A stretch of DNA of 64,000 nucleotides from a virus. How positions within the stretch are numbered: position 1 is the first letter of the stretch; every line of letters begins with the position of its first letter. The DNA lies in IMG/VR virus record IMGVR_UViG_3300045988_108826; one strand, written 5' to 3'. A program made the translations under genes and the position numbers. Below the pieces are notes generated by a model. The model worked only from the letters and a program-made list of their open reading frames with translations. It did not search any database and was not told the origin of the DNA. Of the stretch, positions 1-64,000 are shown one piece after another.

Positions 1-489
1 GAAAACACTAAGCATACAATAAAAGAAAAAGGACATCCGATGAAGGGTAGAAAGCATACAGAAGAGAGCATAAATAAAATGCGTAAAAATACCCAAAAAA
101 AGTTCGGTAAAGAAAACCCAAATTATGGATGGAAACCATCAAAGGAATTGATTGATAGGCTTTCTGAATTGTCAAAAATGAGAGTTGGAAATAAGAACCC
201 GTTTTTTGGTAAGCACCATACCGAGGAAAATAAACAAAAATATCGAAATTTGTTTGGAAAGAAAGTTGTTCAAATAGATAAATTCACAGATAAGGTAATA
301 TCAATTTATGATTCAGCAAATGAAGCCGCTATTTCTGTATGTGGTAATATAAAAGCTGCGTCAGACATAGGAAAGTGCTGCAATGGATACATAAATAAAA
401 AAGGCGTAAAAATAAAAACAGCTCATGGGTATAAATGGCAATGGTATCAACAATTCGAAGAAAAGGTTCATCGACTATCGAAAGCATAG
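1..489 (+). CDS. Homing endonuclease, C-terminal part (I-TevI/Seg-like linker and DNA-binding domains); N-terminus lies outside the window
   Basis: The frame is open from nt 1 (ENTKHTIKEKGHP precedes the tracked Met). It has NUMOD3-type repeats (GRKHTEESINKM, GWKPSKELIDRL, GKHHTEENKQKY) and an IENR1/NUMOD1-like tail ending AHGYKWQW. Confidence 0.8.
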   Translation, partial: ENTKHTIKEKGHPMKGRKHTEESINKMRKNTQKKFGKENPNYGWKPSKELIDRLSELSKMRVGNKNPFFGKHHTEENKQKYRNLFGKKVVQIDKFTDKVISIYDSANEAAISVCGNIKAASDIGKCCNGYINKKGVKIKTAHGYKWQWYQQFEEKVHRLSKA

Positions 490-632
490 GTTAATCCGAA
501 TAAGCGAGTAGAGTACATTCAAGTGAATGGAAATGGGGAGCACCAAAAAGGTGAAGATATAGTCAAATCTGTATAGAAATATACAGCTGCTTTTAGGCGG
601 GTTAGAATTAACGAATCTAACTGAATATTATG
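1..632 (+). mobile_element. Group I intron (3' part; 5' part lies outside the window) carrying a homing-endonuclease ORF
   Basis: The S-element AAGATATAGTC (554-564) pairs with GACTAT (473-478) to form P7. Hairpins follow at 569-586 and 602-620. The terminal CTGAATATTATG (621-632) parallels the T4 td intron 3' end as I recall it. Confidence 0.65.
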
Positions 633-1064
633 GCTGCTGCTGGTATTGCTTCTTTCTTGGGTATCAACGGTGGTAATATCTTAGGTCGCAGCGGTTGGGG
701 ATGTAACGGTGAAGGTTGTTGCTCTGACAACACAATGGTAAACCGTTACGAACTGAACATGGCACGTGAAGCAGATTCTCTGAAATCAGAAAATGCTTTG
801 CTGCGTTCTCAGGTTTACGTTGACCAAAAGCTGGTTGATGTTGTGAACGACTACACATCTAAGATTAACGCTTTGGGTGTAGAAGTACGTGCCAACAAGG
901 ATGCTCAGACTGCCGTTAACTTGCAGCAAACAGCTTTGAACGCTACTCAGACCGCTACAATTAGCGCAATGAGTGCTCAGATTGCTCAGTTGCAGTCTTT
1001 GTCACAGTTTATTGTACCAAGCAATAAGGTTTGCGACACTTGCTGCTGCGGTTGTGCTCAGTAA
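633..1064 (+). CDS. Predicted 3' exon: Gly-rich N-terminus, coiled coil, C-terminal Cys cluster (tracked as 630..1064)
   Basis: The frame continues in phase after the predicted omega-G at 632. A 60-nt line counted here (661-720) is 48% G+C, and codon use looks like a highly expressed gene. Motifs GCNGEGCC and CDTCCCGC are present. Confidence 0.6.
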   Translation, partial: AAAGIASFLGINGGNILGRSGWGCNGEGCCSDNTMVNRYELNMAREADSLKSENALLRSQVYVDQKLVDVVNDYTSKINALGVEVRANKDAQTAVNLQQTALNATQTATISAMSAQIAQLQSLSQFIVPSNKVCDTCCCGCAQ

Positions 1065-1073
1065 GGATTTTTT

Positions 1074-1100
1074 GGGGCGGTGAAATATCTGCCCCTTAAA
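1074..1100 (+). terminator. Intrinsic terminator
   Basis: Hairpin GGGGCGG-tgaaatat-CTGCCCC, followed by a T-rich run. Confidence 0.55.
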
Positions 1101-1120
1101 CTTTTAAAACACTTTTATAT

Positions 1121-1576
1121 ATGCAATATACAAATTCACAGATTTTAGCAGCAGTATTAAACAAGTGGCTACAGCCAGTGGTGTTACAACTATCTCAGGC
1201 TAAGATGGCTTCTTTCCCTTTTGTTCAGGCAATAGAAAACAAGGTTAAATCCATAGGTTTCGTAAGTCCGAACTGGTCATTGACTCAGGAATTATCTCCA
1301 ATGATTGAACCTATTACAAACAGCATCGTACAGCCTATGCTGAACAAGTACCTGTCAAATGTTCCTGATGAAGCCATTCCTGCTATGGCACACGGAATTA
1401 TAGACAAGGCTTTGGCTAACGGGAAATTGGAACTTATGGAAGGTAAGTTGATATTTGACAAGGATGATTTGACTGAATTAAAGAAGCTGCTTGACTACAA
1501 CCTTCCTTTGGGACAGACGGAGGGATATAGTGTCCGTACTGCTCCCTCCGAAACAAGTACAGAAAAAGTATTATAA
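1121..1576 (+). CDS. Hypothetical protein (possible virion protein)
   Basis: A 151-aa ORF in the GC-richer block, with no competing frame. Confidence 0.7.
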   Translation: MQYTNSQILAAVLNKWLQPVVLQLSQAKMASFPFVQAIENKVKSIGFVSPNWSLTQELSPMIEPITNSIVQPMLNKYLSNVPDEAIPAMAHGIIDKALANGKLELMEGKLIFDKDDLTELKKLLDYNLPLGQTEGYSVRTAPSETSTEKVL

Positions 1577-1644
1577 GATATAATCGAGCCAACGCCCTCG
1601 GCACGATTGTAGAATATTAATAGGGGGCTAATTTTTGTATAACT

Positions 1645-2076
1645 ATGAATTGCAACATGATTCAACCTGCGGTAATTACCGCTACGCTTGCGGCTGGCTC
1701 TACTACATCGCCTTACTATGCACAAGTAAACATCTCACAGCGTTTGTGCTACAAGACATGTGCTGATGTAACTCCAGTATTCAATCCTCAGTTCTCGGTG
1801 GTTTCTTTGGATTCGGTAGGCACTAATCAGTATGTAGCTACTATCCATGTAGAAGGTATCATTTCTTATGTACCTTGTGGCGGTGGATGCTGCACTAAGC
1901 AACAGCCGTTATCGCAGAACTTCACAATTCCTATCTACTCTACAACCGCACTGACAGGCGCAACCGTAGCAGCAGGTAGCGTGGTAAATTCTGTAGCTGC
2001 TTCTGCTTGTCAGAATTGTAGCCGTGCATTTGTCAGCGAAACACCGCTTACAATCACAACAGCCACAGCAGGATAA
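1645..2076 (+). CDS. Hypothetical Thr/Ala/Ser-rich protein with Cys clusters (CGGGCC)
   Basis: A 143-aa ORF with the same composition as its neighbours. Confidence 0.7.
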   Translation: MNCNMIQPAVITATLAAGSTTSPYYAQVNISQRLCYKTCADVTPVFNPQFSVVSLDSVGTNQYVATIHVEGIISYVPCGGGCCTKQQPLSQNFTIPIYSTTALTGATVAAGSVVNSVAASACQNCSRAFVSETPLTITTATAG

Positions 2077-2354
2077 TGGGGTGGTTATTGATTGCTCTAA
2101 TCTGTATGGTGGTGGGTGTGACAGCCCATCACCTCGGATTGACGGAAGAAGCGGCAAAGATGGCGAGCAAGATAGCGAAGTGTCCTAAATGCTGTTCGTT
2201 TTGGCTCTCTCTGCTTGTACTATTATACATTGGCTGCAACCCGTTTGTTTCTGTTGCACTTTCTTTGTTTGTCGCTTATCTTTCTTATTATTTCGGATTG
2301 ATATTGATTCTATTACAAAAACTATATAATTGGTTATGGCAAAAAGTAAATTGA
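2076..2354 (+). CDS. Small membrane protein (2-3 TM segments, CPKCC motif)
   Basis: Hydrophobic segments are present, and the start overlaps the upstream stop (ATAATG). Confidence 0.7.
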   Translation: MGWLLIALICMVVGVTAHHLGLTEEAAKMASKIAKCPKCCSFWLSLLVLLYIGCNPFVSVALSLFVAYLSYYFGLILILLQKLYNWLWQKVN

Positions 2355-2486
2355 AAACAGAAACAGAAGCAAATGTTTCGACAGAAAACGTAAAGCAGGT
2401 GTTTGTACCTATAAACAAGAAATACAAGCCTGTTCCTAAGTTTAACGGGAAATGCCCTAATTGTTAAAAACTAAAACTTATATATT

Positions 2487-3035
2487 ATGATGACAAAAGA
2501 ACAAATGATGGATGAATATGAAATGTATTCTCACAAAATAGTAAAATCTAAGGATGTAAAACACATGGAAGTTCTAGCTGAGGTTTGCGAATGGCTTTTC
2601 TGTCAAGTTGCTACTAAAATGCCTGATGTAGCTGAAAGCGCACTCGCCCGTTTAGCTGCAACAGAATGGAATAATTACCTATCTCCAACCGAAGCCAAAA
2701 ACATCGGCATGAGAATCGTAAATCAGGACGGTATAAAAGGCTTTCATTGGACTTATGACGTGTTTACAAAGGCAGTGGAAAGTCTTGGAGGTGTTGTAGA
2801 AGAAAAGCCTTACTACAACTCATACGCATTATATGTGACTGCGTGCACAATCTATTCAGACCACGCTTTGAGCATTGCTATGGATTTGGGATATAAAGAG
2901 CCGAAAGAAGTGCCTAACGAGAAAATGGCTTTGTCATGCTATCGAAAGGCAGTTGAGAAACTGAAAGACATTGACGGTGGGTTTCAAGTCAGAAAATATT
3001 TCAAAGGAAAGATGTACGCAGATTCACCAATGTGA
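2487..3035 (+). CDS. Hypothetical protein
   Basis: A 182-aa ORF. Confidence 0.7.
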   Translation: MMTKEQMMDEYEMYSHKIVKSKDVKHMEVLAEVCEWLFCQVATKMPDVAESALARLAATEWNNYLSPTEAKNIGMRIVNQDGIKGFHWTYDVFTKAVESLGGVVEEKPYYNSYALYVTACTIYSDHALSIAMDLGYKEPKEVPNEKMALSCYRKAVEKLKDIDGGFQVRKYFKGKMYADSPM

Positions 3036-3130
3036 TTTGAAGCGTATAGAAGATAAGTTAGACTTGATACTTGACAAACTTAACAGTATGAATGGAATAA
3101 AAGGCTTCGGAGTAAACGTATTGGCTAACA

Positions 3131-3337
3131 TTGTCGGAAATAGAATTGACGGACGATAAAAAGGTTATTATTATGTGCAACAATACATCATGCCCTGTAT
3201 ATCGTGAAGAACACGATGAAAGGCTAAACATAGAGGAACGTATCAGAGAACTTTTAGGTGAACTTACAAGAGAGCTACCTATACAAGAGTTCATAATGAT
3301 TAAGAAAGAAATTGAATACTACATTGACAAGTTATAA
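3131..3337 (+). CDS. Small hypothetical protein (ATG start more likely at 3173)
   Basis: The tracked start is TTG. The internal start MCNNTSCPVY... gives 54 aa. Confidence 0.5.
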   Translation: MSEIELTDDKKVIIMCNNTSCPVYREEHDERLNIEERIRELLGELTRELPIQEFIMIKKEIEYYIDKL

Positions 3338-3343
3338 ATAGAA

Positions 3344-3369
3344 AAGGCTACCCGATTGAGAGTAGCCTT
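3344..3369. terminator. Bidirectional hairpin between convergent blocks
   Basis: Hairpin AAGGCTAC-ccgattgaga-GTAGCCTT. Confidence 0.6.
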
Positions 3370-3387
3370 ACTTGTGTTAGTTATGGG

Positions 3388-3600
3388 TTATAATTTAAGA
3401 ATATTCTTAAATGCCCTTGCTGATTTTTTGTTTTGTACAATCAGACTTTCCAGCTTTGAATTTTCTTCGTTAAGGCGGCTTATGGTCTGTGTATTATCGT
3501 TGATTTTATCATTAATATCCTTGTTTAAAGTTTCCAAATCTTCTTTTGCTTTTTGAAATACGCTAAGGATATTGCTTCTTCTTTCTTCAAAATTGCTCAT
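3388..3600 (-). CDS. Small coiled-coil protein
   Basis: A 70-aa ORF that overlaps the upstream gene end. Confidence 0.6.
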   Translation of the reverse strand: MSNFEERRSNILSVFQKAKEDLETLNKDINDKINDNTQTISRLNEENSKLESLIVQNKKSARAFKNILKL

Positions 3601-4051
3601 GGTTTTTTATTTTATAGTTATGCGTTTCGTAAGTAATTGTAATTTCTTCACCTCTTTGGTTTGCAGGAATAAGATACTTTTCCATTAAGCTCATAAACGT
3701 TTGAGTTGAATTAGTAACTTGTCCTTTAACCTTATTTTGACCAACGAGCAAACAACCGCTTGTGTCCTCTGCTGTGTTTCCGACATGAATCAAAACGCCT
3801 TCATAATTAGGCACATCAATCAATCGTGGCAGCTTACCACCATAAGGTTTAGCCCAACTTCTATCCTTAAACTTTGGAGAAACGACATCCATTGTGATTT
3901 TATATGTCCCGCAAGGAATAGCCGTTTTGCCATAAATCTTAGTTTCTCTTACTGCATCTTCCAAAGTGTCACACACGTATTCACCGTTTACATATAAACG
4001 ACCAATAGTGTAATCACTTTTTAACGCTACTCTTTTTACTTTTAATTCCAT
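3587..4051 (-). CDS. DUF5675-like protein
   Basis: Motifs TIGRLYVNGEYVCDTLED, AIPCGTYKI and GVLIHVGNTAEDTSGCLLVG match my memory of DUF5675. Confidence 0.55.
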   Translation of the reverse strand: MELKVKRVALKSDYTIGRLYVNGEYVCDTLEDAVRETKIYGKTAIPCGTYKITMDVVSPKFKDRSWAKPYGGKLPRLIDVPNYEGVLIHVGNTAEDTSGCLLVGQNKVKGQVTNSTQTFMSLMEKYLIPANQRGEEITITYETHNYKIKNHEQF

Positions 4052-4064
4052 ATCTGTTTAATGA

Positions 4065-4589
4065 TTATTTACCTGTACTTCCATAACCACCTTCACCACG
4101 TTCTGTTTCTGACAATTCATCTACTTCTTCAAATTCGATTCTTGGGTAAGGCAATATTATCATTTGTGCTATACGCTCTCCAACTTCATAAAGCAATGGG
4201 TTTGGCGCATCTTTTCTATTTTCCCCCGAAAGGCATACAAAATCATAGTTATCTCTCACTCTTCCTATGCCATTTTCTTCCGTATCGTACTCAAAATCAC
4301 AGAAGCAAGCGGTAGGTTTGAATTTAGCTGTTACTTCCCCCCTAAAACCACTATCCAGCACACCGACTGCATTTGTCAAAGATAAATCTTTTTTACATAT
4401 ACTGCTTCTTGGAAAAATAAGACCTACATACCCTTCAGGAATTTCAAAAGCTAAACCAGTGTGATACACAATGTTCCCATATTCATCGTATTCGCATGAC
4501 ACCGCAGTTAAATCTAGTCCAGCATCTCCTTGCTTTGCATATTTAGGGATAACTGCATCTTTATGTAGTTTCTTAATATTTACTTTCAT
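4065..4589 (-). CDS. dut: dUTP diphosphatase (trimeric type) with a large internal insertion
   Basis: Motifs AGLDL, PRSS, GVLDSGFRGEV, GERIAQ and RGEGGYGSTG are present. Confidence 0.9.
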   Translation of the reverse strand: MKVNIKKLHKDAVIPKYAKQGDAGLDLTAVSCEYDEYGNIVYHTGLAFEIPEGYVGLIFPRSSICKKDLSLTNAVGVLDSGFRGEVTAKFKPTACFCDFEYDTEENGIGRVRDNYDFVCLSGENRKDAPNPLLYEVGERIAQMIILPYPRIEFEEVDELSETERGEGGYGSTGK

Positions 4590-4852
4590 TTCAATTCCTC
4601 CTTCAATTCGTTAGCTGTTCTTATTCCTGCAATACGTTTGATTACTCTGTTTTTCTCAACAACAAGGATAGTAGGCACGTTTCTTACCTGATATTTGCTT
4701 GACATATCTACTCCCCAATCGGATTCACAGTCCACATCAGTAAACTTCATGTTTTCAGACTTCATTTCCTTTGCTACTTCACCGAACACCTGTGCCATCT
4801 TAGGGCAGCTTTTACACCAATAGGCGTGGAAGAACATAACTTCTTTTTTCAT
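4586..4852 (-). CDS. Thioredoxin-like protein
   Basis: Contains a WCKSC (CxxC) active site in an 88-aa thioredoxin-sized protein. Confidence 0.8.
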   Translation of the reverse strand: MKKEVMFFHAYWCKSCPKMAQVFGEVAKEMKSENMKFTDVDCESDWGVDMSSKYQVRNVPTILVVEKNRVIKRIAGIRTANELKEELK

Positions 4853-4863
4853 CTTTTGTAAAT

Positions 4864-5715
4864 TTATTGTTTATAAAAATCCTTTGCCTTAAACAAGGCA
4901 TTGTTAATTATATCTCTGTTTGTTAAAGTCTTGTCAAGGTCACGATATGCTTTCATTACATTGTCGCATTTGTTCAGGTCAAGTTTGCCGCATTTTCTTG
5001 AAACCCAATTACTGAAATTCTCTGCCACACGAAGCATATCAAGCATCTTATACTGACGCAAATGTACGGAATCTTTTTTGAATTTCAAACATTCCTGCAC
5101 TCTATTTTCTACGTTTTTAACAGAATACCCTACTATCGTCCGTACTATCTCGGCTAAAGCTATAAAGTATGAATTTTCTGCACCTATACTGTCTAAAGCT
5201 GACTTCATTTCGTTTATGAACGTATCAAGTTTAGGCTGCACGCTTTCATCCATGTATGAGTTATATTCTGCCAAAAAATCCATATTTTCAGGAAGAATAC
5301 CTGATATAAGACTTTCGTACAGTTTTTGTCTTTTCTCCAAAGCACCGAATATCTTCTGTGTTTCCTTGTCCTGATTCTTGATAAAGTCTTTCATCTGTAT
5401 GATACATGCACAAGCTAGGTCGTTTACATACATGATGTTGTAGATAGAAGTAGTGACTACATAGTTTCCGTCTATCGGGCGTACTTTATAAAACTCACAC
5501 TTGCGGAAAGTGTCTACATAGTGGAATTTTACTTCGGGTGTATCTGCTGACTTCGATTTATAGCTGTTGTATTTAAAGCAATTTTCGCAGTTCTTGCACT
5601 GCTCGTATGTTTTACTTGATTTCTTGTAAAACTGTCCGCTACACACGCTTCTGACATCTAAATTAGCTTCTCTGTAAACGGCTTCCTTTGCTTCTCTTTG
5701 TTTTTCGTTGCTCAT
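4864..5715 (-). CDS. Hypothetical protein
   Basis: A 283-aa ORF with N-terminal CKNCENC. Confidence 0.7.
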   Translation of the reverse strand: MSNEKQREAKEAVYREANLDVRSVCSGQFYKKSSKTYEQCKNCENCFKYNSYKSKSADTPEVKFHYVDTFRKCEFYKVRPIDGNYVVTTSIYNIMYVNDLACACIIQMKDFIKNQDKETQKIFGALEKRQKLYESLISGILPENMDFLAEYNSYMDESVQPKLDTFINEMKSALDSIGAENSYFIALAEIVRTIVGYSVKNVENRVQECLKFKKDSVHLRQYKMLDMLRVAENFSNWVSRKCGKLDLNKCDNVMKAYRDLDKTLTNRDIINNALFKAKDFYKQ

Positions 5716-6170
5716 AACTCTTTTATTTCTAAATCAGACTTTGTGATTAATCTTATCCCGTTCTGTAATTCGTGGAGGTATTGGAAGTCGAAACCACCGA
5801 TTGATTCATATCTATCGTTATCTATGTGGCAATACCAATCTCTATAAATAGAATTTGTTTCTCCTTTTCTAACAGCTATAAAACAATTATTCACAAATGT
5901 TTCATAATCATCGGCTGGGATATATGCTTCTTTGCATTCTCTTCTAAAGCCTATTTTCTTTAAGAGTTTATCATTTACCTCTATCGGCATCATATCTTTA
6001 TCTTTGCACTCGAATACATCACCCTCATTGCCTTCAAAATCCAAATAACAATAATCCTCACCAATATTTACAACTCTCATTGGGAATTTACTTCTTTCGC
6101 TTTCGTAAACCCAATTCCCTATCATTAAATCTTTATAGTGTATCATAGCTTTATTATTTATCTTCAACAA
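5712..6170 (-). CDS. Hypothetical protein
   Basis: A 152-aa ORF with a 4-nt overlap to its neighbour. Confidence 0.7.
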   Translation of the reverse strand: MLKINNKAMIHYKDLMIGNWVYESERSKFPMRVVNIGEDYCYLDFEGNEGDVFECKDKDMMPIEVNDKLLKKIGFRRECKEAYIPADDYETFVNNCFIAVRKGETNSIYRDWYCHIDNDRYESIGGFDFQYLHELQNGIRLITKSDLEIKEL

Positions 6171-6408
6171 CCATTTCTAAATATTTGGTATCAGACCAAA
6201 CCCATTTGCAGTCCGTATTGTAGATGCTGCATAAATTTGCTCTTATTCTTCTTTTATCATATACCAATCTACGTATGTAGTAACATCTATCCCACTTAGT
6301 GTTGTAAACCATAATGTCAGTAACCAAGAAGTCATGCGGCTCTTCGATGTATTCTTCCCAATCTATTTTCTTGGTTTTATACTTTATTCCGTTGTAAATC
6401 CATTTCAT
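6154..6408 (-). CDS. Hypothetical protein
   Basis: An 84-aa ORF packed into the operon. Confidence 0.6.
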   Translation of the reverse strand: MKWIYNGIKYKTKKIDWEEYIEEPHDFLVTDIMVYNTKWDRCYYIRRLVYDKRRIRANLCSIYNTDCKWVWSDTKYLEMVVEDK

Positions 6409-6818
6409 AATAAAATAAGTTTTAGTGCTTCAAGTATTGCGCAATTGAATGCTTTATCATATTCAGAATCATTCATACCTTGATGATAACTCATTTTTAT
6501 TTTACCTTCCGCATCTCTATATGTTATCACTGGGAAATGTGTTATATATGCGCCATCATTTTCCTTGTATAACCATGTTATAGGACTTGATATAATAGTT
6601 ACATAAATACCATGTTCGTTTCTTAACCATTTGGCAGCTTCGTATAAAGTAGGGCGTGATAATCTACTATTTTTCGGAAAAGTGTTATTATGATTCTCTC
6701 TCCATGCATCATTAAATATTGCCCCATTTATGCCATACCACCCATTACAAGGCTCATTAAACCCTTTTTCTTTCAGCAATTTAGCTACTTCAAGGCTTAC
6801 GTAATCTTCTTTGTTCAT
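6405..6818 (-). CDS. Hypothetical protein
   Basis: A 137-aa ORF, with a TATCTTTG-type box on the minus strand at 6848-6855. Confidence 0.7.
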   Translation of the reverse strand: MNKEDYVSLEVAKLLKEKGFNEPCNGWYGINGAIFNDAWRENHNNTFPKNSRLSRPTLYEAAKWLRNEHGIYVTIISSPITWLYKENDGAYITHFPVITYRDAEGKIKMSYHQGMNDSEYDKAFNCAILEALKLILL

Positions 6819-6884
6819 ATTTTAATTGTTTTATTAGTTTCACACCACAAAGATACGTTATAAGTTTTAAACTTACAACTTTTA

Positions 6885-6916
6885 GATAGAAAATAATCGG
6901 GGAATTTTTACCCCGA
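6885..6916 (-). terminator. Intrinsic terminator after the RuvC-like gene
   Basis: Minus-strand hairpin TCGGGG-taaaaatt-CCCCGA, followed by TTATTTT. Confidence 0.6.
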
Positions 6917-6921
6917 CTATC

Positions 6922-7410
6922 TTATAGATTCTTTCTTCGTGCATATTCAGCTATTAATAAGCCATCTCTATCAGGATGTTTTACTTCTTCAAATTGAGGA
7001 AATAGTCTGTTTCCAATATCCAAAGACGCTTTCTTTAATTCTTCACCACTGCAACCTTTTGGAAGCATTGCTTTCTGCCATTCCTTAGAATCTATGAACA
7101 TGTGCTTTATTCCAAGCATTTCAATGATAACCAATTCAGCTTCAAAACATCTTAATGCACAGAAACTTGAATTTAGCCTCAAATTGTTCACCATTGGACG
7201 CTCCATTACAAGTACAATGTCGTTTTTGTTGTACTCACTGAAAATATCCATAAACTTAGAAGCGTCAAGTCTTGTTATGTTCTTCTTGTTTTTTTGGTAA
7301 TTCTGTTCTTTCTTTACAGGGACTTTAAACGTCTTTGGCTCTATGTTATCTCCGACTATTCCTATTGTTGCAGTAGTCCCGTTGTCTAAACCAACATATA
7401 TTTTACTCAT
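6922..7410 (-). CDS. RuvC-like Holliday junction resolvase
   Basis: MSKIYVGLDNGT (Asp), VMERP (Glu) and DRDGLLIAEYA (Asp) match the RuvC-fold pattern. I use the internal Met as the start. Confidence 0.7.
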   Translation of the reverse strand: MSKIYVGLDNGTTATIGIVGDNIEPKTFKVPVKKEQNYQKNKKNITRLDASKFMDIFSEYNKNDIVLVMERPMVNNLRLNSSFCALRCFEAELVIIEMLGIKHMFIDSKEWQKAMLPKGCSGEELKKASLDIGNRLFPQFEEVKHPDRDGLLIAEYARRKNL

Positions 7411-7795
7411 TCTTATTTTCCTCCTTCCCAACTTTAATATGCAAGAAATCAAGACTTGTCATTTGAGGATATACTCCGTACCACTTTTTCAAGAAAGTCC
7501 AAGCATCAAGGTTATAAAGACACTTTATATCTTCTTCAAGTGATACGATACTTTTACTATCCCATTCGAATACTTTTGCGGTTATATTGTCGGCAAATAA
7601 TAAGTATTTGTCGCCTTTAGACAACACGAATCCGCAGTTGTTCTGTATAGCAAGCAAAGGGACAATTACCTCCTGACTGAATCTGTGTGCTATCTTGTAT
7701 GTATTTTCACTATTATTATCCATAGACATATCTGTTATATCGAAAACTCCCAATCTGTTTAACAATCGGATTGCTTCACCTAGCGTTTGTGCCAT
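7403..7795 (-). CDS. Hypothetical protein
   Basis: A 130-aa ORF. Confidence 0.65.
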   Translation of the reverse strand: MAQTLGEAIRLLNRLGVFDITDMSMDNNSENTYKIAHRFSQEVIVPLLAIQNNCGFVLSKGDKYLLFADNITAKVFEWDSKSIVSLEEDIKCLYNLDAWTFLKKWYGVYPQMTSLDFLHIKVGKEENKNE

Positions 7796-8512
7796 TAGAA
7801 ATCCTCTGAATTAAGTTCAACTTTTACATTTTTATCCGCTATAATCGGTCTTATCCCAACTTCTTCAAATACCATCTTCTGAAATAACTTCTCGTCACTT
7901 TGTCCGTCAGATAAATGCACAAGCATCAAAGTCCTAAGTTCGGGATTCATGTTTCGCTTGATAGCCTCTATTGTCTGATTTATTTCCATGTGAAACTCAT
8001 TGTGAGAACGTATTTCCTGATTCCGACATAGATTGTCTATCATTAAATCCTCGCTGTAATTCCCTTCGATAAGCAAATGATTCAGACCTTTTATCTTATA
8101 AGGAAAGCTGACCGCATCCGTGCAAAAGACTAAACTTCCGAACTCTTTATGAGTAATCAAAAAGGAATAATTCTCACAATTATGATGAACAGGCAAAGCC
8201 ATAACAACAAAAACACCAATCTTGTACTGAACTTTTGGCTTCAATACTTTTACTCCTTGATATTTGTCGGCTACTTCTTGGTTTGAGTAAACTGGTATTT
8301 GTGATTTTAGTGCGTTGGGGATGTATTTGGAATGGTCTTGGTGGCTAACAATGGGTGACTAAACAGCCACCCACATTCTCTATTTTATAGTCCAACATTT
8401 CCAATACCTCATTCCACTTGCAACCTAATTCTAATATAAGACTTTCTTTCTCGGTTTGAAGTAAATAGCAGTTTCCTTTGCTACCACTACCCACTACTTT
8501 TAGGGTTGCCAT
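7795..8512 (-). pseudogene. Metallo-beta-lactamase-fold hydrolase gene broken by a 4-nt insertion in the HxHxDH motif
   Basis: From the ATG at 8512 the frame reads MATLKVVGSGSKGNCYLL...GGCLVTHC and hits TAG at 8345-8347. The +1 frame continues IVSHQDHSKYIP... into the tracked ORF 7795..8244. Removing TGTT restores THSHQDH. Confidence 0.7.
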
Positions 8513-8514
8513 AA

Positions 8515-9351
8515 TCAAAATTCAGGTTCGTTCTTCTTTTCTTCGGATGGCTGAATTACCTCGCCAGTTGATAAGTCAATCGTTTCTCCATTGTTTACTG
8601 ATATTTCTTCGTATTCAGCATCCATAGGTTCTTGAGCCTTTGTTTCTTCTTCACCTTTTACTTCTGAGTTAGTTGCCGCATAAGCCAAATCAGGGGTTGA
8701 GTTGATAATCATGTTGCAACCCGAATTGATTATCGTTTTCATTACCATTTTTTCATCGAATTGTTTTGCGGTAGTCTGTTCTCTGCTTGAAGATTTTGAC
8801 CAAGCGGTCAGAATCATGCGCTTACTCATTATATACAAATCTTGACCACCATCGGCAGTTGGTAGATACATATAAGCTCCAACAAATCCCTTATCCAAGT
8901 TTTCCAAGCATTGTGTATGTTTAACAAGTCTCTTGCAACCGTTTTTAGGGTCTATTTCGTAAATAAACTCATCACCTTCACGTATTACAACTGGGTGTGG
9001 GTCAAAGTTAGGGTAGATACGTTTAACTTGAAGCACTTTGCCAAAGTAAGATTCATGCAAGCATAGTTTATCTCCACGCACAATAAAATAACAAGTCTTG
9101 CGAGAAGCATCTAAACCTTTTACGCTCATCTCAAAGAGTGCAGAAGCAATACTATTCTGTGTACACGCTTCTAATGCAGGTTTGCCATTCTTGTCTTTCA
9201 AATCCTGCAATACAAGCATACTTGCTTTTATAGCGTTTACATATTGATAGTCAGCGGGCATTTTAAATCCTACCTCACACAGACTATTTACTCTTGCAAT
9301 AACACTGTCACCTACATTTGTTTTAACTGTTGCTACTTCTTTTGTTGCCAT
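8515..9351 (-). CDS. recT: RecT-family single-strand annealing protein
   Basis: The size, layout and sequence resemble RecT as I recall it. It lies next to nuclease, SSB and resolvase genes. Confidence 0.65.
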   Translation of the reverse strand: MATKEVATVKTNVGDSVIARVNSLCEVGFKMPADYQYVNAIKASMLVLQDLKDKNGKPALEACTQNSIASALFEMSVKGLDASRKTCYFIVRGDKLCLHESYFGKVLQVKRIYPNFDPHPVVIREGDEFIYEIDPKNGCKRLVKHTQCLENLDKGFVGAYMYLPTADGGQDLYIMSKRMILTAWSKSSSREQTTAKQFDEKMVMKTIINSGCNMIINSTPDLAYAATNSEVKGEEETKAQEPMDAEYEEISVNNGETIDLSTGEVIQPSEEKKNEPEF

Positions 9352-9356
9352 AATAC

Positions 9357-10139
9357 TTAATTATTTAATGATTGTTCTTTAAATTTCCAAATAAATCCTC
9401 CTGCATGATTTCTATCACCACGACAGCAAGCTGTTATCTTGTTGATGTTTGTTACTCTTTGAGCCTCCGATGCAGAATGATATTCTCTAATAAAATTACC
9501 ATTAATATCAAACTGAATAACAGGTTTACATAATCTCGTATGTCTCATTTTGTTAATAAGTTCATCCGATTGTTTGTTCCTTAAAAATCTTTCACGATAA
9601 GATTTATCACTCCAAAGTTTTTTCATTTTGTCAGAGTTCTTTTTTATATTCTCTTCTTTGGAATAATACTCCTTCATTATCTTGCTTATTTTACTTCTAA
9701 ATTCTTTTGTTGTATGAACTTTTCGAGATGATTCCCTTTTGTTTTCGATTGCCAACGGAAATGTATCATTCTCATAATGCGTGCATCTGCGGATATTCTC
9801 GACCCGATTGTCATGCCTAATGCCATTAATATGGTCAATAAAATCCTTTCCATCCTCTTTAGGAAGAAAAGATTCAGCCATAAGTCTATGCACTAAAAAT
9901 CTTTTTAGTTTCTTATCCTTGTGCAGATTTACACAAACGTAGCCACCTTGATTAAGGTTAGTTTTCATAATTTTCTCATGAGATGCGTACTGGTTATGAT
10001 TTCCTCCTTTATTTTTAGGCAAAGATTTCACCCTCCCAAGATTTGATACCATATAACTACCTTCGTAGCCTACTACATCTCTCCATTCCTCGTTAGGAAG
10101 GTTTTCTAAACTTAGATTTTTGTAAATTTCTGTTTCCAT
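9357..10139 (-). CDS. HNH homing endonuclease (NUMOD4 + HNH_3 + IENR1-like)
   Basis: Contains WRDVVGYEGSYMVSNLGRVKSL, IDHINGIRHDNRVENIRRCT, and the C-terminal EAQRVTNINKITACCRGDRNHAGGFIWKF. Confidence 0.85.
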   Translation of the reverse strand: METEIYKNLSLENLPNEEWRDVVGYEGSYMVSNLGRVKSLPKNKGGNHNQYASHEKIMKTNLNQGGYVCVNLHKDKKLKRFLVHRLMAESFLPKEDGKDFIDHINGIRHDNRVENIRRCTHYENDTFPLAIENKRESSRKVHTTKEFRSKISKIMKEYYSKEENIKKNSDKMKKLWSDKSYRERFLRNKQSDELINKMRHTRLCKPVIQFDINGNFIREYHSASEAQRVTNINKITACCRGDRNHAGGFIWKFKEQSLNN

Positions 10140-10177
10140 TTTGTTGGTAATATTAAGTTATGTTGGTAAATTGCGAA

Positions 10178-10235
10178 GTAGGGAAAGGCTACCAACATAC
10201 CCTTTTATCGGCTCATGACTTCCGACTATCCCTAC
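10178..10235 (-). promoter_or_regulatory. Y-shaped leader element, copy A
   Basis: Sense strand: GTAGGGA-TAGTCGG..CCGATAA-AAGG..CCTT-TCCCTAC. A TAACTTTG box lies at 10240-10247 (minus strand). Confidence 0.5.
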
Positions 10236-10255
10236 CCCACAAAGTTACAAAATAT

Positions 10256-10657
10256 TTAGATAATCTCCAACAGATTTGTCTGTTTAATCTCACGGAGAGT
10301 TAAGTCCTCCATACCTTGCTTGATGTATTCCTGCATCTTCTTGTTGGCTTCGTTCATGTCGGCAGCAAACAAGGCTACTACCCATGACTTTTCTTTTTCC
10401 TTACCTTTCTCGTCTACATAAGTAGAGATAAGTTTCGCCTTGAAAATAGGAGTATCTTCCTTCTTTTCGTTTACTACTTCAATAACAGAAGAGCGTTTCA
10501 TTGCTACGATATCCGCTTCACTATTATACAATTCCAGCCCACGTTGTTCGACTTCGCTCCACAATTCAGCATTTTCTACCAAGAAGCTTTCTTTTACTTC
10601 CTTGTCCTTGCCTTTGTTATCTTGTTTTGTTACTTTAAGAGTTACTTCGTAATACAT
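10256..10657 (-). CDS. DUF4494-like protein
   Basis: MYYEVTLKVTKQDNKGKDKEVKESFLVENA... resembles the DUF4494 N-terminal pattern as I recall it. Confidence 0.5.
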   Translation of the reverse strand: MYYEVTLKVTKQDNKGKDKEVKESFLVENAELWSEVEQRGLELYNSEADIVAMKRSSVIEVVNEKKEDTPIFKAKLISTYVDEKGKEKEKSWVVALFAADMNEANKKMQEYIKQGMEDLTLREIKQTNLLEII

Positions 10658-10659
10658 AA

Positions 10660-11016
10660 CTATTCCTCCTTATTATCTTCTTCGTTTAACATATATTCGT
10701 CTACAAACTTATCCAATGCCTGAATACATTTGTCGGGTAATTGCTTAGCCGTTTCGTTTGACTTGATGTAGTCAATAGTGCCGCCTACGCCCCAAATCAT
10801 AAATGCATCCTTTGTGCTTGGGGTTAATACAAGTGCTATCATTAAAAACAGACTTACAAAAATGCTAATTACAAAATGTTTAGCTTTTCCGTTTTTAATC
10901 TCTTTATCAACCCATCTTATAAAGCATACAATAACTGCAATAATAGATAGAGCTGAAAGCACAAAAAGAAGTGCTTGTATTGCATCAAGTCTTGTTATCC
11001 AATAAATTTCATTCAT
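10660..11016 (-). CDS. Membrane protein (2 TM segments)
   Basis: Contains two long hydrophobic segments. Confidence 0.7.
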   Translation of the reverse strand: MNEIYWITRLDAIQALLFVLSALSIIAVIVCFIRWVDKEIKNGKAKHFVISIFVSLFLMIALVLTPSTKDAFMIWGVGGTIDYIKSNETAKQLPDKCIQALDKFVDEYMLNEEDNKEE

Positions 11017-11059
11017 AGTTATTTGGCACTAACGTAGCTTCCCACTATTAAGTTATTAC

Positions 11060-11569
11060 TTATTTACTTCTCCCAACTTTCACCGCTTTAATGCGAGGTC
11101 TTTTAGGCTTCTCATATTTTATAAACTTAATTTTGCTGAAACCTTTCATCGGCTTCTGATTCGCTTTAAGCAATACGTTCTGCAACTTTGTAATTACAAA
11201 TTCTTCGCTATCTGTCGAACGGATAAACATCGGATAGAAGTTTTCTTTCATTGACTTAAAGAAAAGATTAGCCTTTGAAACTTCTACTTCATCATTCATG
11301 TCTACTTGACGGATAACCACGTTTGCATCAGGAATAAAGATGTCGGTTGTGATTCTGTGTCTTTGTTTCTTTCCGTGAATAATTTCACAAAGAGTAAACG
11401 GCAATCCCCATTTCTGCAATGTTTCAATTACTGTGTGTGTCTTTTCGTTGAACTTAGCCATGCGTTGAATACGTTTCATCTTATAGGCTTCGTTCTTTGT
11501 TTCTTCAAAGTTTCCTACGTTCTTGTCTTGTGCGTACACAAGTTCTTTTAATTCATTCGGTTCTAACAT
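11060..11569 (-). CDS. Hypothetical protein with a basic C-terminus
   Basis: A 169-aa ORF. Confidence 0.7.
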   Translation of the reverse strand: MLEPNELKELVYAQDKNVGNFEETKNEAYKMKRIQRMAKFNEKTHTVIETLQKWGLPFTLCEIIHGKKQRHRITTDIFIPDANVVIRQVDMNDEVEVSKANLFFKSMKENFYPMFIRSTDSEEFVITKLQNVLLKANQKPMKGFSKIKFIKYEKPKRPRIKAVKVGRSK

Positions 11570-11573
11570 AATC

Positions 11574-12143
11574 TTATTTATTTACGATGTTATATTTCAG
11601 TGACTCTTCAATGTTGTTGGGGTTGAATTTATCCCACGGTATAATACAATTCCAATCAACTTTTCTCGTTTCGTTATGCGATTTCCCTAAATTCCACCAA
11701 GTCTGACCTTTACCTGCATAAAACCTAACAAACCAAGCTAATTGCCCTTGCATAGAACCACTACACATACACGGAGTATCAATCGGCAAATCTTCTTCAA
11801 CTTTCAATGGTTCGATAATCAGTTTTCCTTCATTTTCGCTTATAGATACGCCCAAATTATGCGTTTTAATCACTTCGGCTATATCTTTTATCAGTTCGGT
11901 AGAAATAAGCGGTTTTTCGTCAGATACTAAAACTTCGATAAAATCTTCAAGAAGCCAATGACCATTTGCAAAATAAGTTCCATCTGTATCTGTACATGTA
12001 ATCTGATAGACTTTCCCGCACATTTCAGACATTTCAGCAGTAAATGTGCAGCACGGAAAATCTACATCACCGTATTTATTTTTATTGGAATCATACCACT
12101 CTCTCGACTTAATACGAACCTTATCTCCTACTTTGTATTTCAT
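11574..12143 (-). CDS. Hypothetical protein
   Basis: A 189-aa ORF. Confidence 0.7.
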   Translation of the reverse strand: MKYKVGDKVRIKSREWYDSNKNKYGDVDFPCCTFTAEMSEMCGKVYQITCTDTDGTYFANGHWLLEDFIEVLVSDEKPLISTELIKDIAEVIKTHNLGVSISENEGKLIIEPLKVEEDLPIDTPCMCSGSMQGQLAWFVRFYAGKGQTWWNLGKSHNETRKVDWNCIIPWDKFNPNNIEESLKYNIVNK

Positions 12144-12167
12144 AAGTTATTGATTTTTAGTTATTTA

Positions 12168-12557
12168 TCAAAAAGGAAGTTCGCTTGATATTCCATTGTC
12201 TTGTGCTACTGCTTCACTCGCTTTAGGCACATCACCACTACTTTGTGCAGCTACTTGCGTCTGACCTCCTCCCGAACGCTTGAATACAGACCAAGCACGG
12301 ATAGTATTGTACCAACGTCCTTTAAACTCACGAGCATCGAAGTTATACATAATATCCACCTCGTCATTCATCTGAATGTTGAATTGTTGGATTTTCTCCG
12401 TACCGAAAACTTCAAAGCATACTTTCTGAGGATATGAATCATGTGTTTCAAGCACATATTCCTGAGAAGCCCAAGTGCCTTTCTGTGAAGTTCCCGTTTT
12501 CATTTGCATTACTGCGATGATTCTACCGCTAATTTTCTGTTTGTTTTCTTCTGCCAT
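12168..12557 (-). CDS. DUF3127-type OB-fold ssDNA-binding-like protein
   Basis: Contains ISGRIIAV...QEYVLET...YPQKVCFEVFG...GRWYNTIRAW, with a C-terminal SSELPF tip like an SSB tail. Confidence 0.65.
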   Translation of the reverse strand: MAEENKQKISGRIIAVMQMKTGTSQKGTWASQEYVLETHDSYPQKVCFEVFGTEKIQQFNIQMNDEVDIMYNFDAREFKGRWYNTIRAWSVFKRSGGGQTQVAAQSSGDVPKASEAVAQDNGISSELPF

Positions 12558-12591
12558 ATCTATATGTTTTTAATGGTTTGTTTTCTTGTTA

Positions 12592-12622
12592 CAAAGATAG
12601 CAAATTGGTTTGAAGTTTCAAA
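12592..12622 (-). promoter_or_regulatory. Bacteroides-type promoter for the SSB-like gene
   Basis: On the minus strand, TATCTTTG (12599-12592) and TTTG (12622-12619) are separated by a 19-nt spacer. Confidence 0.5.
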
Positions 12623-12626
12623 GTAT

Positions 12627-12935
12627 TTACTTCCAAAATTCGTACCATTTTTTGCTTTTATATTTTGATAGTTCAGATTCCATTTTAGATATTGTATCTT
12701 TTAAGTTTTGTATCACCTCTTTTGCTTCCGATAATTTTTCTTCACAATCGTTGTACCTATTAGTCCAATATATCGTATTGTTAATAGATGCGTTTCTTGA
12801 TGATTGTAATTCTTCAATTTCCTCTTTTGTATATCCGTATAGTTCTACAAAACATTTGTTTGAATTTTGTATTAATTGGTTATACTCCGAAAGCGGCATC
12901 GTGACCGTCTTAGTGTCTTGTTCCATAACTTCCAA
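12627..12935 (-). CDS. Coiled-coil hypothetical protein (tracked start is TTG; an ATG lies at 12926)
   Basis: A 102-aa ORF. Confidence 0.65.
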   Translation of the reverse strand: MEVMEQDTKTVTMPLSEYNQLIQNSNKCFVELYGYTKEEIEELQSSRNASINNTIYWTNRYNDCEEKLSEAKEVIQNLKDTISKMESELSKYKSKKWYEFWK

Positions 12936-13000
12936 TAACTTTAATCAGTAACTCAATGTTTCTTTCAATTCTCTCGCAAACGATGTCTATTTCCGTCATA

Positions 13001-13207
13001 TCACCAATCCGTACTTAATGCTAACTTGATTGTTTCTTCGCCTAAGATTTCTATGGCTTGCTGAGCTAAATACAATGTCTTAAAATGAACCACTTCGGCA
13101 GCTTTAAACGTATATTCGTCTGTGCAATCATCTGCCTTTCGTCTGATTCCCTGCTATCGCACGCCCTCTTGGAATTTCACCAAGTCTTTCATTGCAGGGT
13201 TATTCAT
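13001..13207 (-). pseudogene. Small ORF interrupted by one in-frame TAG
   Basis: MNNPAMKDLVKFQEGVR-TAG(13154-13156)-QGIRRKADDCTDEYTFKAAEVVHFKTLYLAQQAIEILGEETIKLALSTDW. Confidence 0.3.
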
Positions 13208-13261
13208 CCAACCGAAACGTAACTTCTCCGATAAGGTTTGGATATATTGTTTTGTTAAGGT

Positions 13262-13307
13262 ACAAAAACAAGAAAACCGTAATCAGATTTTGATTATCTG
13301 ACTACGG
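13262..13307 (-). terminator. Strong intrinsic terminator
   Basis: On the minus strand, an 11-bp stem CCGTAGTCAGA/TCTGATTACGG is followed by TTTTCTTGTTTTT. Confidence 0.65.
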
Positions 13308-14158
13308 CTCTCGTATTTGGTGCGCCTTGCAGATAACCTCGTTTCCGAGTTTGAGACGCTTATCTACAATCCTTAGCGCATATAAAAAGTTTTAATATGT
13401 CTACCTTATGCTTCAAATGCGTCTCAATTCATCTGAATACACTGCGAATATAATACATAAATTCCAAACATCCAAATTTATTAACTTTATTTAACTTTAT
13501 GGGAATTAATCACCAAATTGGCGACATTCCCGTAGGCAACATTGATTTGCTGTTTAAGCATCTTCTTACTGCCTTTTCAATTAAATAAAGAACTCTTTTC
13601 ATTGTTATTTGTTTTTGGTTAGTGCATCGGCAGGATTCGATACCTGCAACCGCTTCCGCACTTCTGCGCTGAAACCTTTTTTGTTTAATGTGTGGTTCGG
13701 CTACCACATTACAGTTTTTTTGCGTCTACTTCCGCCACAATGCAAGTTCCTCTCATCATCCACCACCGAGAGGGAGTGCCTACTAACGATTAGGATAAGC
13801 CAACTTTGTGCTTACGTGTTTCGTTCCGCTTTTATTACGTAATTATTATGCGGCTGTTGTAGCGGTATCGGCAGGGTTCACACCTGCATGATAGGAGTTT
13901 TAAGATTTATTATTAACATTGTTTACTCAACGTCTGTGATTAAATCACAATCTTTTTGAACTCGTGGGTGATTTGTCAAGCGTTAATTGTTCTTTTACGG
14001 CTACACCCTATTAAGCTATGCCATTGCCAACCTATCTATAAGAGCTACACTTTAGCGTCTATATTCCGCCACGATACCATTCTCAAATTCAAAAGCATCT
14101 ATTCTCACGAACCAATGCTTTCTAGTTGAAAATATGAGCTATTTTAAATTAAACTATG

Positions 14159-14189
14159 CAAATATACAAACTTATTTTATATCTGCAAA
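14159..14189 (-). promoter_or_regulatory. Bacteroides-type promoter reading into the non-coding locus
   Basis: On the minus strand, TATATTTG (14166-14159) and TTTG (14189-14186) are separated by a 19-nt spacer. Confidence 0.45.
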
Positions 14190-14462
14190 ATTTTCTATCA
14201 TTTTTTTACAAGTTTCTACTTTATCACGCAAATTCTTGTCGTATTTCAGGCGAAATTCCATATTTATAACATGATGTCTTATGTTGGAATGAACAAATCC
14301 GTAAATCTCGCCTAGCTTTATGTATTTCAGGTCTGTATATTGTCTTAAAAGATAAAACAGTGTAGCACGTGCTTCTATGTATTCCATCTTTTTAGTGTTC
14401 CTAAATAAGTCCTCTATTCCGAAAACTTTAGAAACTACATTTTCATAACATTTAAGTTTCAT
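14172..14462 (-). CDS. DnaA domain IV-like helix-turn-helix protein
   Basis: IEARATLFYLLRQYTDLKYIKLGEIYGFVHSNIRHHV parallels DnaA C-terminal ARQIAMYL..LT..SL..IG..FG..DHTTV. Confidence 0.55.
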   Translation of the reverse strand: MKLKCYENVVSKVFGIEDLFRNTKKMEYIEARATLFYLLRQYTDLKYIKLGEIYGFVHSNIRHHVINMEFRLKYDKNLRDKVETCKKMIENFADIK

Positions 14463-14465
14463 ATC

Positions 14466-14849
14466 CTATTCCTCCACACTTAATGCTTCGTCAATACTAT
14501 CTTCTGTCTTAGGCTTGTTGCCCCACCTTCTCTTATAGTTAGACCACGGAAACATGTGACCGATAAACTTTACCTGCTCATAGAATCCGGCTTCCTTTAT
14601 TTTCAGATACTCGTGCTTCACCAACGGATTGAAGCAAAGCGAAAGGTAATGCGTTATATTCTGCGGATTCGGTCGTCTTGGTGTCACATACATTTCCATC
14701 AGCAAGTGTCCTTTGCTTGTAAAGTGCATACCGTTTTCTTTTATCGGTATGCTGATACATTCTACGGTTTCTCCGTTGAAAACCCTTTCGTGAACTTCTG
14801 CACCAATCAGTCGTTCTACTTCCAATACTTGTTTATACTGCTGCGGCAT
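14466..14849 (-). CDS. Hypothetical protein
   Basis: A 127-aa ORF. Confidence 0.7.
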   Translation of the reverse strand: MPQQYKQVLEVERLIGAEVHERVFNGETVECISIPIKENGMHFTSKGHLLMEMYVTPRRPNPQNITHYLSLCFNPLVKHEYLKIKEAGFYEQVKFIGHMFPWSNYKRRWGNKPKTEDSIDEALSVEE

Positions 14850-14851
14850 AG

Positions 14852-15295
14852 CTATTCCTCCTTGTTCGTTTTAATATATCCGTTTTCTATGCACCAACAA
14901 AGCATTTCGTAGGCTGCGTCAATAAGGCTTTCATTTTCCCTAATTACATATATACTATCCTCTATTAACCTATATTGTACAAACCAATACGATTTATCCC
15001 TTTCGCTTACACCAAATTCAAGCCAGTATTCATTAATCTCATCAGTGGTTTCTACCTTTATTGTGCTTGGCAGTAAATCCAAAATATCCTGCAAAGTAAA
15101 TGCACCAAATTTTCCCCTTATGTATGGATTATGCTGCCCTACATCTTCCTCGTGAATATCTTTATTAACAACATCCCAATCAACTATATCACCATAACTA
15201 TTTCTATACACAAGAGCTATACTTGCCTTACTTGTATCAACACCCAACTTCCTCAGGTGCTGCATCTGTGAAATATTTAAACATTGCTTGCTCAT
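14852..15295 (-). CDS. Hypothetical protein
   Basis: A 147-aa ORF. Confidence 0.7.
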   Translation of the reverse strand: MSKQCLNISQMQHLRKLGVDTSKASIALVYRNSYGDIVDWDVVNKDIHEEDVGQHNPYIRGKFGAFTLQDILDLLPSTIKVETTDEINEYWLEFGVSERDKSYWFVQYRLIEDSIYVIRENESLIDAAYEMLCWCIENGYIKTNKEE

Positions 15296-15301
15296 AACTT
15301 T

Positions 15302-16414
15302 TTAATTTTTAAGTTTTCTGTTTAATATTTTATCTATTTCATCTATCTGGTCGTACTTAATTTCTATCAGTTTTATTTTATGTTCTTTACAATATTGACG
15401 CAGCCTTTTGTCTCTATCTACTTGAATAGCAAAATCATCTTCAGTACGATGAAAGAAAGGTATTTTTTTATAGTGTTGCACTCCGTTAAATTCTATAATA
15501 ACATTTAGTCGTGGCAAATAAAAATCAGCCTTAATATTATTCCTCGAAAACATTTGTGGGTCAATATTTATGCTATATTGTCTTATATATTCTATTCCCT
15601 TTAAAGTAAGAAAATATTCTATTTTATTCTCTCCCAATGATGTCTTACATTTCGGACACCCCTGTCCATTCAGATGATTATTTGGTGACTGCCAAAACTC
15701 GTCATGCTCAGGACACACTATGCATACTTTCTTTTTTGCACTTATATATTCCACTCTGGTGTAATCATATTTGCATCCGTGTATTAATTTTGACATTTCA
15801 ATAAAATATTCTGTATTTTTAGTTTGTTTTTCTGCCATTGATTTAAATCCGCAAATAGGACAACCTTTCCCTTGTAAGTGATTGTCAGGAGTTTGCCAAA
15901 ATTCGCCATGTATTGGACATAAAATACAAACTTTTGTATTCATGTCTTTGTACTTCACTTTATCATAGATATATTTATCACCATGAACTTTAACTGCTCG
16001 TGCTATGAAAATTTCAGTGGTTATCTTAATTTTACCCTTACAGGCAGGACATTCTTGACCACTTAAATGGTTGCTTGGTGCTTGCCAGAACTCTCCGTGT
16101 ATCGGGCATATTATACAAACTTTAGTTTTATTATCCTTATAATCAACTTTACTATAATCGTATTTCCCATTGTGGATTTTTCTTGCACATTCTATAAATG
16201 ATGTTGTATCTTTTTTTATTTTTCCACCACAATGTGGACATCCACTCCCTCTTAAATGATTAATAGGAGTCTGCCAAAAACTACCATGTTCTTTACATAT
16301 AATTTCAACCTTTGTCGTGCATTTTTCATACACAACTTTAGTATAATCATACCTATCCCCGTGAACTTCTTTTGCTCTCGCAATAAATTCTTCTGTTGTT
16401 AATCTTTTACTCAT
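15302..16414 (-). CDS. Free-standing homing-endonuclease-like protein: 4 Zn-ribbon repeats plus a Vsr/DUF559-like PD-(D/E)xK domain
   Basis: The repeat HGxKYDYxKVxYxxxxxKVxIxCxxHGxFWQxPxxHLxGxGCPxC occurs four times. It is followed by ADFYLPRLNVIIEFNGVQHY. Confidence 0.75.
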   Translation of the reverse strand: MSKRLTTEEFIARAKEVHGDRYDYTKVVYEKCTTKVEIICKEHGSFWQTPINHLRGSGCPHCGGKIKKDTTSFIECARKIHNGKYDYSKVDYKDNKTKVCIICPIHGEFWQAPSNHLSGQECPACKGKIKITTEIFIARAVKVHGDKYIYDKVKYKDMNTKVCILCPIHGEFWQTPDNHLQGKGCPICGFKSMAEKQTKNTEYFIEMSKLIHGCKYDYTRVEYISAKKKVCIVCPEHDEFWQSPNNHLNGQGCPKCKTSLGENKIEYFLTLKGIEYIRQYSINIDPQMFSRNNIKADFYLPRLNVIIEFNGVQHYKKIPFFHRTEDDFAIQVDRDKRLRQYCKEHKIKLIEIKYDQIDEIDKILNRKLKN

Positions 16415-16450
16415 TTTGCTAACTAATTAAATAATGCTAACGAAAGTAAC

Positions 16451-16512
16451 AATAGGGAAGAGCCGTTAGCTTAACCCTTGTCGTTAGGACATGACCCCTA
16501 ACTATCCCTATT
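16451..16512 (-). promoter_or_regulatory. Y-shaped leader element, copy B
   Basis: Sense strand: AATAGGGA-TAGTTAGG..CCTAACGA-AAGGG..CTCT-TCCCTATT. TAnnTTTG-type boxes lie at 16528-16535 and 16547-16554 (minus strand). Confidence 0.5.
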
Positions 16513-16551
16513 ATTTCGTAAAGTTAGCAAAAATAATTCAATTATGCAAAT

Positions 16552-18495
16552 TTATTTTATATCTACAACAAAATCTTCATCTGTCACAATCATTTTTATT
16601 AACTGATTATTTATTGAAGGTATATTGCTTTCATTGATAAGTTCGCTGTCGTCAATAAACAAAGGTAGATTGATATCATAGAACTTCTGCAATGCTAAAG
16701 CTAAGTCAATACCAATCAACACCTTACTTGCATGGTTTGTAACACTTGCACTTACGCCCATATTGTCTGTGACCTTACAAGTATCAATGACATTTCCCGA
16801 TTTATTTGTTTCAGTCATTTCTACGTGTAGATAATCAAACTTACTATTTACTCTATAAGAAATAATCGAAGCCTTTTCACGCTCATATCTTTCAACCGCA
16901 TTTAGCTTTCCTTCAAGTAAGGCTAATTCAGAAGCACTATCTCTAAGAGATGATTGAAATTCTTTAATCTTATCTATCTGTTTGTCATATTCATCTTTTA
17001 ATCCAAGTTTTTTTGAATTGGCTTCAATATCATTCAAAAGCTCCCTTTTCATATTTTGCAATGCGCTTGTATCTTCACTTGGAATATCCGTTAAATTTGC
17101 CTCATGGTATGCTATAATTCCCAGTTTTTCTTTTCCTTCCTTAGTATCACGATATTTCACAAAATTATTTCGCAAATTATCCAACTCTAAAACAAGCAGT
17201 TCCTTACTCTGCAAAGGTTTTTCTTCATACCCTTTATCTATGATAGCTTGCAATTCTTCTATCTCGGACTTTACTTGCACGATTTTTTCGTTGTTTGATT
17301 TACCTGTTGCCACTATTGATTTGTGTTTTGCTTCGCGCTGTTCAAAGAATCTCTGTTTTGCTTCTTCAAGTTTTTCTCCTTGTAACGGTTGCCCGCAATA
17401 GCTGCAAACTTCACCCTCAAACTGCATTGACTTGACATTTTCGTTTTCTTTGAGAAGAACTTTCCTACATTCCTCGTAAGCTCTCAGTCTTTCTTTCGCT
17501 AATTTTATCTCTTTTTCAGCGTCTTCTAAAACTTGTTTATTTTTTCTATTATCACGTTCTATCTGTGCATTATTACTATCCACATCAGCTATCTGTGTTT
17601 TTATTTTATTGGCTTCGTATATTGGCTTTGTATTGTATTTGTTTTCAGCTTCCGCGTATTCTTGTTTCAACTTGTTTATCTCAGCCAATTCAGCATCTCT
17701 TTTTTTAATATATACTTTTGCTTGCTCGTTACTTCCCAATATTAATTTATCTATACTCTCAATTTGTTTCTTTGCATCTTCTATTTCCTCTCTAATTACA
17801 TCAAGCCCGCTTATGTCAGGTAACGATGATTGAAGAGCATTAATAGTAATTGGTAAACTTTCAATATTCTGTTTAATAGGTTTCATTTGACCTTTAATAC
17901 TTTCCTTGATTTTTTCGGGAGGATATTTATCAAGTTCGTTTTTAATGATTGAATAGTCTCCTTCAAAATCATCATCTTTAATTTCTCCTACTAAATGTTC
18001 AAAAATACCTCTAAGGTATCTCCAATCCATACCTAAGAAATAATTAATATTTAGCATTAATTTTAATTTAGGGAAAGGCGCAAATGTTTCTTCTATAAAC
18101 GATTTATAATCTCCTGCACTTCTCTCAATGCAGTCTATATAAAACTTGTAATCGTCAGTAGCTTTCTTTTCGTATTCCTCACGACCTTTCTTTCTCGTCC
18201 AACCTTGCTTTGCGGTCTTTTTCAGCGTGTATTCTACTCCGTCAATATCCAACACGGCTTCGGCAGATGCAAGTTTTGAGTTTTCGTAAGTAAGCGGCAA
18301 GGTATCATCGAACAATTTGTAGTTGATTCTGTCTTGTTCGTCTGCACCAGTAAGCAACCAAAGCCACGCATTGAAGCAGCTTGACTTACCTGATTTGTTT
18401 CTTCCTTTGATTTCTGTATTGTGACCGAAGTTTATAACTTTGTTCTGTCCTCGCCAATCCTGCAAGGTGAGTTTTTTAAGAGTTATTGTTTTCAT
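16552..18495 (-). CDS. SbcC/Rad50-like (T4 gp46-like) recombination ATPase
   Basis: Has an N-terminal Walker A (GRNKSGKSS), a long coiled coil with a central CSYC zinc-hook-like CxxC, and a C-terminal LPLFIDDSE. Confidence 0.8.
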   Translation of the reverse strand: MKTITLKKLTLQDWRGQNKVINFGHNTEIKGRNKSGKSSCFNAWLWLLTGADEQDRINYKLFDDTLPLTYENSKLASAEAVLDIDGVEYTLKKTAKQGWTRKKGREEYEKKATDDYKFYIDCIERSAGDYKSFIEETFAPFPKLKLMLNINYFLGMDWRYLRGIFEHLVGEIKDDDFEGDYSIIKNELDKYPPEKIKESIKGQMKPIKQNIESLPITINALQSSLPDISGLDVIREEIEDAKKQIESIDKLILGSNEQAKVYIKKRDAELAEINKLKQEYAEAENKYNTKPIYEANKIKTQIADVDSNNAQIERDNRKNKQVLEDAEKEIKLAKERLRAYEECRKVLLKENENVKSMQFEGEVCSYCGQPLQGEKLEEAKQRFFEQREAKHKSIVATGKSNNEKIVQVKSEIEELQAIIDKGYEEKPLQSKELLVLELDNLRNNFVKYRDTKEGKEKLGIIAYHEANLTDIPSEDTSALQNMKRELLNDIEANSKKLGLKDEYDKQIDKIKEFQSSLRDSASELALLEGKLNAVERYEREKASIISYRVNSKFDYLHVEMTETNKSGNVIDTCKVTDNMGVSASVTNHASKVLIGIDLALALQKFYDINLPLFIDDSELINESNIPSINNQLIKMIVTDEDFVVDIK

Positions 18496-18497
18496 AA

Positions 18498-19463
18498 TTA
18501 TTTCATTTCACTGATTAATGCATTTCCACAAGTAATTCTATCACTATCTTCTTCTTTTGAAGGAACAAATACGATGACATCCCATCCTTCTTCTAGCAGC
18601 GGCTGTTCGAATTTGCGGTACACATCATAATCAGCATATCCAGTTACTTCAAAACCATTTTCAATAGCTGAATTTGTTTCATGAATTGGGGTAATTTTTA
18701 CAATAAACTTATTCTTGTCAAATAACTCAGAGAGTTTCTTTGCATCAAGAATAGTCTGTGCAGTTACAGGAAAATTCAAAGTATATTTTCTACCTTTGGG
18801 CATTGGTAAATCTTCAGCTAATTCTGATATTTCAGTTAAAGATAAACTTTTTCTATCAAATAACTGATTTCTTTGTTCGTCATCAGTTGAATTGATAGAG
18901 AACTGAAGTCCTGCTTCACCATTGTAAAAATCATTTTTTATTTCGCACCAAGTAAGAATATACTGTTTCAATTTCTTATTTGCTTTTGGTAGCATAGTAG
19001 ATACTACTGGATGAACAGTCTTTGCTTTTAATCCACAAGTCTTTACAAGTTCTTTCAGCATCATAGAAAAAGCCAGCACATTTTCATTCCAAGTTGGTTC
19101 TCCCATTCTTGCAAAGTGAACATTAAATCGTTCAGTTTCTCTTACATCTTCATTTTTGATAATCATTTTAATTTGATAAGCAAGTTCATTTACTGAAACA
19201 TTACCAAAGAAGCCAAATTTAGGAACATCACAGAATTTACATTTCATCGGGCAACCTTTCTGTGTAGAGATAGTAGCAACCCATTTATTACGCAAATCTA
19301 CTTCTGTGTTAGCTACTCCGTTGATTTCTTTTGTCAGACCGAGAAAGTCAGCCTTGATGTTATTTTCTTTTCCGTAATCACCTACTGTAAGAAATTCAAG
19401 TTTCTTTTCGGTATCTACATAAATCTTTCCTGTGTGAGTTTTAATTGTTTTCATATTATACAT
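18498..19463 (-). CDS. Radical SAM enzyme, RlmN/Cfr-like core
   Basis: Contains CPMKCKFC (CxxxCxxC), then RMGEP, VVSTM, LQFSINS, IVKITPIHE and a C-terminal DRITCGNAL, in the same order as RlmN/Cfr motifs as I recall them. Confidence 0.7.
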   Translation of the reverse strand: MYNMKTIKTHTGKIYVDTEKKLEFLTVGDYGKENNIKADFLGLTKEINGVANTEVDLRNKWVATISTQKGCPMKCKFCDVPKFGFFGNVSVNELAYQIKMIIKNEDVRETERFNVHFARMGEPTWNENVLAFSMMLKELVKTCGLKAKTVHPVVSTMLPKANKKLKQYILTWCEIKNDFYNGEAGLQFSINSTDDEQRNQLFDRKSLSLTEISELAEDLPMPKGRKYTLNFPVTAQTILDAKKLSELFDKNKFIVKITPIHETNSAIENGFEVTGYADYDVYRKFEQPLLEEGWDVIVFVPSKEEDSDRITCGNALISEMK

Positions 19464-19482
19464 TTATTATTTTACGAATGAT

Positions 19483-19689
19483 TTATTCTTCTGTCTTTAT
19501 GATTATCTGATTTGCATATCTCGGATTTACGATTAAATTTCCAATGCTTGAAGTAATCTCAATTTCTCCAAACGGATTTACGTTAATTACGTATTTGTTG
19601 TCTTTCCCATCGTAAATTTCAAGACCGTAGTCTATTTCTTTTACTTCTGTATCGTCTTTAAAATCTCTTTCCTTGTATTTCATATTCAT
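19483..19689 (-). CDS. Small hypothetical protein
   Basis: A 68-aa ORF with a 4-nt overlap to the HTH gene. Confidence 0.6.
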   Translation of the reverse strand: MNMKYKERDFKDDTEVKEIDYGLEIYDGKDNKYVINVNPFGEIEITSSIGNLIVNPRYANQIIIKTEE

Positions 19690-19892
19690 ACCAATTTAAT
19701 ATTTACTCGTTTAACTTCAAGTGCTTTCAAAATTCTATCCAAAGAATCAATGGTAGTATTTCTACCTGCTTCGATATTTCGGAACTGATTTAATGTGATA
19801 CCTGCTCTTTTTGCAAGTTCACTTTTGCTTAATTTCTTCTTTGTTCGTTCTTCGTTTATCAGATTTACTAAAAATTCTTTCATATAATTCAC
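19686..19892 (-). CDS. XRE/Cro-type HTH regulator
   Basis: LSKSELAKRAGITLNQFRNIEAGRNTTIDSL. Confidence 0.8.
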   Translation of the reverse strand: MNYMKEFLVNLINEERTKKKLSKSELAKRAGITLNQFRNIEAGRNTTIDSLDRILKALEVKRVNIKLV

Positions 19893-19947
19893 AATTTTAT
19901 TTGTTACAAATCTACAAATATATTTATTATGAATTGCAAATATATTG

Positions 19948-20307
19948 TTATTTATTGTTAATTGGGTTCTTTTTAAGTTCTGCTATTAGTGCATCGGCAA
20001 TATCAACAGACCATTCGACCACATTTGGGACATAGCATCCACAATCAATTCTACCTCTCTCGTGTTGCAGGTTTATGAAGACCTTAGAGTATTCTTTCGC
20101 CAATTCATATCTTCTCGCTTCCCAATCAACTTTATCTTTATCTAACTCTAATTCTTTTCTGATTTGATTAAATTCTTTAAACTCTTTTTCAACACGTCTG
20201 TTTTCTCTCGTCATTTCAGCCACACATTCCTTACATCTTTTCTTATAAGACTTGCTAAATTCTGATAACGGTTTTTCTTTTCCGCATATTTCGCATACCT
20301 TTTTCAT
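19948..20307 (-). CDS. Zinc-ribbon protein
   Basis: N-terminal CEICGK...CKEC. Confidence 0.65.
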   Translation of the reverse strand: MKKVCEICGKEKPLSEFSKSYKKRCKECVAEMTRENRRVEKEFKEFNQIRKELELDKDKVDWEARRYELAKEYSKVFINLQHERGRIDCGCYVPNVVEWSVDIADALIAELKKNPINNK

Positions 20308-20471
20308 TTTATATCCTTCATATAGTATTTTATCAGTTCAATTTTATCTTTATCACTCATATCCGATTTACAGATATTGTTTATATAGTTCACAATTTTG
20401 TTTACATCAGCAATCGGTACGACTACCGAACGTGGGTCTAATTCGCAAGCCTTGTATTTTCGGAGTTTCAT
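20304..20471 (-). CDS. Small ORF (55 aa, below the ORF-track cutoff)
   Basis: Reads MKLRKYKACELDPRS...YYMKDIK, with an ATGA overlap to the next gene. Confidence 0.45.
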   Translation of the reverse strand: MKLRKYKACELDPRSVVVPIADVNKIVNYINNICKSDMSDKDKIELIKYYMKDIK

Positions 20472-20546
20472 AAATCATCTATCAAAATAAATTCTACCGT
20501 TGTCAACTTTGAATACAACTGAAAATAAGGCACTCTTTAGCATATC

Positions 20547-20747
20547 TCATTCCTCCACTTTTACAAAAACTACATTTTGCTTATCTTCTCTTATGCTAGA
20601 CATACAATTCCCTGCTATATCAGAACATTGCCAACATTCTCCTAGAAAACATTGGTTGCATTGTTTGTATGTATCGTCAGCTTTTACACACTTCAATCTT
20701 AACAGACCTAGTGGAAAAACTTCTCCTATTTGAAATTCCTTTTTCAT
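20547..20747 (-). CDS. Small Cys-rich protein, paralog of 31287..31499
   Basis: KEFQIGEVF..GL..LKC...C..C......C.D.AG.C....REDK..V.FVKVE is shared with the other copy. Confidence 0.65.
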   Translation of the reverse strand: MKKEFQIGEVFPLGLLRLKCVKADDTYKQCNQCFLGECWQCSDIAGNCMSSIREDKQNVVFVKVEE

Positions 20748-20779
20748 ATTAAAGTAGCTTTAATTCGTTAGACATATAT

Positions 20780-21490
20780 TTAATTGATTTTTAATTTTCC
20801 GTTTTCAAGTCGTTCAGCAAATCCTTTTCTATACAGCCTATTCAGCATATTTGTTACTGCTATTTTAGTTGTATGAAATTCTTCTGCTAATTTATATTTA
20901 AAGGTATCAATAGTACCACCGAAATATTCACTTTTATGTTTAAGATAGGAATAAAAGATAAGCAACTCACCTTTCAATCCACTTTCAAGAAGTAAAGGAA
21001 AATATTTTAAATTTTCTACCTTAAAAAGAATTGTGTTTGATTTGTCTAAATATCCGTAAGACCTTAAAAGATAAATACTTAATTCGTAAGACTTTAATGA
21101 TATTCCAATTACTTTTGCTCTTTCTCTGTAAGATGATTTTTGGCCGATTAAATGAATATACATTAAATCACATAATACTATTTTACTATTAGGAGTTAAT
21201 CTCTTATCCCTTAATACATCATAATAAACAACAAACTTATTTACTGATTTATTAGTTAGATTTGCTTTATACTTCCCATGTATCTTTTGATGGCAATTTT
21301 CACAAACAGTCATTAGCAGTTCGTCAGGATAATCCCAATAGTCCTTGCCTTTGATGTAACGAATGTGATGTACGTTTAGTTTGGTATGACTTTTACCACA
21401 TAATTGACACGTGAAATCATCACGCTTCATAATTTCACGACTTCTCTCAACCCATCTTGGGTCGTTCATTTGCTCTTTGTAATCTATCAT
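20780..21490 (-). CDS. HNH nuclease domain plus C-terminal winged-helix-like domain
   Basis: Contains DPRWVERSREIMKRDDFTCQLCGK..LNVHHIRY...VCENCHQKIH. Confidence 0.75.
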   Translation of the reverse strand: MIDYKEQMNDPRWVERSREIMKRDDFTCQLCGKSHTKLNVHHIRYIKGKDYWDYPDELLMTVCENCHQKIHGKYKANLTNKSVNKFVVYYDVLRDKRLTPNSKIVLCDLMYIHLIGQKSSYRERAKVIGISLKSYELSIYLLRSYGYLDKSNTILFKVENLKYFPLLLESGLKGELLIFYSYLKHKSEYFGGTIDTFKYKLAEEFHTTKIAVTNMLNRLYRKGFAERLENGKLKIN

Positions 21491-21530
21491 AATACAACCA
21501 AATTTAATGCAACCAGTTAATAAAACAAAT

Positions 21531-21586
21531 ATAGGAAGAGTGGTTGCTGCTCTTATCGGACAGATAGCTAATAAGTCCTATCCTAT
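21531..21586 (-). promoter_or_regulatory. Y-shaped leader element, copy C
   Basis: Sense strand: ATAGGA-TAGGAC..GTCCGA-AAGAG..CTCT-TCCTAT. Confidence 0.45.
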
Positions 21587-21675
21587 ATTCGGTTGTAAAT
21601 ATAATAAATTACTTTGATATATGCAAATTGTTTTTAAACTTTTAAGCCAAATGGCAAGAAAGATAATTTAAGTTT

Positions 21676-22140
21676 TTATTCCATTAGGTCATACATAAAC
21701 TCGTAGAAATCCTGATATACTTTCGGAGTTTCATTTATTTGCAGTTCATGGTCTTGAATTGTAATAATAAAACCATCGTCTATGGCATAATAACTAACTA
21801 CCTTTTTTCTTCCGTTCTTGTCAAGTCTTACCTTTAACTCGTATGTAACCGTAGAAGTCTTGTCATTTTCAAGTCTAGTCTTTATGTTATTCAGTTTCTC
21901 CTTTTGACTATCAAGCATAATATCTTTCAATGATTCAATTCTGCCTATTATATCCAGTGCATCTTTGTTGCATAACGTATCAATAGGCTCTATGCTTGTT
22001 ATACTTTCAAATTCAGAAGGATTGTCAAAGTCCGTTCTCACATAGTTCATAAACTCGTCCTTTACATAATCTTCTGCCGTTTTTTCTGCACATGACATCA
22101 AGGCAAATACGGCAAATGCTGATAAAAATATCTTTTTCAT
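21676..22140 (-). CDS. Lipoprotein (possible spanin or exclusion protein)
   Basis: The signal peptide MKKIFLSAFAVFALMSC has a lipobox Cys. The gene lies just downstream of the endolysin. Confidence 0.7.
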   Translation of the reverse strand: MKKIFLSAFAVFALMSCAEKTAEDYVKDEFMNYVRTDFDNPSEFESITSIEPIDTLCNKDALDIIGRIESLKDIMLDSQKEKLNNIKTRLENDKTSTVTYELKVRLDKNGRKKVVSYYAIDDGFIITIQDHELQINETPKVYQDFYEFMYDLME

Positions 22141-22144
22141 AATT

Positions 22145-22588
22145 CTACTTATTAATTAATTCCTTATACTTCTTTTCAATATCCCTATGATAGCTATAAT
22201 TCGCTCTAGGATTGTGTAGCTTAATTGCTAGATGTAAGTCTTTCTCAGGATTGAAATATGACTGATACAAGTTAAACATTTCAATAGACTTACTTCTGCT
22301 ATATCGGTCGGATAGCTTGTACTTCTCATGTCCGGCAATCTTATTGCATTGCTTCAAGTAAATAGGGGTTATCTGCAAGCATCCTACTGCATTGCTTTTG
22401 TGGTTTACAGAATTATCATTTCCTCTGCTCTCTCTCCAAATTATAGCTTCTATTAATTTGTTCCAATCCACGGTTTGTTTTTCTATCCTTACAACCTCTA
22501 TACAATCCTTTTCTTCAGGAATAGTTTTTGCCCAAATAAACGATGTTATTAGGCATGATATTAATGCGGTTATTATGGTATCTTTCAT
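22145..22588 (-). CDS. Lytic transglycosylase (SLT-domain) endolysin with an N-terminal signal-anchor
   Basis: The IIWRESRGNDNSVNHKSNAVGCLQITP motif is present, preceded by a hydrophobic N-terminus. Confidence 0.8.
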   Translation of the reverse strand: MKDTIITALISCLITSFIWAKTIPEEKDCIEVVRIEKQTVDWNKLIEAIIWRESRGNDNSVNHKSNAVGCLQITPIYLKQCNKIAGHEKYKLSDRYSRSKSIEMFNLYQSYFNPEKDLHLAIKLHNPRANYSYHRDIEKKYKELINK

Positions 22589-22598
22589 AACTTAATCC

Positions 22599-22979
22599 TT
22601 AATATTTATTCTCACTCTCTTTATTTCTCTCATACCAAGACATCTTCTTTCCGAACTCTTCGTCATATTCGTACTTTTCGTTCAAGTTACTCATGTTAAA
22701 TCGCTTCGACTTATTCAGCAAATACAAGCATCTTTGCGTGTGTTTCTTGTCGTATTCTTCCTTATTCCCTTTCTTGTGGTGGAATGATTCAAGCACACAA
22801 GTTTCCGCTTCGATAAGCTGGTTTAATCTGTCCTCTTTAATGCTATTAAGATATTCGACATAGCAAGCGTTCAAATCAATAAAATCTATCTTGTCTTTCA
22901 GCATCAAAGCAAGTAAGCCGTATTTAATTTCCTGCTTTGGCTTTTTACATAACTCTTCCAATAGTTCAAATGTGCTCAT
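22599..22979 (-). CDS. Hypothetical protein
   Basis: A 126-aa ORF. Confidence 0.65.
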   Translation of the reverse strand: MSTFELLEELCKKPKQEIKYGLLALMLKDKIDFIDLNACYVEYLNSIKEDRLNQLIEAETCVLESFHHKKGNKEEYDKKHTQRCLYLLNKSKRFNMSNLNEKYEYDEEFGKKMSWYERNKESENKY

Positions 22980-22982
22980 AAT

Positions 22983-23330
22983 TCAATCCTTTATAATTTC
23001 TATTATTTTTGAATGCCCTTTGTTACAAGTATATCCGAATCCTTGCTTATATCTTAACAATACCTTATCACCTAATTTAGGCATATTCTTCTGATTGAAG
23101 CCGATATTACCTAACAATGTGGCTTTATATCTACCTTCTTTATCCTCAACGATAAAGACAAATCTATTAGAAACTGCTCCCCATGAGTTAGAACTTCTGT
23201 GAACAACCACACCGCGCCAAAATACATAAGGCTTTTTCTTTTCCCTATCCAATGATTCGGCAACCTTATTTAATTGCCTTCTCTTTAACTCTTCTATTAA
23301 TTGGCTATCGGTACATTCTGACAAATCCAT
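22983..23330 (-). CDS. Hypothetical protein
   Basis: A 115-aa ORF. Confidence 0.65.
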   Translation of the reverse strand: MDLSECTDSQLIEELKRRQLNKVAESLDREKKKPYVFWRGVVVHRSSNSWGAVSNRFVFIVEDKEGRYKATLLGNIGFNQKNMPKLGDKVLLRYKQGFGYTCNKGHSKIIEIIKD

Positions 23331-23711
23331 AATACTCTAAATTTACTATCTTATTTGCTCTAATTTCAATTATCTCTACTTATACTATATAATTACACTA
23401 TTAATAAAAGAAAGTCGCTAAAATAGGCTTATATAAAATTATCTGTTGGGCTTGCAAGCTGAATTAACACTTTCACCTAAAATTGCCAAAAACATAAGTA
23501 CGATAAATAACATGGTTCAGTCCTCCCAATTCTTTAAGTTTTCCATTAATTCGATTAATTCATCCTCTCCGACATTCTTATTGTCTATTGCGTCAATTAT
23601 CTTTTCGGTTTCTTCACCTGTATAATTCAAGTAGTTCAGCAATTAATATTTTATTTTTACCGTTATTTACTATTGCATAAAATTTAACATTCATAATTCA
23701 ATCTCCTATAA

Positions 23712-24461
23712 TTAAAGTTCATAAATATTTCTTAAACTATTATACATAGCACGTGCTCTCTTTTTATCAAAAGGTAGTCCGCTTGAAGTAACTTTGCCAC
23801 GTTTATTCAGTTCGTCTGCAATAGGTTGGAAGTTCGTATTTGCGGTTATCTTTCCGTGAATCATTTGATAGTCCGTTATAAACTCCCAAAAAGCCTTATT
23901 TGCCGGATTCATACGAGCTTTTTCTCGTCTAATCTGTGCTGATGCTTGGGAAGCTTCACTAATTGCCTTAGTTCGGTCTGTATTTCCTTTTTTGCTCCCC
24001 CAAAGGTTATTTGTACCGCCTATCTCTTTATGGTTTGCTTTTCTTGCATCCAAACCCGCTTTAGTTCGTTGCCTGATGTTATTCAATTCAATTTCAGCAG
24101 CAAGCGACAAGGCAAACAATAACGCTTTCCCTCCGATAGATTTATTCTCTATAATTGTACCGTCTTTAGCCTGAACGATAGTTATTTCTCTTTCGCTTGC
24201 CTCTGTAATAATCTGAAATAGGTCAGACATATTTCTCCCCAAACGTGATAATTCACTGATATAAATTGTACTACCTTTGTCACATTGCTTTAATAGTTCA
24301 TTCAGCTTTCTTTCTGTATGCTTTACAGACCCGCTAACCTTTTCAACAACTTGCAATAGTTCGGCTGTTTCATTTATACGGCTTAAATAGTCCGTGATAC
24401 ATTGCATTTGCTGGGTGAAGTCTTGTGCTTCTGAACTTACACGAAGATATAGATATTTCAT
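23712..24461 (-). CDS. Small serine recombinase (resolvase/invertase family)
   Basis: Contains MKYLYLRVSSEAQD (catalytic Ser), ISELSRLGRN and IRQRTKAGL. Confidence 0.85.
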   Translation of the reverse strand: MKYLYLRVSSEAQDFTQQMQCITDYLSRINETAELLQVVEKVSGSVKHTERKLNELLKQCDKGSTIYISELSRLGRNMSDLFQIITEASEREITIVQAKDGTIIENKSIGGKALLFALSLAAEIELNNIRQRTKAGLDARKANHKEIGGTNNLWGSKKGNTDRTKAISEASQASAQIRREKARMNPANKAFWEFITDYQMIHGKITANTNFQPIADELNKRGKVTSSGLPFDKKRARAMYNSLRNIYEL

Positions 24462-24468
24462 AATTCAA

Positions 24469-24666
24469 TCAATCTAATTTTGTCAATAACTCATTTATTT
24501 GCTTTTGAATGTCGCTTATTGCATCCCTTATTTCCGCTTTCTTTTTTGAATGAAGCGTACTAAAGTTGTAACCGTTTAGTGCGGTCAATGTATCGTGAAA
24601 CATTTCCATTTCACACATGTAGCCGAACAAAATAGTTCGTTTTATCTGCTTTTCTTTGTCGGACAT
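24469..24666 (-). CDS. Small hypothetical protein
   Basis: A 65-aa ORF. Confidence 0.6.
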   Translation of the reverse strand: MSDKEKQIKRTILFGYMCEMEMFHDTLTALNGYNFSTLHSKKKAEIRDAISDIQKQINELLTKLD

Positions 24667-24669
24667 GGT

Positions 24670-24963
24670 TTAATACAAATTATCGTATAGTTCACTCATA
24701 TATTCAATAAATTCACTCTTTGTCTTGTATGATTCAAAACCTAAAGCAGAAAGAAATTTACGCTTACTTTGTACACTTGATAAATCGGCGTTCTCATTGC
24801 AAAAATCCTGAACACTTCCGCTATTGTCATATAGCCACAGTTCAAACAAAGAATCATTCTTGTCTGGAATAGACTTAAATAGTTCACTAAATAATTCTTT
24901 CTTTTGCTTTTCTTTTAGCTTTTCTAAACTATCGAGTAGCTCGTTAAATAATTCCTTTTCCAT
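24670..24963 (-). CDS. Small acidic hypothetical protein
   Basis: A 97-aa ORF. Confidence 0.65.
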   Translation of the reverse strand: MEKELFNELLDSLEKLKEKQKKELFSELFKSIPDKNDSLFELWLYDNSGSVQDFCNENADLSSVQSKRKFLSALGFESYKTKSEFIEYMSELYDNLY

Positions 24964-25083
24964 AAATTCAGTAAAATAAATTTACCAACACGCCGTTTAA
25001 ATCTCTGTTTCGCTTGTATATTCCTCTAGTGATATGTATTTTTATATCTGAATATCCGCAAACATCTTTGAAAGAAAGCACTT

Positions 25084-25263
25084 TTATAAACCATCTTTTT
25101 CGTTTGCATAACATTTTAAATGACTCGTATTTTTACATTCATTTATCAAGTCATTCAGAAAATAATTTGATAAATCAGGCGAAAAGAACTGTTTCACTTC
25201 GTTTGTGTTTCTTTTAAATTCACTATCTAATATTGAATTTAAAAAAGATTTTAGTTTTTCCAT
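25084..25263 (-). CDS. Small ORF (59 aa, below the ORF-track cutoff)
   Basis: MEKLKSFLNSILDSEF... is co-oriented with the block. The tracked plus-strand ORF 25014..25217 is probably its shadow. Confidence 0.4.
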   Translation of the reverse strand: MEKLKSFLNSILDSEFKRNTNEVKQFFSPDLSNYFLNDLINECKNTSHLKCYANEKDGL

Positions 25264-25344
25264 ATAGTTCAGTGATTAAAATTTCGTGCCCGCTTTCAGA
25301 CCTCACACTGACGGGAAGGTTTCAAACCTTTGCGGGCTATATTG

Positions 25345-25575
25345 TTACACTCTGTTTCCGTATAAATTCAACTTTGCGTTGTTAATTTCACGTACCGTTA
25401 TTTCATTGCCTAAAGAATCGTACTTTATGTATTTGTAGTGACAATTTCTAAGGTTGTGAAATACTTTCGCTTTCTTTGCGCTTGCAAACGTTTCATTAAC
25501 CTGATATTTGCGCCAAATTGCAGCCGTGAATCTAGGTGCAACGTTTTTCAATTCGGATATAATTATAATTTCCAT
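25345..25575 (-). CDS. Small hypothetical protein
   Basis: A 76-aa ORF. Confidence 0.6.
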   Translation of the reverse strand: MEIIIISELKNVAPRFTAAIWRKYQVNETFASAKKAKVFHNLRNCHYKYIKYDSLGNEITVREINNAKLNLYGNRV

Positions 25576-25873
25576 ATATCAATACAATTTAAATCGTTTA
25601 TTTACTTTTTTATTTACGTTTTAAGCCACTTTCATACGTAAATAGTATAAATATATCACAAACGTATGAAAGTTGAAATTTGTGGTTTATTTTAAGCCTA
25701 CAATATCAATAATAATATCTTTATAAATTTTTGCCCAATGATATGCTAATTTGCTTGCATATTCTAAAGTAAGTTTAGCAGATGGAGTTTTAACTTATAT
25801 TTTGTACCATCTTGTAAGGTTAACTCAAAGTATTTATATTTTTCTGTTTTCATATATATAGTTGTTTGTATTA

Positions 25874-26263
25874 TTAATAAATCTTATAAGGCGTATAATC
25901 AATATTATTTGCTTTTGCTATTTCTTCAGTTTTTCCCTCGATAGCTTTATAAGATATTGCAATAATAAAGTATATTCTTTCGTTATGTTCTTGCAATCTG
26001 TTCACGTTGAAATTAAAGTTTTCAAAATTTAGTTTATCAGCATACAAACCGTATTTTTGCACATATAACAGTTTATTATTTGCCCAATTTTCCATAACTT
26101 TAATATAGTTATTGTTTGCGTTCTTCTTTAAAGCCCAAACGCAAAAACCGTCTTGAATACTTTTGTATGCTTCTTTTCTTGTTAGCAAATTATATTTTTT
26201 AGATGCTTTTTCGTTTAATAATATATTTGTAGCTTCTAGTTTAATCTGATATAAATCTTTCAT
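25874..26263 (-). CDS. Hypothetical protein
   Basis: A 129-aa ORF. Confidence 0.65.
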   Translation of the reverse strand: MKDLYQIKLEATNILLNEKASKKYNLLTRKEAYKSIQDGFCVWALKKNANNNYIKVMENWANNKLLYVQKYGLYADKLNFENFNFNVNRLQEHNERIYFIIAISYKAIEGKTEEIAKANNIDYTPYKIY

Positions 26264-26420
26264 AATAGTATTTTTTTTAGGTTATTTATAAATTATTTTA
26301 GCCTTGTATTCAGGTTCATATCATCTATTTATCAGAAAAGCATTTAAGCCTGAAATATTATATCCTTTGGCTTTTTTCGTGCATTCTCTTAAATAGTTTG
26401 CATCCGCTTCAAAGTGCATA

Positions 26421-26759
26421 TTATCTTAAGTAGTACACAATAATATTATGAACACTTTCTCCGTCTGCATCGGGGGATATTTCATACATATATATCACAT
26501 TTTCAGTTAGTCTATAGTACGACTTTTCCCCTTTTTGGTCAAAGTATAACCATGAATCATTAGAGAACCTCAGCGCATTTGTCTGTACTTTTGTGACTTT
26601 TCTAAATTCCATTTGCGAAAAATCAGGCTTAAATATTTCAATAGCTTCACTGGTTTTAGTGTGAAGTTCCTGCTTCGAAAAACATGCACCGATTAAAGCC
26701 GATTCTTTCGATGTCAATAAAGAAATAAATTCCTTTTTAGTGATTTTTGTAGCTTTCAT
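26421..26759 (-). CDS. Hypothetical protein
   Basis: A 112-aa ORF. Confidence 0.65.
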   Translation of the reverse strand: MKATKITKKEFISLLTSKESALIGACFSKQELHTKTSEAIEIFKPDFSQMEFRKVTKVQTNALRFSNDSWLYFDQKGEKSYYRLTENVIYMYEISPDADGESVHNIIVYYLR

Positions 26760-26848
26760 AAGTCAATAATTTTGTAAGTTAAAAAATTGTGCGCACCCTG
26801 ATAAATTGAATCAGGTTAAAAAGCCTATCTTTGTGCGCTAACCGTGTG

Positions 26849-27235
26849 TTACTCTTCTTCTGTTTCTTCTTCCGGTAGTTTTTCTTCCAGTTCATCTAAC
26901 ACTTCCGAAATAGATTGATTCAGCAGATAGCATCGTATTGTGACGTCACAACTTTCCGCACTTTCAATAATATCGGCTAAATCTGTGTTGAACTCGTTAC
27001 AAGCTTCTTTTAATAAATCCATGTTGTGACAAATATTTTCTTCCGCTTGCCACGCGTTAAAAGTATAGCTACCTGAAGCGTTGCCCGTTACCGAATCATT
27101 TACCCAAAGTTCGTCGTATAATCTTTGTTCGAACTCTTCTCTATCATTTTTCAACTCTTCGATATAGTTATATTCGTTAACAACTACATTTTTAACATCT
27201 TCTTTGACTGCTGAATAATAATCGTATCTTTCCAT
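26849..27235 (-). CDS. Highly acidic small protein
   Basis: I counted 35 Asp/Glu in 128 aa, and the C-terminus is EEETEEE. Confidence 0.65.
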   Translation of the reverse strand: MERYDYYSAVKEDVKNVVVNEYNYIEELKNDREEFEQRLYDELWVNDSVTGNASGSYTFNAWQAEENICHNMDLLKEACNEFNTDLADIIESAESCDVTIRCYLLNQSISEVLDELEEKLPEEETEEE

Positions 27236-27267
27236 AATATAATATTGTTAATTGTTAGTAACTTTCT

Positions 27268-27486
27268 TTATTTGTTGATTCTTTCTTTAGTTGTAAAGAA
27301 CTTTAAAACCGAAAATGCGCCGTCACTGTATAGTGCAATAGACTTTATTTTTGCGCTTGAATACAATAGCTTAAAAGCAGATTCAGGCAAAGCAACAGAG
27401 CACACAAGAAAACTTTTTCCGTTCTCTTTAATTTCAGTAAAACCACCTTTTTTGGTAAAAGTCTTAACTACATATACATTTGTCAT
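27268..27486 (-). CDS. Small hypothetical protein
   Basis: A 72-aa ORF. Confidence 0.6.
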   Translation of the reverse strand: MTNVYVVKTFTKKGGFTEIKENGKSFLVCSVALPESAFKLLYSSAKIKSIALYSDGAFSVLKFFTTKERINK

Positions 27487-27632
27487 GATTGAAGCTTTTT
27501 ATAGTTAACAGATAACAACACACTTGCAATAACCAGTAAAGACAAGCATACAAGTAATGTAACTTTGTCTTTCGACATACAGCCGACAACTGGTAAGAAT
27601 ATAGCGGATAGCATTAATATGTGAGTTCTCAT
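27483..27632 (-). CDS. Small membrane or lipoprotein-like ORF (49 aa, below the ORF-track cutoff)
   Basis: MRTHILMLSAIFLPVVGC is followed by a second hydrophobic segment. There is an ATGA overlap with the next gene. Confidence 0.45.
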   Translation of the reverse strand: MRTHILMLSAIFLPVVGCMSKDKVTLLVCLSLLVIASVLLSVNYKKLQS

Positions 27633-27636
27633 AGGG

Positions 27637-27873
27637 CTATTTATTTAATTTGTTCAAACATTCTACAGCATCCCAACTTTCAAGCATAAAATCACAACCG
27701 TTCCATGTGTTAGAATTAATATCCTTGTACAAATTACTACATTTCACACGAACAACACAACCAGCGTTGAATACTGATACATGAAAGTAAATGTACTCTT
27801 TACTTGTATTCTTAATTCTCTTAATCTGCTTTTCTGAAAGTTCAGAAAGAACTTCTTTTACCATATCTTTCAT
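27637..27873 (-). CDS. Small hypothetical protein
   Basis: A 78-aa ORF. Confidence 0.6.
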   Translation of the reverse strand: MKDMVKEVLSELSEKQIKRIKNTSKEYIYFHVSVFNAGCVVRVKCSNLYKDINSNTWNGCDFMLESWDAVECLNKLNK

Positions 27874-28015
27874 AAGACTAATATTTAATTGTGAATACTC
27901 TTTTGTTTACTCTGCATTTTCACGGGCTTGTAACCGCCTAATAGGCTGCATTAAACAACAACAAAGAATTAATATAAATATCATACTACATTAACTCTTT
28001 GTTGCACAATATATA

Positions 28016-28219
28016 TTAATCCGTTATTTTCTCAAAGAAAATAGGATTTTCTCGCGTAACGAAATTATTTGTAATTAATATTTCGCTTTCTTCTGTTTCG
28101 GTTCTTTCCTTAACATAGACGTTTGTAGCTATATTGTTAGAATAGTTATTATTTCCGAATAGTATAATAGCGTCATCGTCTACATTTTCAAGAATCTCAA
28201 TTAATTCTCTTTTTGTCAT
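28016..28219 (-). CDS. Small hypothetical protein (first gene of the leftward block)
   Basis: A 67-aa ORF. Confidence 0.6.
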   Translation of the reverse strand: MTKRELIEILENVDDDAIILFGNNNYSNNIATNVYVKERTETEESEILITNNFVTRENPIFFEKITD

Positions 28220-28436
28220 ATACTTTGCATTTAATACGTGAATAACTAAGAAAAAGGTTTAATTTTAAACGCAAATACTATTCATATTTGCCGCGCTCAC
28301 TTTGCGCCTGCCTACCTTACCCGCTGACATTGCGACGGCTTTATACGTTTTCGAAACGTTGGCGTTAATTAATCATAACGCTTAGCAATCTTAACTTTGT
28401 CACTTACTCGAAGCATCTCCGTTTTTGATTACACTA

Positions 28437-28467
28437 CAAAGGTACGAATAATATTTATATCTACAAA
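28437..28467 (-). promoter_or_regulatory. Leftward Bacteroides-type promoter
   Basis: On the minus strand, TACCTTTG (28444-28437) and TTTG (28467-28464) are separated by a 19-nt spacer. The -33 box lies inside the palindrome TACAAATATATTTGTA (28462-28477). Confidence 0.55.
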
Positions 28468-28880
28468 TATATTTGTAAAATATTTCTCAGAGATCTGTGT
28501 TTTTAACATTTGTTTAAAGAGGACTTGTATAATATACTGTGGAATGTAATGTAATAGTATATTATATTAGTATAATAAGTATGTATGTAGGAATATCCTT
28601 TATATATGTATATTGTTTGTATTTTTACGAACAAAGAAATATTAGTTAAATGTTTGACTATTGTATAAACAACTAAAATAAATATAAAAACAAAGTTGTA
28701 ATTATTACAAGTTTACAAAAATAGGAATATATAAAACGTTGTTTGTGAAATTAAATAAGAAATGAGTAAAGTATAAAATTGTAATGAATACAAAAAGTAA
28801 AATATATCAATAATAAATAATTTATAAAAGTATAAAAAGTAAATACTTGTATTAATACTTAATACTTAATAAATACAAAC
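28445..28880. other. Extremely AT-rich spacer between the divergent blocks (candidate origin or control region)
   Basis: There are no ORFs here. The stretch contains short palindromes (TTGTAATTATTACAA) and AATACTT-type reiterations. Confidence 0.3.
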
Positions 28881-28957
28881 AGCGAAAAAGCGAAATGAAC
28901 GAAGAACCGGCAACTGAATAATGATTCGGAACTTTGCGAATTTTCTTTACACAAGCG

Positions 28958-29045
28958 CTTTCTATTGGAAAATATTTCTTGTGTAAACTTTTTATCAGGC
29001 TTGAAACTTTATGTTGACAAATTACTTTCCATTGGAAAATATCTG
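28958..29045 (+). repeat. Two copies of a 21-nt direct repeat, CTTTCyATTGGAAAATATyT
   Basis: The copies lie at 28958-28978 and 29025-29045. Confidence 0.6.
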
Positions 29046-29383
29046 CAAGCAAACGATACGTTCGTATTGTTTATTTGCAGCCAATGTTAGACGTGTTCTT
29101 TCTTCGTGCTGATATATTGTATCACTTTGTTTGCGTTCGTTGAATCTAGCGCAAATAAACATGTTTAGACGGGGTATTCCTTTGTACCCTTGAATCGTAC
29201 CCGAAAGATACCCCCTAGCGGGGCGGGTGCTGATTTTTACCCTCAGAGCGGGAGTTAGGGAATCCGAAAATTTTTATTATAAAAAAATATACACTTTTCC
29301 TATAAATTCTAAAAATATAGATTCTGAAAAAATTTTTTTCCCAAAATTTACCCTATAAACATTGGTTTTCTCAATTTTCTCAC

Positions 29384-29391
29384 TATCTTTG
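29384..29391 (+). promoter_or_regulatory. TATCTTTG -7 box (rightward promoter)
   Basis: Matches TAnnTTTG perfectly, with ATTG 19 nt upstream. Confidence 0.45.
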
Positions 29392-29411
29392 CATCAAGAA
29401 TAAGGCTATAC

Positions 29412-29520
29412 TTCTAAAATTTGCTTTCTTATAAGCCGATTTTTCCGATTTTCTTTTGAAATTGGTACAAGTTATAGTCTTATCCTCTAAAAATTGAAAA
29501 TTTACGTTTCACTAAAATTA
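29412..29520 (+). repeat. Duplicated leader region, copy 1
   Basis: ATAAGCcGATTTTTCCGATTTTCTTTTGAA...ACGTTTCACTAAAATTA aligns with 30652-30756. Confidence 0.6.
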
Positions 29521-29526
29521 ATTTGT

Positions 29527-30144
29527 ATGGAATTTAAGAATGTTATTTTTAACGAAGACTGTCTTCTTACCATGAAAAGAATGAAAGAAGAGGGTGTAAA
29601 TGTTGATTTGATAGTTACAAGTCCTCCGTATAACACAGGTAGGAACTTGAAAAGCGAAAGGGCGAGAAATAATCACGAAGGGAGGTATGATGAGTATTCT
29701 GAATCAAAGACAAATGATGAATATGATTCTTTTACCGTTGATTTATTTAACGGATATGATGGGATATTAAAGGAAAATGGAGTTGTTTTGTATAATATTA
29801 GCTATGGCACTGAAAATCCTACACAGATGTGGACTTGTATAGCTGATGTTTGCAGAAAGACTAACTTTATGATAGCTGATTGTATTGTATGGAAGAAAAG
29901 CTCTGCTTTACCCAACAATGTTAGTCCTAACAAGCTGACAAGGATTTGCGAGTTTGTGTTTGTCTTGTGTAAAAAGACAGATTACATGAGTTATTTTATG
30001 AACAAACAAATTTCATCTTTGAGAGAAGATACTGGGCAGCGTTTGTATAAAAACGTATTCAATTACATAGAAGCTGCAAACAATGATGGGGTAAATCCTC
30101 TTAACAAGGCACAAGAAGTACATTGCTGTCAACCCTATAAGTGA
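29527..30144 (+). CDS. N4/N6 DNA methyltransferase, N-terminal part only (no AdoMet motif I)
   Basis: Contains DLIVTSPPYNTG (motif IV) and IVWKK. The ORF stops after NPLNKAQEV, and no FxGxG motif appears in any downstream frame. The tracked start at 29494 is TTG. Confidence 0.7.
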   Translation: MEFKNVIFNEDCLLTMKRMKEEGVNVDLIVTSPPYNTGRNLKSERARNNHEGRYDEYSESKTNDEYDSFTVDLFNGYDGILKENGVVLYNISYGTENPTQMWTCIADVCRKTNFMIADCIVWKKSSALPNNVSPNKLTRICEFVFVLCKKTDYMSYFMNKQISSLREDTGQRLYKNVFNYIEAANNDGVNPLNKAQEVHCCQPYK

Positions 30145-30163
30145 TATTCCCGAAGAAAACGGA

Positions 30164-30346
30164 ATGTTCTGTCCTCCTAACTGTGATATTTACCGAATGA
30201 CTACGGGTGAATTTATAAAAACCGTGGATTATCCGAAAGAAAAAGTCTTTGCTATCTGCAATTATGTACCGAATTGGCATGGTGAGAATAGCATGGAGAT
30301 TGTGAGAAAGAATTTTAAGAATTGTTACACATTTTATCCTGATTGA
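30164..30346 (+). CDS. Small ORF downstream of the methyltransferase break
   Basis: A 60-aa ORF. Its frame is open from 30095. Confidence 0.4.
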   Translation: MFCPPNCDIYRMTTGEFIKTVDYPKEKVFAICNYVPNWHGENSMEIVRKNFKNCYTFYPD

Positions 30347-30349
30347 TTT

Positions 30350-30646
30350 ATGAAAATCCGAGAATTAGAGAAAGAGTTTGTAAAGAAGGGTGTAAAGTAC
30401 ACTCAGATTGAGAAGAACGATGTTTATATTTTGTACAGATGCGAATGTTTGGAATACCACGATGTCTACTATGAAGTATTCAGACTGAAGTTAGTTCCTC
30501 CTCATCCATACGATACAGGTGGCTATGACATGGTTGAGGCTTATCCGTCAAATGAGAACTTCGGATGCAATTCTTGGTGCTGTTCTGACATAGATTCCTT
30601 GAAAAAGGTTATGAAGAAGCAGTTTGATATAGATTATAAGGCTTAA
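30350..30646 (+). CDS. Hypothetical protein
   Basis: A 98-aa ORF. Confidence 0.65.
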   Translation: MKIRELEKEFVKKGVKYTQIEKNDVYILYRCECLEYHDVYYEVFRLKLVPPHPYDTGGYDMVEAYPSNENFGCNSWCCSDIDSLKKVMKKQFDIDYKA

Positions 30647-30651
30647 TTTCT

Positions 30652-30756
30652 TAAATTTACTGTTAGATAAGCGTGATTTTTCGATTTTCTTTCTTTGAAT
30701 GATAACTTGTATAGATTAGTCGGAGAAAGTTCATAAATTGCGTTTATCTAAAATTA
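30652..30756 (+). repeat. Duplicated leader region, copy 2
   Basis: ATAAGCGTGATTTTTCGATTTTCTTTCTTTGAA...GCGTTTATCTAAAATTA. Confidence 0.6.
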
Positions 30757-30790
30757 TTATAATTTAGTTGTAGATTTGAAACTTTATACT

Positions 30791-30798
30791 TAAATTTG
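30791..30798 (+). promoter_or_regulatory. TAAATTTG -7 box
   Basis: Lies 27 nt upstream of the ATG at 30825. Confidence 0.45.
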
Positions 30799-30824
30799 TG
30801 GTGTTAAATTAAAAACATAGAATT

Positions 30825-31100
30825 ATGAAATATTCAGAAACAGGTAATTTTACAAAAGAACAAATTCGACTTGCTAAGAATATAGCAAGAAACATTAAGA
30901 AACTAAGTGATACTGGTTGCGTTATATTTGGTAAACAAAATACCTTGTTGGTATATCTTGATGAAGATTTTGAACATGCAACCACAGAAATAACCCAATC
31001 AGACGGTTATAGGTTGAATAATTTAGAATGTGGCGACTTGCATGATAGCGGAGCGGACGATGAAGAGTTTTTTGAAGAAGGATATATTACGGAGGACTAA
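30825..31100 (+). CDS. Small acidic hypothetical protein
   Basis: A 91-aa ORF. Confidence 0.65.
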   Translation: MKYSETGNFTKEQIRLAKNIARNIKKLSDTGCVIFGKQNTLLVYLDEDFEHATTEITQSDGYRLNNLECGDLHDSGADDEEFFEEGYITED

Positions 31101-31102
31101 CT

Positions 31103-31306
31103 ATGCTTAGGGGAAGAACAATGCACGTTTATAGCCGTGACGGAGATATTTACTATGGCAATGTAATGTTTCGGAATATAAAGCCAATGACAGAAGAAGA
31201 ATATGACAAGTTTATAAAGGAAACTTTAGAAGAGCATTTTCCTAATTTAAAAGAAAAACGATATTGTATAATATGGAGGGATAATTATGGCAAAGAAAGA
31301 ATTTAA
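31103..31306 (+). CDS. Small hypothetical protein
   Basis: A 67-aa ORF. Confidence 0.6.
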   Translation: MLRGRTMHVYSRDGDIYYGNVMFRNIKPMTEEEYDKFIKETLEEHFPNLKEKRYCIIWRDNYGKERI

Positions 31307-31499
31307 AATAGGAGAAGTGTTTCAGTGCGGATTGGTGAAGCTGAAATGTGAGAAATACAAAATAAATGGAAAAGGGATTTCTTGTAATGATTGTTACTTC
31401 GAATGGGAATGCAAGGATATGGCAGGAGAATGTAGCGCAGGAAGCCGTGAAGATAAAACAGATGTTATTTTTGTAAAAGTGGAGGATACAGAAGAATAA
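31287..31499 (+). CDS. Small Cys-rich protein, paralog of 20547..20747
   Basis: KEFKIGEVFQCGLVKLKC...CNDC...CKDMAGECSAGSREDKTDVIFVKVE. Confidence 0.65.
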   Translation: MAKKEFKIGEVFQCGLVKLKCEKYKINGKGISCNDCYFEWECKDMAGECSAGSREDKTDVIFVKVEDTEE

Positions 31500-31504
31500 A
31501 ATAT

Positions 31505-31705
31505 ATGGTAGTAGAAACAGAAAGACTGGTTAGTGTAAGAGAGTATGCCGACTACAAGGGAGTTTCCCTGACGGCAGTCTACAAGTGGATTGACAAAGGA
31601 GAAGTAAGAGGTGTCAAGATTGGAATTTTTAACTTTGTAATGCTTGAATTGGATGAGGCAAAGAAGATTAAGGAAAGGAAAGTATCAGCCTGTTTCAAAG
31701 GTTGA
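31505..31705 (+). CDS. Excisionase/MerR-like HTH DNA-binding protein
   Basis: VSVREYADYKGVSLTAVYKWIDKGEVRGVKIG. Confidence 0.6.
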   Translation: MVVETERLVSVREYADYKGVSLTAVYKWIDKGEVRGVKIGIFNFVMLELDEAKKIKERKVSACFKG

Positions 31706-31774
31706 ATACGTTGTTCAGGATTGTCCTATTTTGGGAAAGAAAATTGTTGTACATTATTTAGATAACGAAAAGAA

Positions 31775-32878
31775 ATGAATATCAGAGTTAATAAGTCGGA
31801 ATTTGTAAAAGGTCTTTTAGTAGGAGGCTCTTTTGCTGGCAGAACAAAGTTTTTGCCTATTTTAGATTGTGTAAAGATTAAGGTTAAGAACGGAAGCATG
31901 GTTATTGTTTCTTCTGACAATGAAAATGCTATCAGCAAGCGTATATTCGGTGTAGAATCGGACGGTGAGGTTTCATTCTGTGCAGGTTATAAAAGCCTTC
32001 TGTCTTACGTGAAGCTTATAAAGAGTGAATTTATAGACTTGGTGGTTGACGATGAGGTCAAGAATTTGGAGGTCAAGCATGATAAGGGAAGTGTAAGTTT
32101 GCCTCTTTCTGATGCTTCTGAATTTCCTTCGATGCAGCCTGATGAAAATGCGGTATGTATCAGCATGGATAGTGCTTTGCTGAACAACTGGATTGTAGAC
32201 GGTCAGGTATTTGTTGGCAATGATGAGTTACATCCAGTAATGGGGGCTATCTATTTCTATTGCGACAAGGGAGAATTGGGAGTATGTTCTTCTGACGGTC
32301 ACTACATGTTTACGGATTTTGTAAGTTCGGAACTTGAAGATTTCAACTTTATGCTTAACAAGGGAGCATTTAAAGCCGTATGTGACGTATGTAAGGACTC
32401 TGATATTGTGAAAGTAAGTATTGGTACTAAGAACATCAAGTTTTCTTCGGACGATTGTTCTGTTTTGGTGAGAACCATTGAATCAAAATATCCAAATTTC
32501 AAGTCCGTTTTCCCGAAAAACAATCCTATAAACGCAAAATTGTTGAAAAAAGACCTTGTTGATGCAATTAACAGATGCAAACTTGGTGCAAGTCAGACTA
32601 CTTGTCTTGTCAAACTGAATATTTCAGGCATGAACTTGGAAGTCAGTGCGCAGGATTTGGATTTCAACATCAAATCTGTTGAAAATATGCTTGTTGAGGC
32701 TAACGGAAGCATTGTTATCGGCTTCCATGCAGAGAAATTGCTTGCAGTATTGGGTTGTATAGGCACGGAATACGTAAATATTGAGCTTTCCGAATCTTCA
32801 AGGGCGGGATTGTTCAAGGAAGATGATGAAAACAGTCATAAACTGTTGCTTCTGATGCCTATGCTTCTGAACGATTAA
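31775..32878 (+). CDS. dnaN: DNA polymerase III beta sliding clamp
   Basis: At 367 aa it has the right size, and the N-terminus (MNIRVNKSEFVKGLLVGGSFAGRTKFLPILDCVKIKVKNGSMVIVSSDNENAI) follows the clamp pattern. Confidence 0.8.
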   Translation: MNIRVNKSEFVKGLLVGGSFAGRTKFLPILDCVKIKVKNGSMVIVSSDNENAISKRIFGVESDGEVSFCAGYKSLLSYVKLIKSEFIDLVVDDEVKNLEVKHDKGSVSLPLSDASEFPSMQPDENAVCISMDSALLNNWIVDGQVFVGNDELHPVMGAIYFYCDKGELGVCSSDGHYMFTDFVSSELEDFNFMLNKGAFKAVCDVCKDSDIVKVSIGTKNIKFSSDDCSVLVRTIESKYPNFKSVFPKNNPINAKLLKKDLVDAINRCKLGASQTTCLVKLNISGMNLEVSAQDLDFNIKSVENMLVEANGSIVIGFHAEKLLAVLGCIGTEYVNIELSESSRAGLFKEDDENSHKLLLLMPMLLND

Positions 32879-32896
32879 AAATATTTTGGTATTTTA

Positions 32897-32927
32897 TTTG
32901 TTTTTACTTTATAAATACCTATATTTG
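32897..32927 (+). promoter_or_regulatory. Bacteroides-type promoter
   Basis: TTTG (32897-32900), a 19-nt spacer, then TATATTTG (32920-32927). Confidence 0.55.
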
Positions 32928-33022
32928 CAGTGTAGAATTGCTTTGTTAATAACAAATCCTTGTCGGTTGGATGGTTAAACCGTCATTTTTATTGAAAATT
33001 GGTTTAAACATTTAAACTTTGT

Positions 33023-33823
33023 ATGATTATGGAACAGAAATTAGTAAAAGTGCCGTTTGAGGTAGAAATGGCAAAGAAAATTACAAACGGTGAGATAGAA
33101 GGTAGAATATTTGATGATTATTATAAATGCTCTGTAAGAATAGTGGATTTTAATTTTCTTAGCAGTAAAGGGAAATTCAATGTCGCTATTTCAGAGAGGG
33201 GGGAAGGAAAAGAGGTTTATTCAGTATTTAACGATGAGGGTATTATCTATTTAGACAGAGAAGATAAATTAGATAAAAACCCTGTATTTATGCTTGAAAT
33301 CCCCGAATACATGACTTTTAAAGATGGGGATGTTGTAGCGTGCGGATGGGAAGAACATAACGAAAGCAGTAGTTGGATAAGTATTATAAAATCTGTAAAT
33401 ACTTCTGCTGATGGTGTACGTACAAGTGACTATGTAATATTAATAACAAAAAGCAATAGCAATACAGATGGGGTTATAAAGTATGACAGTTATACTACTT
33501 CGGGAGAATGGATAAGAAAAGCTACCGAAGAAGAAAAACAAACACTCATTGATGCACTTAAAGAAAGTAAAGAACCTAAAGCCAAAGAATACTTGAAGCA
33601 TTTCTTTAATATTGAAGTAAAGCCGGAATGTAAATTTAAAGCAGGACAACCTGTAATTGGGATTGACGGAAGAGGTGAATGGAGATACGATTTATTTAGC
33701 CATTATAAACCTGAATATCGTAACGGGAATTATGTATGTTCTGCAAGAAGTTATAGCACGTGTTTACCTTACAACGAAAATACCGCCCATCTAATAGGCA
33801 CAACAGGAGGATGGGAGGAATGA
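33023..33823 (+). CDS. Hypothetical protein
   Basis: A 266-aa ORF. Confidence 0.7.
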   Translation: MIMEQKLVKVPFEVEMAKKITNGEIEGRIFDDYYKCSVRIVDFNFLSSKGKFNVAISERGEGKEVYSVFNDEGIIYLDREDKLDKNPVFMLEIPEYMTFKDGDVVACGWEEHNESSSWISIIKSVNTSADGVRTSDYVILITKSNSNTDGVIKYDSYTTSGEWIRKATEEEKQTLIDALKESKEPKAKEYLKHFFNIEVKPECKFKAGQPVIGIDGRGEWRYDLFSHYKPEYRNGNYVCSARSYSTCLPYNENTAHLIGTTGGWEE

Positions 33824-33824
33824 T

Positions 33825-34331
33825 ATGGGAACAAATTATTACAGAATGAAAACTATCTCAAAAGAGGATAGAGAAAAATTGCACAAGAAACTTGATGAAG
33901 TTTTGGATGTTAGAGGCGGGGATTATATACTTACGGAAGAACTTGAAGAGATTAAAAACAAAAGTGAAGTGCATATCTGTAAATCCTCTTGTGGATGGCA
34001 AGTAAACTTCGACCATAACTGGGGAAAGTATTATCAGCCGAACAGAAAATCACTTGAAGCATTTTTATCCGAACCAAACACATGGATTGAGGATGAGTAC
34101 GCAGAGAAAATATCCTATGATGATTTTTGGAAGTTTGTAAAGGAGCATAATGAACATCCTCGGAATAGATGGACTTCAAAGAGTTATAGAGAGGAAAGCG
34201 GATACGATGACTCTTGTTATTGTAAAAAAGATATTTTAAGATGCAAGGAGTTATTCGGTATAGATGCTGGCAAAGAAACTGACTTTGAAGTAGACAGTCT
34301 TAGGTTTGCGGTGTTTAGTGATTTTATTTAA
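33825..34331 (+). CDS. Hypothetical protein
   Basis: A 168-aa ORF. Confidence 0.7.
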   Translation: MGTNYYRMKTISKEDREKLHKKLDEVLDVRGGDYILTEELEEIKNKSEVHICKSSCGWQVNFDHNWGKYYQPNRKSLEAFLSEPNTWIEDEYAEKISYDDFWKFVKEHNEHPRNRWTSKSYREESGYDDSCYCKKDILRCKELFGIDAGKETDFEVDSLRFAVFSDFI

Positions 34332-34342
34332 AGATGTAAGTT

Positions 34343-34516
34343 ATGAGCATACATTGTGGCAAAGGAGAAGTAGTAAAACATATAGCAATCCAGCAGATAG
34401 ACGATGTAACTTACGAGATAACAACTTGTCAGCATCTGTCAAACTATATGTATATAAACGTGAAAGACTTAAAAGAGCTGAAAGAGGAAGTTGAAAAGGT
34501 ACTTAAAAGTTTGTAA
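34343..34516 (+). CDS. Small ORF (57 aa, below the ORF-track cutoff)
   Basis: MSIHCGKGEVVKHIAIQQ... is followed by a terminator. The tracked 34306..34494 frame looks spurious. Confidence 0.4.
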   Translation: MSIHCGKGEVVKHIAIQQIDDVTYEITTCQHLSNYMYINVKDLKELKEEVEKVLKSL

Positions 34517-34521
34517 TTAGG

Positions 34522-34550
34522 ATAGGCGGTAGAAATATCGCCTATTTTAA
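34522..34550 (+). terminator. Intrinsic terminator
   Basis: Hairpin ATAGGCG-gtagaaatat-CGCCTAT, followed by TTTAAT. Confidence 0.6.
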
Positions 34551-34569
34551 TGTTATTTAACGTAATAAG

Positions 34570-34601
34570 TTTGTATTATAACTATAAAACACTTACATTT
34601 G
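34570..34601 (+). promoter_or_regulatory. Bacteroides-type promoter
   Basis: TTTG (34570-34573), a 20-nt spacer, then TACATTTG (34594-34601). Confidence 0.55.
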
Positions 34602-34624
34602 TATTGTAATTAAAACATAAAGCT

Positions 34625-34804
34625 ATGACAGAAGAAGTAAAACAGTATTTGAGCCGATTAAAGTCTATTAAAGACAAGGCTTTTGAGGAAAGAGTAGTTA
34701 CTAAGACTATTTACGACCGAATTAAGAAAGGAATGTATGAAACCGTAGAAATTGGCGGTATGATGTTTATTGTAGAACCTAAAAAAGAGGAGGGAAAAGA
34801 ATGA
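34625..34804 (+). CDS. Small HTH-like ORF (59 aa, below the ORF-track cutoff)
   Basis: Contains TIYDRIKKGMYETVEIGGMMFI, with an ATGA overlap to the Rha gene. Confidence 0.5.
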   Translation: MTEEVKQYLSRLKSIKDKAFEERVVTKTIYDRIKKGMYETVEIGGMMFIVEPKKEEGKE

Positions 34805-35490
34805 ACGAATTAGTATCAAAAGAAACAATAACAAGTAAAGAGATTGCAGAGATTACAGGTAAGCAACATGCACATGTGATGCGTGATATTAGAGGACTGC
34901 TTGAACAAGGTGTAAACGAATCCAATTTTGGATTGGTTGAATACAAAGACGCTAAAGGAGAAAACAGACCAATGTATGTGCTTACAAAGAAAGGATGCCT
35001 TATCCTTGCAAGTGGATATGACGCAGTTCTTCGTGAAAAAATTATCAATCGTTGGGAAGAGCTAGAAATGAAAGAGAAGCAAAAACTCCAAGTTCCAACA
35101 ACCTTTGCCGAAGCGTTAAGGCTAGCAGCCGAACAACAAGAAAAGATTGAAGAGCAACAGAAACTTATTGAGGTGCAAAGACCTAAAGCTGAATTTTATG
35201 ATGATGTAGTGGATAGCAAAGATGCTATTGATATGCAAGCTGTAGCAAAGGTTATCAATATGGGTATGGGTAGAAACAAGCTATTTGAGTTTTTAAGGAA
35301 CAACAAAGTGCTTATGCAGAATAATCAGCCGTATCAGTCATACGTTGATATGGGATGGTTCAGGATTATCGAAAGCAAATACACTAAACCAAGCGGGGAT
35401 ATTTGTATAAACCTAAAGACGGTTGTGTTCCAAAAAGGAGTTGATGGCATTAGGAAGTTGATTAAACAAAGAAGAAAGGAAACAAAATGA
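34801..35490 (+). CDS. Rha-family regulator with a KilAC (antirepressor) C-terminal domain
   Basis: The N-terminus has ITSKEIAEITGKQHAHVMRDIRGLL. The C-terminus has DAIDMQAVAKVINMGMGRNKLFEFLR...GWF. Confidence 0.8.
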   Translation: MNELVSKETITSKEIAEITGKQHAHVMRDIRGLLEQGVNESNFGLVEYKDAKGENRPMYVLTKKGCLILASGYDAVLREKIINRWEELEMKEKQKLQVPTTFAEALRLAAEQQEKIEEQQKLIEVQRPKAEFYDDVVDSKDAIDMQAVAKVINMGMGRNKLFEFLRNNKVLMQNNQPYQSYVDMGWFRIIESKYTKPSGDICINLKTVVFQKGVDGIRKLIKQRRKETK

Positions 35491-35690
35491 TTCCTATAAA
35501 GAAAATATTAATAGCGATAGTTTTTATTATATTTGTTGAAGCTGTTATATACTTCTTCTTTGCTTTTTGTAATTGGGAAGTTAATTGGATTCCAAATGTA
35601 GAAAGATTTACTAGATTTGTATATGCCTTCTTAGCGTTTTTCGGATGTATGTCTGCTGTCGGATTTGTTTTAAGTGAAATGGAGGATTGA
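35487..35690 (+). CDS. Small membrane protein (2 TM segments)
   Basis: A hydrophobic 67-aa ORF. Confidence 0.65.
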   Translation: MIPIKKILIAIVFIIFVEAVIYFFFAFCNWEVNWIPNVERFTRFVYAFLAFFGCMSAVGFVLSEMED

Positions 35691-36181
35691 TTATGAAAAT
35701 ATTTGCCAAACAAAATACAGAACTTGAATCTGTCTTGAAAGGATTTTACGAGCAGATGGAACGTGAGAAAACAGAAGTAATAGAAATGGTTGAGAAGTTT
35801 ACTTATGCTAAACCTATAAACTTCGGATATTATTGGTACTTCGGAATAACTTGTGTATGGGCAGAAGATACTATACGTTTTGCAGATATAACAAGTCTTA
35901 AAAATGTTACTCCATATAGGGCATACGGACATACATACTTTAAACCAAACAAGAGGACTAAAGCCGGAAAGAAATTTGTAAAGCAATGGAAAGAAAAGTT
36001 CAAAGGACTTGACGGAAAGGTTTTATCTGATTATGGAATACCTGTTTATCACGAAAATAGCGGAGTTTACTATAATTGGTTGCCGATAAAAGACGGTGAA
36101 AGATATGGCATTGAAGTAGCTTCATCAATCATTGATAAAATGGATAAAAGGGATGAAAAACAATTCGATATAGATGTTTGA
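35687..36181 (+). CDS. Hypothetical protein
   Basis: A 164-aa ORF. Confidence 0.7.
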   Translation: MIMKIFAKQNTELESVLKGFYEQMEREKTEVIEMVEKFTYAKPINFGYYWYFGITCVWAEDTIRFADITSLKNVTPYRAYGHTYFKPNKRTKAGKKFVKQWKEKFKGLDGKVLSDYGIPVYHENSGVYYNWLPIKDGERYGIEVASSIIDKMDKRDEKQFDIDV

Positions 36182-36207
36182 TTTCTCAAAAATATTCATT
36201 ATATTTG
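36177..36207 (+). promoter_or_regulatory. Bacteroides-type promoter
   Basis: TTTG (36177-36180), a 19-nt spacer, then TATATTTG (36200-36207). Confidence 0.55.
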
Positions 36208-36222
36208 CGGTAATGTTTAAAG

Positions 36223-36290
36223 TAGTGCGGTAGTGGGAGTAATTAACCCACGAATGAGGGGTTTATCTTGTTCCTTCCCCTTCCGCACTA
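36223..36290 (+). promoter_or_regulatory. Y-shaped leader element, copy D
   Basis: TAGTGCGG-TAGTGGG..CCCACGA-AGGGG..CCCCT-CCGCACTA. Confidence 0.45.
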
Positions 36291-36328
36291 TTTATTTTAA
36301 AGGAACAGGAAATAAATAAGGAACAAGT

Positions 36329-36577
36329 ATGAAAAAAGAAAAGTTAACCTACGCAGAAATGCTAAAAGACCCGAGGTGGCAAAAGAAAAGACTTGAAGTA
36401 ATGCAACGTGACGGATTCAGATGTCAGCATTGTCTTAGAGAAGACAAGGAATTGCAGGTGCACCATTTGTTATATAGAAAAGGAGCTAAACCTTGGGAAT
36501 ATAAAAATGAAGAACTTGTTACTTTATGTAAAAGATGTCACGAATTTGAAGGAGATGCAAAAAAAAGAAACCTATGA
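36329..36577 (+). CDS. Small HNH nuclease
   Basis: Contains DPRWQKKRLEVMQRDGFRCQHC...LQVHHLLY...LCKRCHEFE. It is a paralog of the N-terminus of 20780..21490. Confidence 0.75.
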   Translation: MKKEKLTYAEMLKDPRWQKKRLEVMQRDGFRCQHCLREDKELQVHHLLYRKGAKPWEYKNEELVTLCKRCHEFEGDAKKRNL

Positions 36578-36869
36578 AATCTTTAATGAATTAAAAAACA
36601 CCTTTGCAGAAGAAGGATATTCAAGGGAATTACTTAATTCTTTATTATCTAAACTAACACAAGTTGCAAAATCAGGAACGATGGATGTGGATTTTGATGA
36701 TAAATCTGCTGTTGATTTCTTAAAAGAAGGAATATATGGAGTTCAATACTTTAGTGATATTTTATCAGCTTCACGTCACCGTGTAGATGTACGTGATTTA
36801 GTTGAGCATAATTTCCATAATATGTTAGAAAAATACGATAAGGAGGTTGAATATGGAGAGGCAGACTAA
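36555..36869 (+). CDS. Hypothetical protein
   Basis: The ATG at 36555 lies within the tracked ORF 36408..36869 and overlaps the end of the HNH gene. Confidence 0.55.
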   Translation: MQKKETYEIFNELKNTFAEEGYSRELLNSLLSKLTQVAKSGTMDVDFDDKSAVDFLKEGIYGVQYFSDILSASRHRVDVRDLVEHNFHNMLEKYDKEVEYGEAD

Positions 36870-37794
36870 AGGAATTTGGATTCCTATCGAAATATGGGAA
36901 AGCAAAGAATTGACATGGAATGAGAAAATCTTATTTTTAGAAATAGACAGCTTTACTTCAAAGGAAAAAGATTGCTATTTCTCAAACGAATATATAGCGA
37001 AGCTGCTTGGAGTTACAGAAAATTCTGCAAATAGAATATTATCTTCTCTAATCAGTAAGGGGTATGTTATTAAAACTTCATTTGACGGAAGAAGACGTTT
37101 CATTAAAACAGCATTTTCTTATGATAAGTCAGACTATTCACAAAAGAATAAGCAGGATAATCAAGAAAGAATAAACAGCTTGAACGAAGATGAATACATA
37201 CTTAATAAATGTAATAATACAAGTAACAATAAAGAAGAAAAAGATAAATCTTTTTCTAAGAAAGATGCAACTAAGGAAATTATTCAGTTTTGGAATACGC
37301 AGACTTCTGATTTTTCTAAAGTTAGAAAACAAACAGCTGACATTGAGGATAAACTTGCAAAACTTATAAAAAAAGGGTATTCTTTGGAAGATGTTAAAAA
37401 AGTAATACTTTTGTGTAATTCATTACCTGACTTTTATAAGGGTAGGGAAAAAGGTAAGACTTGGAAAGCAAGTCTTTCATGGTTGTTAGCAAATACTAAG
37501 GATAAGTTTAATATGATTTATAACGGTGATTTGCATACTACATTTGAGCAACAAAAGATTTATGAAAGTATTATGAATGGTGATACTGATGATATGAAGA
37601 TGGAATATAGACCGCAGTTAGATGGTTTTAATCTACATTGGAACGAACAAGTTAAATGTTACATCTCAATGTATGATATTGACATGCTTTTTGATGGGTA
37701 CACTGCCGAAAACAGACCGTCCTCTGCTATGGTAATGAAAGGTGGTATAAGATACAAATGGAATACGCAAACAAAGAAATGGGAGGTGCAATAA
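36853..37794 (+). CDS. Replisome-organiser-like protein with an N-terminal HTH (DnaD/HTH_36-like)
   Basis: Contains KGIWIPIEIWESKELTWNEKILFLEIDSF...YFSNEYIAKLLGVTENSANRILSSLISKGYV. Confidence 0.6.
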   Translation: MERQTKGIWIPIEIWESKELTWNEKILFLEIDSFTSKEKDCYFSNEYIAKLLGVTENSANRILSSLISKGYVIKTSFDGRRRFIKTAFSYDKSDYSQKNKQDNQERINSLNEDEYILNKCNNTSNNKEEKDKSFSKKDATKEIIQFWNTQTSDFSKVRKQTADIEDKLAKLIKKGYSLEDVKKVILLCNSLPDFYKGREKGKTWKASLSWLLANTKDKFNMIYNGDLHTTFEQQKIYESIMNGDTDDMKMEYRPQLDGFNLHWNEQVKCYISMYDIDMLFDGYTAENRPSSAMVMKGGIRYKWNTQTKKWEVQ

Positions 37795-38397
37795 ATGGAA
37801 GAGATTTGGAAAGATGTGGTAGGATGGGAAGGAATTTATAAAGTATCTAATTTAGGAAGAGTACGTTCTTTGGATAGACATGTCAAAGGTAAGATGAGGA
37901 ACGGAAAGAATATCAAAGGAAAAATACTTTTTCAAAGGTATGATAAAGATGGATATTTAACTGTACACTTAAGAGATGCCGACAGTGAAAAGAATAAGCT
38001 GTGTAAGGTTCATAGGATAGTAGCAGAAGCATTTATCCCTAAAATAGAAGGGAAAGATAGTATAGACCATATAAATTCCATACGAGATGATAACCGAGTA
38101 GAGAATTTAAGATGGTGTACAGTTAAAGAAAACGCAAGTTTTCCTATGGCTAAAGAGAACAAAAGCATAGCTACTAAAAATAGCTATGATAAATATCCCA
38201 AATTAAGAAGAATGAGGTCTGATACCTTATCTAAAAATAAGAAGATTAAGATTAAGGTTTATAAGGGAAATGAGTTTTTAGGGTTTTTCGATTCTATTTT
38301 AGATTTTTCTAATAAATACAACTTAATAGCAAGTTCGGTATATGGTTCTTTTAGGAGGAATAGAGATTATAAAGGTTACATATTAGAAAGAGTGTAG
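37795..38397 (+). CDS. HNH homing endonuclease (NUMOD4 + HNH_3)
   Basis: Contains WKDVVGWEGIYKVSNLGRVRSL and IDHINSIRDDNRVENLRWCT. Confidence 0.85.
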   Translation: MEEIWKDVVGWEGIYKVSNLGRVRSLDRHVKGKMRNGKNIKGKILFQRYDKDGYLTVHLRDADSEKNKLCKVHRIVAEAFIPKIEGKDSIDHINSIRDDNRVENLRWCTVKENASFPMAKENKSIATKNSYDKYPKLRRMRSDTLSKNKKIKIKVYKGNEFLGFFDSILDFSNKYNLIASSVYGSFRRNRDYKGYILERV

Positions 38398-38400
38398 TGT

Positions 38401-40518
38401 ATGGATTTAGATGAGATAAGAAAATGGCATAGATTATTCAAACCAAACAATGAGTTGTTTGAGATACGAATACTTTCAAAGCCTACTATAAGCGGATATT
38501 TTTATGATATTGAGGAAGCTATTAAAACACTTCCTCAGTATGACAAATACCAAATTTACTTTACGGTTAATCAAGTAAAAGATGCTTGTTCAAGTAGAGT
38601 GCAATTTAATAGATTTCAACAAGTACAAGGTAGTGCTACTTCGGGAAACGATATTTCTCATAGATGGTGGCTACCGATAGATATTGATGTTGAAAGACCG
38701 ACAGACGTAAGTTCCTCCGATGAAGAGAAACAATATGCTCATAAAAAAGCTGGTGAAGTATATAAATTCCTACAAAAAGCAGGATTCCCAACACCCATAG
38801 TATGTGATTCATCTTCGGGGTATCATATATACTATCCACTTGATGCTGACAACACACAAGAAGTAAAGGCTGTTATAGAAAAGTTTTATGCAGTATTGGG
38901 AGATTATTTTACAGATGAAAGGGTAAAGATTGATAAGGTTGTAGGTGATGCTAATAGAATTATGCGTCTGTATGGTACTTTTGGTAGAAAGGGTAGGAAC
39001 TCAGAAGAAAGACCACACAGAATGTCTAAAATTTTATCTTTCCCCGATTCCTTTGATAGAATGGGTATTGAAAAGGTTTCTGAATTTAACTCTAAATATG
39101 AGATAAGGCATGAAAGGCAGTATAAATTTAAGAAAACATATAACAATAATGCGAATGAACAATTTGATTTAAGAAAGTTTATCCAAGAACATAATATAGA
39201 AATTGCTAAAGAGTTACCTTATGGCAATGGTGGTACAAAGTTTATTCTTAAAGAGTGCCCTTTTGATTCTTCTCATAAAGCCCCAGATAGTGCTTTATTT
39301 CTCAGCTCTGACGGAGCGATAGGTTTTAAGTGCCTCCACAATAGCTGTTCCTCTTATGATTGGAAGGCTTTTAGACTGCATTATGACCCGCACGCATACG
39401 ATTATGAGAATAGACCACCACAACAATATATGCAGCCGCAAGGCAGGTATATGCAGCCTCAAAAGAAAAAATATGAAATAAAAGAGGAAAGCCCTGAATT
39501 GGGTAAGAAGTGGTTTAGCATGTCTGATATTAAGAAGGTGGATTTATCAAGTCTTATGCACATAAAGACAGGATATACTGAACTTGATAAGAAGATTGTA
39601 GGTCTTTATGAGGGAGAAATAACAATTATATCGGGCAGTAACTCTTCGGGGAAATCTTCATGGATAAACAATCTTATCTTGAATGTTATACAGCAGAATT
39701 TCAAGGTAGCTTTATGGAGTGGTGAGTTAAGACCTGATGTATTAAAGACTTGGATTTCTTTAAGCGCAGCAGGGAATAAATATATTCAACCGAGTAAAAA
39801 AGATGAGGGTAAATATTATGTTCCTGAATATGTTTCTCAAAAGATAGACTATTGGATGGATGGAAAGTTTTTTCTTTACAATAATGAATACACGAATAAA
39901 TGGGAACAGATATTTAATGATATGAAGGAGCTTGTCAAGTTAGGGGTCAAGTTGTTTATTCTTGATAACTTATTTTCTTTGGATATTGATATATTTGAGG
40001 GGGATAAGAATAACAAGCAGAAAGAATTAATTCTCCAACTTTGTGACTTTGTAAAAAAGAATAAAATCCACATCATGCTTGTCGCTCACCCAAGAAAGGT
40101 TACTACTTTTTTGAGAAAAACAGATATTAGTGGAAGTTCCGATTTAACCAATGCCGCTTCCAATGTGTTTATCGTACACAGAGTAAATAACGACTTTTTA
40201 AAGACAGGTGGAGAGTTCTTGGGTAATACGGTTGTCCAGCAATATTCAATGTTTGGCAACTGCATAGAAATTTGCAAAAACAGATTGTACGGAGTTGTGG
40301 ATTGTCTTGTTGGAATGTACTATGAAATACCTACAAGAAGATTTAAAAATACAGAAAGTGAGGATATTCACTACGGTTGGGAAGAAGAGCCAGTCCAGCA
40401 TTCACTGACCTACGAGCAGCCGCAGTCTGACTTAGAGAAATTCCAACAACAGTTTGACAATGCAAGTAGTAATTTACCTTTTGGTTATACGATAGAAAAA
40501 GGAGAAATACCATTTTAG
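38401..40518 (+). CDS. Bifunctional primase-polymerase (AEP) / DnaB-RecA-like helicase
   Basis: Contains LPIDIDVERP (DxD), SSSGYHIYYPL, a central Cys/His cluster, Walker A GSNSSGKSS and Walker B LFILDN. Confidence 0.8.
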   Translation: MDLDEIRKWHRLFKPNNELFEIRILSKPTISGYFYDIEEAIKTLPQYDKYQIYFTVNQVKDACSSRVQFNRFQQVQGSATSGNDISHRWWLPIDIDVERPTDVSSSDEEKQYAHKKAGEVYKFLQKAGFPTPIVCDSSSGYHIYYPLDADNTQEVKAVIEKFYAVLGDYFTDERVKIDKVVGDANRIMRLYGTFGRKGRNSEERPHRMSKILSFPDSFDRMGIEKVSEFNSKYEIRHERQYKFKKTYNNNANEQFDLRKFIQEHNIEIAKELPYGNGGTKFILKECPFDSSHKAPDSALFLSSDGAIGFKCLHNSCSSYDWKAFRLHYDPHAYDYENRPPQQYMQPQGRYMQPQKKKYEIKEESPELGKKWFSMSDIKKVDLSSLMHIKTGYTELDKKIVGLYEGEITIISGSNSSGKSSWINNLILNVIQQNFKVALWSGELRPDVLKTWISLSAAGNKYIQPSKKDEGKYYVPEYVSQKIDYWMDGKFFLYNNEYTNKWEQIFNDMKELVKLGVKLFILDNLFSLDIDIFEGDKNNKQKELILQLCDFVKKNKIHIMLVAHPRKVTTFLRKTDISGSSDLTNAASNVFIVHRVNNDFLKTGGEFLGNTVVQQYSMFGNCIEICKNRLYGVVDCLVGMYYEIPTRRFKNTESEDIHYGWEEEPVQHSLTYEQPQSDLEKFQQQFDNASSNLPFGYTIEKGEIPF

Positions 40519-40519
40519 T

Positions 40520-40660
40520 ATGAAAGAAAGTTATGTAAAATTTGGAAAGATTACATGTCCTTACTATGAGAAGGGGAAATGTATCAAGGGAAAGAAAAGT
40601 TGTGACGGAGAATGTCAGGAGTTAATTGATTTTTTAAAAAGCTTGAAGTTATGCCAGTAA
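40520..40660 (+). CDS. Small Cys-rich ORF (46 aa)
   Basis: MKESYVKFGKITCPYYEKGKCIKGKKSCDGEC... Confidence 0.4.
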   Translation: MKESYVKFGKITCPYYEKGKCIKGKKSCDGECQELIDFLKSLKLCQ

Positions 40661-40782
40661 GAAAAGTAAAAGGTGGTTACAAGTGGGGCAAATCGGGAAA
40701 GGTTTATCCCACTAAAAAGCAGGCTGAAAAGCAAGGTCGTGCTATTTATGCGAGTGGATATAAAGGAAGTAGTAAAAAGTAA
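40651..40782 (+). CDS. Small basic ORF (43 aa)
   Basis: MPVRKVKGGYKWGKSGKVYPTKKQAEKQGRAIYASG... Confidence 0.45.
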   Translation: MPVRKVKGGYKWGKSGKVYPTKKQAEKQGRAIYASGYKGSSKK

Positions 40783-40793
40783 AAATCAGAATT

Positions 40794-41000
40794 ATGCGAA
40801 AGTATTATTATTACGTTTACAGAGTTGATGGTATGGTTAGTGGTAGATTTGGCAACGGAATATGCTATTCAGATAGCGGTGAGTTTGAGTTATTAGGAAT
40901 GATGGAGGTATTGAAAGACCAAAATGAGGCAGATTGTGTTATTACCTTTTGGCACGAAATATCTTCAAGTCAATACCAAAAACTATTTGAAATGTTTTGA
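40794..41000 (+). CDS. Small hypothetical protein
   Basis: A 68-aa ORF. Confidence 0.6.
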   Translation: MRKYYYYVYRVDGMVSGRFGNGICYSDSGEFELLGMMEVLKDQNEADCVITFWHEISSSQYQKLFEMF

Positions 41001-41026
41001 TTTTCAAAACAAATAGCTTATCTTTG
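40996..41026 (+). promoter_or_regulatory. Bacteroides-type promoter
   Basis: TTTG (40996-40999), a 19-nt spacer, then TATCTTTG (41019-41026). Confidence 0.55.
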
Positions 41027-41046
41027 TAAAAGTAAACTTTATTTTT

Positions 41047-41550
41047 ATGGAAATAGATTTAAAGAAATACAGAGAAAACGCAAGGATTCACAATCTTTGT
41101 TCCGAGTATTCGGAGGTTTGGGACAGATGTAAAAGTGACAAGCAGATTATGGATATGGCTTTAGGTTCTAAAGGTCTTGACTATATCTGTGATACAATAG
41201 CAAAAGGATGGGGCATAAGTCCCGATATTATATGCAGCAGATTTGCACGATTTATCAACGGTGGATATGTTGCTAGTCTTAACGGATATAATTCAAAATT
41301 GTACTGTCACTACAACGGAGAAATAGAAGCTGACACTACTATCATGGGAATCATTGAATCAGATGTTGCTATCAATGTTTCTTCTTTCAAGATTTGCGAT
41401 GTATATGTGACTGGCAAATGTCATATAAATGTAAAAGGCGAAGGCTCTATGGTTCTCGTATGCTATGGAAATCCCGAAGATATAACTGTGAGTGGGAATT
41501 GCGGAAATTTGAAACGTATCAATAAGAAAGAAAGGGACAGATATGAATGA
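41047..41550 (+). CDS. Hypothetical protein
   Basis: A 167-aa ORF. Confidence 0.7.
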   Translation: MEIDLKKYRENARIHNLCSEYSEVWDRCKSDKQIMDMALGSKGLDYICDTIAKGWGISPDIICSRFARFINGGYVASLNGYNSKLYCHYNGEIEADTTIMGIIESDVAINVSSFKICDVYVTGKCHINVKGEGSMVLVCYGNPEDITVSGNCGNLKRINKKERDRYE

Positions 41551-42001
41551 GGACTATAAGTTTTATATGTCAAGATACATAAATGACGAAGAAGGATGGG
41601 AAGCGGAAGTAGAACTTACCGAAAAGTTTAAGGGACTTATATTTTGTCAGGTTGAAGGATTGAGCAGCTACGGAGAGGTAAAAAATATATACACAGAATC
41701 ATTTGCTGAATCAGACATGTTGAGAGTGTATTTGCCTGAAAAGGTAACAAGAGAAAGCACGGATATAAAGCTGACGGTTGTATTCTCTGACAAAGATAGA
41801 CGAGATGTGTACGACAGCTTTGTTGAGTTTATCAGCGGCAAGATTATCAAGTATTGGGACAACGTGAGAAACCGAGAAGTTGAAATGATACAGACTGACA
41901 AAATAAAGGTAGACGAGGATATTATTTACGGAAGTGCGCCATATATTGCGGTTGAATTTCCGTTCAAGAACATTAAAGGTCAAACAAGTAAACATGTATA
42001 A
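41543..42001 (+). CDS. Hypothetical protein
   Basis: A 152-aa ORF. Confidence 0.7.
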   Translation: MNEDYKFYMSRYINDEEGWEAEVELTEKFKGLIFCQVEGLSSYGEVKNIYTESFAESDMLRVYLPEKVTRESTDIKLTVVFSDKDRRDVYDSFVEFISGKIIKYWDNVRNREVEMIQTDKIKVDEDIIYGSAPYIAVEFPFKNIKGQTSKHV

Positions 42002-42004
42002 TTT

Positions 42005-42403
42005 ATGAAACCACAAGTAGATTTTTTTATTCCAAGTTATGAAAACGAAGATGAAGGTATGGTACTCCACTTCACAAGTGTAAATGAAATTGATTCAGTA
42101 ATTGAAAGTCTGAATGAGGCACGTGCAGAGTTGGAACATCAGATTGAAATGAAGCGTATCAAGAACAAGGAAAGACGGAAGAGAAGAAAGGAAAGAATTG
42201 AATTAGACAAGACTATTGTAAGGGATAGATTTGAAGAATTGTATAAAGATTTAAGTATTCCTAAAATGAGCGAGGATTTGTCGAAAGAGTACGAAAAAGT
42301 TTTCAACTTGTACAACAGCCTACCCGAATGTAAATTGAAGTCAGACTTGAAACCTTACGTTGAGCTATCAAAGGCTTTAATTGATGCAATGAAGAATGAC
42401 TAA
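42005..42403 (+). CDS. Hypothetical coiled-coil protein
   Basis: A 132-aa ORF. Confidence 0.7.
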   Translation: MKPQVDFFIPSYENEDEGMVLHFTSVNEIDSVIESLNEARAELEHQIEMKRIKNKERRKRRKERIELDKTIVRDRFEELYKDLSIPKMSEDLSKEYEKVFNLYNSLPECKLKSDLKPYVELSKALIDAMKND

Positions 42404-42929
42404 ATACGTTCCATACATAGTGATAGCCGTATTGTTGGTGTCTTTGTTAGTTTCATTAACCAACAGAAAGGAGGTGGTAATAGAGAAGATTACCAGCGAT
42501 ACGGTTTATTCCGTAAAATTAGATACGTATAAGGTCAAAACACCGATTTTTATTACGGAAAGGATAGTTGATACCATTTACGTAAAAAGTGACGAAAATG
42601 GCAATATACTATTGCCGATTACACAGAAGTATTACAAGGACAGTCTTTATGAAGCATGGGTAAGTGGATTTAAACCAAGTTTGGATAGTATTAATATTTA
42701 CAACAATACTAAATTTGTAACTATTACAAATACTGTAACGAGGGAGATATATCCTAAACGAACTGATTTTTATTTAGATGCAGGCGTATTGTATATGAAT
42801 GAGAAGTTTGCTCCTAATATCGGTGCTAGTATAAAGTTCAGAAATGACATGACATTGAGAGGCGGTATAGGTTACTACGACAAGAATTTGTACTATATGT
42901 TTAACGTAGGATTTAAATTGAATAAATAA
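42396..42929 (+). CDS. Membrane-anchored, beta-rich protein (outer-membrane beta-barrel-like C-terminus)
   Basis: Has an N-terminal TM segment, and alternating-pattern strands end in GGIGYYDKNLYYMFNVGFKLNK. Confidence 0.55.
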   Translation: MTKYVPYIVIAVLLVSLLVSLTNRKEVVIEKITSDTVYSVKLDTYKVKTPIFITERIVDTIYVKSDENGNILLPITQKYYKDSLYEAWVSGFKPSLDSINIYNNTKFVTITNTVTREIYPKRTDFYLDAGVLYMNEKFAPNIGASIKFRNDMTLRGGIGYYDKNLYYMFNVGFKLNK

Positions 42930-42939
42930 ACGTATTTTT

Positions 42940-43479
42940 ATGCAGTTAAATATTGAAAAAGAATCGCTGGTTAAGGTTTTGAATGAATGTTACCAGCATG
43001 AATTACCTGAACCTTTGAAAGAGGGTGACAACAGAATTTGGGTGAAGGCAGTCGCTAAGGTTTGGAAATGTGACGGAAGTACAAACTATTGCGTGGTTGC
43101 AAATGACGGAAGCAACAACCCAGTAGTTATGAAAGACTTCGGCAATCCTGCTACTATTATGAAGTATGATGAAATTTATCCTACTTTGTTTTTAAAAGAC
43201 GGATATATGCCTGACTTGCGCAAGCAGTCTGACTGTATCGAATATCTTGCAAAGCATGAATACAAAGCTGATGAAGTTGCCGCTTATCTTTCTTCTAAGG
43301 ATGAAAACGGAGAAGCAAAGACTGACGAACGGAAGAAATCAGACCGTGACAAGGTTAAGAAATGTATTATCAAGTGTGCGATAAGAGATTACCTTAATTA
43401 TTTGGAAGAAAGAAAATACGAAAGAAACTTTACTAAAGATTTTGAATATGGAAAAGAAGGAACTGAAAACGAAAATTGA
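42940..43479 (+). CDS. Hypothetical protein
   Basis: A 179-aa ORF. Confidence 0.7.
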   Translation: MQLNIEKESLVKVLNECYQHELPEPLKEGDNRIWVKAVAKVWKCDGSTNYCVVANDGSNNPVVMKDFGNPATIMKYDEIYPTLFLKDGYMPDLRKQSDCIEYLAKHEYKADEVAAYLSSKDENGEAKTDERKKSDRDKVKKCIIKCAIRDYLNYLEERKYERNFTKDFEYGKEGTENEN

Positions 43480-44038
43480 TGAAGTAGTAAATCAGATTAA
43501 GACAAACAGCAAGGACGCTAAGTTTGCGGCTTCTCTTATTGACAAATTACTGTCTTTGAAAGGTCAGTTGGATGTAGAGCCTATGCGCTTCTGTATTCCT
43601 GAAAAAGACGTGATTAAGGAATATGACAACGATTCAATCAGATTTGTGAGATGTAAGGGCTATATTGCTTTTCAAGCGAAAGGTGGATTTTCTCTGTTTG
43701 TCAGTCCTAGAATGTCGGGACTTTATCAGCACCTTGAAGGTCTTTTGGATATGAAAGACAACTTTGACAACTTGACAGAAGAACAGAAAGAAGGCTATGC
43801 TACATCATACCTTTACACGACAATTTTAATGCAGTATGTACTTTTTGCAGTATCTGATGCTAAGATGTTTGCTGACTTGGCAAACGATGTCATGAAGCGT
43901 TACGGAGAGTTTTTGGATAGATGTAAGAACATTCCTTTGCAGGAAGAAACTCATAAAGAGAACGCAGAATTTGAGAACAACATAGAATTGGCGAATCAAG
44001 TTTTGCTCGGAGATAAGAATGACAGAACGGTTGGATAA
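43448..44038 (+). CDS. Hypothetical protein (tracked TTG start at 43442)
   Basis: A 196-aa ORF from the ATG. Confidence 0.7.
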   Translation: MEKKELKTKIDEVVNQIKTNSKDAKFAASLIDKLLSLKGQLDVEPMRFCIPEKDVIKEYDNDSIRFVRCKGYIAFQAKGGFSLFVSPRMSGLYQHLEGLLDMKDNFDNLTEEQKEGYATSYLYTTILMQYVLFAVSDAKMFADLANDVMKRYGEFLDRCKNIPLQEETHKENAEFENNIELANQVLLGDKNDRTVG

Positions 44039-44054
44039 TTAAATATGGGAACAG

Positions 44055-44729
44055 ATGCTAGAATTTTCTAACGTAAAAGTATATGACCTTAAAGAGAGCG
44101 TCATAGCAAGTAGAAATGCAATGAGATTGGAAATGCCTGAATACACGGATGAAGAGTTTGAAGAAAGCCTGAAACGTGCTATCAAGCTGGCTAAATGTGG
44201 CGGTGGTACTGGGCATAGCAACTTTAGGAAAGGTATTAGAGTGTCTTTTGATATGAAATACACTCAGTATATTACTAAGCAATTTCAAAGATATGGATTT
44301 TTTGATTATGTTTCTTCAAGTTCTCTTATGCACAGAATCACTAAAATGGATTTTGACAAATGCTGCAATAAGTATGTAATGCAACCGATGGTTGAATATA
44401 TGGATGGCTTAGTCAATACATACAACATTATGGCAAGTAAAGAGGAAGAGGATTGGAGTTATGAGTTTAAATTGAGAAACGGAGAAGTAATTGAAGCTAA
44501 GACTAAATCAGATTGCTTGTACCATCAGTTTATGCGTATAATTTCTAACTGTCCTATGGGAGCGGAATTGTTCGTTCGTGTTTCTACGAACTATGAGCAG
44601 TTGGCTACGATATACAAACAACGGAAGAACCACAAGTTAAAGGAGGACTGGGGAAATTTCAATAAATTTGTTGAATCTTTACCATATGCTCACGAACTTA
44701 TTATATGTGATAAGGAGGTACAAGTATGA
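44055..44729 (+). CDS. ThyX-fold-like protein lacking the canonical RHR-x-x-S motif (tentative)
   Basis: GHSNFRKGIRVSFDMKYTQYITKQFQRYGFFDYVSSSS parallels ThyX GHExxxEHxxFTFxIxxxxxxxxQxxRHRxxSxxxxSxRY. The later ISNCPMGAELFVRVSTNYEQL parallels the LPxxxxTxxxxxxNxRxL region. Confidence 0.45.
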   Translation: MLEFSNVKVYDLKESVIASRNAMRLEMPEYTDEEFEESLKRAIKLAKCGGGTGHSNFRKGIRVSFDMKYTQYITKQFQRYGFFDYVSSSSLMHRITKMDFDKCCNKYVMQPMVEYMDGLVNTYNIMASKEEEDWSYEFKLRNGEVIEAKTKSDCLYHQFMRIISNCPMGAELFVRVSTNYEQLATIYKQRKNHKLKEDWGNFNKFVESLPYAHELIICDKEVQV

Positions 44730-44989
44730 CAAAAGAAGAAAAATTCTCACAGATAACAAGTGAATTGCTTGAAACGTACAAGGCAAAAAATAAGGACTAC
44801 GGAGATAGTTTTGCCAAGTTGTTTGAGGAATACGGAATGACCTATTCTATCATTCATTTGCAGGAAAAGATTAACCGAATCAAGTCTTTGCAGAAGAAAA
44901 GCAATGAAGTAAAAGGTGAAACATACGTTGATTCTTTAAAAGATTTAGCTAATTATGCAATTTTAACACTTATAGAGTTGGAATCTTAA
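44726..44989 (+). CDS. DUF1599-like protein
   Basis: KAKNKDYGDSF...IHLQEKINRIKSLQ matches the DUF1599 pattern (K..DYG.s....l.DK..Ri..L) as I recall it. Confidence 0.6.
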   Translation: MTKEEKFSQITSELLETYKAKNKDYGDSFAKLFEEYGMTYSIIHLQEKINRIKSLQKKSNEVKGETYVDSLKDLANYAILTLIELES

Positions 44990-44999
44990 AAAGAATTAT

Positions 45000-45007
45000 T
45001 ACATTTG
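45000..45007 (+). promoter_or_regulatory. TACATTTG -7 box
   Basis: Matches TAnnTTTG, with GTTG 19 nt upstream. Confidence 0.4.
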
Positions 45008-45052
45008 TAATGTACTTCATAGAATTAAAGAGTTGATAATTGTTAGTATTAG

Positions 45053-45090
45053 CCTAGATGGTCTGTGAAGATAGTCTAGGTTTTCTTTGA
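45053..45090 (+). terminator. Hairpin plus T-run
   Basis: Hairpin CCTAGA-tggtctgtgaagatag-TCTAGG, followed by TTTTCTTT. Confidence 0.45.
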
Positions 45091-45095
45091 AATTC

Positions 45096-45169
45096 GGGCA
45101 AAATGGGTGAGTGATTTAGCCAACACTCTGCAAAAGTGTTTTACAGCGGTTTGAATCCGCTTTTGCCCT
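45096..45169 (+). tRNA. tRNA-Cys: tRNA-Cys (anticodon GCA), 74 nt, with some non-canonical positions
   Basis: Acceptor stem GGGCAAA/TTTGCCC; anticodon arm ACACT-CTGCAAA-AGTGT; T arm AGCGG-TTTGAAT-CCGCT; discriminator U73. Against it, position 8 is A and the D-stem has one mismatch. A19/U56 may covary. Confidence 0.65.
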
Positions 45170-45255
45170 CTATGTTTTCATAGATGTTGTTTTTCACCAT
45201 GAGCAGGATTTGTGTTCTCATATTATTACAGTTTAAATTTTTACGCAAAAGGGTT

Positions 45256-45300
45256 AGCGATAGGTTTTTCATGGTGGCTTATCGCTGGCTCTTTTTTTTA
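45256..45300 (+). terminator. Intrinsic terminator
   Basis: Hairpin AGCGATA-ggtttttcatggtggct-TATCGCT, followed by GGCTCTTTTTTTT. Confidence 0.6.
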
Positions 45301-45314
45301 TAGGAGGTTAATTT

Positions 45315-45452
45315 ATGGCGAATAGCAAAGGGAAAGTAAAGGTTAAGGTGGAAGCGAAGAAGGCGGTTAAGCCTAAGATGGGTAAAGGTACTGGAGGCTT
45401 TATTACAGCAAGAGTTATAGCTAAAGTAAATAAAGATAGAGCAAATGGATAA
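45315..45452 (+). CDS. Small basic ORF (45 aa)
   Basis: AGGAGG lies 8 nt upstream. The ORF reads MANSKGKVKVKVEAKKAVKPKMGKG... Confidence 0.4.
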   Translation: MANSKGKVKVKVEAKKAVKPKMGKGTGGFITARVIAKVNKDRANG

Positions 45453-45843
45453 GTTTGTAGTTAGATTTTGCATATTTGGTTTGAATACATATATGCTGAT
45501 AGTTTTGATTTACGCATTAAATGGAGTAGATATATCTGAATATGACTACCTATTTACAAATTCATTGCTATTTGGAGTGTTGCTTACTATTTTGTCACAT
45601 ACACAAGGGAAATATCATTGTAGGTGGGCAAGATTTCTTTGCTATAATCTCGTTTTAGTCCCAATTGTTAATTACATTGATTGTAAATACTCTATATTTG
45701 ATACAGCAGAAGAATACATATATTTTGCTTGCGGAACACTTATGTTTGCTACAATATCTACTATTATACTAGCTATTAACCATTCCAGAAGAGCAAGAAA
45801 AGTTAAGAAATCAAGATACAAGGAGTATGGAATTAAGCGATAA
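45445..45843 (+). CDS. Membrane protein (about 4 TM segments)
   Basis: Contains several hydrophobic segments. Confidence 0.7.
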   Translation: MDKFVVRFCIFGLNTYMLIVLIYALNGVDISEYDYLFTNSLLFGVLLTILSHTQGKYHCRWARFLCYNLVLVPIVNYIDCKYSIFDTAEEYIYFACGTLMFATISTIILAINHSRRARKVKKSRYKEYGIKR

Positions 45844-46279
45844 AACTAAAGAAAAGATAGATAAATTACCTATCGTATTGAGAATGGCAGTCAACTACTT
45901 ACTTGACATGGTTGACAAGATTATAAACGGTGAATGTAACGAAGATACGGTAGCTTCTACTATTGCTACACTGAACAACAATGCAAGCGGAAGAGTATGC
46001 AAGGACGATGTGCTTAACTACGACAAGGCAGGTGAAATACTAGGATTCGGTGCTACAAACAGAAGCGGTCTTAAAGTCGTACTTGACAAATACGGAATAA
46101 AGCAGGTAGTAATAAACAATCAGCGTTGCGGTTTCTTACGTTCCGATATTATGGCACTTCGTGATAAGCTGAATGAGGATATACGTAAACGTGAAGCTAA
46201 GAGAAAACGTAAGGAAGAAAAGGAATTACAAAAGTCTAGGCTTAAAGAAAACAGATTGAGAAAACTATTTAAAAGATAA
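45827..46279 (+). CDS. Hypothetical protein with an HTH-like centre and a basic coiled-coil tail
   Basis: A 150-aa ORF. Confidence 0.7.
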   Translation: MELSDKTKEKIDKLPIVLRMAVNYLLDMVDKIINGECNEDTVASTIATLNNNASGRVCKDDVLNYDKAGEILGFGATNRSGLKVVLDKYGIKQVVINNQRCGFLRSDIMALRDKLNEDIRKREAKRKRKEEKELQKSRLKENRLRKLFKR

Positions 46280-46280
46280 A

Positions 46281-46315
46281 GGGGAGCTATTAAAACTCCC
46301 CTTATTTATTTTATT
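46281..46315. terminator. Hairpin at a convergent block boundary
   Basis: Hairpin GGGGAG-ctattaaaa-CTCCCC, followed by TTATTTATTTT. Confidence 0.65.
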
Positions 46316-46483
46316 CCCCTACTTGTTCAACGTAAATGCCTACAAGTTCAGATAAGTTCTGATAAACTGCTTGTTCGTCTGCCAGCATCAATCAACGCCT
46401 TTGCTTCTTCTTTCAATTCTTCTTTCACAATTCAAAACATTTAGTTAAACATTAATTTATCGTCACAAATATACGTTAATCTT

Positions 46484-46798
46484 TTAAATATACTTCATCC
46501 AGGAATATTTTTTTCTGTTACTCAGGTAAAACATGTCACTTTCATTGCTGTATGCCTCCTTCTCAAGTGATATGTTTTTGTAAGCATTTCCTTTATAAAA
46601 AAGCCTTACAATCCATTCTACAATATACCACAAGTAGAAGAATATATATAACATTTCTTTCATTTGTGCTGTATGTATTTCCTCGTGATTAATTGTTTTA
46701 GCGTCTATATTTGCTCTTTCTCTTACAAACAATACACCGAATATGTTTATTGCCTTAAACCCATTAAAAGGGATTATTTTATTTCTTATTATCTTCAT
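46484..46798 (-). CDS. Small HExxH (zincin-like) motif protein with a hydrophobic segment
   Basis: Contains INHEEIHTAQ. Confidence 0.55.
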   Translation of the reverse strand: MKIIRNKIIPFNGFKAINIFGVLFVRERANIDAKTINHEEIHTAQMKEMLYIFFYLWYIVEWIVRLFYKGNAYKNISLEKEAYSNESDMFYLSNRKKYSWMKYI

Positions 46799-46810
46799 AT
46801 ATCTTACTGT

Positions 46811-47290
46811 TTACTCTGTTGCTTTATCTGTTATAGGCGAATAACTTGCTACTGTAATTTCGGGTGTTTCTTCTGCTGATACGTTTTCAACTGCTTCTGT
46901 CGCCTTGTATAATACATTATTGTAGTTTGTCTTAAAATCTTTAGGTATTGACTGGTTAATAAAATTACTCCAGTTCGGGAACAGCTCCTTAACCTGCAAT
47001 GCTTGTTCGTCCGTAAGATTCATAGTGTTTATACTTGATTCAAACAGCTTAGACATAACATCTACCTTTTCTTTTAATAATTCTATGCTTTCGCTCGAAG
47101 TGCTCTTAATAGAACGTATTCTTTCCGCTTCCGCTTCGTCTATCTCAGCAAATTGGTCTAGCCCTTCCCATGAAGGAATTGTAATAGTGGTTAAGATAGG
47201 CTTGTACTTGTCCTCTACTTCTGTTAATGTAATGTAGTGCTGGTATGCAGCACTGATAACCTTGCCATAAGATTGATTTTTAATATCCAT
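46811..47290 (-). CDS. Hypothetical protein
   Basis: A 159-aa ORF downstream of the fibre gene. Confidence 0.7.
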   Translation of the reverse strand: MDIKNQSYGKVISAAYQHYITLTEVEDKYKPILTTITIPSWEGLDQFAEIDEAEAERIRSIKSTSSESIELLKEKVDVMSKLFESSINTMNLTDEQALQVKELFPNWSNFINQSIPKDFKTNYNNVLYKATEAVENVSAEETPEITVASYSPITDKATE

Positions 47291-47299
47291 AATTATTTT

Positions 47300-47578
47300 T
47301 TATAAAGGTTGAACTTCTTGAACATCCGAAACCATTTCTTCAAAGGCTTTCTTTACAAACGCCTTATATCCGCTGTCGATGTACTTTCGGATGATTTCTA
47401 TTTCACTCTCATTTGCTTCTACTTCTCCGTCTTTATAGATTCTCTGTGCAAGGTCTAATTCTCCCAAGTCAGAAGTTTCACGATAGATGTAATTCCCCAG
47501 TTCTTTCGAGATGTCACGAGGTTCCAAGTTACCTTCAATGTCCCTTGTCGGGACAGCTTTAAAATTAAGTTTTTTCAT
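47300..47578 (-). CDS. Hypothetical protein
   Basis: A 92-aa ORF. Confidence 0.65.
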   Translation of the reverse strand: MKKLNFKAVPTRDIEGNLEPRDISKELGNYIYRETSDLGELDLAQRIYKDGEVEANESEIEIIRKYIDSGYKAFVKKAFEEMVSDVQEVQPL

Positions 47579-47607
47579 AATTAAACAGTTTTTATAGAAA
47601 GTTTTAT

Positions 47608-50600
47608 TTAAAATGTTCCAAGTTTGGGTGATTCGTAATAAACAGCTATAAATACTTTTGCATCCATAAGAGACCAGTTGTTATAGTTACTTGTCGTACT
47701 ATATTCAAAGTATGTACTATAAATGTTTTCAATTATTGCAACAGTTAATTTTCCATTAGATAAAGCTGTTATCTGAACATGATAAAGTGTATTCCCTATA
47801 TTATGTTTAACCCTATAGCGTCCTGTTGCATATTTTGATACAGAAAATGTAATAGGATTTCCTGAGCTGTTTGGAATATTAGTTCCCATTTTATCAATGA
47901 CACTTCCGGAACTTGATATATAAGCAGAATATATACATTTAACATAATGAACTGGAAGTCCTAATTCGTCTTTATTTTTACTGTATGTTAGAGTAATGCC
48001 AGTTTTATGGATGTGAATACCTGTCTGAGATTCATCCAATATTTTAAGTTCTCCAAATGAAAGTCTTGTTTCACTTCTAAGTATTTCTGCACCAGAACCA
48101 TCATAGGTATACAGTTCTATTCCTGACGGAGTTATTCCTATTGCTTCACTTCTTCTATCATTTTTTTTATCATAACTATACATATTAATAACTCCATAGT
48201 TAACAGGACCGAAGTTACCAAAGTATATATTTAAAAGTGAATTATTGCTTTTGGATATATTCATACCGTCTTTATCTACTAAAGTACTTATACCATCGGC
48301 ATTTGTTGCATTAAGTGTTTTTACTACAAGAGCATCCGCTTCAATCAGACTTGTACGAATATGCCCTCCCTCAATGATTGTATTTCCGGCTGTTGCTGCT
48401 GAAACCATATCAGCATAGCTGGCATATCCTAACTTTTTAGCCATATCCTCTTTAGAGGAGTTTATGTCAGAAGTGACATCGCCTGAGTCAGCTTTATTAT
48501 TGATTGTGCTCTGCAAACTACTATTAAGAGAACTGAATGTAATCTTTCCTTGTAAAGATACATCTTTTCCGAAAATACTTATGGCGTTCTCTTTAACGGT
48601 AATTCCTGTCTTAATTTGTTCTGTTGTGGAATAATCGCTAGGTGCAGCACTCCACGGTGTTGACCTTTCTCCTTTTTCGACTTTGAGATTCCAAACACGG
48701 AAGTAACCTATTGGTTTATTGTCTTGTAACACAGAAGAAATGTAATAAAAAACCATTTCAATATTAGAATCTTTGATATTTGTATCACTACCACCTAAAG
48801 TTAAGGGAGGAGTAATAATTTTACCTGTACCATTAGATTTTAAATTAGGAATACTATAAGCAGTCCAACCAAATTTATCGTCAAACTGAACCCTAAAATA
48901 TGAGTTCTCCGTTGCGTTCCAAATAAGATTTCTTGCTTCGTATTCAAATGAAATGGTTACTATATCTCCTTTTTTTAAACCTGACGTTTTGTATAATGTA
49001 TTTCTTTGATTTGCTACATTATTAAAAGTAGTCAATCTTTTTTCGTTGCTTGTCAATAAAGCATAGTTTTGATTAACAGATTCATCTACTTTGTAGGCAT
49101 AAACTTTTGTAAAGTAAGCTTCGCCTAAATTAGATGTCCCTTTAATACTGAAACATATACTTGCAGAAATAGAATCTGTTGGTATTGTTATATATCCTGA
49201 CAAGGTATTCCATCCTTTTGTTTTGGATTCTATTGCATCAAGCTCTATGTATTTGTATGTTTCATTTTTCAGTTTTATTCTAAGACCTACTGTTACTTTA
49301 TAATTACACTTCTCCGCATTAACTAAGGCAGTTACATAATATTTTTCTCCTACATTAACATTAACGTATGACTTAGCATAAATCGTACCAACTGTACTTT
49401 TCATACAATAACTTGTAGGACAACTATTGTTGGCAGTTGCCGCGCTAACTCGTGAACCTCCGGTATAAAGCAAGCTATAATTAGCATCATCGAAGCAACT
49501 GTCAGGAACAATGTTGGTTATCTTGCTCACACTTGTAACCTTAGAAGAAATACCAATCCAAATGTTATCAGGTTGTAACGCGACTTCTGCTTTGCTTACA
49601 CGTGTAGTCAGCGCTGACAAATTGTTATTAGTCTGATTCAGGTTGTTCTGAACGGTAGTTACTTCTGTCTTTTCGGCTTTTAGCAATAATTTTTCTGAGT
49701 GCTGTTCTATGACTGTCTGCATAGATTTTACAGTCGTAATCGTTGCGTACTTCTTGTCTGCATTTTGTCCGGCTGTTGTTATAGCATCATTCTTAGCCTT
49801 ATTTGCCTTGTTGGTAGCATCTGTAGCAGCAGTAGATATAGCGTCCTGCTTTGCCTTATTTGCCTTGGAAGTTGCGTCAGCAGAGGCAGTACTTATTGCT
49901 GAAGTCTTTGCATCATTCGCCTTTTTGGTTGCATCGCTCGCAGCAGTATTAATTATTTCCTGCTTAATAGTAGTAATTTCAGTAGAAGAAACCTTACTAT
50001 TAATTTCACCTTCTAATACACTGAATTGTGATGTTACCTCTTTTTTATATTCAGTCAAAGCGTTTTCCGAATCTTCGGGAGCAGGTGACCAATCAGTTGC
50101 TTTATTGCCTATTTCTCCCTTTAAAAGACAGATGTATATCTTCTTATTTAAAGAACTATCTGATATAGTAAAAAAAATCAAACAACCTTCTCTATTTGTT
50201 GTTTTATCAATAGGAAATGTATATTGATACTTTACCCAATTATCTGATAACTCACTTATCCTCAAAGTCTTTGATGATATATTTCCATTATATTTATTTT
50301 GAATTTGTATTGACATTGGGGTTTTTATATTCTCTTGGCATTTAGCATAAAATGAAATTGTGACATTTTTGTTTTCTAACTCCGCATAAGGTATATTAGA
50401 GTAAGAAGTTGATGCCATTTTTATATCTCCAGTTCCTGCCTGAGTTTTCAAGGAAACAGTAACTTCATCTAACGGTATTCCTCCTACATTTTCAGATACT
50501 TGTTCTTTTGAAACAGAATATTTTCCTGTACCCCAATTATTAGCATACCAGTCACCACCATATTTAGTATTTCTAAATAAATTTCTACCTCCAATCTGAA

Positions 50601-53600
50601 TATTATTAATAGCATTATTGGTGTATTCTTTAGAAGAAGTTACAGCAGCAGTAATACTGTTGTTGGTCTGCTCAAACTGTGAACTTACCGTTTTCTTATA
50701 AGAACTTAAATCGTTGGCTATACCTTGCGCATAATCACGTGCCGCATTTGAGATAGCGGTTAAAGCATTTGTTCTCTGTGTATAATACGTTGTCTGCTTT
50801 GTAGCAAAATCAGAAGGAATAGCAATTGTTTCAGGAGATGAAGCCGTAAGAGTTACCAACACAGCACGATAAGTCGTGTGTGCATTGTTGTAATTTGTAG
50901 GAGTACCTAGATTGTACTTACTATATCCGTTTGCAATCTGTGTCTTGTCTGCGTCAATTCTAGCTATTTCTTCTTTCAATGACTGCTTTTCTGTTGGAGA
51001 AATAGAACCGTCAGAAGCCCAACTATCTAATCGGCTCTTAGCTTCATCAGCATCACTTTGTGCATTGTTTGCTGCCGCTTTTGCGTTGGCAGCATCCTTT
51101 ATTGCCTGATTAGCCTTTTCTTGTGCCGCATCTGCGGTTTGTCGTGCAGCATCTGCAAGGGATTTAGCCTTTGCTGATATAGCGTTCAATAAATCGGTGC
51201 GAGCATCGTAGTAATCCTTAAACTTGCTTCTGAATGCAGCTCCTGATATATTACTTGTTGTTGAAAGACTTGAAAGCAACGGTGTTATATAAGCACTTAG
51301 CGTATTATAAGCCGTATCGTAAGCAGTCCTGCTTACTCCGTACTTGTCAGCACTTGCATTGTTTTTAGGCTTTTCAGAAACAATAATATCCCATTCTTTT
51401 TTTGTTTCCTGCTTTTCCTGAGCAGTCAGCTTGTTGTCATTTGCTATATCAGACAATAAGGCGTTTGCAGTTGCCGCGCTTTGAACGGCGTTATTGGCTG
51501 TCTGCTGTGCACTATCAGCTGCTTGTTTAGCTGCATCTGCCGCAGCCTGAGCCTGATTTGCCTTAGTATCATCCGTATACTTAGAAGCAAGTTCCCAGTG
51601 CTCAATAGAAAACTGAGCATTTGCTTGTTTGGCAGTCTTGCATCGAAGCAAATCATTCTTGTAGCTTCCGTATGTAGCATTAACCCACAAATCTCCAATA
51701 TCATACACCGAGGCATTAGACGGGGTAGTCACAAATACCCTTCTCTTTCCATCTGCCGTGTCCTGCGCTTTTTTAGCGTCAGCCAAAGCTTTTGTGATAT
51801 CAGAATCGGTTATTACCTGCCATGTATACTTACTACCACTCACTTGAAAGCGATACGCTTTTCCATTACCATCATAATACAAGTCGCCTAAATGTACGTT
51901 CTTGTCTTCGTTTGTAGTCCAATTTACAGCAGGCTCGTTACTTAATGTAGGAACTGGTTCATAAAACCATGTTTCAATAGCACCGTCTATTTGGTTTTTA
52001 ACAGCTTCTAAATCCTTAGATAACTGATTTACAAATGAAATGTTTTCAGATAAATCAGATATAGCATCGTCTACTTTTGTATTGACTTCCCCTACTGCGT
52101 TGTCGATATAGTCCTTTACGCTTTCTCCCGAACTGAATCTTATTGCATCGGCAATAATCATTACTTCCGAACGAGAAAATGAAACAAATTCTTTTCCGTC
52201 CAATGAGTAAGAATTAATTCCACGATACAATTTAAAATACGGTGCATCATTGCCGTATGCAGACAAGATAATAGCTGCCTGACGTGTAGCATCAGACTTA
52301 TTACCCAACTGTACGATATCATCGCCAGCCTTAGGTTCAGTAGAACCTGTATCGCAATCGGTTTTAGAAAGGTCTATATAGTTATCTCCTGTGCCTACAA
52401 CAGCACGCCAATAGTAGGTATTAGTGACGTTCTCATTAACACCTTCCTTAACGTTAAAAGTCTGTGCCCTTGCCAAGTCACCGACAACAAATTCCTGCTC
52501 TATTGTTCTTTCTCCGTCCGTGTTCTCAAAATAGCAACGATAGAAATCTCCTTTATCCTCTACTTTGGCACAAGACATCGAAGCAGGAGTAAGGATAATC
52601 TGACCTCCAACATGCTTAATCTGCTGTATAAGTAGTTGAATAAATGTAGCTACCTTTCTTACAAGCATACGGTCTACCTCCAGATAACTGTCACCGTTTT
52701 CGTCTTTTTTAAGGCAAAATCCAGCTCCTAAAGCACCAGTAGAGAAATTAGCTGATTCTATTCCGCTTCTAACGAGAATAGAAAGCAAATCTGCAACACC
52801 CTGCTCGTCTATTTTAGCACCTTTCAGTCCTTTCTTGTAGTCGCCTATCGTCAAAGCACCTCTAAGCAACAAGTTAAGCAACTCTGCTGCTCCGTCTGCT
52901 GAAATCTTAGCACCTGACTTTTTGCTTAGATATGTACCTATTTCTAAACCGTCAATCAGCTTCACAAGGTCGTTGAATGTCTTTTCTCCCTTTGCGCTGT
53001 CGGCTACATCCTTTCTAAGAAAGTATTTGTTTCCCTGACTTAGTATGTCACCGCTTCCTATATTGGAAAGTACGTCCTGCTTAACACCGTCAAGCATTGT
53101 TTGTAATGAGTTCTGACCGATAGAAAGCGTATCTACCAAGTTTACTTCTATTTCAGGCAATGGCGAATCTGAACTCATTGTATATGTAAAGTTGTCTACA
53201 TAGAAAGTATACTGTACCTTGTTGTATTCTACTATAAGCCGTGAATTTTCGTTCAACTGTTCAAGAATATCAGGATGTTCTGCAAAGAATATACGGCTGA
53301 ACTTTATGGAGAAGTTAAACTTCTCGCTGTTGTTTTCTGCCATATACTGAATGAGGTATTCTTTAAGGTCGTTTTCGGCTTTGTATATGTACGAATCGGG
53401 CATGTTTATGTTCAGTATGACAAATGTATCACCTGCTTTCGGTTTGAGGTTTTTTGATACATTAGGCATGACGTTTGTATAGGTTGTATCGTCTTTCTTT
53501 AGTGCAACCCATACTTCATAATTTACCGTATCGTTCTGTCTGTCCTGCGGTGTTTCTTTCTGCAATCCGTCACGACCGCATCTTACGTTTCCGTTCTCGT

Positions 53601-55509
53601 CACGTAACAGATTTCCGCTATCGTCTATCTGAACCAAATTCTTTTGTGTTTCATCTCCTGCTCCTACTTCAAATGTGCAAGAGCCGCACATACCGCTTGT
53701 AAACGAAAACTCCATATTTCCGCTTTCAGAGGCTTGGTTGAAAAGATTGAATCCGTATTCTCCGTTGAACTTTCTAAGCTTTCCGAAGAAGTAAGGATGA
53801 ACGTATTCGTTTTTCTCGCCGTCAAACTCATCACTGTCATTTTCGTCATACGCAAATTCGGTGAACATGTCTATTCTAAGTCCTTCCGCATTTGTCATTC
53901 CCTTGATAGACGGTTTAATATCTTCTGCGGTAACTTTGCCCTCTAAAGGATTGCCCTCTGAATATACGTTCTCAAATGTGTAGTATTCGTCTGAATCAGG
54001 CTTCTGATATGTGTCGTTCAGCGCATTGTAGAATCTTTGCCCGCCTTCCGTTTCTCTGTATATAGGCGGCATAAGTTCCGTACAATAAGGTATCTGCTTG
54101 CCTATATTCTGTGTAAAGTAGTCACCTACTACTAGTTTAGGGCTTCCGTTAAGACTTATACCTATTTCTTCAAGCTTGACTTCCTTTCCGTTCAAGTCCC
54201 AATATTCATAGTATGAACTAGGGAATGAAGCCTCAAAGTAGAATTTGGCACTTGTCACAGAATCACTTACAATGCCAGTGTAGGAAACCTTGAATACAAC
54301 CTTGATTGTGTAGTCACCTGCTGCTACCTTATCTCCGTTGTTCAGGACTTTGTACTGTGTATCTTCTTCGCCATATCCCTTAATCGTAAATGACGGTGAA
54401 CTTAAAGCACCCAAGCTGAAATTAATAGGCATAAAGGCGGTATTGACCGTAATGCTTGCATCATGCAGTATCGTTACGTTTACAAGGAATGTAGCCGTAC
54501 TTTTATAAGCACTGCCTTCTTTTCTTACTGGTATTGATATTTCAGAATTTGCTTCGTAGTCGACAAATGTTGACGAATTGTAAAACTCGTAGGAATTTAT
54601 GACAACGACATTTTCGCCACTTTTCTTTGAGTAGATACATTTGTCAGTCGAACCTACTTTCTCGGCAAATTTGACCGCATCTGCAAGCAATAAATCGGAT
54701 TGTGTCAGACCTTGATTGCCTGAATATACATTTATCGAAACTTCACCTTTTGGTGTCTTGTTCGGATAGTAGTAAGGAATGTTGTCGCTGCTTCCTACAC
54801 CAGTGATTCTGTTTACAAGGTTGTAGTTTGCGTTCTCTTTTGATACGGAAAGCAAAGCACCGTCAATGCCGTACTTCATCACCGTAGGTATTGCGTTCTG
54901 CTCATATCCTACGTGTATGGTCTTTCCGACAAAATAGTAAGGCAGCTTATATACATTGTATATTTCCTGCAAAGCTTCAAGAATGTATTTATCCTCAAAA
55001 GATACAAGCTGGCTTTCAGAAGTTATGCCCTCGTCAATTACGGCTGTATAGTCTATCTTTGAGTAGGACATGGAAGCATTAAGTCTAGCGACAAATTGTG
55101 TTATGTCACCCATGAACTGTACTTTCAGACTGTTTGAAACAACACCGTCAATCGTGCTGTCACCCTGAACCGCATCTATGAAATAGGTATGGTTGAGGAC
55201 TTCACGTTCGGATTTGAGCGTAACCGAATGTTCGTATCTTTCATCCTCGTTGCTTTTAGACGATGAGGGCGTATCTTTTACATAGAACTTTTCTCCGTCA
55301 AATGAAGCATATATCTTGTCCGTCCAAAGCTTGTCGAGGCAAAGTCTGTGCTTTACGGTAGCCTCTATTGTGGGTACACCGCCCATTCTTCCGTTTGCAT
55401 CGTATTTGAAATCGCCTATGACAATCTGTTCCGTCTTGTTTGGGAACGGTGTATCCTCGATTCCGTCTACGAATGTGTATAACTTTAAAATCTTCTCCAT
55501 TGTGCACAT
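47608..55509 (-). CDS. Giant tail fibre / host-specificity protein (2633 aa)
   Basis: One uninterrupted ORF. It has Ala/Gln/Asn-rich coiled coils, beta-rich lectin-like modules, and a tail-tip-like N-terminal domain. The start could be the Met 4 codons further in. Confidence 0.8.
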   Translation of the reverse strand: MCTMEKILKLYTFVDGIEDTPFPNKTEQIVIGDFKYDANGRMGGVPTIEATVKHRLCLDKLWTDKIYASFDGEKFYVKDTPSSSKSNEDERYEHSVTLKSEREVLNHTYFIDAVQGDSTIDGVVSNSLKVQFMGDITQFVARLNASMSYSKIDYTAVIDEGITSESQLVSFEDKYILEALQEIYNVYKLPYYFVGKTIHVGYEQNAIPTVMKYGIDGALLSVSKENANYNLVNRITGVGSSDNIPYYYPNKTPKGEVSINVYSGNQGLTQSDLLLADAVKFAEKVGSTDKCIYSKKSGENVVVINSYEFYNSSTFVDYEANSEISIPVRKEGSAYKSTATFLVNVTILHDASITVNTAFMPINFSLGALSSPSFTIKGYGEEDTQYKVLNNGDKVAAGDYTIKVVFKVSYTGIVSDSVTSAKFYFEASFPSSYYEYWDLNGKEVKLEEIGISLNGSPKLVVGDYFTQNIGKQIPYCTELMPPIYRETEGGQRFYNALNDTYQKPDSDEYYTFENVYSEGNPLEGKVTAEDIKPSIKGMTNAEGLRIDMFTEFAYDENDSDEFDGEKNEYVHPYFFGKLRKFNGEYGFNLFNQASESGNMEFSFTSGMCGSCTFEVGAGDETQKNLVQIDDSGNLLRDENGNVRCGRDGLQKETPQDRQNDTVNYEVWVALKKDDTTYTNVMPNVSKNLKPKAGDTFVILNINMPDSYIYKAENDLKEYLIQYMAENNSEKFNFSIKFSRIFFAEHPDILEQLNENSRLIVEYNKVQYTFYVDNFTYTMSSDSPLPEIEVNLVDTLSIGQNSLQTMLDGVKQDVLSNIGSGDILSQGNKYFLRKDVADSAKGEKTFNDLVKLIDGLEIGTYLSKKSGAKISADGAAELLNLLLRGALTIGDYKKGLKGAKIDEQGVADLLSILVRSGIESANFSTGALGAGFCLKKDENGDSYLEVDRMLVRKVATFIQLLIQQIKHVGGQIILTPASMSCAKVEDKGDFYRCYFENTDGERTIEQEFVVGDLARAQTFNVKEGVNENVTNTYYWRAVVGTGDNYIDLSKTDCDTGSTEPKAGDDIVQLGNKSDATRQAAIILSAYGNDAPYFKLYRGINSYSLDGKEFVSFSRSEVMIIADAIRFSSGESVKDYIDNAVGEVNTKVDDAISDLSENISFVNQLSKDLEAVKNQIDGAIETWFYEPVPTLSNEPAVNWTTNEDKNVHLGDLYYDGNGKAYRFQVSGSKYTWQVITDSDITKALADAKKAQDTADGKRRVFVTTPSNASVYDIGDLWVNATYGSYKNDLLRCKTAKQANAQFSIEHWELASKYTDDTKANQAQAAADAAKQAADSAQQTANNAVQSAATANALLSDIANDNKLTAQEKQETKKEWDIIVSEKPKNNASADKYGVSRTAYDTAYNTLSAYITPLLSSLSTTSNISGAAFRSKFKDYYDARTDLLNAISAKAKSLADAARQTADAAQEKANQAIKDAANAKAAANNAQSDADEAKSRLDSWASDGSISPTEKQSLKEEIARIDADKTQIANGYSKYNLGTPTNYNNAHTTYRAVLVTLTASSPETIAIPSDFATKQTTYYTQRTNALTAISNAARDYAQGIANDLSSYKKTVSSQFEQTNNSITAAVTSSKEYTNNAINNIQIGGRNLFRNTKYGGDWYANNWGTGKYSVSKEQVSENVGGIPLDEVTVSLKTQAGTGDIKMASTSYSNIPYAELENKNVTISFYAKCQENIKTPMSIQIQNKYNGNISSKTLRISELSDNWVKYQYTFPIDKTTNREGCLIFFTISDSSLNKKIYICLLKGEIGNKATDWSPAPEDSENALTEYKKEVTSQFSVLEGEINSKVSSTEITTIKQEIINTAASDATKKANDAKTSAISTASADATSKANKAKQDAISTAATDATNKANKAKNDAITTAGQNADKKYATITTVKSMQTVIEQHSEKLLLKAEKTEVTTVQNNLNQTNNNLSALTTRVSKAEVALQPDNIWIGISSKVTSVSKITNIVPDSCFDDANYSLLYTGGSRVSAATANNSCPTSYCMKSTVGTIYAKSYVNVNVGEKYYVTALVNAEKCNYKVTVGLRIKLKNETYKYIELDAIESKTKGWNTLSGYITIPTDSISASICFSIKGTSNLGEAYFTKVYAYKVDESVNQNYALLTSNEKRLTTFNNVANQRNTLYKTSGLKKGDIVTISFEYEARNLIWNATENSYFRVQFDDKFGWTAYSIPNLKSNGTGKIITPPLTLGGSDTNIKDSNIEMVFYYISSVLQDNKPIGYFRVWNLKVEKGERSTPWSAAPSDYSTTEQIKTGITVKENAISIFGKDVSLQGKITFSSLNSSLQSTINNKADSGDVTSDINSSKEDMAKKLGYASYADMVSAATAGNTIIEGGHIRTSLIEADALVVKTLNATNADGISTLVDKDGMNISKSNNSLLNIYFGNFGPVNYGVINMYSYDKKNDRRSEAIGITPSGIELYTYDGSGAEILRSETRLSFGELKILDESQTGIHIHKTGITLTYSKNKDELGLPVHYVKCIYSAYISSSGSVIDKMGTNIPNSSGNPITFSVSKYATGRYRVKHNIGNTLYHVQITALSNGKLTVAIIENIYSTYFEYSTTSNYNNWSLMDAKVFIAVYYESPKLGTF
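49765..49935 (-). repeat. Three in-frame 57-nt tandem repeats inside the fibre gene
   Basis: They encode DATKKANDAKTSAISTASA / DATSKANKAKQDAISTAAT / DATNKANKAKNDAITTAGQ. Confidence 0.8.
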
Positions 55510-55578
55510 ATATTTAGCACAAATATACTACATTTTTGTACTTATTACAATTATGCAAAGTTAAACTATGTTAATTTG

Positions 55579-55609
55579 TTTGCAGATTGAAAATTAATGA
55601 TTATATTTG
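55579..55609 (+). promoter_or_regulatory. Bacteroides-type promoter
   Basis: TTTG (55579-55582), a 19-nt spacer, then TATATTTG (55602-55609). Confidence 0.55.
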
Positions 55610-55622
55610 CTTCGTATTTGAT

Positions 55623-55727
55623 AAATGTACCGTGCGAAAATTGTAGAAAGTTCTTTTTAATAAGATATACTATAAAGAAGGCATTGGGACTACACACGGT
55701 ACATTTCCAATGCTTTCTTTTTTTTTT
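55623..55727 (+). promoter_or_regulatory. Leader with two mutually exclusive helices plus an intrinsic terminator (attenuator or short sRNA)
   Basis: 55623-55636 pairs with 55693-55706 (13 of 14 positions; a 12-bp perfect run, then one C-A mismatch, then one more pair). The terminator stem GCATTGG (55681-55687) / CCAATGC (55707-55713) is followed by a U-tract at 55714-55727. Confidence 0.5.
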
Positions 55728-55740
55728 ATATACTTTATGT

Positions 55741-55990
55741 TGTATCGGCTAGAAACCTCGGACATAAAGTTAAACGCTTAGAGTAAAGCCCATGCTTAGG
55801 CGAACTGGGGAGTTAATGAACGGTAGCATGGATGCGGCATACACGCATAGGTTCTAAAAGTTGTTTCATGTATGCAGGTAAACAACCACGACTGATGGGG
55901 TGCGATGTGACGACTTGTTACATTAAAAATCCAAAAGAGTGTAACCTAAAAAGAGGATTGTACCTCTAAAGGGGAATTTACACTCTTTCC
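55741..55990 (+). ncRNA. Candidate structured RNA (GC-enriched, multi-hairpin, no credible ORF)
   Basis: Helices: 55790-55796/55825-55831; 55837-55843/55869-55875; 55934-55944/55978-55988, with an inner helix 55952-55956/55963-55967. Confidence 0.4.
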
Positions 55991-56036
55991 AAAATGCTCA
56001 GTTCAAACTTATTACCCTGAATAGCTAATGTATATA

Positions 56037-56095
56037 ATAGGAATATTATAGTAAGTATATATTACTAATTAGGTTATTAGTTAATTTATTCCTAT
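56037..56095 (+). promoter_or_regulatory. Y-shaped leader element, copy E (AT-rich version)
   Basis: ATAGGAAT..TAGTAA-gtatata-TTACTA AATTA-ggttattagt-TAATT..ATTCCTAT. Confidence 0.35.
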
Positions 56096-56135
56096 ATAAA
56101 ATATTTATTCATGTCAATTTTTAATTTAGTAAAAA

Positions 56136-57170
56136 ATGTCTAAAAAATCAACAACAGAAGAATTTATCGAAAAAGCAAGAGCTGTACACGGTGACAAGTA
56201 CGATTACAGCAAAGTTGAATATAAAGGAAACAAAATTAAGGTATGTATAATTTGTCCTATACATGGAGAATTTTGGCAGAGACCAAATGACCATTTAAGT
56301 GGTTATGGATGTAAACTTTGTGCTAACTTTGAGAATGGGGAAAGGTGTAAGAGTAATATTGATGAATTTATTAAAAAAGCCGAACAAATTCATACGGGTA
56401 AATATGATTATTCCAAAGTTGAGTATATAAATAATCATACGAAAGTATGTATTATATGCCCGATTCACGGAGAGTTCTGGCAAATTCCAAATTCACACTT
56501 ATTAGGTCACGGATGCCCATATTGCGCTAACTGTAAAAAGATAGATGAGAATGCGTTTTTAGAAAGGGCTAAAGCTGTTCATGGCGCGAAATACGATTAT
56601 TCTCAGGTTGAATTTGTCGACAGTAAAACGTATGTTAATATAATTTGTTCAAAACATGGTAGTTTTTGGCAAACACCTGAAAGTCATTTAAGAGGAGCAG
56701 GATGTCCTCGTTGTTCTTCTTCTAGGGGAGAGAAGGAGATAGAACGTTTTCTAAATATTTTGGGCGTTAACTTTCAACCTCAATACCAAATAAATCTTGA
56801 ACAAAAAATGTTTTCAAGAAACAACATAAGGGTTGATTTTTATCTACCAAAGTATAGCACTATAATAGAGTTCAATGGGAAGCAGCATTATGAGTATAAT
56901 TCATTTTTCTATAAAAATAGAGATGACTTTGATATACAAGTTGAACGAGATAAAAGATTAAAAGAGTATTGCAAGAACAACAAGATAAATCTTATTATAA
57001 TTAAATATAAAGATATAGATAAAATAGAAAAAATACTTGAAAAAAACATAATTAAGTTAATAAAAGCTAAATGTTTGGATGCTTTTGTTGAAGTTGCCAA
57101 AGATTATGTACCTTTACAACACTATGATAGTTTTATAAAAGATATTAATTTAAAGTTTAAAGACCTATGA
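56136..57170 (+). CDS. Homing-endonuclease-like protein: 3 Zn-ribbon repeats plus a Vsr/DUF559-like nuclease domain (paralog of 15302..16414)
   Basis: It has the same repeat unit as its paralog, followed by VDFYLPKYSTIIEFNGKQHY. Confidence 0.75.
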   Translation: MSKKSTTEEFIEKARAVHGDKYDYSKVEYKGNKIKVCIICPIHGEFWQRPNDHLSGYGCKLCANFENGERCKSNIDEFIKKAEQIHTGKYDYSKVEYINNHTKVCIICPIHGEFWQIPNSHLLGHGCPYCANCKKIDENAFLERAKAVHGAKYDYSQVEFVDSKTYVNIICSKHGSFWQTPESHLRGAGCPRCSSSRGEKEIERFLNILGVNFQPQYQINLEQKMFSRNNIRVDFYLPKYSTIIEFNGKQHYEYNSFFYKNRDDFDIQVERDKRLKEYCKNNKINLIIIKYKDIDKIEKILEKNIIKLIKAKCLDAFVEVAKDYVPLQHYDSFIKDINLKFKDL

Positions 57171-57418
57171 AAATTCTATTTATCATTGCACTTTGCATTT
57201 TTGTTGCGCTCTCTTTCTACAAGTACAAATGTACTTCAATCAGCAAGTATATCAATTTCGTTGACAAGGAACTGATGAATATCGAAACCATGAAGCGTGA
57301 CCTTGAAGATTTAAGTCCTAAGGCATGTACGTTTACTTATTGGTTTGGTTATATCACCTCCCTTCTTGTGAAGCTTTCAATCGTATATCTTTCATGTTTA
57401 GGAATTTCAACACTATGA
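57167..57418 (+). CDS. Small membrane protein
   Basis: An 83-aa ORF with hydrophobic ends. Confidence 0.6.
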   Translation: MKILFIIALCIFVALSFYKYKCTSISKYINFVDKELMNIETMKRDLEDLSPKACTFTYWFGYITSLLVKLSIVYLSCLGISTL

Positions 57419-57681
57419 CAAACAAGGGAAAGATTGATTTTATAGACAGTGTTCTAGTATATAGTTTCCAATGGGAAATAAATTTTAAGAACATACTTTT
57501 GTCTATGATAAAGAAAGCTATGCCCGAAGCGTTAGATGTAAGTATATGTGACGATTCTTTCGACAATTATTACGTATGCGTAATTTATAAGGATGAAACA
57601 ATTCACAGCCTTTACGAAATACAAGACGGACTAGTTATTGACATGCTTTATGATTTGTGTCTGTTTATTAAGGAGGATTGA
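57415..57681 (+). CDS. Small hypothetical protein (ATG within the tracked ORF 57325..57681)
   Basis: Has an ATGA overlap with the upstream stop. Confidence 0.55.
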   Translation: MTNKGKIDFIDSVLVYSFQWEINFKNILLSMIKKAMPEALDVSICDDSFDNYYVCVIYKDETIHSLYEIQDGLVIDMLYDLCLFIKED

Positions 57682-57683
57682 CT

Positions 57684-57824
57684 ATGGAAATATATTACAC
57701 TGAAGAAGAAATCAGGAATTTCCCAAGATGTGCCTTATGTGGAAGAATAATATTTCCTGACGAACCTATTTATGGCAATTTTGTATACTATTGTGAATAT
57801 TGTTGGTTTAATCATGTAAATTGA
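57684..57824 (+). CDS. Small zinc-ribbon ORF (46 aa)
   Basis: AAGGAGG lies upstream. The ORF contains CALCGR...CEYC. Confidence 0.45.
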   Translation: MEIYYTEEEIRNFPRCALCGRIIFPDEPIYGNFVYYCEYCWFNHVN

Positions 57825-57900
57825 GCCTATGGATTTCGGACAAGATTACCCAAGTGACGAAGAATACGATGATTTTGACAATTATAATGATGAGTAATTT

Positions 57901-58119
57901 ATGCAAAGAAACTATGTGATAAACAGAGGCAATTTTGAAATAAGAATTGACTTTGGAAAAGAAAACTCAAAAGACTATACCACAATGGTAAAGTCTGAGA
58001 TAAGAAACGGGAAGGCAAAAGTTGTCGAAGCAACTACTTTAGGTAAAGCCTACAAATGGGATAAGGATAGGATAAATTCATATCTCATGGAATTATACGG
58101 ATTGGAGGATAAAGAATGA
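57901..58119 (+). CDS. Small hypothetical protein
   Basis: A 72-aa ORF. Confidence 0.6.
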   Translation: MQRNYVINRGNFEIRIDFGKENSKDYTTMVKSEIRNGKAKVVEATTLGKAYKWDKDRINSYLMELYGLEDKE

Positions 58120-58270
58120 AGGAATTTTAATGTTTTATATTGTATTTAATTATTTGTGGCGTTCCAATAGAACTGATATTAAGATATTTCAATTACACCC
58201 CTAACATAATGGAAAGTCTTATCCTAGGTGCTTGCTTTTGTATCTTATACGAAATTAACAATAAAAAGAA

Positions 58271-58315
58271 ATCCCCACCTGCTGAATGAGTAAGTGGGGA
58301 TGTTTATTGTATTTA
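58271..58315. terminator. Hairpin at a convergent block boundary
   Basis: Hairpin ATCCCCAC-ctgctgaatgagtaa-GTGGGGAT, followed by a T-rich run. Confidence 0.65.
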
Positions 58316-58655
58316 AACTAATTCTACATATAAACCTACTAGCGCACTTAAATCGTGGCTTAATGGAATGCCGCTGTCACGTGTACATCTGTATAACACG
58401 CCATCCTGGGTATAGTATTTATTGGCAAATATTTCCATAGGAGGCGTATATGGAATAGCATCATCTATTGTACCCTCATGTTCTTCATCAACTACTTTCC
58501 ACAATGATGCAGTTTCAAGACCTGGCTTCCCAAAGCAAATCGTCACACTGATATTTTTCTCCTTTCTTCACCGACAAGTCATCCGCTGACCACATCGGGA
58601 AAAGCGACTTTCTTTCGAGTGCCTGATTATTCGTAATAGGAATAGCGTGATACAT
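58313..58655 (-). pseudogene. Frameshifted gene (about 114 codons)
   Basis: MYHAIPITNNQALERKSLFPMWSADDLSVKKGEKYQCDDLLWEA (58655..58515) continues in another frame as KPGLETASLWKVVDEEHEG... (the tracked ORF 58313..58546, which has a GTG start). Confidence 0.5.
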
Positions 58656-58873
58656 TCAGGTATAACATAAGCCTTGTATGAGTATTCGTCTATCTTATCA
58701 AGCGAATCAATATCTTTCACCGCTTCATCGTGCTTCATTATTCCGTTGGCTTCTTCTTCCGTCACTTCAATGTAGTTGTCTTAACTTACATTCTCTCCTT
58801 TCACAGACTTATAAAAAAACATCTTGTCCTTATCCGACAAGTAATATCCTTCTTTTGCTTTTATCTCTTTCAT
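58568..58873 (-). pseudogene. ORF interrupted by an in-frame TAA
   Basis: MKEIKAKEGYYLSDKDKMFFYKSVKGENVS-TAA(58781-58783)-DNYIEVTEEEANGIMKHDEAV..., all in the same frame. Confidence 0.4.
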
Positions 58874-58887
58874 AATTACTCCTTTCG

Positions 58888-59808
58888 TTATGCGGATGCA
58901 AGTGAAACATTTGGTTGTGCTTCAAGTGCTGCTACTACATCAGGGTCAGCATTATACTTATTATAACAATAAGCCGAAAGTGTAATTGTAATTTTTTTTG
59001 TTGGTGCTGCGTTGTTAATGATGTAAAGTAGGCTGTCTTTGGCAAATAATGATGAGCTGGTTATATTTAACGATGTATTAAGTTTTGATATGTTTGCAAA
59101 TTGCATAGACACACAATTAGTAAACATATAATCAATATCCACATCATTACTTGCATCAAACTGTAGTGTATAAATTAGAGAATAGCAATCAGTAAACATA
59201 TAACTCATATCTATAGCACTGCTTGTATCAAACTGTGGCACAGAAGTTATAGAATAACAGTTAAAAAACATGTGATTTATAAACGCAGCGTTGCTTGTAT
59301 CAAATTTTGGAACATAAATTAAAGAAGAACAACCAGCAAACATATAATTCATATCTACAGCACTGCTTGTATCAATCATAGGAATGAATATTAGCGAACT
59401 ACAATCTTTAAACAATTTGCTTAAACTTGCCCTTTTGCTTGTATCAATCTTAGGAAGATAAACAATTCTATCTTTATATTCCTGAATATTATCAATAGTC
59501 AACACACCATACAGGTCAATATTATCCTGCGGTACTTTATGATAAACATCATCTTCTTCATTCCAATTAACACCGTGCGTCTGATAGTATTCTATATCTT
59601 CATCAGTCCAACCAATAGCTTTCAACCCCTCTACGTCTGCATGACCTGTAAAACCACTACTTCCACCACCGCTTTGAATACTTGCAATCTTATCGGGGTA
59701 GTTAGCCAACACATCTCCCACATCACTAACGCCTTTCGCTTCGATAGCAGCCTTAATCTTTGCTTTGCTATCTAATATTTTATTTAATTTCTCTGCCGTT
59801 GTTCCCAT
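58888..59808 (-). CDS. DUF285/BspA-type 26-residue-repeat protein (likely receptor-binding or fibre accessory)
   Basis: About five repeats of DTSxxxxMxxMFxxCxSLxxxPxF. Confidence 0.75.
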   Translation of the reverse strand: MGTTAEKLNKILDSKAKIKAAIEAKGVSDVGDVLANYPDKIASIQSGGGSSGFTGHADVEGLKAIGWTDEDIEYYQTHGVNWNEEDDVYHKVPQDNIDLYGVLTIDNIQEYKDRIVYLPKIDTSKRASLSKLFKDCSSLIFIPMIDTSSAVDMNYMFAGCSSLIYVPKFDTSNAAFINHMFFNCYSITSVPQFDTSSAIDMSYMFTDCYSLIYTLQFDASNDVDIDYMFTNCVSMQFANISKLNTSLNITSSSLFAKDSLLYIINNAAPTKKITITLSAYCYNKYNADPDVVAALEAQPNVSLASA

Positions 59809-59809
59809 A

Positions 59810-60340
59810 TCAAATCACCTCCTTAAACCATTTATAACCATAAGCGGTTTTTAATTTACCGTTCAAAGCTGACGAGATATTGCAACCTTTTACGTTTAAA
59901 CTTTTAGCCGCCTCACATACTCCATTATAATGAATAATATTTCCGTTTTTATCTATAGAATATATTCTTTTCCTTTGGGTAATACCTGCAATTATATGCC
60001 TTCCATTATAGGTGTTATTGTATTTTATATCACACCATTCAAGATTTCCTTTTCTATTATCACTTTTATTCTCGTTTTTATGATTAATAAACTTATAATT
60101 TTCTTTATTATCAATAAATGCTTCTGCTACAAGTCTATGCACTTTACACATCTTTACATGACCTTTTTCGTTTCTAAACATAACGGTAGAATATCCATCT
60201 TTATCTTTGTACAAACGAAGTTCTTTTTCTTTATATAAAACTGTTCTACCCATTGAATCTACCTGCTCATATCTATTCCTTTTTACTTTCCCATTATCAC
60301 TAATACTATATTTAGGGAAATTATCTATAACTTTCCACAT
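59810..60340 (-). CDS. HNH homing endonuclease (NUMOD4 + HNH_3 + IENR1-like)
   Basis: Contains WKVIDNFPKYSISDNGKVK, INHKNENKSDNRKGNLEW and the tail KTAYGYKWFK. Starting at the internal Met avoids overlapping the upstream gene. Confidence 0.8.
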   Translation of the reverse strand: MWKVIDNFPKYSISDNGKVKRNRYEQVDSMGRTVLYKEKELRLYKDKDGYSTVMFRNEKGHVKMCKVHRLVAEAFIDNKENYKFINHKNENKSDNRKGNLEWCDIKYNNTYNGRHIIAGITQRKRIYSIDKNGNIIHYNGVCEAAKSLNVKGCNISSALNGKLKTAYGYKWFKEVI

Positions 60341-60353
60341 ATTTATTACTATA

Positions 60354-60608
60354 TTACACACTTTCACCATTTATTGAATCCAAAATAGCATCAATGTTTC
60401 CGATTTGCTCTAATGTAGCATACTTTCCGTCTGCCTGAGTAGATGTGATAAAACCGCTTACATCAGGTATATCACTTGGTTTAGCCAACTGATTTGTTTC
60501 AATATATTTAGGTACACCACTTCCATCAGAAACATATATTCTTTCTGTACCTTGTATATCACTTACTTTATCCGTAAGTTCACTTAGTTTCTTTCCGTTT
60601 ACTGCCAT
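60354..60608 (-). CDS. Small structural-module protein
   Basis: An 84-aa ORF. Confidence 0.6.
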   Translation of the reverse strand: MAVNGKKLSELTDKVSDIQGTERIYVSDGSGVPKYIETNQLAKPSDIPDVSGFITSTQADGKYATLEQIGNIDAILDSINGESV

Positions 60609-60610
60609 AA

Positions 60611-60925
60611 TTATTTATTGTTTGTAAAGTGCCAATAATTTTTATCTACCTTCTTGGAGGTAGCCGTATTTTTGCTTGTAGTAGAACGTGTTTTTCTTGT
60701 TTTCGTAGTCGTATTGGTATCATTTACCTGATTAACACTGAAAGTCTGTAAAACCGCACTATCTTCAAGTATAAAATAGCTTCCATCTTCCATAAGAAAC
60801 AAACTTCCGTCCTCCATCAGCAAAGCATCCGTTATATCAGGCTCAGGAGGATTTACGTTTGCATTTCCCAATTTAGGTGCAGGGTATCTTAACCCTACAC
60901 CAATTCCTATATTGAATCCACCCAT
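60611..60925 (-). CDS. Small protein with a repeated LxMEDGS motif and a basic Thr/Lys tail
   Basis: LLMEDGSLFLMEDGSYFILED. Confidence 0.6.
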   Translation of the reverse strand: MGGFNIGIGVGLRYPAPKLGNANVNPPEPDITDALLMEDGSLFLMEDGSYFILEDSAVLQTFSVNQVNDTNTTTKTRKTRSTTSKNTATSKKVDKNYWHFTNNK

Positions 60926-60927
60926 AG

Positions 60928-61194
60928 CTATTCCATACCGTAAAAAATTCTGTAACTTGTCAAATCTTCCGGCTTTACGTTAAGCTTCGTACATACGACA
61001 GGATTCCACGTACTTGACATGAATGGGAAATCCACAAGCCCAGTATTATCTGCAAGCTGTACGTTTATTACGTATACCGAAGCCGCATCGGTGGATTTAG
61101 GTACAAGCATGATATAGAAAGAATCAACCTTGTTAAATTCTCCCTGACTTGTTATCTCTCCACCGTTTCTTATCTTGTCACTCATAAAAGACAT
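60928..61194 (-). CDS. Small structural-module protein
   Basis: An 88-aa ORF. Confidence 0.6.
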   Translation of the reverse strand: MSFMSDKIRNGGEITSQGEFNKVDSFYIMLVPKSTDAASVYVINVQLADNTGLVDFPFMSSTWNPVVCTKLNVKPEDLTSYRIFYGME

Positions 61195-61214
61195 ATTTAC
61201 CTCCTTTTTAAAAA

Positions 61215-61589
61215 TTAGTTATTGTTTATACCACACTGTTGACATTTCTCTTTGAAAGTCTGCATAACAATACAATCTTCTGCTTTCTTTACGAACTTGC
61301 ATCCGCTTGAAGCGTAGATAGCTTCGTGTTTTATATCAACCCTCAAAGACAATTCCCTTACCTCTTTTTTTAAAGCGTTTATTTCTTCGGTAGTAGTCTT
61401 TCGGTATTCTTTACTGCTTTCCGTGTTTTGCTTGATAACATCTTGCAACTCGTCAATCACAGTACGCATATTCTCAATCTCAATGCTGTTTTTCTTTGGT
61501 TTTGCATTGTAGAAATTGAGAATCCATCCACCGCCAAGAAATGCTCCAACTGGGACTAATACATTCTGTACTATTTCCGACCACTCCAT
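61215..61589 (-). CDS. Membrane-anchored coiled-coil protein
   Basis: Has an N-terminal TM segment (VLVPVGAFLGGGWIL) and a C-terminal CQQC. Confidence 0.6.
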   Translation of the reverse strand: MEWSEIVQNVLVPVGAFLGGGWILNFYNAKPKKNSIEIENMRTVIDELQDVIKQNTESSKEYRKTTTEEINALKKEVRELSLRVDIKHEAIYASSGCKFVKKAEDCIVMQTFKEKCQQCGINNN

Positions 61590-63164
61590 TTACTCTTTAC
61601 TTGCGCCTCCTACGCCATTTTGATTTGAATCAACATTACTGTTTCCACCATCTCCGTTATTATTGTTCCCGTATTGCAAGGACATTTCTTTTTCTTTAAG
61701 CTTAAACTCTTCCTCTTTCTGCTTTTTCATTCTAATCTTTTCGTCAGGTGAACTTTCAGTATTCTTGTCAATCAGCGTTTCTTCCGAAATGCCACCTGCG
61801 CCTTTAAGAGAAATAAGCATGTTGTTGTATTCTGTATCGTTCTGCGGTCGCCATACCTTGAACTTCGCATTAATGTCTATGCTTTCAAAATCAGTCACAG
61901 CCGTAAGATTCTTGCCGTTATTGACAAGTTCCTTTGCAAGTCCTTCCTTAAACAACCGGCACATCTTATCCGCAAAATTCTGCCAGTCAATAACACCCTG
62001 CAGGGCTGTTTCAATATCCAAAGACTGTGTAAGCATGATAGCCTGAGCCGAAATATCACCTGAACTTTTTACATCTTTAGGCAGAAGGAAAGTAGCACCG
62101 CATCCTTTCTGAATGGTTTCTTCCATAAGACCAAGCGTATCAATCATATTCTGCGGACTAGGCGGTGTCTTGAAATCTGCACTACCGTTGCCTTCCATAG
62201 AAGTGTCATTCAGAATGACCGCACCTGCGACCTTTTCAGACAAAGCCTTGAAGTTACCTTTTACATACAAGATACCCCAACCGTGCCGCTTCTGAATAAC
62301 CAAGAACACGTTGTATATAACCTCGTAAACTTCGATTATGCTCTGTACGTTATCCCAAGCTACACGACCTCTCTTAGTCACCAAAGGTATCTCACTGAAT
62401 CCGTGCGGCACTGGCTTTTCCATTATCCAGCTATAAGGATTTACGCTGTCGTCATTCCATTCGCATACATATCTGTACATATACGTATCGTCATAGCTGT
62501 CAATGTACTGCGTATCTCCTACTGAATAATACACCGATTCAAGTATTCTGTCACCGTTCTCGTCATTGTGAGGGCAAAGAATATATCCATCTTCGTAGCT
62601 TAATAGTCTAGCCTTGATTCTTCCCTTGTAGTCAAAGTAAAACAAAAGACCTGCATCTCCGTAAGACTTCTGCGCACTTACAGCCTTTGTACGCATACCG
62701 TCCATATTTCTCAAATTCCAATACTGCTTGAAATCAATGAACGCCTTGTTCTGTTTTTCGTCAGGCTCTGTATTCATCAACGTGAACTGCATAGGATTTC
62801 CGCACAAGTGAAGAACGTGCTTGTCCCTGATTAATCTCTGATAAGGAACAGCCATTTTCTTGTATTCTATCTCATACATCTGCCCTTTCTTGTTCTTCAT
62901 AGTAATGGACGGTATATTCTCGTCAAACAGTACCTTGTGGCTCATAGGGTCTAGTTCTCTGACAAACTCGTCTTGACTTACTACGTTTCTCTTGATATTA
63001 GACAGCGTAGCCTGAATCTTGCCGTTTATGGAAACTTCCTTATCCAAGAAACCATAGTGGCAGTTATTACCAGCGACAGTGCCCCTCGTGAAAGGCTTCT
63101 TCTCCAAAAGCTTTTCAGGGTCTGCCAACAATTCATCAATAAGTTTTCTAGTCTTACTATTCAT
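61590..63164 (-). CDS. Portal protein (SPP1 gp6-like; tentative)
   Basis: About 525 aa, at the head of the structural block, and the general layout matches portals as I recall them. The tracked start at 63209 overlaps the upstream ORF by 53 nt; the Met at 63164 overlaps by only 8 nt. Confidence 0.55.
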   Translation of the reverse strand: MNSKTRKLIDELLADPEKLLEKKPFTRGTVAGNNCHYGFLDKEVSINGKIQATLSNIKRNVVSQDEFVRELDPMSHKVLFDENIPSITMKNKKGQMYEIEYKKMAVPYQRLIRDKHVLHLCGNPMQFTLMNTEPDEKQNKAFIDFKQYWNLRNMDGMRTKAVSAQKSYGDAGLLFYFDYKGRIKARLLSYEDGYILCPHNDENGDRILESVYYSVGDTQYIDSYDDTYMYRYVCEWNDDSVNPYSWIMEKPVPHGFSEIPLVTKRGRVAWDNVQSIIEVYEVIYNVFLVIQKRHGWGILYVKGNFKALSEKVAGAVILNDTSMEGNGSADFKTPPSPQNMIDTLGLMEETIQKGCGATFLLPKDVKSSGDISAQAIMLTQSLDIETALQGVIDWQNFADKMCRLFKEGLAKELVNNGKNLTAVTDFESIDINAKFKVWRPQNDTEYNNMLISLKGAGGISEETLIDKNTESSPDEKIRMKKQKEEEFKLKEKEMSLQYGNNNNGDGGNSNVDSNQNGVGGASKE

Positions 63165-63756
63165 CTCCGTTCTCGTTTTCGTGTTCTTTAATACTATTCG
63201 GGTTCTCAATCAAATTCCAATGCTGCATCGCATATTCCTTTGTCTGCACCCAACACTCCCTATGTGTATGAGGACATATCGTGTTGAACTTGGTTTCTAC
63301 GATTATCCTCTGCTCGTCCTGCTTCTCCGATACAGCAAACTTGTCGTTCAGCTTTGTACGGATTTCAATATCAAGCTTGATAAAATCCTTAGCGTCAAGT
63401 TCACCGTTCTCGTTCATCTCCTTAATCTTTGCAAGGTTCTTAATCAACTGTTCCTTGTTTTCTTCAAAGGTAATATCATCGTACTTTACCTTGCAGCTAG
63501 TTGCCGTGTTTACATCTCCCTTATCCGCATAATTGGACTTCATGTATTTTCTCAAATACCGCATCTTCTGACTTTTGTCGTACTTGTCAAGTACATCAGA
63601 AGTAAAGTCCTTACCGAAAAGACCTGCATAGACAATGTTCTTGTCCTTGAAGCTTCTGCAAAGAATAACGTAGAATATATCTCTGACGCTTATCTCATGC
63701 TTCATCTTCTTGCCATCGTCTATAATCTTCGTAATGTCCTCTATCGCTATCGCCAT
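63157..63756 (-). CDS. Hypothetical protein upstream of the portal
   Basis: A 199-aa ORF. Confidence 0.65.
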   Translation of the reverse strand: MAIAIEDITKIIDDGKKMKHEISVRDIFYVILCRSFKDKNIVYAGLFGKDFTSDVLDKYDKSQKMRYLRKYMKSNYADKGDVNTATSCKVKYDDITFEENKEQLIKNLAKIKEMNENGELDAKDFIKLDIEIRTKLNDKFAVSEKQDEQRIIVETKFNTICPHTHRECWVQTKEYAMQHWNLIENPNSIKEHENENGDE

Positions 63757-63779
63757 ATATATCTCTTATATTTAAAATA

Positions 63780-64000
63780 CTAACTCCAAAAACTATCGTC
63801 AAATACGTTTGCCTTATCCAATCCTAAATCGTTATCCTCTTCCAACGCCACTTCCGAAGCTATAAGTTCCTGACCGTATTCATATTTCAACAGAGGAAGC
63901 ATCCTCATTGCAATAGGGTCTAGCAAGTCCATAGACCTGTTCTTTCCCAACATCTGATTCATTTCCTTCTTGTTGAAAAGCGTCTTTTTGCCACTGGGCA
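63780..64000 (-). CDS. C-terminal part of a longer ORF that continues beyond the window
   Basis: The frame stays open upstream of the tracked Met (..PSGKKTLFNKKE-MNQMLGK..). Confidence 0.55.
   Translation of the reverse strand, partial: PSGKKTLFNKKEMNQMLGKNRSMDLLDPIAMRMLPLLKYEYGQELIASEVALEEDNDLGLDKANVFDDSFWS

Follow-up and report, generated by a model that had tools for sequence, protein, structure and literature searches.

A predicted group I intron with an I-TevI-family endonuclease reading frame splits a small conserved gene of a human gut phage

The left end of the window and the split gene

The window analyzed here is a 64,000-nt stretch of DNA (IMG/VR record IMGVR_UViG_3300045988_108826) from an uncultivated human gut phage of about 82 kb. 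The genes of this phage include those for RecT, an SbcC-like protein, a primase/helicase, a tail protein of 2633 aa, and, upstream, a tape-measure protein. Among cultured phages, Bacteroides phage C3_41T2LP is closest to it (45% amino acid identity in the primase/helicase), and a Bacteroidales host is plausible. The phage itself is absent from GenBank, since megablast of window positions 1–6000 against the GenBank phages returned as sole match an 85-nt intron stretch of phage StB12. The locus of interest occupies the left end of the window (all features lie on the plus strand unless stated otherwise). It comprises the 3′ part of a predicted group I intron (1–632, intron nt 479–1110), within which codons 116–277 and the stop codon of an endonuclease open reading frame (ORF) are found (1–489), followed by the second exon of the interrupted gene, which consists of 143 codons and a stop (633–1064). 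The extent of this intron part is given by its being the same in 10 contigs, by intron-less alleles, and by the fold. The full intron is 1110 nt long and the window holds its final 632 nt, so the missing left part was taken from these ten contigs, human-gut phage sequences of ~80 kb that match window positions 1–632 at 100%. Because the contigs are identical across these positions, we consider that the upstream DNA comes from the same phage. Position 9372 of contig L001 corresponds to window position 1, and the DNA to the left of the window (L001 8819–9371) contains the initial 478 nt of the intron and a 75-nt exon 1.

To the left of the window, an in-frame ORF of 26 codons is present at L001 8819–8899 (MQIKTMDGQSYNVTGAGQGNFNTVGK*), the codon 25 of which ends the sequence GTGGGT. 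Thirteen bases beyond GTGGGT lies GCTCAC, and when the two pair, a U.G wobble falls at the putative splice site. Joining the 75-nt exon 1 to base 633 onward yields a 168-aa protein that reads continuously (...NTVG|AAAGIA...), which places the insertion site between codons 25 and 26 of a 168-codon gene, in phase 0. We identified 818 homologs of the joined protein, mostly of 160 to 175 aa and covering 96–100% of the query. In the protein alignment, intron-less homologs cross the junction in frame with zero indels (P0001, ...GNFNTVG AAAGIASFLG...). The same is observed in the DNA of 2 syntenic empty sites, one of which reads ...AACACGGTCGGA|GCTGCTGCTGGT... (L016; with a shorter left flank, ...TTCAACACGGTCGGA|GCTGCTGCTGGT... 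or ...GGTCGGA|GCTGCTGCTGGT...) and the other ...AACACAGTAGGC|GCTGCTGCC... (L011). Because the intron-less genes are colinear with exon 1 plus exon 2, the additional sequence in the window lineage is a clean insertion of 1110 nt between two codons. In the protein data, a cut at GGGU|...AUG| is indistinguishable from a cut one base further left, and the intron end is fixed at G632 by what group I introns require, namely a U.G pair ahead of the 5′ splice site and a G as last base. The 3′ tail of the intron (CTGAATATTATG, 621–632, with G632 as terminal G) agrees with the intron-less alleles and with the T4 td intron, which ends in the same manner (...AACAUAAUG).

Altogether, it is very probable that window positions 1–632 belong to a group I intron with splice sites exactly as given and ending at G632. 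The AUG at 630–632 is intron sequence and is absent as a start codon from the mature mRNA. A first-pass annotation, made from the letters of the window alone, had noted CTGAATATTATG at 621–632 and an ATG at 630 that starts a 144-codon ORF running through 1064, both of which are there, and had predicted that the intron ends at G632, that the ATG is intronic, and that 633–1064 is a second exon. This prediction is borne out by the intron-less alleles and the fold. That annotation had also proposed to look upstream for P1–P6 and a 5′ exon, where P1, P3–P6, and the in-phase 75-nt exon are indeed present and P2 is absent. Intron-less genes are continuous over the predicted junction at both the protein and the DNA level.

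The interrupted gene encodes a conserved 168-aa phage protein with a predicted coiled coil. Neither Pfam nor PHROGs gave anything above threshold for it, and tblastn of an intron-less homolog against the GenBank phages gave zero matches. An AF2 model (mean pLDDT 65) is mostly one long helix and shows a short N-terminal hairpin, a helix at residues 18–33, a Gly/Cys-rich disordered stretch, and a helix at residues 63–152; a BFVD fold search with this model returned no match at E ≤ 0.001. The 144-aa product that starts at the intronic ATG is encoded in exactly that form by many ~80-kb human-gut metagenome contigs, appears as a gene call in 73 or more contigs (the index places it in 152 collection blocks), and stands in NCBI nr as a hypothetical protein (DAW10776.1, DAY73222.1). 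An exact search for the spliced product did not find the ligated 168-aa protein in a collection of 15 billion proteins. Judged from the sequence comparison, the deposited 144-aa product appears to be a mis-call, the true product being 168 aa with 24 more N-terminal residues. The second exon is richer in GC, as had been noted, the value rising from 0.31–0.35 in the endonuclease ORF to 0.43–0.46 at 633–1064, and we infer from this composition that the block may be highly expressed.

Rfam matches, fold, and covariation

When the Rfam model RF00028 was run on the window together with the upstream DNA, as the first-pass annotation had suggested, both halves of the intron were matched in the correct order. 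Window positions 552–584 match model positions 219–251 (P7 3′ strand/P9) with 27.8 bits (E = 8.5e-5 when 1.2 kb are searched and 0.0045 for the whole window), and L001 8929–9018 matches model positions 60–138 (P4–P6) with 27.7 bits. The 2 fragments thus have E values of about 1e-4 each, and each remains below the gathering score of 50 bits because the model is interrupted by the 834-nt ORF in L6a; relatives that have the identical blocks but no ORF reach 63–95 bits on RF00028. In a scan of the window at the gathering threshold the intron is missed, and the fragments are visible in permissive E-value mode only. No further split introns were detected in the window. The 11-mer AAGATATAGTC, which had been pointed out at 554–564 as the conserved ‘S’ element of group I introns, is present there and comprises J8/7 (AAGAU) and the P7 3′ strand (AUAGUC), as aligned by RF00028. 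Taken alone it is nonsignificant (1 exact match; 5 matches with 1 mismatch versus 1.9 expected).

We wrote out the helices on a 300-nt ORF-deleted construct of the intron, and in the lineage of the window 72 of 72 pairs (P1, P3–P9.2, and P10) are standard. P1 is formed by the end of exon 1 and the guide (GUGGGU/GCUCAC, 6 pairs with the U.G at the splice site) and is invariant across the copies. The exon strand of P10, GCUGCU (633–638), makes 6 standard pairs with the guide GGCAGU (intron nt 7–12), one of which changes from A-U to C-G in L015 through changes in both guide and exon. Between the P1 3′ strand and P3 there are just 6 bases (UUAAAA) and P2 is absent. The P3 3′ strand GGGGAG (535–540) pairs with CUCCCU (intron nt 26–31); in the family alignment described below, 5 of its 6 pairs are altered on both sides and 100% of the cells are paired. 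P4 and P5, upstream of the window, lie in the RF00028 fragment and have standard pairs. The P6 3′ strand GGU (465–467) pairs with GCC (intron nt 75–77), and a P6 pair that is constant in the own lineages of the intron is CG in 7, GC in 5, and UA in 2 members of the family (alignment A4, columns 61/93). P6a, which encloses the ORF, pairs UUCGAAGAA (454–462) with UUCUUUGAA (intron nt 81–89) in 9 standard pairs, and its closing pair changes from U-A to C-G in L015. The P7 5′ strand GACUAU (473–478) pairs with 559–564. As had been recorded from the sequence, this GACTAT lies within the final codons of the ORF, which is read in frame 1 and whose stop codon is at 487–489. P7 is constant in the own lineages, and in the family 5 of its 6 pairs are invariant in 15/15 members, the sixth being unpaired in 3 relatives.

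In the downstream part of the core, a vestigial P7.1 (UAGG-uuaau-CCGA with an A.G mismatch, 487–499) is assigned weakly, by positional homology to the P7.1 of StB12, L029, and L033. It consists of about 3 pairs and the mismatch, has no covariation support, and contains the ORF stop codon. An extended P7.1 (GCAU..AUAAGC) was considered and rejected, as it is broken by a change of U979 to G in both L013 and L015. The P7.2 hairpin (CAUUC-aagu-GAAUG, 516–529) shows compensatory changes in the family, for example from U-A to C-G in 5 sequences, and the P8 hairpin (CACC-aaaaa-GGUG, 541–553) is found in the fold and in the covariation alignments. Two hairpins described earlier, CTGTATA-gaaa-TATACAG (569–586) and TTAGA-attaacgaa-TCTAA (602–620), are both at the positions claimed. 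The former is P9 with its GAAA loop (RF00028, fold, and family alignment) and the latter is P9.2 (UUAGA-auuaacgaa-UCUAA), which aligns with the td P9.2 and in which an A-U pair becomes U-A in L015. Between them lies the P9.1 hairpin (CUGCU-uuua-GGCGG, 587–600), with a change from C-G to U-A in L015. Efficient folding despite the absence of P2 and the weak P7.1 is assumed.

To analyze covariation, we used 6 distinct copies from 3 diverged lineages (L001-type, L013, and L015). In this own-lineage set 98.4% of the cells are paired, compared with 33–49% when the registers are slid by 1 to 3 columns, and there are 4 double-sided pair changes (in P10, P6a, P9.1, and P9.2), a number reached by 2 of 500 shuffles. 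Because the core helices never vary within the own lineages, a family-wide test was made with 15 related introns, including T4 td, StB12, two from SapYZU04, and several from IMG/VR with an identical 27-nt P5 block. In this family 96.7% of the cells are paired and 20 pairs have both partners changed; none of 500 shuffles matches any of these measures. The 3 window-type rows fit every helix of the family alignment.

The endonuclease reading frame, signs of mobility, and alternative readings

The full endonuclease ORF (L001 9027–9860; 277 aa, 834 nt) lies inside the P6a loop and starts at intron nt 134. The portion in the window was recognized with TIGR01453, Pfam NUMOD3, an I-TevI alignment, and PHROG 314 (homing endonuclease), which matches the ORF; the NUMOD3 motif that had been proposed from the translation scores 40.4 bits against a Pfam cutoff of 20.4. 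The full protein matches the NCBIfam family TIGR01453, ‘group I intron endonuclease’, with 92.5 bits (cutoff 56.05, E = 3.6e-26; I-TevI scores 192 bits). Its pairwise alignment to I-TevI is colinear, with 27% identity across 224 aa (E = 2e-5), and hhalign of a 3-sequence profile against I-TevI is likewise colinear over 198 columns, with a weak E of 0.008 because so small a profile is shallow. The GIY-YIG hallmark residues are kept, namely ..VY..(10).YIG, R25 (R27 of I-TevI), the Glu of EKE (E75), and the Asn of GYN (N90), and these conserved positions match the catalytic residues of I-TevI (two Tyr, R27, E75, and N90). The Pfam GIY-YIG model PF01541 scores 14.6, under its cutoff of 22.6, and phmmer of the endonuclease against the PDB sequences gave zero matches. 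In JGI and nr, its homologs carry the name ‘group I intron endonuclease’ or ‘intron associated endonuclease’. By its TIGR01453 match and its colinear alignment with I-TevI, the ORF is predicted to encode an I-TevI-family GIY-YIG/NUMOD3 endonuclease.

The final ~35 nt of the ORF overlap P6a′, P6′, and the P7 5′ strand. In this overlap the 3 lineages have unrelated peptide tails or early stops and the RNA is conserved, and for this reason we regard the RNA as the constrained reading there. Of 19 contigs, representing 11 distinct sequences, 6 (5 distinct sequences) have a broken ORF together with an unaltered ribozyme core. In one broken copy (L003) a deletion has removed 323 nt of the ORF, leaving an intron of 787 nt, and in the remaining ones the length of A-runs differs by +/-1. 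These single-base differences could be assembly errors instead of real decay, unlike the deletion, which is real. ORF decay with an intact ribozyme is typical of the homing endonuclease gene life cycle. Intact copies of the ORF share 74–89% protein identity.

Several features of the locus bear on whether the intron is still in use. Exon 1 is an intact 25-codon ORF with the family consensus in 3 intron-bearing lineages, the exons of which are just 67–78% identical, which argues that exon 1 is under selection and is still translated and joined. Among these lineages the RNA core is 90–97% identical and the ORF 73–86%, and from this conservation the ribozyme appears to be the constrained part of the locus. 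P1 and P10, whose only role is in splicing, are maintained, P10 through compensation. Regarding mobility, the 12 nt immediately 5′ of the intron (AACACAGTGGGT) are shared by all alleles that carry the intron, and the intron-less alleles differ there; either a P1 requirement or co-conversion in homing would produce such a pattern. The truncated MAAAG... start occurs in just ~4% of the homolog clusters, in scattered exon backgrounds, and such a sporadic occurrence is typical of mobile introns. The nearest intron-less alleles belong to other phage species, with flanking DNA 66–74% identical, and no within-species polymorphism for presence or absence of the intron was observed among the alleles compared. 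We also considered a recent lateral transfer and rejected it as a conclusion, given that the conservation of the intron relative to the exons does not separate it from strong RNA constraint.

We infer from these comparisons that the intron would be catalytic, would be spliced in vivo, and would home, as follows. The gene would be transcribed as a single pre-mRNA, in which the last 6 bases of exon 1 (GUGGGU) would pair with the internal guide GCUCAC as P1, placing the U.G wobble at the splice site. A guanosine bound in P7 would attack after the splice-site U. The adjacent guide bases GGCAGU would pair with the first bases of exon 2 (GCUGCU) as P10, and the 3′ OH of exon 1, once freed, would attack after the terminal G (G632 in the window), so that the exons would be ligated in phase 0 to encode ...N-T-V-G|A-A-A-G-I-A.... 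In a mixed infection, the endonuclease would cut intron-less alleles near the insertion site, and repair would copy the intron and a short flanking exon stretch into the cut allele. The empty sites of L016 and L011 are candidate substrates, in which, by analogy with I-TevI, the cut would be staggered and lie some 20–25 bp upstream of the insertion site.

The most direct challenge to a spliced intron is that it is dead, that the 144-aa protein made from the ATG at 630 is functional, and that exon 1 is a relic. The gene callers and nr give exactly this product (73 contigs), its ATG is in frame, the spliced product was not found in any collection searched, P2 is missing, and P7.1 is weak. However, a dead intron is hard to reconcile with a ribozyme core more conserved than any other part of the locus (90–97% versus 67–78% for the exons), with intact P1 and P10 helices that serve splicing only, including a double change of P10 guide and exon, or with the retention of the ATG, frame, and consensus residues of exon 1 in 3 diverged lineages. 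Moreover, the N-terminal 25 residues are present in all intron-less homologs, and td, too, ends in ...AUG, so that the ATG needs no other explanation. We thus consider a dead intron very doubtful. Equally improbable, in our view, is that the intron works as an isoform switch, in which the intronic AUG, being in frame with exon 2, would give the 144-aa isoform, which lacks the N-terminal 24 residues, from pre-mRNA that is unspliced or spliced slowly; if true, splicing efficiency would set the ratio of two coiled-coil protein forms in infection, and the intron would be more than a neutral passenger. The locus might instead be a free-standing endonuclease gene between a 26-codon and a 144-codon ORF that resembles intron motifs by chance. 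Phages commonly have GIY-YIG and HNH endonuclease genes of that kind, the window has at least one second endonuclease ORF (15302–16414, minus strand) that lacks an intron signal, and the 11-mer at P7 is by itself nonsignificant. Such a gene can hardly account for two independent Rfam matches in the right order and orientation, a full helix set with covariation, long stretches identical to those of genuine full-length introns, and an insertion that is nucleotide-precise relative to uninterrupted genes, and this explanation is extremely unlikely.

A further alternative accepts a functional intron and takes it to be fixed and vertically inherited, with no ongoing homing and with the endonuclease inactive or serving another function (for example, as a maturase-like splicing helper or a regulator). 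The disrupted ORFs (6 of 19 contigs, 5 of 11 distinct sequences) fit this, the divergence of the ORF (73–86%) and of the exons (67–78%) is similar and compatible with co-divergence, and zero intron-less alleles were seen in the same phage species. Against it, the intact ORFs keep all GIY-YIG hallmark residues at 74–89% protein identity, the intron is present in ~4% of the homolog clusters and in different exon backgrounds, and the 12-nt upstream flank has the pattern that co-conversion during homing would produce. Fixation without homing is therefore possible, if rather unlikely, and we favor a functional intron with a homing endonuclease.

Relation to known introns

The intron is similar to the IA2-type introns of phages such as T4 (td), Twort, and StB12. 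The first-pass annotation had called it td-like, comparing it with the end of the T4 td intron. The T4 sequence given there is that of the real td intron, the final 89 nt of which align with the window at 69% identity. The likeness holds for architecture and endonuclease family. The layout of td is 132+738+147 nt and that of the window intron 133+834+143 nt, with the ORF in the P6a loop in both cases, starting at nt 133 and 134, respectively. In both introns an in-frame stop follows the 5′ splice site directly, P1 ends in U.G (GGGU|), the P7 strands GACUAU/AUAGUC are identical, P7.2, P9, P9.1, and P9.2 come in the same order, the last bases are similar (...AUAAUG in td and ...AUUAUG here), and both endonucleases belong to TIGR01453. 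In sequence, however, the likeness to td is loose and StB12-type introns are closer: BLAST aligns only the final ~90 nt with td (69%), and the endonuclease is 27% identical to I-TevI. Furthermore, td has P2, whereas the window intron has no P2 and a vestigial P7.1; the stop codon of I-TevI falls just before P7, whereas the last 35 nt of the window ORF traverse P6a′, P6′, and P7; and the host gene is thymidylate synthase in T4 and a small coiled-coil protein gene in this Bacteroides-phage-related gut phage.

Among the GenBank phages, the closest sequences are those of StB12 (in a tail-associated peptidoglycan hydrolase gene) and SapYZU04 (Twort/K-like). The likeness to StB12 amounts to 84% identity over 2 blocks, with an identical 27-nt P5 block and a near-identical P7.2-P3′ segment. 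These Staphylococcus phage introns give full-length Rfam matches of 93–95 bits and their core helices covary with those of the window intron, but they are ~230–270 nt long, are ORF-less, have a P2 hairpin and a long P7.1, and reside in other host genes of phages with Gram-positive hosts. Abundant group I introns have been described before in gut Bacteroides/Phocaeicola phages (PMC12880540). In the Jug phages of these hosts they split phage genes, and splicing was supported by metatranscriptomes for 37 of 76 predicted introns tested (PMC12880540). Most of those introns are ~206 nt long, with stand-alone endonuclease genes, and are located in terL, nrdD, and DNA polymerase genes of 360–402 kb phages (PMC12880540). 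By description, the Jug phages share with the window phage the habitat and probably the host phylum, whereas the intron described here is 1.1 kb long, bears its endonuclease, and lies in an ~82-kb phage in a gene without an assigned function.

By its sequence features this is thus a probable classical endonuclease-bearing group I intron of td architecture, in a host gene and a phage lineage that are new for it, and the general knowledge of group I introns is unchanged by the finding. For annotation, it means that a conserved N-terminus is split off by 1.1 kb and that the databases list the protein 24 residues short. The ORF splits the Rfam model, which is why a gathering-threshold scan overlooks the intron, and the same blind spot probably hides more endonuclease-bearing introns in virome assemblies. 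The series of intact, frameshifted, and deleted ORFs, together with the 3 diverged exon backgrounds, may lend itself to work on homing and on the decay of endonucleases in gut phages. For the phages themselves, the finding would add a mobile intron of the td/I-TevI style to a Bacteroides-phage-related lineage, in a small and highly conserved gene.

Endonuclease genes and RNA elements outside the intron

A second homing endonuclease ORF, of the HNH type and encoding 370 aa, was identified on the minus strand of the window at 15302-16414 (PHROG 559, E = 3e-79), adjoining an SbcC-like gene on the same strand (16552-18495). The endonuclease ORF is probably free-standing, since its surroundings yielded no fragment of a group I intron. 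Additional endonuclease genes, NUMOD4/NUMOD1 and HNH_3, were observed close to RecT in related contigs.

The phage genome also contains a tRNA gene on the plus strand (45097-45168; Rfam, 40.9 bits). On the minus strand, a search of the whole window returned a candidate type-P1 twister ribozyme (RF03160) at 27904-27957, flanked by the minus-strand ORFs 27637-27873 and 28016-28219. The match is significant (E = 3.4e-9), although its score of 53.6 bits is below the gathering score of 67.2. The alignment spans model positions 1-68, with a short loop in place of the first internal hairpin of the model (model positions ~15-34).

Flanks of the interrupted gene

We compared the DNA around the interrupted gene in intron-bearing phages and in phages of other species that carry intron-less alleles (L016 and L011). 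The ~60 nt preceding the exon 1 ATG (8760-8818 of L001, the ~80-kb gut phage contig with the full intron; ...gtcaaggcgcaaagacaaaagagcgcaagataaattttaaaattt) are recognisably conserved between the two groups, and the other flanking DNA of the same phages is 56-63% identical. The conserved segment may represent a promoter or a leader element. Directly past the exon 2 stop codon lies a GC-rich inverted repeat, GGGGCGG-tgaaatat-CTGCCCC (window 1065-1100), which has the appearance of a terminator stem but is not followed by a T-run, and a consensus scan made no terminator call at this repeat.

Conserved and variable parts of the intron

An identical 27-nt block, CTCCTAACGTAAAGACGAGGACAATCA, which extends from P5 to the 3' strand of P4, is common to group I introns in at least 12 different contexts (23 viral contigs; IMG/VR L023-L045). 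Its carriers include the intron of StB12, a Staphylococcus phage with hosts unrelated to the present gut phage lineage. In the related intron of IMGVR_UViG_3300039167_000005, whose P5 block starts at 3317, the P5 hairpin sequence (TCCTAACGTAAAGACGAGGA) occurs again ~125-150 nt farther downstream, where it takes up the P8 position. This arrangement would fit a duplication of the hairpin inside the intron.

A natural deletion derivative of the intron, 787 nt long, was found in contig L003 (ERZ28596925 scaffold_163, ~9216-10002). It has lost 323 nt of the endonuclease ORF and retains an intact ribozyme core, in which a C-to-U change in P8 keeps the pairing as G.U. Among the 3 diverged lineages, the C-terminal tails of the endonuclease that follow ...KWQWYQQ are unrelated (FEEKVHRLSKA, FEEKGSSTIESIG, or an immediate stop; window 463-489 and the corresponding region of L013 and L015), and the RNA overlapping these divergent tails (P6a'-P6'-P7) is conserved. 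This pattern of sequence conservation indicates that selection in the overlap between ORF and ribozyme acts on the RNA and not on the protein.

Follow-up and report, generated by a model that had tools for sequence, protein, structure and literature searches.

Free-standing homing-endonuclease genes rank with the commonest mobile elements of phage genomes; to our knowledge, how they are kept in check has been worked out for a few T-even cases only, each of which relies on an ad hoc hairpin. In T-even phages, hairpins are found at the genes of I-TevI, I-TevII, I-TevIII, segB and mobE, and the homing-endonuclease genes are restrained by sequestration of the ribosome-binding site (RBS) (PMC2988022). 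Anti-Shine-Dalgarno (anti-SD) elements have been described in the aapA3 and hok toxin mRNAs of type I toxin-antitoxin systems and in the 5' cloverleaf of the MS2 maturation gene (PMC6733600), and the 5' leader of HIV-1, which carries a palindromic kissing loop, the DIS, pairs in addition with the region of the start codon (PMC7357161). A catalogue of phage RNA candidates lists more than 10,000 unnamed entries (PMC10690425), and the leader described here may be included among them, uncharacterised.

The window analysed here, the whole stretch of 64,000 nucleotides from IMG/VR virus record IMGVR_UViG_3300045988_108826, contains four copies (A-D) of a three-way junction, which belong to a large phage RNA family that precedes homing-endonuclease genes in many phages. 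No description of the leader motif was found in searches of the literature, and the family is apparently undescribed. Comparison with Rfam 15, which includes hammerhead, twister-sister, pistol, hatchet, HEARO and the riboswitch classes, returned only a tRNA in the window and, among 11 loci, only a group I intron elsewhere in locus L045; an E-value scan of four loci gave chance matches only, none of them on the element's own strand. With neither the gathering nor the E-value scans matching the element, the opinion in an earlier note on this DNA that it is not a known RNA family holds. A hammerhead was also considered; by eye, the junction strands do not fit its core.

A three-way-junction family in front of phage nuclease genes

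Three covariance models (R1, R2 and R3, the latter comprising 73 external sequences) were built from IMG/VR sequences only, with the sequences of the window excluded. Each of these models picks out sites A-D and nothing else in the 128 kb that make up both strands of the window (Table 1). For A, B, C and D, respectively, the scores are 36.5, 40.8, 15.7 and 10.9 bits with R1, 44.5, 48.7, 28.0 and 22.0 bits with R2, and 44.8, 44.2, 28.9 (E-value 2e-5) and 18.5 bits (E-value 0.014) with R3; the opposite strands at these sites reach at most 11.1 bits. The four copies are thus located within 1-2 nt of the places assigned to them before. Single-sequence folding yields the closing stem and two hairpins for A and B (z of -2.7 and -2.5, respectively), is weak for C and gives a different fold for D; the recovery by external models is the stronger evidence for A-D. 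The earlier note had ascribed a shared fold to five copies, which is correct for A-D but not for E. On its own strand, site E is matched by none of the three models, and on the opposite strand only by 8.6-9.6 bits (E-values 1.6-5.7); it lacks the junction GAYA, and its loop has no partner boxes, with duplex energies of 0 to -5 kcal/mol, no better than in cross-locus controls. Site E is accordingly removed from the family. Because its nuclease is a paralogue of the B nuclease (53% identical) and its leader aligns colinearly with the B leader, E is probably a decayed, AT-rich relic of a B-like leader.

Table 1. Positions of the leader parts, promoter boxes and downstream genes at sites A-E of the window (P1, closing stem; P2 and P3, hairpins 1 and 2; L2 and L3, their loops)
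Copy	Feature	Position	Strand	Remark
A	Bacteroidota-type -7 promoter box TAACTTTG	10240..10247	-	4 nt before P1; read directly, gap measured
A	Three-way junction, P1 GUAGGGA/UCCCUAC, with P2 and P3 hairpins	10179..10235	-	Covariance-model matches and fold; R3 span 10179-10234
A	L2 palindrome UCAUGA in loop AAGUCAUGAG	10213..10218	-	
A	L3 anti-box UAUGUUGGUA	10190..10199	-	Duplexes -13.2 and -10.8 kcal/mol
A	Box 1 UACCAACAUA	10159..10168	-	10 nt complementary to L3
A	Box 2 UACCAACA	10142..10149	-	Ends 2 nt before AUG 10139-10137
A	NUMOD4-HNH_3-NUMOD1 endonuclease gene	9357..10139	-	Pfam, PHROGs
B	Promoter-like box TAACTTTA	16519..16526	-	Read directly
B	Three-way junction, P1 AAUAGGGA/UCCCUAUU	16451..16512	-	Covariance-model matches and fold; R3 span 16453-16510
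B	L2 GUCAUG, palindrome CAUG	16490-16493	-	
B	L3 core GCUAACG	16464-16470	-	
B	Box 1 CGUUAGC	16436..16442	-	
B	Box 2 GUUAGC	16418..16423	-	3 nt before AUG at 16414
B	DUF4379 zinc-ribbon endonuclease gene	15302..16414	-	Pfam; PHROG 'HNH endonuclease' and 'homing endonuclease' families
C	Promoter-like box TATATTTA	21596..21603	-	Read directly
C	Three-way junction, P1 AUAGGA/UCCUAU	21531..21586	-	Covariance-model matches; R3 span 21531-21586
C	L2 palindrome UAGCUA	21565-21570	-	
C	L3 GCAACCA	21541-21547	-	
C	Box 1 UGGUUGC	21509..21515	-	
C	Box 2 UGGUUG	21495..21500	-	4 nt before AUG at 21490
C	HNH endonuclease gene, C-terminal wHTH-like region	20780..21490	-	Pfam, PHROGs
D	Promoter box TATATTTG	36200..36207	+	Read directly
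D	Divergent three-way junction, P1 UAGUGCGG/CCGCACUA	36223..36290	+	Covariance-model matches; R3 span 36225-36288
D	L2 palindrome UAAUUA	36240-36245	+	
D	L3 CUUGUUCCUU	36267-36276	+	
D	Box 1 AAGGAACA	36300..36307	+	
D	Box 2 AAGGAACAAG	36318..36327	+	1 nt before AUG at 36329
D	Short HNH endonuclease gene, 82 aa	36329..36577	+	Pfam, PHROGs
E	Candidate fifth copy	56037..56095	+	Unconfirmed; precedes paralogue of the B nuclease (56136-57170)

The alignment of the family rests on a hand-structured seed of seven sequences and realignment guided by the covariance model, used instead of MAFFT with RNAalifold which, when applied to 23 unaligned members, misplaced the gaps in P2 and so found P1 and P3 only. 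Across the 73 distinct sequences, 96.7% of the helix cells are paired, compensatory (double-sided) changes occur at 16 of the 19 pairs, compensatory cells number 357 as against 94 in shuffles, and the covariation score is 0.665 as against 0.06-0.13 with the partners slid. The helices indeed vary yet stay paired, as had been noticed from the window copies. Among the positions previously regarded as fixed, UAG and the GAYA core are conserved family-wide, whereas the GGRA of P1 is constant within one subfamily only and P1 covaries freely across the family. Nearly invariant are UAG and (N)GAYA, as well as the A-U pair that closes P1 and the A-U and G-C/U pairs with which P3 opens, which together give the junction consensus A/UAG ... 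(N)GAYA/AG ... CU/U that is present in A-D on the covariance models. P1 and P3 abut with 0 linker nucleotides, the other junction strands contain 2 and 4 unpaired nucleotides, and phages share one core whether their promoters are of the Bacteroidota or the Bacillota type. A 14-nt hairpin top, GGAAGUCAUGAGCC, is identical in 60 contigs; together with the conserved junction nucleotides, it suggests an extra partner, a protein or a ligand, for which the anti-RBS model discussed below has no need. The base of P2 is a G-U pair in 52 of the 73 sequences and this, along with the low reverse-strand scores, indicates that the leader likely acts as RNA, in the sense strand.

Exact-pattern scans returned 62 matches in the viral collection, about half of them real, and 80 loci in 596 Gb of cellular genomes, of which 79 are chance matches and one, in Lysinibacillus zambalensis, is real. 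The leader is also present in the cultured Bacillus phage vB_BanS-Thrax2 (ON548418, 18482-18539), upstream of an annotated HNH endonuclease. The nuclease assignments of the downstream genes in the window are upheld by Pfam and PHROGs, and neither Pfam nor a sequence search of the PDB identified a catalytic domain in the nucleases of B and E. Among the 66 genes downstream of the leader in the family, there are 18 DUF4379 genes, 18 family matches to HNH types, 6 GIY-YIG and 2 LAGLIDADG genes. Two other NUMOD4-HNH genes in the window (37795-38397 and 59810-60370) are without a leader. In the sister contig L264, which represents an empty site for copy A, the upstream gene is 100% identical and the same promoter box is present, with neither the leader nor the HNH gene, and the sequence identity ends exactly at the 5' end of the leader. 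Judging by this empty site and by the presence of one leader type before four nuclease families, the leader travels with the homing-endonuclease cassette, in agreement with the earlier suggestion of a shared part of mobile endonuclease cassettes.

The 5' position, the L2 palindrome and the L3-box complementarity

The earlier note missed the three most informative features of the element, namely the palindromic L2, the L3-box pairing and the 5'-terminal position in the transcript. The TAnnTTTG-type boxes that it reported upstream of A-D are all present. In nearly all members with sigma-70-type promoters, the -10 box ends 4-8 nt before P1, and in nearly all members with Bacteroidota-type promoters, the -7 box ends 2-9 nt before P1, the exception being D, with about 15 nt; the gaps between promoter and P1 in A-D were checked by hand. 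The element is accordingly predicted to be the 5'-terminal leader of the nuclease mRNA, with transcription starting at P1 or within a few nucleotides of it. Downstream of P1, the U content at +1 to +10 is 47-75%, compared with a background of 29%, and at least five of the first eight nucleotides are U in 44 of 73 members; the tract is poor in copy A (CUUCGCAAUUU). For the majority of members, the positions are +9 to +14 for box 1 and +21 to +32 for box 2, with the AUG lying at +31 to +57 and most often at +34 to +45. Between P1 and box 2, the RNA is unstructured (mean MFE of -1.15 kcal/mol, z of about 0), without the local SD-containing hairpin of the T-even type, the partner being instead the upstream P3 loop. 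The U-rich and then A-rich flanks gave rise to the idea of a fourth hairpin that presents box 1 for a loop-loop kiss; this was rejected on the MFE and z values just given, and because only 5 of 56 members have box 1 in a hairpin loop.

The L2 loop contains a palindrome of at least 4 nt in all 30 loops (shuffle mean 11.1) and one of at least 6 nt in 20 of the 30 (shuffle mean 1.7, maximum 7). There are at least 10 different palindromes across the family, with all hexamers being of the U-NNNN-A form, and between L016 and L025 a C-to-A change is paired with a G-to-U change so that self-complementarity is kept. Some members have a palindrome of 4 nt only, and the one at L224:7597 has none. Unpaired purines flank the palindrome, as in AAG-UCAUGA-G, AG-UAAUUA-A, AA-UUGCAA-A and G-UCAUGA, with C-UGAUCA as an exception, and the 1-3 extra purines are always on the 5' side. 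Several other roles for L2 were considered and rejected. Pairing with the start-codon region is seen in L011 only, and the duplexes of L2 with its own downstream sequence are weak (-2.1 and -3.3 kcal/mol); a mini-ORF starting from the AUG inside UCAUGA is untenable because other palindromes carry no AUG; and a separate palindrome for each cassette of one phage is found in the window, L010 and L034 but fails in L224, where two copies share UCAUGA.

The loop of hairpin 2, L3, is complementary to two downstream boxes that form a direct repeat, the second one at the ribosome-binding site. The matches to box 1 and box 2 are 10 and 8 nt long in A, 7 and 6 nt in both B and C, and 8 and 10 nt in D. 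Two L3-complementary sites of at least 6 nt are present in 64% of own leaders compared with 4% of cross-locus pairs, and L3 forms duplexes of -7.7 and -7.6 kcal/mol with its own boxes as against -3.3 and -4.3 kcal/mol for cross pairs. Box 1 is the stronger partner in 36 members and box 2 in 32. In the window copies, box 2 lies 1-4 nt before the AUG, and in the Bacillota-type copies it overlaps GGAGG. A natural swap is provided by copy A and L082, whose flanks are 99% identical and whose differences are confined to P3/L3 and the downstream leader segment that contains the boxes: L3 and both boxes have changed together, being UAUGUUGGUA with UACCAACA(UA) in A as against UCUGAUGGG with (C)CCAUCAGA in L082. 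Pairing of up to 10 bp between a loop of 12-15 nt and a box cannot form in full with P3 closed, and the geometry is uncertain. Further targets of L3 in trans were considered for the window and dismissed; the excess of 8-mers (TACCAACA, AAGGAACA) amounts to three local copies.

Proposed translational restraint and alternative roles of the leader

The computed features, namely structure, covariation, the palindromic L2, L3-box complementarity and co-variation, position, gene link and membership in the cassette, point to a 5'-terminal, cassette-borne leader that probably throttles translation of the nuclease through the anti-RBS loop L3, possibly with the involvement of a kissing dimer. Under this model, transcription would start at or near P1, and the first 55-65 nt would fold into the three-way junction, followed in turn by about 10 nt of U-rich spacer, the first box, an A-rich stretch, the second box and the AUG. 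L3 would be an anti-RBS: its pairing with box 2 would cover the Shine-Dalgarno sequence in Bacillota-type phages and, in those of the Bacteroidota type, the 6-10 nt that directly precede the AUG, so that binding of the 30S subunit would be blocked and a potentially toxic DNA-cutting enzyme kept low. The earlier proposal of a cis-regulatory leader that limits nuclease expression gains from the position before the start codon and from the L3-box 2 complementarity, with the effect itself remaining putative, and is compatible with the cassette reading; each is supported by computed evidence. Box 1 would be an equally good, non-productive partner of L3, and two states can therefore be envisaged, one with the RBS free (L3 on box 1) and the other with the RBS covered (L3 on box 2). 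Since the two boxes are of about equal strength and there is a single L3 per RNA, pairing in cis alone would repress only partly. The palindromic L2, in its DIS-like setting, would most likely allow two leaders to kiss, and the kiss would supply a second L3, such that both boxes of one mRNA are occupied. Repression of translation by the pairing, the formation of RNA dimers and the factor that sets the balance of the two states are all inferred. The fullest version of this model is a self-addressed dimer switch, in which L2 kisses, L3 sits on the box of the partner and translation falls as the nuclease's own transcript rises; it is put forward tentatively, as possible but doubtful. The partners could be two mRNAs of the same nuclease or an mRNA and a released leader fragment, and the variable L3 and boxes would serve as a private address that prevents cross-talk among the cassettes of one phage.

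The leader could instead be a riboswitch-like sensor, the junction core of which binds a small molecule, an ion or a universal protein (a ribosomal protein, RNase or RNA polymerase), with the ligand deciding the access of L3 to box 2 and with L3, box 1 and box 2 acting as anti-SD, anti-anti-SD and SD, respectively. The near-invariance of the junction nucleotides amid three variable helices, the persistence of the core between phages with the two promoter types and the two mutually exclusive L3 partners of equal strength would all fit the logic of a switch. The pocket is nevertheless small, given the 0 unpaired nucleotides between P3 and P1 and the 2 and 4 in the other strands, the gene context hints at no ligand because nucleases are not metabolic enzymes, none of the riboswitch models of Rfam 15 matches, and the palindromic L2 is left without a role, so that a sensor appears unlikely. 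At least as unlikely is an attenuator, in which P1 and the U-rich tract would terminate part of the transcripts, and the released leader of about 70 nt would dock through an L2 kiss and fill the second box with its L3, repression scaling with the amount of leader. This scheme accounts for the two boxes per L3, the self-complementary L2 and the variable address of L3 and boxes, and draws on the U enrichment right after P1; however, a branched three-way junction would be an unusual terminator, the tract of copy A is poor in U, and the richness in U and A may merely keep the spacer unstructured.

In phages of both host phyla, P1 begins no more than a few nucleotides from the predicted start site, as would also be expected of a 5'-end stabiliser, with a base-paired triphosphate end that shields a weakly translated mRNA from 5'-end-dependent RNases and the remaining features being secondary. 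For such a purpose, a simple hairpin would suffice, and the conserved junction, the palindromic L2 and the L3-box complementarity and co-variation would go unexplained, which makes this role quite improbable. Finally, the element might act at the level of DNA, the dyad-symmetric P2 being an operator immediately behind the promoter and the three copies of the box, one of them inverted, binding the nuclease or a repressor. P2 and its palindromic loop form an almost perfect inverted repeat, located at about +10 to +35, and autorepression of a homing endonuclease is known, that of I-TevI at its own promoter (PMC2988022). This reading is very improbable given that the stems preserve pairing rather than sequence, the frequent G-U at the P2 base breaks the symmetry of the DNA, the extra purines are found on one side of the palindrome only, the models score the sense strand alone, and the boxes overlap GGAGG in Bacillota-type members. 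The preferred reading is that of an anti-RBS leader. If this is true, one conserved, portable leader would, in phages of Bacteroidota and Bacillota, offer a general solution to restraint for HNH, GIY-YIG, LAGLIDADG and zinc-ribbon nucleases alike, and the leader could become a new annotation marker for nuclease cassettes. The change of the L3/box address with the rest untouched, as in copy A and L082, suggests a modular, re-programmable translational governor. An RNA of about 60 nt with a 40-nt tail combines three helices that covary, a palindromic loop of changing sequence and a loop-box pair that can be programmed. As far as we know, natural functional RNA homodimers are rare, and the dimer switch, if true, would be the first natural bacterial or phage mRNA leader regulated by kissing-loop homodimerisation and a portable control module common to homing-endonuclease cassettes across nuclease families and host phyla. 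The cultured phage vB_BanS-Thrax2 provides an accessible test system.

Comparison with described RNAs

Several described RNAs share individual traits with this leader. The HEARO (omega) RNA of IscB is likewise a structured RNA located beside HNH nuclease genes in mobile elements; it is, however, a guide RNA of more than 200 nt that is associated with a single RuvC-HNH family, whereas here a 60-nt leader is common to unrelated nuclease folds. Three-way-junction riboswitch aptamers, such as the purine class, resemble the leader in size, in the P1-P2-P3 arrangement with conserved junction nucleotides and variable helices, and as 5' leaders that control an RBS, but the two loops of the leader do not pair together: L2 would pair with itself and L3 with the downstream mRNA. 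The HIV-1 DIS and other palindromic kissing loops resemble L2 in having an apical 6-nt palindrome with unpaired purine flanks, which varies in sequence and is still palindromic, and the DIS, too, is part of a 5' leader with pairing to the start-codon region, as proposed here for L3 and box 2; the DIS serves the packaging of an RNA virus genome, in contrast to the short mRNA leader of a DNA phage, for which the dimer is predicted from sequence. In the aapA3, hok and MS2 mRNAs, as in the proposed mechanism, the SD of a harmful gene is masked by complementary sequence further upstream in the gene's own leader, by way of alternative or successive pairings. These mRNAs employ several anti-SD segments for one SD, as opposed to one anti-SD loop for two SD-like boxes here, and have no conserved junction core, self-complementary loop or link to mobile nucleases.

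The T-even hairpins are similar in that an RNA structure covers the RBS of a phage homing-endonuclease gene, as it would here. They are simple and local, without a shared sequence or fold, in contrast to the conserved three-way junction that, 40-60 nt upstream, would lend its loop to the RBS. The T-even hairpins enclose a late promoter, and transcripts made late lack the inhibitory arm and escape repression, whereas here a promoter of either type precedes the whole element. Unlike the T-even hairpins, the leader has a second, putative decoy box and a palindromic loop, and one fold serves at least four nuclease families in phages of two host phyla.

Leader copies in the window and the RNA family

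The window is a fragment of a phage genome; the closest matches of its 2633-aa tail protein are proteins of Bacteroides phages and of phage contigs from the human gut, and no close DNA relative of the window was found among GenBank phages. The five segments that the earlier note placed before nuclease genes were read directly at those positions, and Pfam and PHROG families agree that the genes behind all of them encode endonucleases. The DUF4379 zinc-ribbon proteins of B and E match the PHROG families 'HNH endonuclease', 'homing endonuclease' and 'intron encoded nuclease'. In the B nuclease, the C-terminal 116 aa (15302-15652, -), whose putative catalytic fold was earlier called 'Vsr-like', show no Pfam or PDB sequence match and are common to E and the PHROG 'homing endonuclease' families.

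Leader copies and associated features in the window (P1, closing stem; L2 and L3, loops of hairpins P2 and P3; boxes 1 and 2, downstream direct repeats complementary to L3; R1-R3, successive covariance models)
Copy	Element	Nuclease gene	Nuclease	Promoter box (nt to P1)	Tract after P1	L2 palindrome	L3	Box 1	Box 2	R1/R2/R3 bits
A	10178-10235 (-)	9357-10139 (-)	NUMOD4-HNH_3-NUMOD1	TAACTTTG (4)	10169-10178	UCAUGA	UAUGUUGGUA	UACCAACAUA	UACCAACA	36.5/44.5/44.8
B	16451-16512 (-)	15302-16414 (-)	DUF4379 zinc ribbon	TAACTTTA (6)	16441-16450	CAUG	GCUAACG	CGUUAGC	GUUAGC	40.8/48.7/44.2
C	21531-21586 (-)	20780-21490 (-)	HNH	TATATTTA (9)	21521-21530	UAGCUA	GCAACCA	UGGUUGC	UGGUUG	15.7/28.0/28.9
D	36223-36290 (+)	36329-36577 (+)	HNH	TATATTTG (15; P1 longer)	36291-36299	UAAUUA	CUUGUUCCUU	AAGGAACA	AAGGAACAAG	10.9/22.0/18.5
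E	56037-56095 (+)	56136-57170 (+)	DUF4379 zinc ribbon							

In single-sequence folds, the proposed closing stem plus two hairpins is recovered for A (z -2.7) and B (z -2.5) but is weak in C, different in D and unconvincing in the AT-rich E. Scanning IMG/VR viral contigs with an exact pattern (TAGGGATAG..GAYAA..TCCCTA) yielded 62 loci, about half of which have the same three-way junction, with both hairpin stems differing in sequence. A hand-structured seed of seven of these loci gave model R1; searching and realigning twice then produced R2 (33 sequences) and R3 (73 sequences), with window sequences included in none of them. With filters disabled and both window strands scanned, all three models find four sites, A to D, and nothing else; the opposite strands at these sites score at most 11.1 bits.

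The claim that the helices covary is borne out by the 73-sequence alignment, in which 96.7% of the pair cells are standard, 16 of the 19 pairs show both-sided changes, most pairs have 4-6 pair types, and compensatory cells number 357 versus 94 in column shuffles. Fitting this alignment to the model biases it toward the structure, yet the covariation score of 0.665 is far from the 0.06-0.13 obtained with partners slid by 1-3 columns; the picture is the same for the 33-sequence set. A second scan left P1 unconstrained and used the hairpin top GGAAGUCAUGAGCC as its anchor; it yielded 60 loci (56 new), among which P1 takes many unrelated sequences (e.g., CACAAGA/UCUUGUG, GGCGGA/UCCGCC and ACAAUAAA/UUUAUUGU). 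This makes P1 a true covarying helix; the GGRA motif previously considered fixed is constant within one subfamily but not across the family. Sequence conservation falls on the A-U pair that closes P1, on UAG and (N)GAYA, and on the A-U and G-C/U pairs that open P3. Of the 73 members, 52 have G-U and 21 have G-C at the base of P2, which points to a sense-strand RNA.

P1 starts 4-8 nt after the end of the -10 box in nearly all members that have sigma-70-type promoters (TTGACA-17-TATAAT); in nearly all Bacteroidota-type members, it starts 2-9 nt after the end of TAnnTTTG, the consensus of Bacteroides promoters. Boxes of the latter type are present upstream of A-D, as noted earlier, 4-15 nt before P1. 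The leader element is the predicted 5' end of the transcript, a feature overlooked by the earlier note, and this end carries a strand-specific, covarying three-way junction. It is almost certain that these leaders form a real structured RNA family specific to the leaders of homing-endonuclease genes.

The count of five copies holds for A-D, which match R1-R3, but not for E. The E nuclease is a paralogue of the B nuclease (53-54% identical), and the region upstream of its gene can be aligned colinearly with the B leader. Yet in E the UAG and GAYA strands of the junction are degraded, P3 is doubtful, the loop is without partner boxes (duplex energies of 0 kcal/mol for the zone of box 1 and -2.4 to -5.0 for that of box 2), and no model matches E on its own strand. 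Given the degraded junction, missing pairing and missing match, E is read as a probable decayed relic rather than a fifth functional copy.

The loops and their partners

Both hairpin loops have properties that the earlier note overlooked. L3 is complementary to two downstream direct-repeat boxes: among 28 non-redundant leaders, two separate L3 matches of at least 6 nt are found in 64% with the leader's own tail versus 4% with the tail of another locus. The mean L3 duplex energies are -7.7 and -7.6 kcal/mol with own tails and -3.3 and -4.3 with foreign tails; duplexes of L2 with the tail reach only -2.1 and -3.3 kcal/mol. In most members, box 1 lies at +9 to +14 and box 2 at +21 to +32 after P1, and the start codon follows within +31 to +57 (usually +34 to +45). 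The AUG comes 1-4 nt after the end of box 2 in the window copies, and box 2 overlaps GGAGG in the Bacillota-type members.

The best single evidence for this complementarity is a natural swap in IMGVR_UViG_3300045988_110372 (L082), which shares 99% identity with the window over the stretch running from the upstream gene through P2, with identity resuming at the AUG for ~60 nt. In this contig, L3 is changed to UCUGAUGGG and both boxes are changed alongside, to CCCAUCAGA and CCAUCAGA; the nuclease body is 32% identical to the A nuclease. The first 60 nt (~20 codons) of the A nuclease gene (10080-10139, -) are identical to positions 1501-1560 of L082, and conserved and swapped patches form a mosaic around the start codon, where the conserved patch may reflect a recombination joint or contribute to what the RNA does.

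L2 is self-complementary, with a palindrome of at least 4 nt in 30 of 30 non-redundant members and of at least 6 nt in 20 of 30, versus means of 11.1 and 1.7 and maxima of 20 and 7 in 2000 shuffles of the loops. The palindromes vary (UCAUGA, UAAUUA, UGAUCA, UCGCGA, UUGCAA, UGUACA, UAGCUA, UUCGAA, GGCC, UGCA, AGCU). Between the close relatives L016 and L025, C-to-A and G-to-U changes convert UCAUGA to UAAUUA, with self-complementarity kept, and one member has a G-U-containing version, UAAUUG. All the hexamers have the form U-NNNN-A, that of 16 of the 64 possible hexamer palindromes, which points to a constraint on L2 beyond self-complementarity. The palindrome is flanked by 1-3 unpaired bases, mostly purines, on the 5' side and 0-1 on the 3' side, as in the HIV-1 dimerisation loop (PMC7357161).

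Gene association and mobility

Among the 66 proteins encoded directly downstream of family members, DUF4379 zinc ribbons are present in 18, GIY-YIG in six and LAGLIDADG in two; HNH-type domains give 18 family matches (HNH 8, HNH_3 5, HNH_5 3, HNH_2 2), with more than one match per protein possible, and other proteins contain NUMOD1/3/4 or homing-endonuclease repeats. In a search from the protein side, 18 relatives of the B nuclease included at least seven with a detectable element just upstream; a divergent one is seen by eye at another such relative, L070. The leader family is viral; 596 Gb of cellular genomes, scanned with the exact pattern used for IMG/VR, yielded a single real match among the 80 loci listed, in Lysinibacillus zambalensis. 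In the cultured Bacillus phage vB_BanS-Thrax2, the element lies in a gap without annotation, ahead of a gene annotated as an HNH endonuclease; TTGACA-17-TATACT stands 5 nt before P1, and the boxes are UGAGUUGG and GAGUUGGU. Phage KoopaTroopa gives a similar BLAST match.

The suggestion that the element is a shared part of mobile cassettes is upheld by IMGVR_UViG_3300045988_111972 (L264). This contig shares the 133-aa upstream gene (100% identical) and the TAACTTT box with the window, and the identity breaks off precisely at the leader's first nucleotide; the next gene comes immediately after, with neither the leader nor the HNH gene present. That next gene is not a clear homologue of the next gene in the window, so the insertion boundary is defined at the 5' side only. 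The element is not obligatory for the NUMOD4-HNH genes of the window: two more (37795-38397, +; 59810-60370, -) have no leader and abut or overlap the preceding ORF.

Several other loci are of interest. In L045, a group I intron core (RF00028, 50.1 bits; 9045-9296) lies ~140 nt upstream of a family member (9439-9499) that has its own TTGACA/TATAAT promoter and box 1; no intact ORF is found within ~130 nt downstream, a 278-aa ORF starts at +138, and the locus may be a degraded intron-associated endonuclease cassette. Members in L034 (164-222 and 2408-2463) and L224 (6272-6324) start right after tRNA-like 3' ends (GGTTCGAATCC...), and these cassettes therefore sit between tRNA genes, as does segB of T4. 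In the window, a tRNA-Cys (GCA) gene (45096-45170, +) is the sole Rfam or ARAGORN match. A 153-aa GTG ORF (36408-36869, +) without a family match overlaps the short HNH gene of D (82 aa) in another frame; the larger ORFs that follow may be packaging genes, and D may be a terminase-associated HNH rather than a homing enzyme. At the window edge, an ORF with a NUMOD3 motif (40-489, +) suggests the C-terminal part of a GIY-YIG-type nuclease.

Possible functions and relation to known leaders

Pairing of L3 with box 2 would block initiation. Box 1 pairs with L3 as well as box 2 does (stronger in 36 members, weaker in 32) and is most readily understood as an alternative, non-productive partner that would give the leader open and closed states. 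With less confidence, L2 could bring in a second L3 by dimerisation, such that both boxes would be covered and repression tied to transcript concentration. Control of translation through L3:box 2 is somewhat probable; kissing dimers in vivo are a tentative proposition.

The G-U pairs, strand specificity and asymmetric loop argue against DNA-level operators. The junction may instead sense a ligand or a protein, since its conserved core and a 14-nt hairpin top that is identical across 60 contigs hint at a partner. The conserved tract directly 3' of P1 is U-rich (47-75% U over the first 10 nt versus 29% background, 73 members) and suggests an attenuator from which the leader is set free as a small RNA; together with the A-rich spacer between the boxes, it could also act as a weak terminator or as a site for S1 or Hfq, or serve to keep unstructured a tail that, apart from the L3 pairing, has no structure. 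A simple 5'-end stabiliser is another rival. The sensor, attenuator and stabiliser are all compatible with translational control through L3 and box 2.

No Rfam 15 family matches the element, in line with the earlier view that it is not a known RNA family, and full-text literature searches found no description of the motif, although a bulk catalogue of phage RNA candidates (PMC10690425) may contain it without a name. The conserved portable architecture, variable 'address' and DIS-like loop of the element have no counterpart described in phage or bacterial mRNAs. The variant is new, and its predicted function, an RBS-masking leader of a harmful gene, is of a kind already known: masking by L3:box 2 would follow the same logic as the RBS hairpins that block initiation at I-TevI, segB and mobE (PMC2988022) and the anti-SD elements carried by toxin mRNAs (PMC6733600).

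What the first reader, a model, noticed from the sequence alone, without database searches (positions are those of the whole stretch)
12950..14171. A 1.2-kb gene-poor, GC-enriched, hairpin-rich locus bracketed by a promoter and a strong terminator
- No intact gene: in an otherwise tightly packed minus-strand block, this stretch has no intact ATG-started ORF of 60 aa or more.
- Transcription signals: a good Bacteroides-type promoter (minus strand, 14159-14189) points into it. An 11-bp-stem terminator with a U-tract (13262-13307) ends it. This implies a transcript of roughly 0.85 kb that is not obviously coding.
- Structure: it contains GC-rich hairpins, for example CCTCTC-ggtggtggatgat-GAGAGG (minus strand, about 13747-13771), plus internal repeats described in the next finding.
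- Neighbour: the gene immediately upstream (14172..14462) encodes a DnaA-domain-IV-like DNA-binding protein.
- Interpretation: the alternatives are a long structured RNA, an origin or iteron region bound by that protein, or decayed genes.
Basis: partly seen in the sequence, partly recalled or inferred. Interest (0 to 1): 0.65.

Follow-up and report, generated by a model that had tools for sequence, protein, structure and literature searches.

The report
Phage RNAs built on tRNA scaffolds
The "gene-poor" stretch is a small operon of non-coding RNAs: two of them keep the top half of a leucine tRNA but carry a conserved folded RNA module where the anticodon should be, a design found in well over a hundred phage genomes and missed by tRNA finders and by Rfam.

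Summary
In detail: there is no real ORF, the Bacteroides-type promoter sits at 14189-14159(-), the terminator hairpin at 13312-13272(-), and GC is locally raised. The stretch is not one long RNA, an origin or mainly decay. It holds two tandem tRNA-Leu-derived RNAs (14078-13863, 216 nt; 13744-13622, 123 nt, minus strand). Each has a 7-bp acceptor stem, tRNA-Leu D-arm and T-arm. The anticodon/variable arms are replaced by a conserved cargo. Cargo A is a pseudoknotted module. Cargo B is a two-hairpin module. ARAGORN and Rfam find neither RNA. Cargo-only searches found module A in 117 and module B in 31 viral loci, on different tRNA scaffolds and occasionally closed by a plain helix. Acceptor stem, P2 helix and pseudoknot show compensatory changes (95% paired against 82% in shuffles, 0/500). 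Downstream lie a conserved 30-codon micro-ORF, a second promoter and a third structured RNA ending at the terminator. After that come filler and the 3' stump of a 283-aa gene that is intact in relatives. The most likely mechanism is a natural tRNA scaffold: host tRNA-maturation enzymes excise and stabilise the cargo. This is inferred, not shown. The cargo's target is unknown.

The parts
14159..14189 (-). Promoter P1, Bacteroides type: -33 TTTG (14189-14186), 19-nt spacer, -7 TATATTTG (14166-14159). It overlaps the 3' end of the upstream gene.
   Evidence: Sequence. The motif is about 6-fold enriched in the window: 13 observed against 2.2 expected, 0/100 shuffles.
13863..14078 (-). tRNA-scaffold RNA 1 (216 nt, cargo A).
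- Scaffold: acceptor 14078-14072 / 13870-13864; discriminator G13863; D-arm GCGG-AATATAG-ACGC 14069-14055; T-arm GCAGG-TGTGAAC-CCTGC 13887-13871.
- Cargo: H0 hairpin 14054-14036; P2 14035-14031 / 13895-13891; pseudoknot S1 14028-14026 / 14001-13999 and S2 14008-14004 / 13970-13966; conserved GUAAAA 13998-13993.
   Evidence: A generic frame scan finds it, with 0 hits in 10 shuffles. ARAGORN and Rfam are negative. Homologues occur in 117 viral loci. RNAalifold and pair counts show compensatory changes. Fold z = -2.1.
13745..13862 (-). Spacer between the two RNAs, containing the hairpin CCTCTC-13 nt-GAGAGG (13773-13749). Role unknown; possibly a processing spacer.
   Evidence: Sequence. The spacer is present in L094, which lacks RNA 1, and absent in the L095 chimera.
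13622..13744 (-). tRNA-scaffold RNA 2 (123 nt, cargo B). Acceptor 13744-13738 / 13629-13623; discriminator C13622; D-arm box TGGCGGAAGTAGACGC; two cargo hairpins separated by A-rich linkers; T-arm GCAGG-TATCGAAT-CCTGC with an 8-nt loop.
   Evidence: MFE equals the centroid and is the full tRNA-like frame, z = -2.8. Frame scan. Consensus fold with compensatory changes. 31 loci and 27 distinct sequences from a cargo-only search.
13510..13602 (-). 30-codon ATG micro-ORF (MKRVLYLIEKAVRRCLNSKSMLPTGMSPIW) inside a highly conserved segment (13625-13441). Coding status undecided.
   Evidence: About 98% identity to L095 here, against 85-89% in the flanks. One R-to-I change.
13445..13476 (-). Promoter P2: TTTG (13476-13473), 20-nt spacer, TATATTCG (13452-13445). 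One mismatch to TAnnTTTG. Shared by all four related genomes, where it drives whatever cassette follows.
   Evidence: Sequence. The homology break to L093/L094 lies at 13432/13427, just downstream.
13262..13440 (-). RNA 3: a non-coding, strongly folded unit of about 175 nt. It has a long stem TGAGACGC/GCGTCTCA and a small hairpin, and ends in the intrinsic terminator (stem 13312-13272, T-run to about 13262).
   Evidence: Fold z = -4.6, 0/200 shuffles as stable. Terminator scan. Stops in all frames. Compensated substitutions against L095, with two sequences only.
13099..13261 (-). Non-coding filler shared only with L095. No structure signal.
   Evidence: Fold z = +0.3. Stops in all frames. Replaced by 2.2-2.6 kb of genes in L093/L094.
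13001..13098 (-). Gene stump: the last ~30 codons (…VVHFKTLYLAQQAIEILGEETIKLALSTDW*) of a 283-284-aa ORF that is intact in relatives. A deletion or replacement scar.
   Evidence: ORF lists of L093/L094. tblastx and frame translation.
14172..14462 (-). Upstream neighbour: a 96-aa protein with a DnaA C-terminal-like helix-turn-helix. It is context, not shown to be part of the RNA system.
   Evidence: Pfam Bac_DnaA_C E 3.7e-7, 30.5 bits against a 31.5-bit cut-off. It does not recur beside the RNA outside the three close relatives.

Best explanation
The locus is a non-coding RNA operon in the replication/recombination module of a phage that probably infects a Bacteroidota host.

Layout. Promoter P1 drives two tandem RNAs derived from a class II tRNA-Leu(UAA) gene. 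Each keeps the tRNA 'top half': a 7-bp acceptor stem, D-arm, T-arm and the elbow contact. The anticodon and variable arms are replaced by a conserved, independently folding cargo. RNA 1 carries a ~150-nt module with a hairpin, a closing helix P2 and an H-type pseudoknot with a GUAAAA loop. RNA 2 carries a ~70-nt two-hairpin module. A micro-ORF, a second promoter and a third structured RNA follow, ending at the intrinsic terminator. The remaining ~260 nt are a deletion scar that includes a gene stump.

Proposed mechanism (inferred). The tRNA frame acts as a natural 'tRNA scaffold'. RNase P and the 3'-end/CCA machinery of the host would cut each RNA out of the precursor at 14078/13863 and 13744/13622 and stabilise it. 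The cargo would be the effector, displayed where tmRNA displays its pseudoknot/mRNA domain.

The window's two scaffolds have lost the leucine-identity marks (no A73, no D-loop GG, non-canonical T-loops). They are therefore probably not aminoacylated.

Shown: the anatomy, family membership, covariation and modular scaffold/cargo exchange. Inferred: transcription, processing, stability and any trans function. The cargo's molecular target is unknown.
For: 1. Frames. Only these two frames close in the whole window, and none in 10 shuffles. RNA 2's MFE is the full frame.
2. Origin of the scaffold. The D-arm box equals that of genuine 82-nt tRNA-Leu(UAA) genes, and the following TAAAG is the relic of their anticodon stem. 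Rfam's tRNA model threads the related L059 member with AAAGU/ACUUU closing a 39-nt insert.
3. Family. The D-arm pattern gave 90 viral loci. 88 of 131 hits close, 77 of them perfectly, against 3 of 655 with a shuffled arm. There are 31 different acceptor arms, each with its complement. D-loop GG co-varies with a canonical T-loop (27/3/1/17, p about 4e-9, not corrected for relatedness).
4. Cargo A found independently of the scaffold: 117 loci, 116 of 120 hits inside a closing frame. P2 is perfect in 37/40 with 12 variants (control 7/162). S1 is perfect in 30/40 (control 35/169). The pseudoknotted fold is 95.3% paired against 81.7% in shuffles (0/500). The covariation score is 0.257 against 0.083. 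Slid partners give 37-49%. S2 is compensated at 4 of 5 pairs. RNAalifold finds the same helices.
5. Scaffold/cargo modularity. Cargo A sits on at least 9 acceptor arms and several D-arms. In L152 and L240 it is closed by a plain helix. Cargo B sits on several scaffolds, and L247/L254/L261/L256 are scaffold-less. L059 has five scaffold copies with different middles.
6. Transcription signals. GC is enriched exactly over the RNAs.
7. The engineered tRNA scaffold has the same design and the same rationale of processing and protection (PMC3753655).
8. Host range: Bacteroidota phages and prophages, plus Firmicutes phages.
Against: - There are no expression, end-mapping or processing data. Processing by RNase P and CCA addition are inferred from shape only.
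- The window's T-loops (TGTGAAC; 8-nt TATCGAAT) and D-loops are non-canonical, so recognition by tRNA enzymes may be impaired.
- Single-sequence folding of RNA 1 does not recover the T-arm.
- The locus is dispensable or plastic among close relatives: L094 lacks RNA 1 and L095 carries a chimera.
- The search patterns were derived from the window, and many family members are closely related, so counts overstate independent support.
- No cargo function could be assigned. There is no antisense target in the window and no dedicated protein partner across unrelated phages. The DUF4494 adjacency may be plain synteny.
Confidence: 0.72

Rival explanations
1. Decaying tRNA-Leu pseudogenes. The two elements are dead paralogues of a phage tRNA-Leu whose anticodon region was disrupted by insertions. 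They have no function of their own.
For: - There is no anticodon loop. The window copies lack A73 and D-loop GG and have odd T-loops.
- The locus is plastic: one copy is missing or chimeric in close relatives.
- L059 shows collapsed and partial scaffold copies.
- A real gene stump lies nearby.
Against: - The inserts are two conserved modules found in 117 and 31 viral loci, in Bacteroidota and Firmicutes phages. Their helices and the pseudoknot carry compensatory changes.
- Acceptor and T stems stay perfectly paired through 31 different arm sequences.
- The cargo survives on different scaffolds and without one.
Confidence: 0.08
2. tmRNA-like or otherwise aminoacylated RNA. The RNA is charged (with leucine) and enters the ribosome or another aminoacyl-tRNA-using enzyme, with the pseudoknot domain acting as in tmRNA.
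For: - The topology parallels tmRNA: a tRNA-like domain, with a helix abutting the T-arm that leads to an H-type pseudoknot with a GUAAAA loop.
- LeuRS, like AlaRS, does not read the anticodon (my own knowledge).
- Members with canonical D- and T-loops keep discriminator A (16 of 26 in subfamily A; 49 of 68 overall).
Against: - There is no G3-U70 pair, and an intact D-stem is present.
- ARAGORN and the Rfam tmRNA models are negative.
- No reading frame or stop is conserved after the pseudoknot (read by eye).
- Scaffold-less versions of both cargos exist.
- The window copies have discriminator G and C and no elbow GG.
Confidence: 0.05
3. Replication origin or iteron region bound by the neighbouring DnaA-domain-IV-like protein, possibly with the transcript acting as a primer.
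For: - The neighbour has a DnaA C-terminal-like HTH.
- In most phages the RNA lies inside the replication/recombination module: YqaJ, SSB-like, DUF4494, Lin1244_N, RusA.
Against: - There are no iterons, only one DnaA-box-like 9-mer, no AT-rich repeats and no GC-skew inflection.
- Conservation follows RNA base-pairing, not DNA motifs.
- The HTH gene does not accompany the RNA outside three near-identical genomes.
Confidence: 0.03
4. Pure processing punctuation. The tRNA-like frames exist only as RNase P/Z cleavage signals that cut a polycistronic transcript, as in mitochondrial tRNA punctuation. The inserts are irrelevant.
For: In L059, scaffold copies alternate with small ORFs. Many members sit in tRNA clusters.
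Against: - In the window the two frames are adjacent with no ORF between them.
- The inserts are the most conserved and covarying parts, and they persist without a scaffold.
- Most cargo-A genes are solo and are followed by their own terminators.
Confidence: 0.05

Closest known systems
Engineered 'tRNA scaffold' for recombinant RNA expression (Ponchon/Dardel method; PMC3753655)
   Same: Identical design: acceptor stem, T-arm and D-arm are kept, and the anticodon stem-loop is replaced by an inserted structured RNA. The stated rationale is recognition by cellular factors, precise processing and protection from degradation.
   Different: That is a laboratory construct. Here the design is natural, built on tRNA-Leu, carried by phages, and holds two specific conserved cargos. 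Processing here is untested.
tmRNA (SsrA)
   Same: A tRNA-like acceptor/T-arm domain with a large insert that begins with a helix next to the T-arm and an H-type pseudoknot with an A-rich loop.
   Different: tmRNA is tRNA-Ala-like (G3-U70), lacks a D-stem, encodes a tag ORF and works with SmpB. None of these was found here.
Phage T4 species 1 / species 2 stable RNAs (rnaC, rnaD)
   Same: Two tandem small stable RNAs of 139 and 119 nt and of unknown function at the end of a phage tRNA cluster, next to a homing endonuclease gene. rnaC ends in a canonical T-arm plus an acceptor-like strand.
   Different: No tRNA-Leu D-arm box and no sequence similarity to either cargo. Not homologous as far as could be seen.
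ROOL, GOLLD and drum RNAs (phage/prophage structured RNAs near tRNAs; PMC5737381)
   Same: Phage-borne structured RNAs of unknown function, often beside tRNAs. In Brochothrix phage ADU4 the cargo-A RNA lies in one island with ROOL and drum.
   Different: No Rfam model matches the window RNAs even at E up to 10. These RNAs are much smaller than ROOL/GOLLD, and they are embedded in a tRNA frame.
Class II tRNA-Leu(UAA)
   Same: Acceptor/D/T architecture. The D-arm sequence is identical to genuine tRNA-Leu genes, the A15-U48-type '...AT' precedes the T-stem, and the TAAAG relic of the anticodon stem is present.
   Different: No 7-nt anticodon loop or anticodon. The window copies lack A73 and the G18G19/T-loop consensus. 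Tested with ARAGORN and the Rfam tRNA model and not met.

Membership tests
Canonical tRNA (Rfam RF00005 / ARAGORN) | 7-bp acceptor stem stacked on a 5-bp T-stem, plus a D-arm | tested here: met
   Both RNAs close perfectly. The D-arm box matches genuine tRNA-Leu.
Canonical tRNA (Rfam RF00005 / ARAGORN) | 5-bp anticodon stem with a 7-nt loop (U33, anticodon, purine 37) | tested here: not met
   Replaced by inserts of about 150 nt and 70 nt. The H0 loop varies (UGUAGCU, GAUAGCU, UGAAGCU...) and has no U33.
Canonical tRNA (Rfam RF00005 / ARAGORN) | Model score at or above the gathering threshold, or an ARAGORN call | tested here: not met
   No hit in 12500-14700, even at E up to 10.
tRNA-Leu identity set (E. 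coli rules, my own knowledge) | Discriminator A73, and G18G19 contacting the T-loop | tested here: not met
   Window RNA 1 has G73, D-loop AATATAG and T-loop TGTGAAC. RNA 2 has C73 and an 8-nt T-loop. Relatives with canonical scaffolds do meet this feature.
tmRNA | G3-U70 alanine identity pair and a reduced D-arm | tested here: not met
   Position 3-70 is U-A in RNA 1 and C-G in RNA 2. A D-stem is present.
tmRNA | Conserved tag reading frame with a resume codon and a stop downstream of pseudoknot 1 | tested here: not met
   No frame or stop is shared among window, L130, L050, L001 and L040 (sequences, read by eye). ARAGORN tmRNA and the Rfam tmRNA models are negative.
tmRNA | H-type pseudoknot following the helix that abuts the T-arm | tested here: met
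   S1/S2 pseudoknot with compensatory changes.
Known phage-associated structured RNAs (ROOL, GOLLD, drum, others in Rfam 15) | Match to the family covariance model | tested here: not met
   No such match in the window. Family members in L130, L040, L014, L131 and L001 are also unmatched.
Group I intron-containing tRNA-Leu(UAA) | Intron model match, and exons that rebuild an anticodon arm | tested here: not met
   No Rfam intron hit. No way to rebuild a 5-bp stem and 7-nt loop. Inserts are as short as 38 nt in relatives.
Replication origin / iteron region | Clustered iterons or DnaA boxes, an AT-rich unwinding element, a GC-skew turn | tested here: not met
RNA anti-CRISPR (solitary repeat unit mimic) | Sequence and structure similarity to a host CRISPR repeat | not tested
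   No CRISPR repeat library was available. The resemblance of GUUGGC...GCC-GUAAAA-nAACAAU to Cas13b repeats is from memory only. The Racr survey found no type VI candidates (PMC10651486).
Natural tRNA-scaffold RNA (as proposed here) | The same cargo on different scaffolds and without a scaffold; the same scaffold with different cargos | tested here: met
Natural tRNA-scaffold RNA (as proposed here) | Excision by RNase P and 3' processing, CCA addition, accumulation as a stable RNA | not testable with these tools
   No transcriptome or biochemical data.

The most novel reading that the evidence does not exclude
Phages use the top half of tRNA-Leu as a general, exchangeable display scaffold for effector RNA modules. 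The two cargos here would be trans-acting effectors against a host system, for example decoys or sponges for a tRNA- or RNA-targeting defence nuclease or a CRISPR effector, or regulators tied to the replication/recombination module. That would make this a new, widespread class of phage counter-defence or takeover RNAs that current annotation pipelines do not detect.
Probability: 0.2. Interest if true: 0.85.

Novelty: new variant of a known kind. Interest (0 to 1): 0.66.

Why it matters
tRNA-like RNAs with a foreign domain are known (tmRNA is the classic case), and chemists independently invented the tRNA scaffold to stabilise recombinant RNAs. Three points make this finding matter.

- **A natural counterpart.** Phages appear to have reached the same solution. 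The same tRNA-Leu frame carries different cargos, and the same cargo appears on different frames.
- **Scale and annotation.** Two cargo families occur in well over a hundred viral contigs, many of them from gut-type metagenomes. ARAGORN and Rfam miss them, and gene callers sometimes cover them with spurious small ORFs.
- **A testable system.** The predicted mature ends are precise, which gives a route to unknown phage RNA functions. It also offers natural scaffold and cargo parts for RNA engineering in Bacteroidota.

Tried and rejected
- **Recoded genetic code hiding ORFs.** Rejected: code 11 fits the window, and no long frame appears with TAG or TGA read through.
- **Antisense guide function.** Complementarity of RNAs 1-3 to the rest of the window does not exceed shuffles. 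The one 15-mer at 46697 lies inside a coding ORF and is chance.
- **Dedicated protein partner.** Clustering ORFs around 77 D-arm-pattern loci gave only lineage-specific clusters.
  - Around cargo A, DUF4494 recurs upstream in 77 of 119 loci.
  - In the window it lies 3 kb away, and it has no informative relative in the PDB or PHROGs.
  - I treat it as synteny until tested.
- **tmRNA-like tag ORF.** No frame is conserved.
- **Spliced tRNA.** No intron model matches, and no anticodon arm can be rebuilt.
- **T4 rnaC/rnaD homology.** No shared boxes.
- **Annotated phage and plasmid collections.** Only Brochothrix phages match, over 110 nt in an unannotated gap.
- **Literature.** No description of this family in the papers searched. 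The supplementary files of the 10,006-csRNA catalogue are not held, so prior listing there cannot be excluded.
- **Cas13b-repeat mimicry.** Considered but not testable here.
- **First helix tabulation.** It used wrong registers and was redone with anchors.
- **Coordinates.** An early estimate for RNA 2 (13736-13614) was wrong. The correct span is 13744-13622.
Full report
**1. The observation**

The stretch 12950-14171 sits in a minus-strand gene block and has no ATG-started ORF of 60 aa or more. Reading TAG or TGA through does not create a gene, and the standard code fits the window.

- This motif is about six-fold enriched in the window (13 observed, 2.2 expected, 0 of 100 shuffles reach 13). 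That points to a Bacteroidota host.
- The terminator is real and stronger than described (17-pair stem at 13312-13272 plus a T-run).
- GC enrichment is modest overall (0.379 against 0.348) but reaches 0.426 in 13614-14078.
- The upstream neighbour matches Bac_DnaA_C at E 3.7e-7, just under Pfam's cut-off.

**2. What is there**

ARAGORN and Rfam report nothing in the region, the latter at both the gathering and the E ≤ 10 thresholds. The minus strand nevertheless contains two tRNA-like frames.

| | RNA 1 | RNA 2 |
|---|---|---|
| Span (minus strand) | 14078-13863, 216 nt | 13744-13622, 123 nt |
| Acceptor stem | GGTATCG / CGATACC | TGCATTG / CGATGCA |
| D-arm | TG-GCGG-AATATAG-ACGC | TG-GCGG-AAGTAG-ACGC |
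| T-arm | GCAGG-TGTGAAC-CCTGC | GCAGG-TATCGAAT-CCTGC |
| Discriminator | G | C |

A generic scan for a T-arm plus a closing 7-bp stem, with no D-arm requirement, finds exactly these two frames in the 64 kb and none in ten shuffles. RNA 2 folds into the full frame as both its MFE and its centroid (z = -2.8). RNA 1 has z = -2.1. The 'internal repeats' are the two D-arm boxes.

**3. Origin of the frame**

The box TGGCGGAA..TAGACGC is the D-arm of class II tRNA-Leu. Genuine 82-nt tRNA-Leu(UAA) genes recovered in the genome scan read GCGGAATGGTAGACGC-A-AAAGA-CTTAAAA-TCTTT. The family's invariant GC-TAAAG is therefore the relic of the 5' anticodon-stem strand. In the related L059 member, Rfam's tRNA model aligns AAAGU/ACUUU as the anticodon stem closing a 39-nt insert.

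**4. A family, not an accident**

The D-arm pattern hit 90 viral loci, where my own estimate of the chance expectation is a handful.

- 88 of 131 hits close into the frame and 77 close perfectly. With a shuffled 5' arm, 3 of 655 close perfectly.
- There are 31 different acceptor arms, each matched by its complement.
- D-loop GG co-varies with a canonical TTC T-loop (27/3/1/17; Fisher p about 4e-9, not corrected for relatedness).
- The discriminator is A in 49 of 68 distinct sequences.
- Lengths run from about 70 to 216 nt because the middle differs.
- Many members lie inside phage tRNA clusters, yet ARAGORN skips them.

In cellular genomes the pattern is near chance level (38 hits against about 26 expected by my estimate). 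The true long members there sit in prophage-like contexts, such as Chitinophaga L130 between RecT/YqaJ/YopX-like genes.

**5. The cargos are conserved modules**

*Cargo A.* A search using only insert motifs of RNA 1 (TAAAG..CTTATAG..TTG..CGTAAAA) found 117 viral loci. Of the 120 hits, 116 lie in a closing tRNA frame. Results across 40 distinct sequences:

| Helix | Perfectly paired | Variants | Control (partner from another sequence) |
|---|---|---|---|
| P2 | 37/40 | 12 | 7/162 |
| S1 | 30/40 | about 10 pair sets | 35/169 |
| S2 (window's clade) | 5/5 pairs | 7 sequences | 16/182 |

- On an 11-sequence alignment, my pseudoknotted structure is 95.3% paired against 81.7% in shuffles (0/500).
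- Its covariation score is 0.257 against 0.083 (0/500).
- Sliding the partner strands drops pairing to 37-49%.
- S2 is compensated at 4 of 5 pairs and S1 at 2 of 3.
- RNAalifold independently predicts the acceptor stem, D-arm, H0, P2, S2, P5 and T-arm.
- Members come from Bacteroidota phages and prophages and from Firmicutes phages: Brochothrix ADU4 and an Oscillospiraceae MAG.

*Cargo B.* The motif AAAACTGTAATG..TTAAAYAAAA occurs in 31 loci and 27 distinct sequences. Both of its hairpins covary.

**6. Scaffold and cargo are exchangeable**

- Cargo A sits on at least nine acceptor arms and several D-arms. These include the fully canonical TGGCGGAATTGGTAGACGC and a compensated TCGG...ACGA form.
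- In L152 and L240, cargo A is closed by a plain helix with no D-arm or T-arm.
- Cargo B sits on several scaffolds, including an unrelated D-arm. It is scaffold-less in L247, L254, L261 and L256.
- L059 has five copies of one scaffold in 1 kb with different or collapsed middles.
- Canonical scaffolds keep A73. Derived ones, like the window's, have G, T or C at that position. No member encodes CCA.

**7. The rest of the locus**

Three close relatives exist, all from one metagenome.

- L094 lacks RNA 1.
- L095 has an RNA 1/RNA 2 chimera that recombined at the D-arm box.
- L093 and L094 carry 2.2-2.6 kb of genes in place of window 13431-13099.

The other parts of the window's locus are as follows.

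- The window's 30-aa ORF at 13093-13001 is the C-terminal stump of their 283-284-aa ORF.
- The second promoter (13476-13445) is shared by all four genomes.
- In the window and in L095 it drives a non-coding, very stable RNA ending at the terminator (z = -4.6). Its substitutions against L095 are compensated, though only two sequences are available.
- 13625-13441 is about 98% conserved against 85-89% in the flanks, and it contains a 30-codon ORF of undecided status.
- 13261-13099 shows no signal.

**8. Context**

- Only 8 of 112 cargo-A contexts have a canonical tRNA within 2.5 kb.
- Most lie in a replication/recombination module: DUF4494 upstream in 77 of 119 loci, plus YqaJ, an SSB-like protein, Lin1244_N and RusA.
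- The window has the same kinds of genes: DUF4494 at 10256-10669, SSB at 12168-12557, an SbcC-like gene at 16552-18507 and a homing-endonuclease-like gene at 15302-16414.
- In Brochothrix phage ADU4 the RNA lies in an island with ROOL, drum and tRNAs. GOLLD and ROOL are known to sit near tRNAs and in prophages (PMC5737381).

**9. Mechanism and rivals**

The best-supported reading is a natural tRNA scaffold. The retained acceptor, T and D arms would let host tRNA enzymes excise and stabilise the RNA, and the cargo would be the effector. This is the stated principle of the engineered tRNA scaffold (PMC3753655). Here it is an inference from anatomy.

Rivals considered:

- **Pseudogenes.** Contradicted by the conservation and covariation of the cargos.
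- **tmRNA-like or aminoacylated RNA.** There is no G3-U70 and no conserved ORF, scaffold-less cargos exist, and the window copies lack the leucine-identity marks.
- **Origin or iterons.** No repeats, DnaA boxes or skew turn.
- **Pure processing punctuation.** The cargos are the conserved part.

The cargo's function remains open. I found no antisense target. The resemblance to Cas13b repeats rests on memory alone and was not tested.

**10. Novelty**

Rfam 15 has no model that matches these RNAs, and I found no paper describing them. They may be buried in a 10,006-candidate catalogue whose files I could not read. I class this as a new variant of a known kind: tRNA-like RNAs carrying a foreign domain.

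Noticed in passing
window 15302-16414 (-): A 370-aa protein with four repeated treble-clef zinc-ribbon modules (DUF4379/DUF723) and a C-terminal nuclease-like part. It matches PHROG homing/HNH endonuclease families. It lies three genes upstream of the RNA operon, which recalls segB inside the T4 tRNA cluster.
   Followed up: partly
L001 (Brochothrix phage ADU4, OM135992.1 8729-8916; locus 2999-3186): The cargo-A RNA lies in an RNA island: ROOL 1492-2055, tRNA-Met, drum 2227-2342, this RNA, tRNA-Met, tRNA-Lys. The record annotates the stretch with tiny 'hypothetical proteins' (UKM96427, UKM96428) that are probably spurious.
   Followed up: partly
L059 20-1060 (-): Five copies of the AGTCAGG...CCTGACTA scaffold within 1 kb: three full copies with different middles (one with a nested T-arm-like hairpin), one lacking the D-arm, and one collapsed to acceptor plus half a T-arm. 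Small ORFs lie between them.
   Followed up: partly
L074 and L104: Family members that carry a ~35-40-nt insertion inside the T-loop itself (GCAGGT[...]TTAAATCCTGC). The scaffold therefore tolerates insertions at a second site.
   Followed up: no
L093 5032-7652 and L094 4881-7055 (relatives of the window): An alternative cassette replaces window 13431-13099: a 290-aa ORF (split in L093), a 222-aa ORF with a TDPPYG motif typical of DNA N6/N4 methyltransferases (L093 only), an 81-aa ORF (L094 only) and the intact 283-284-aa ORF. This spot is a hot spot for cassette exchange downstream of a shared promoter.
   Followed up: partly
window 10256-10669 (-), and 77 of 119 cargo-A loci: DUF4494 proteins are encoded immediately upstream of the cargo-A RNA on the same strand in most phages (identity down to 28% across 6 RNA variants). 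In the window the DUF4494 gene is 3 kb away. This could be a functional link or plain synteny.
   Followed up: partly
window 13441-13625 (-): This segment is about 98% identical to L095 while the flanks are 85-89% identical. It holds a 30-codon ORF (13602-13510) and promoter P2. A micro-protein and a regulatory element cannot be told apart here.
   Followed up: partly
window 45096-45170 (+): The only canonical tRNA in the window is tRNA-Cys(GCA), 40.9 bits, far from the RNA operon.
   Followed up: no
L018 2832-2946, 3009-3130, 6686-6789; L050 2745-2864: Further long (104-122 nt) elements that the Rfam tRNA model matches only weakly (30-40 bits), inside or near phage tRNA clusters. They are probably other cargo types on tRNA scaffolds.
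   Followed up: no
L003, L013, L031, L032, L055, L072, L086 (downstream of the 125-nt short cargo-A form): A second, different long RNA follows within ~10 nt and ends in another T-arm-like hairpin (for example ACAAGGTTCGATTCCTTGC). Tandem pairs like the window's seem to be common.
   Followed up: no
window 47608-55527 (-): A single 2639-aa ORF, the largest in the window. Not examined.
   Followed up: no
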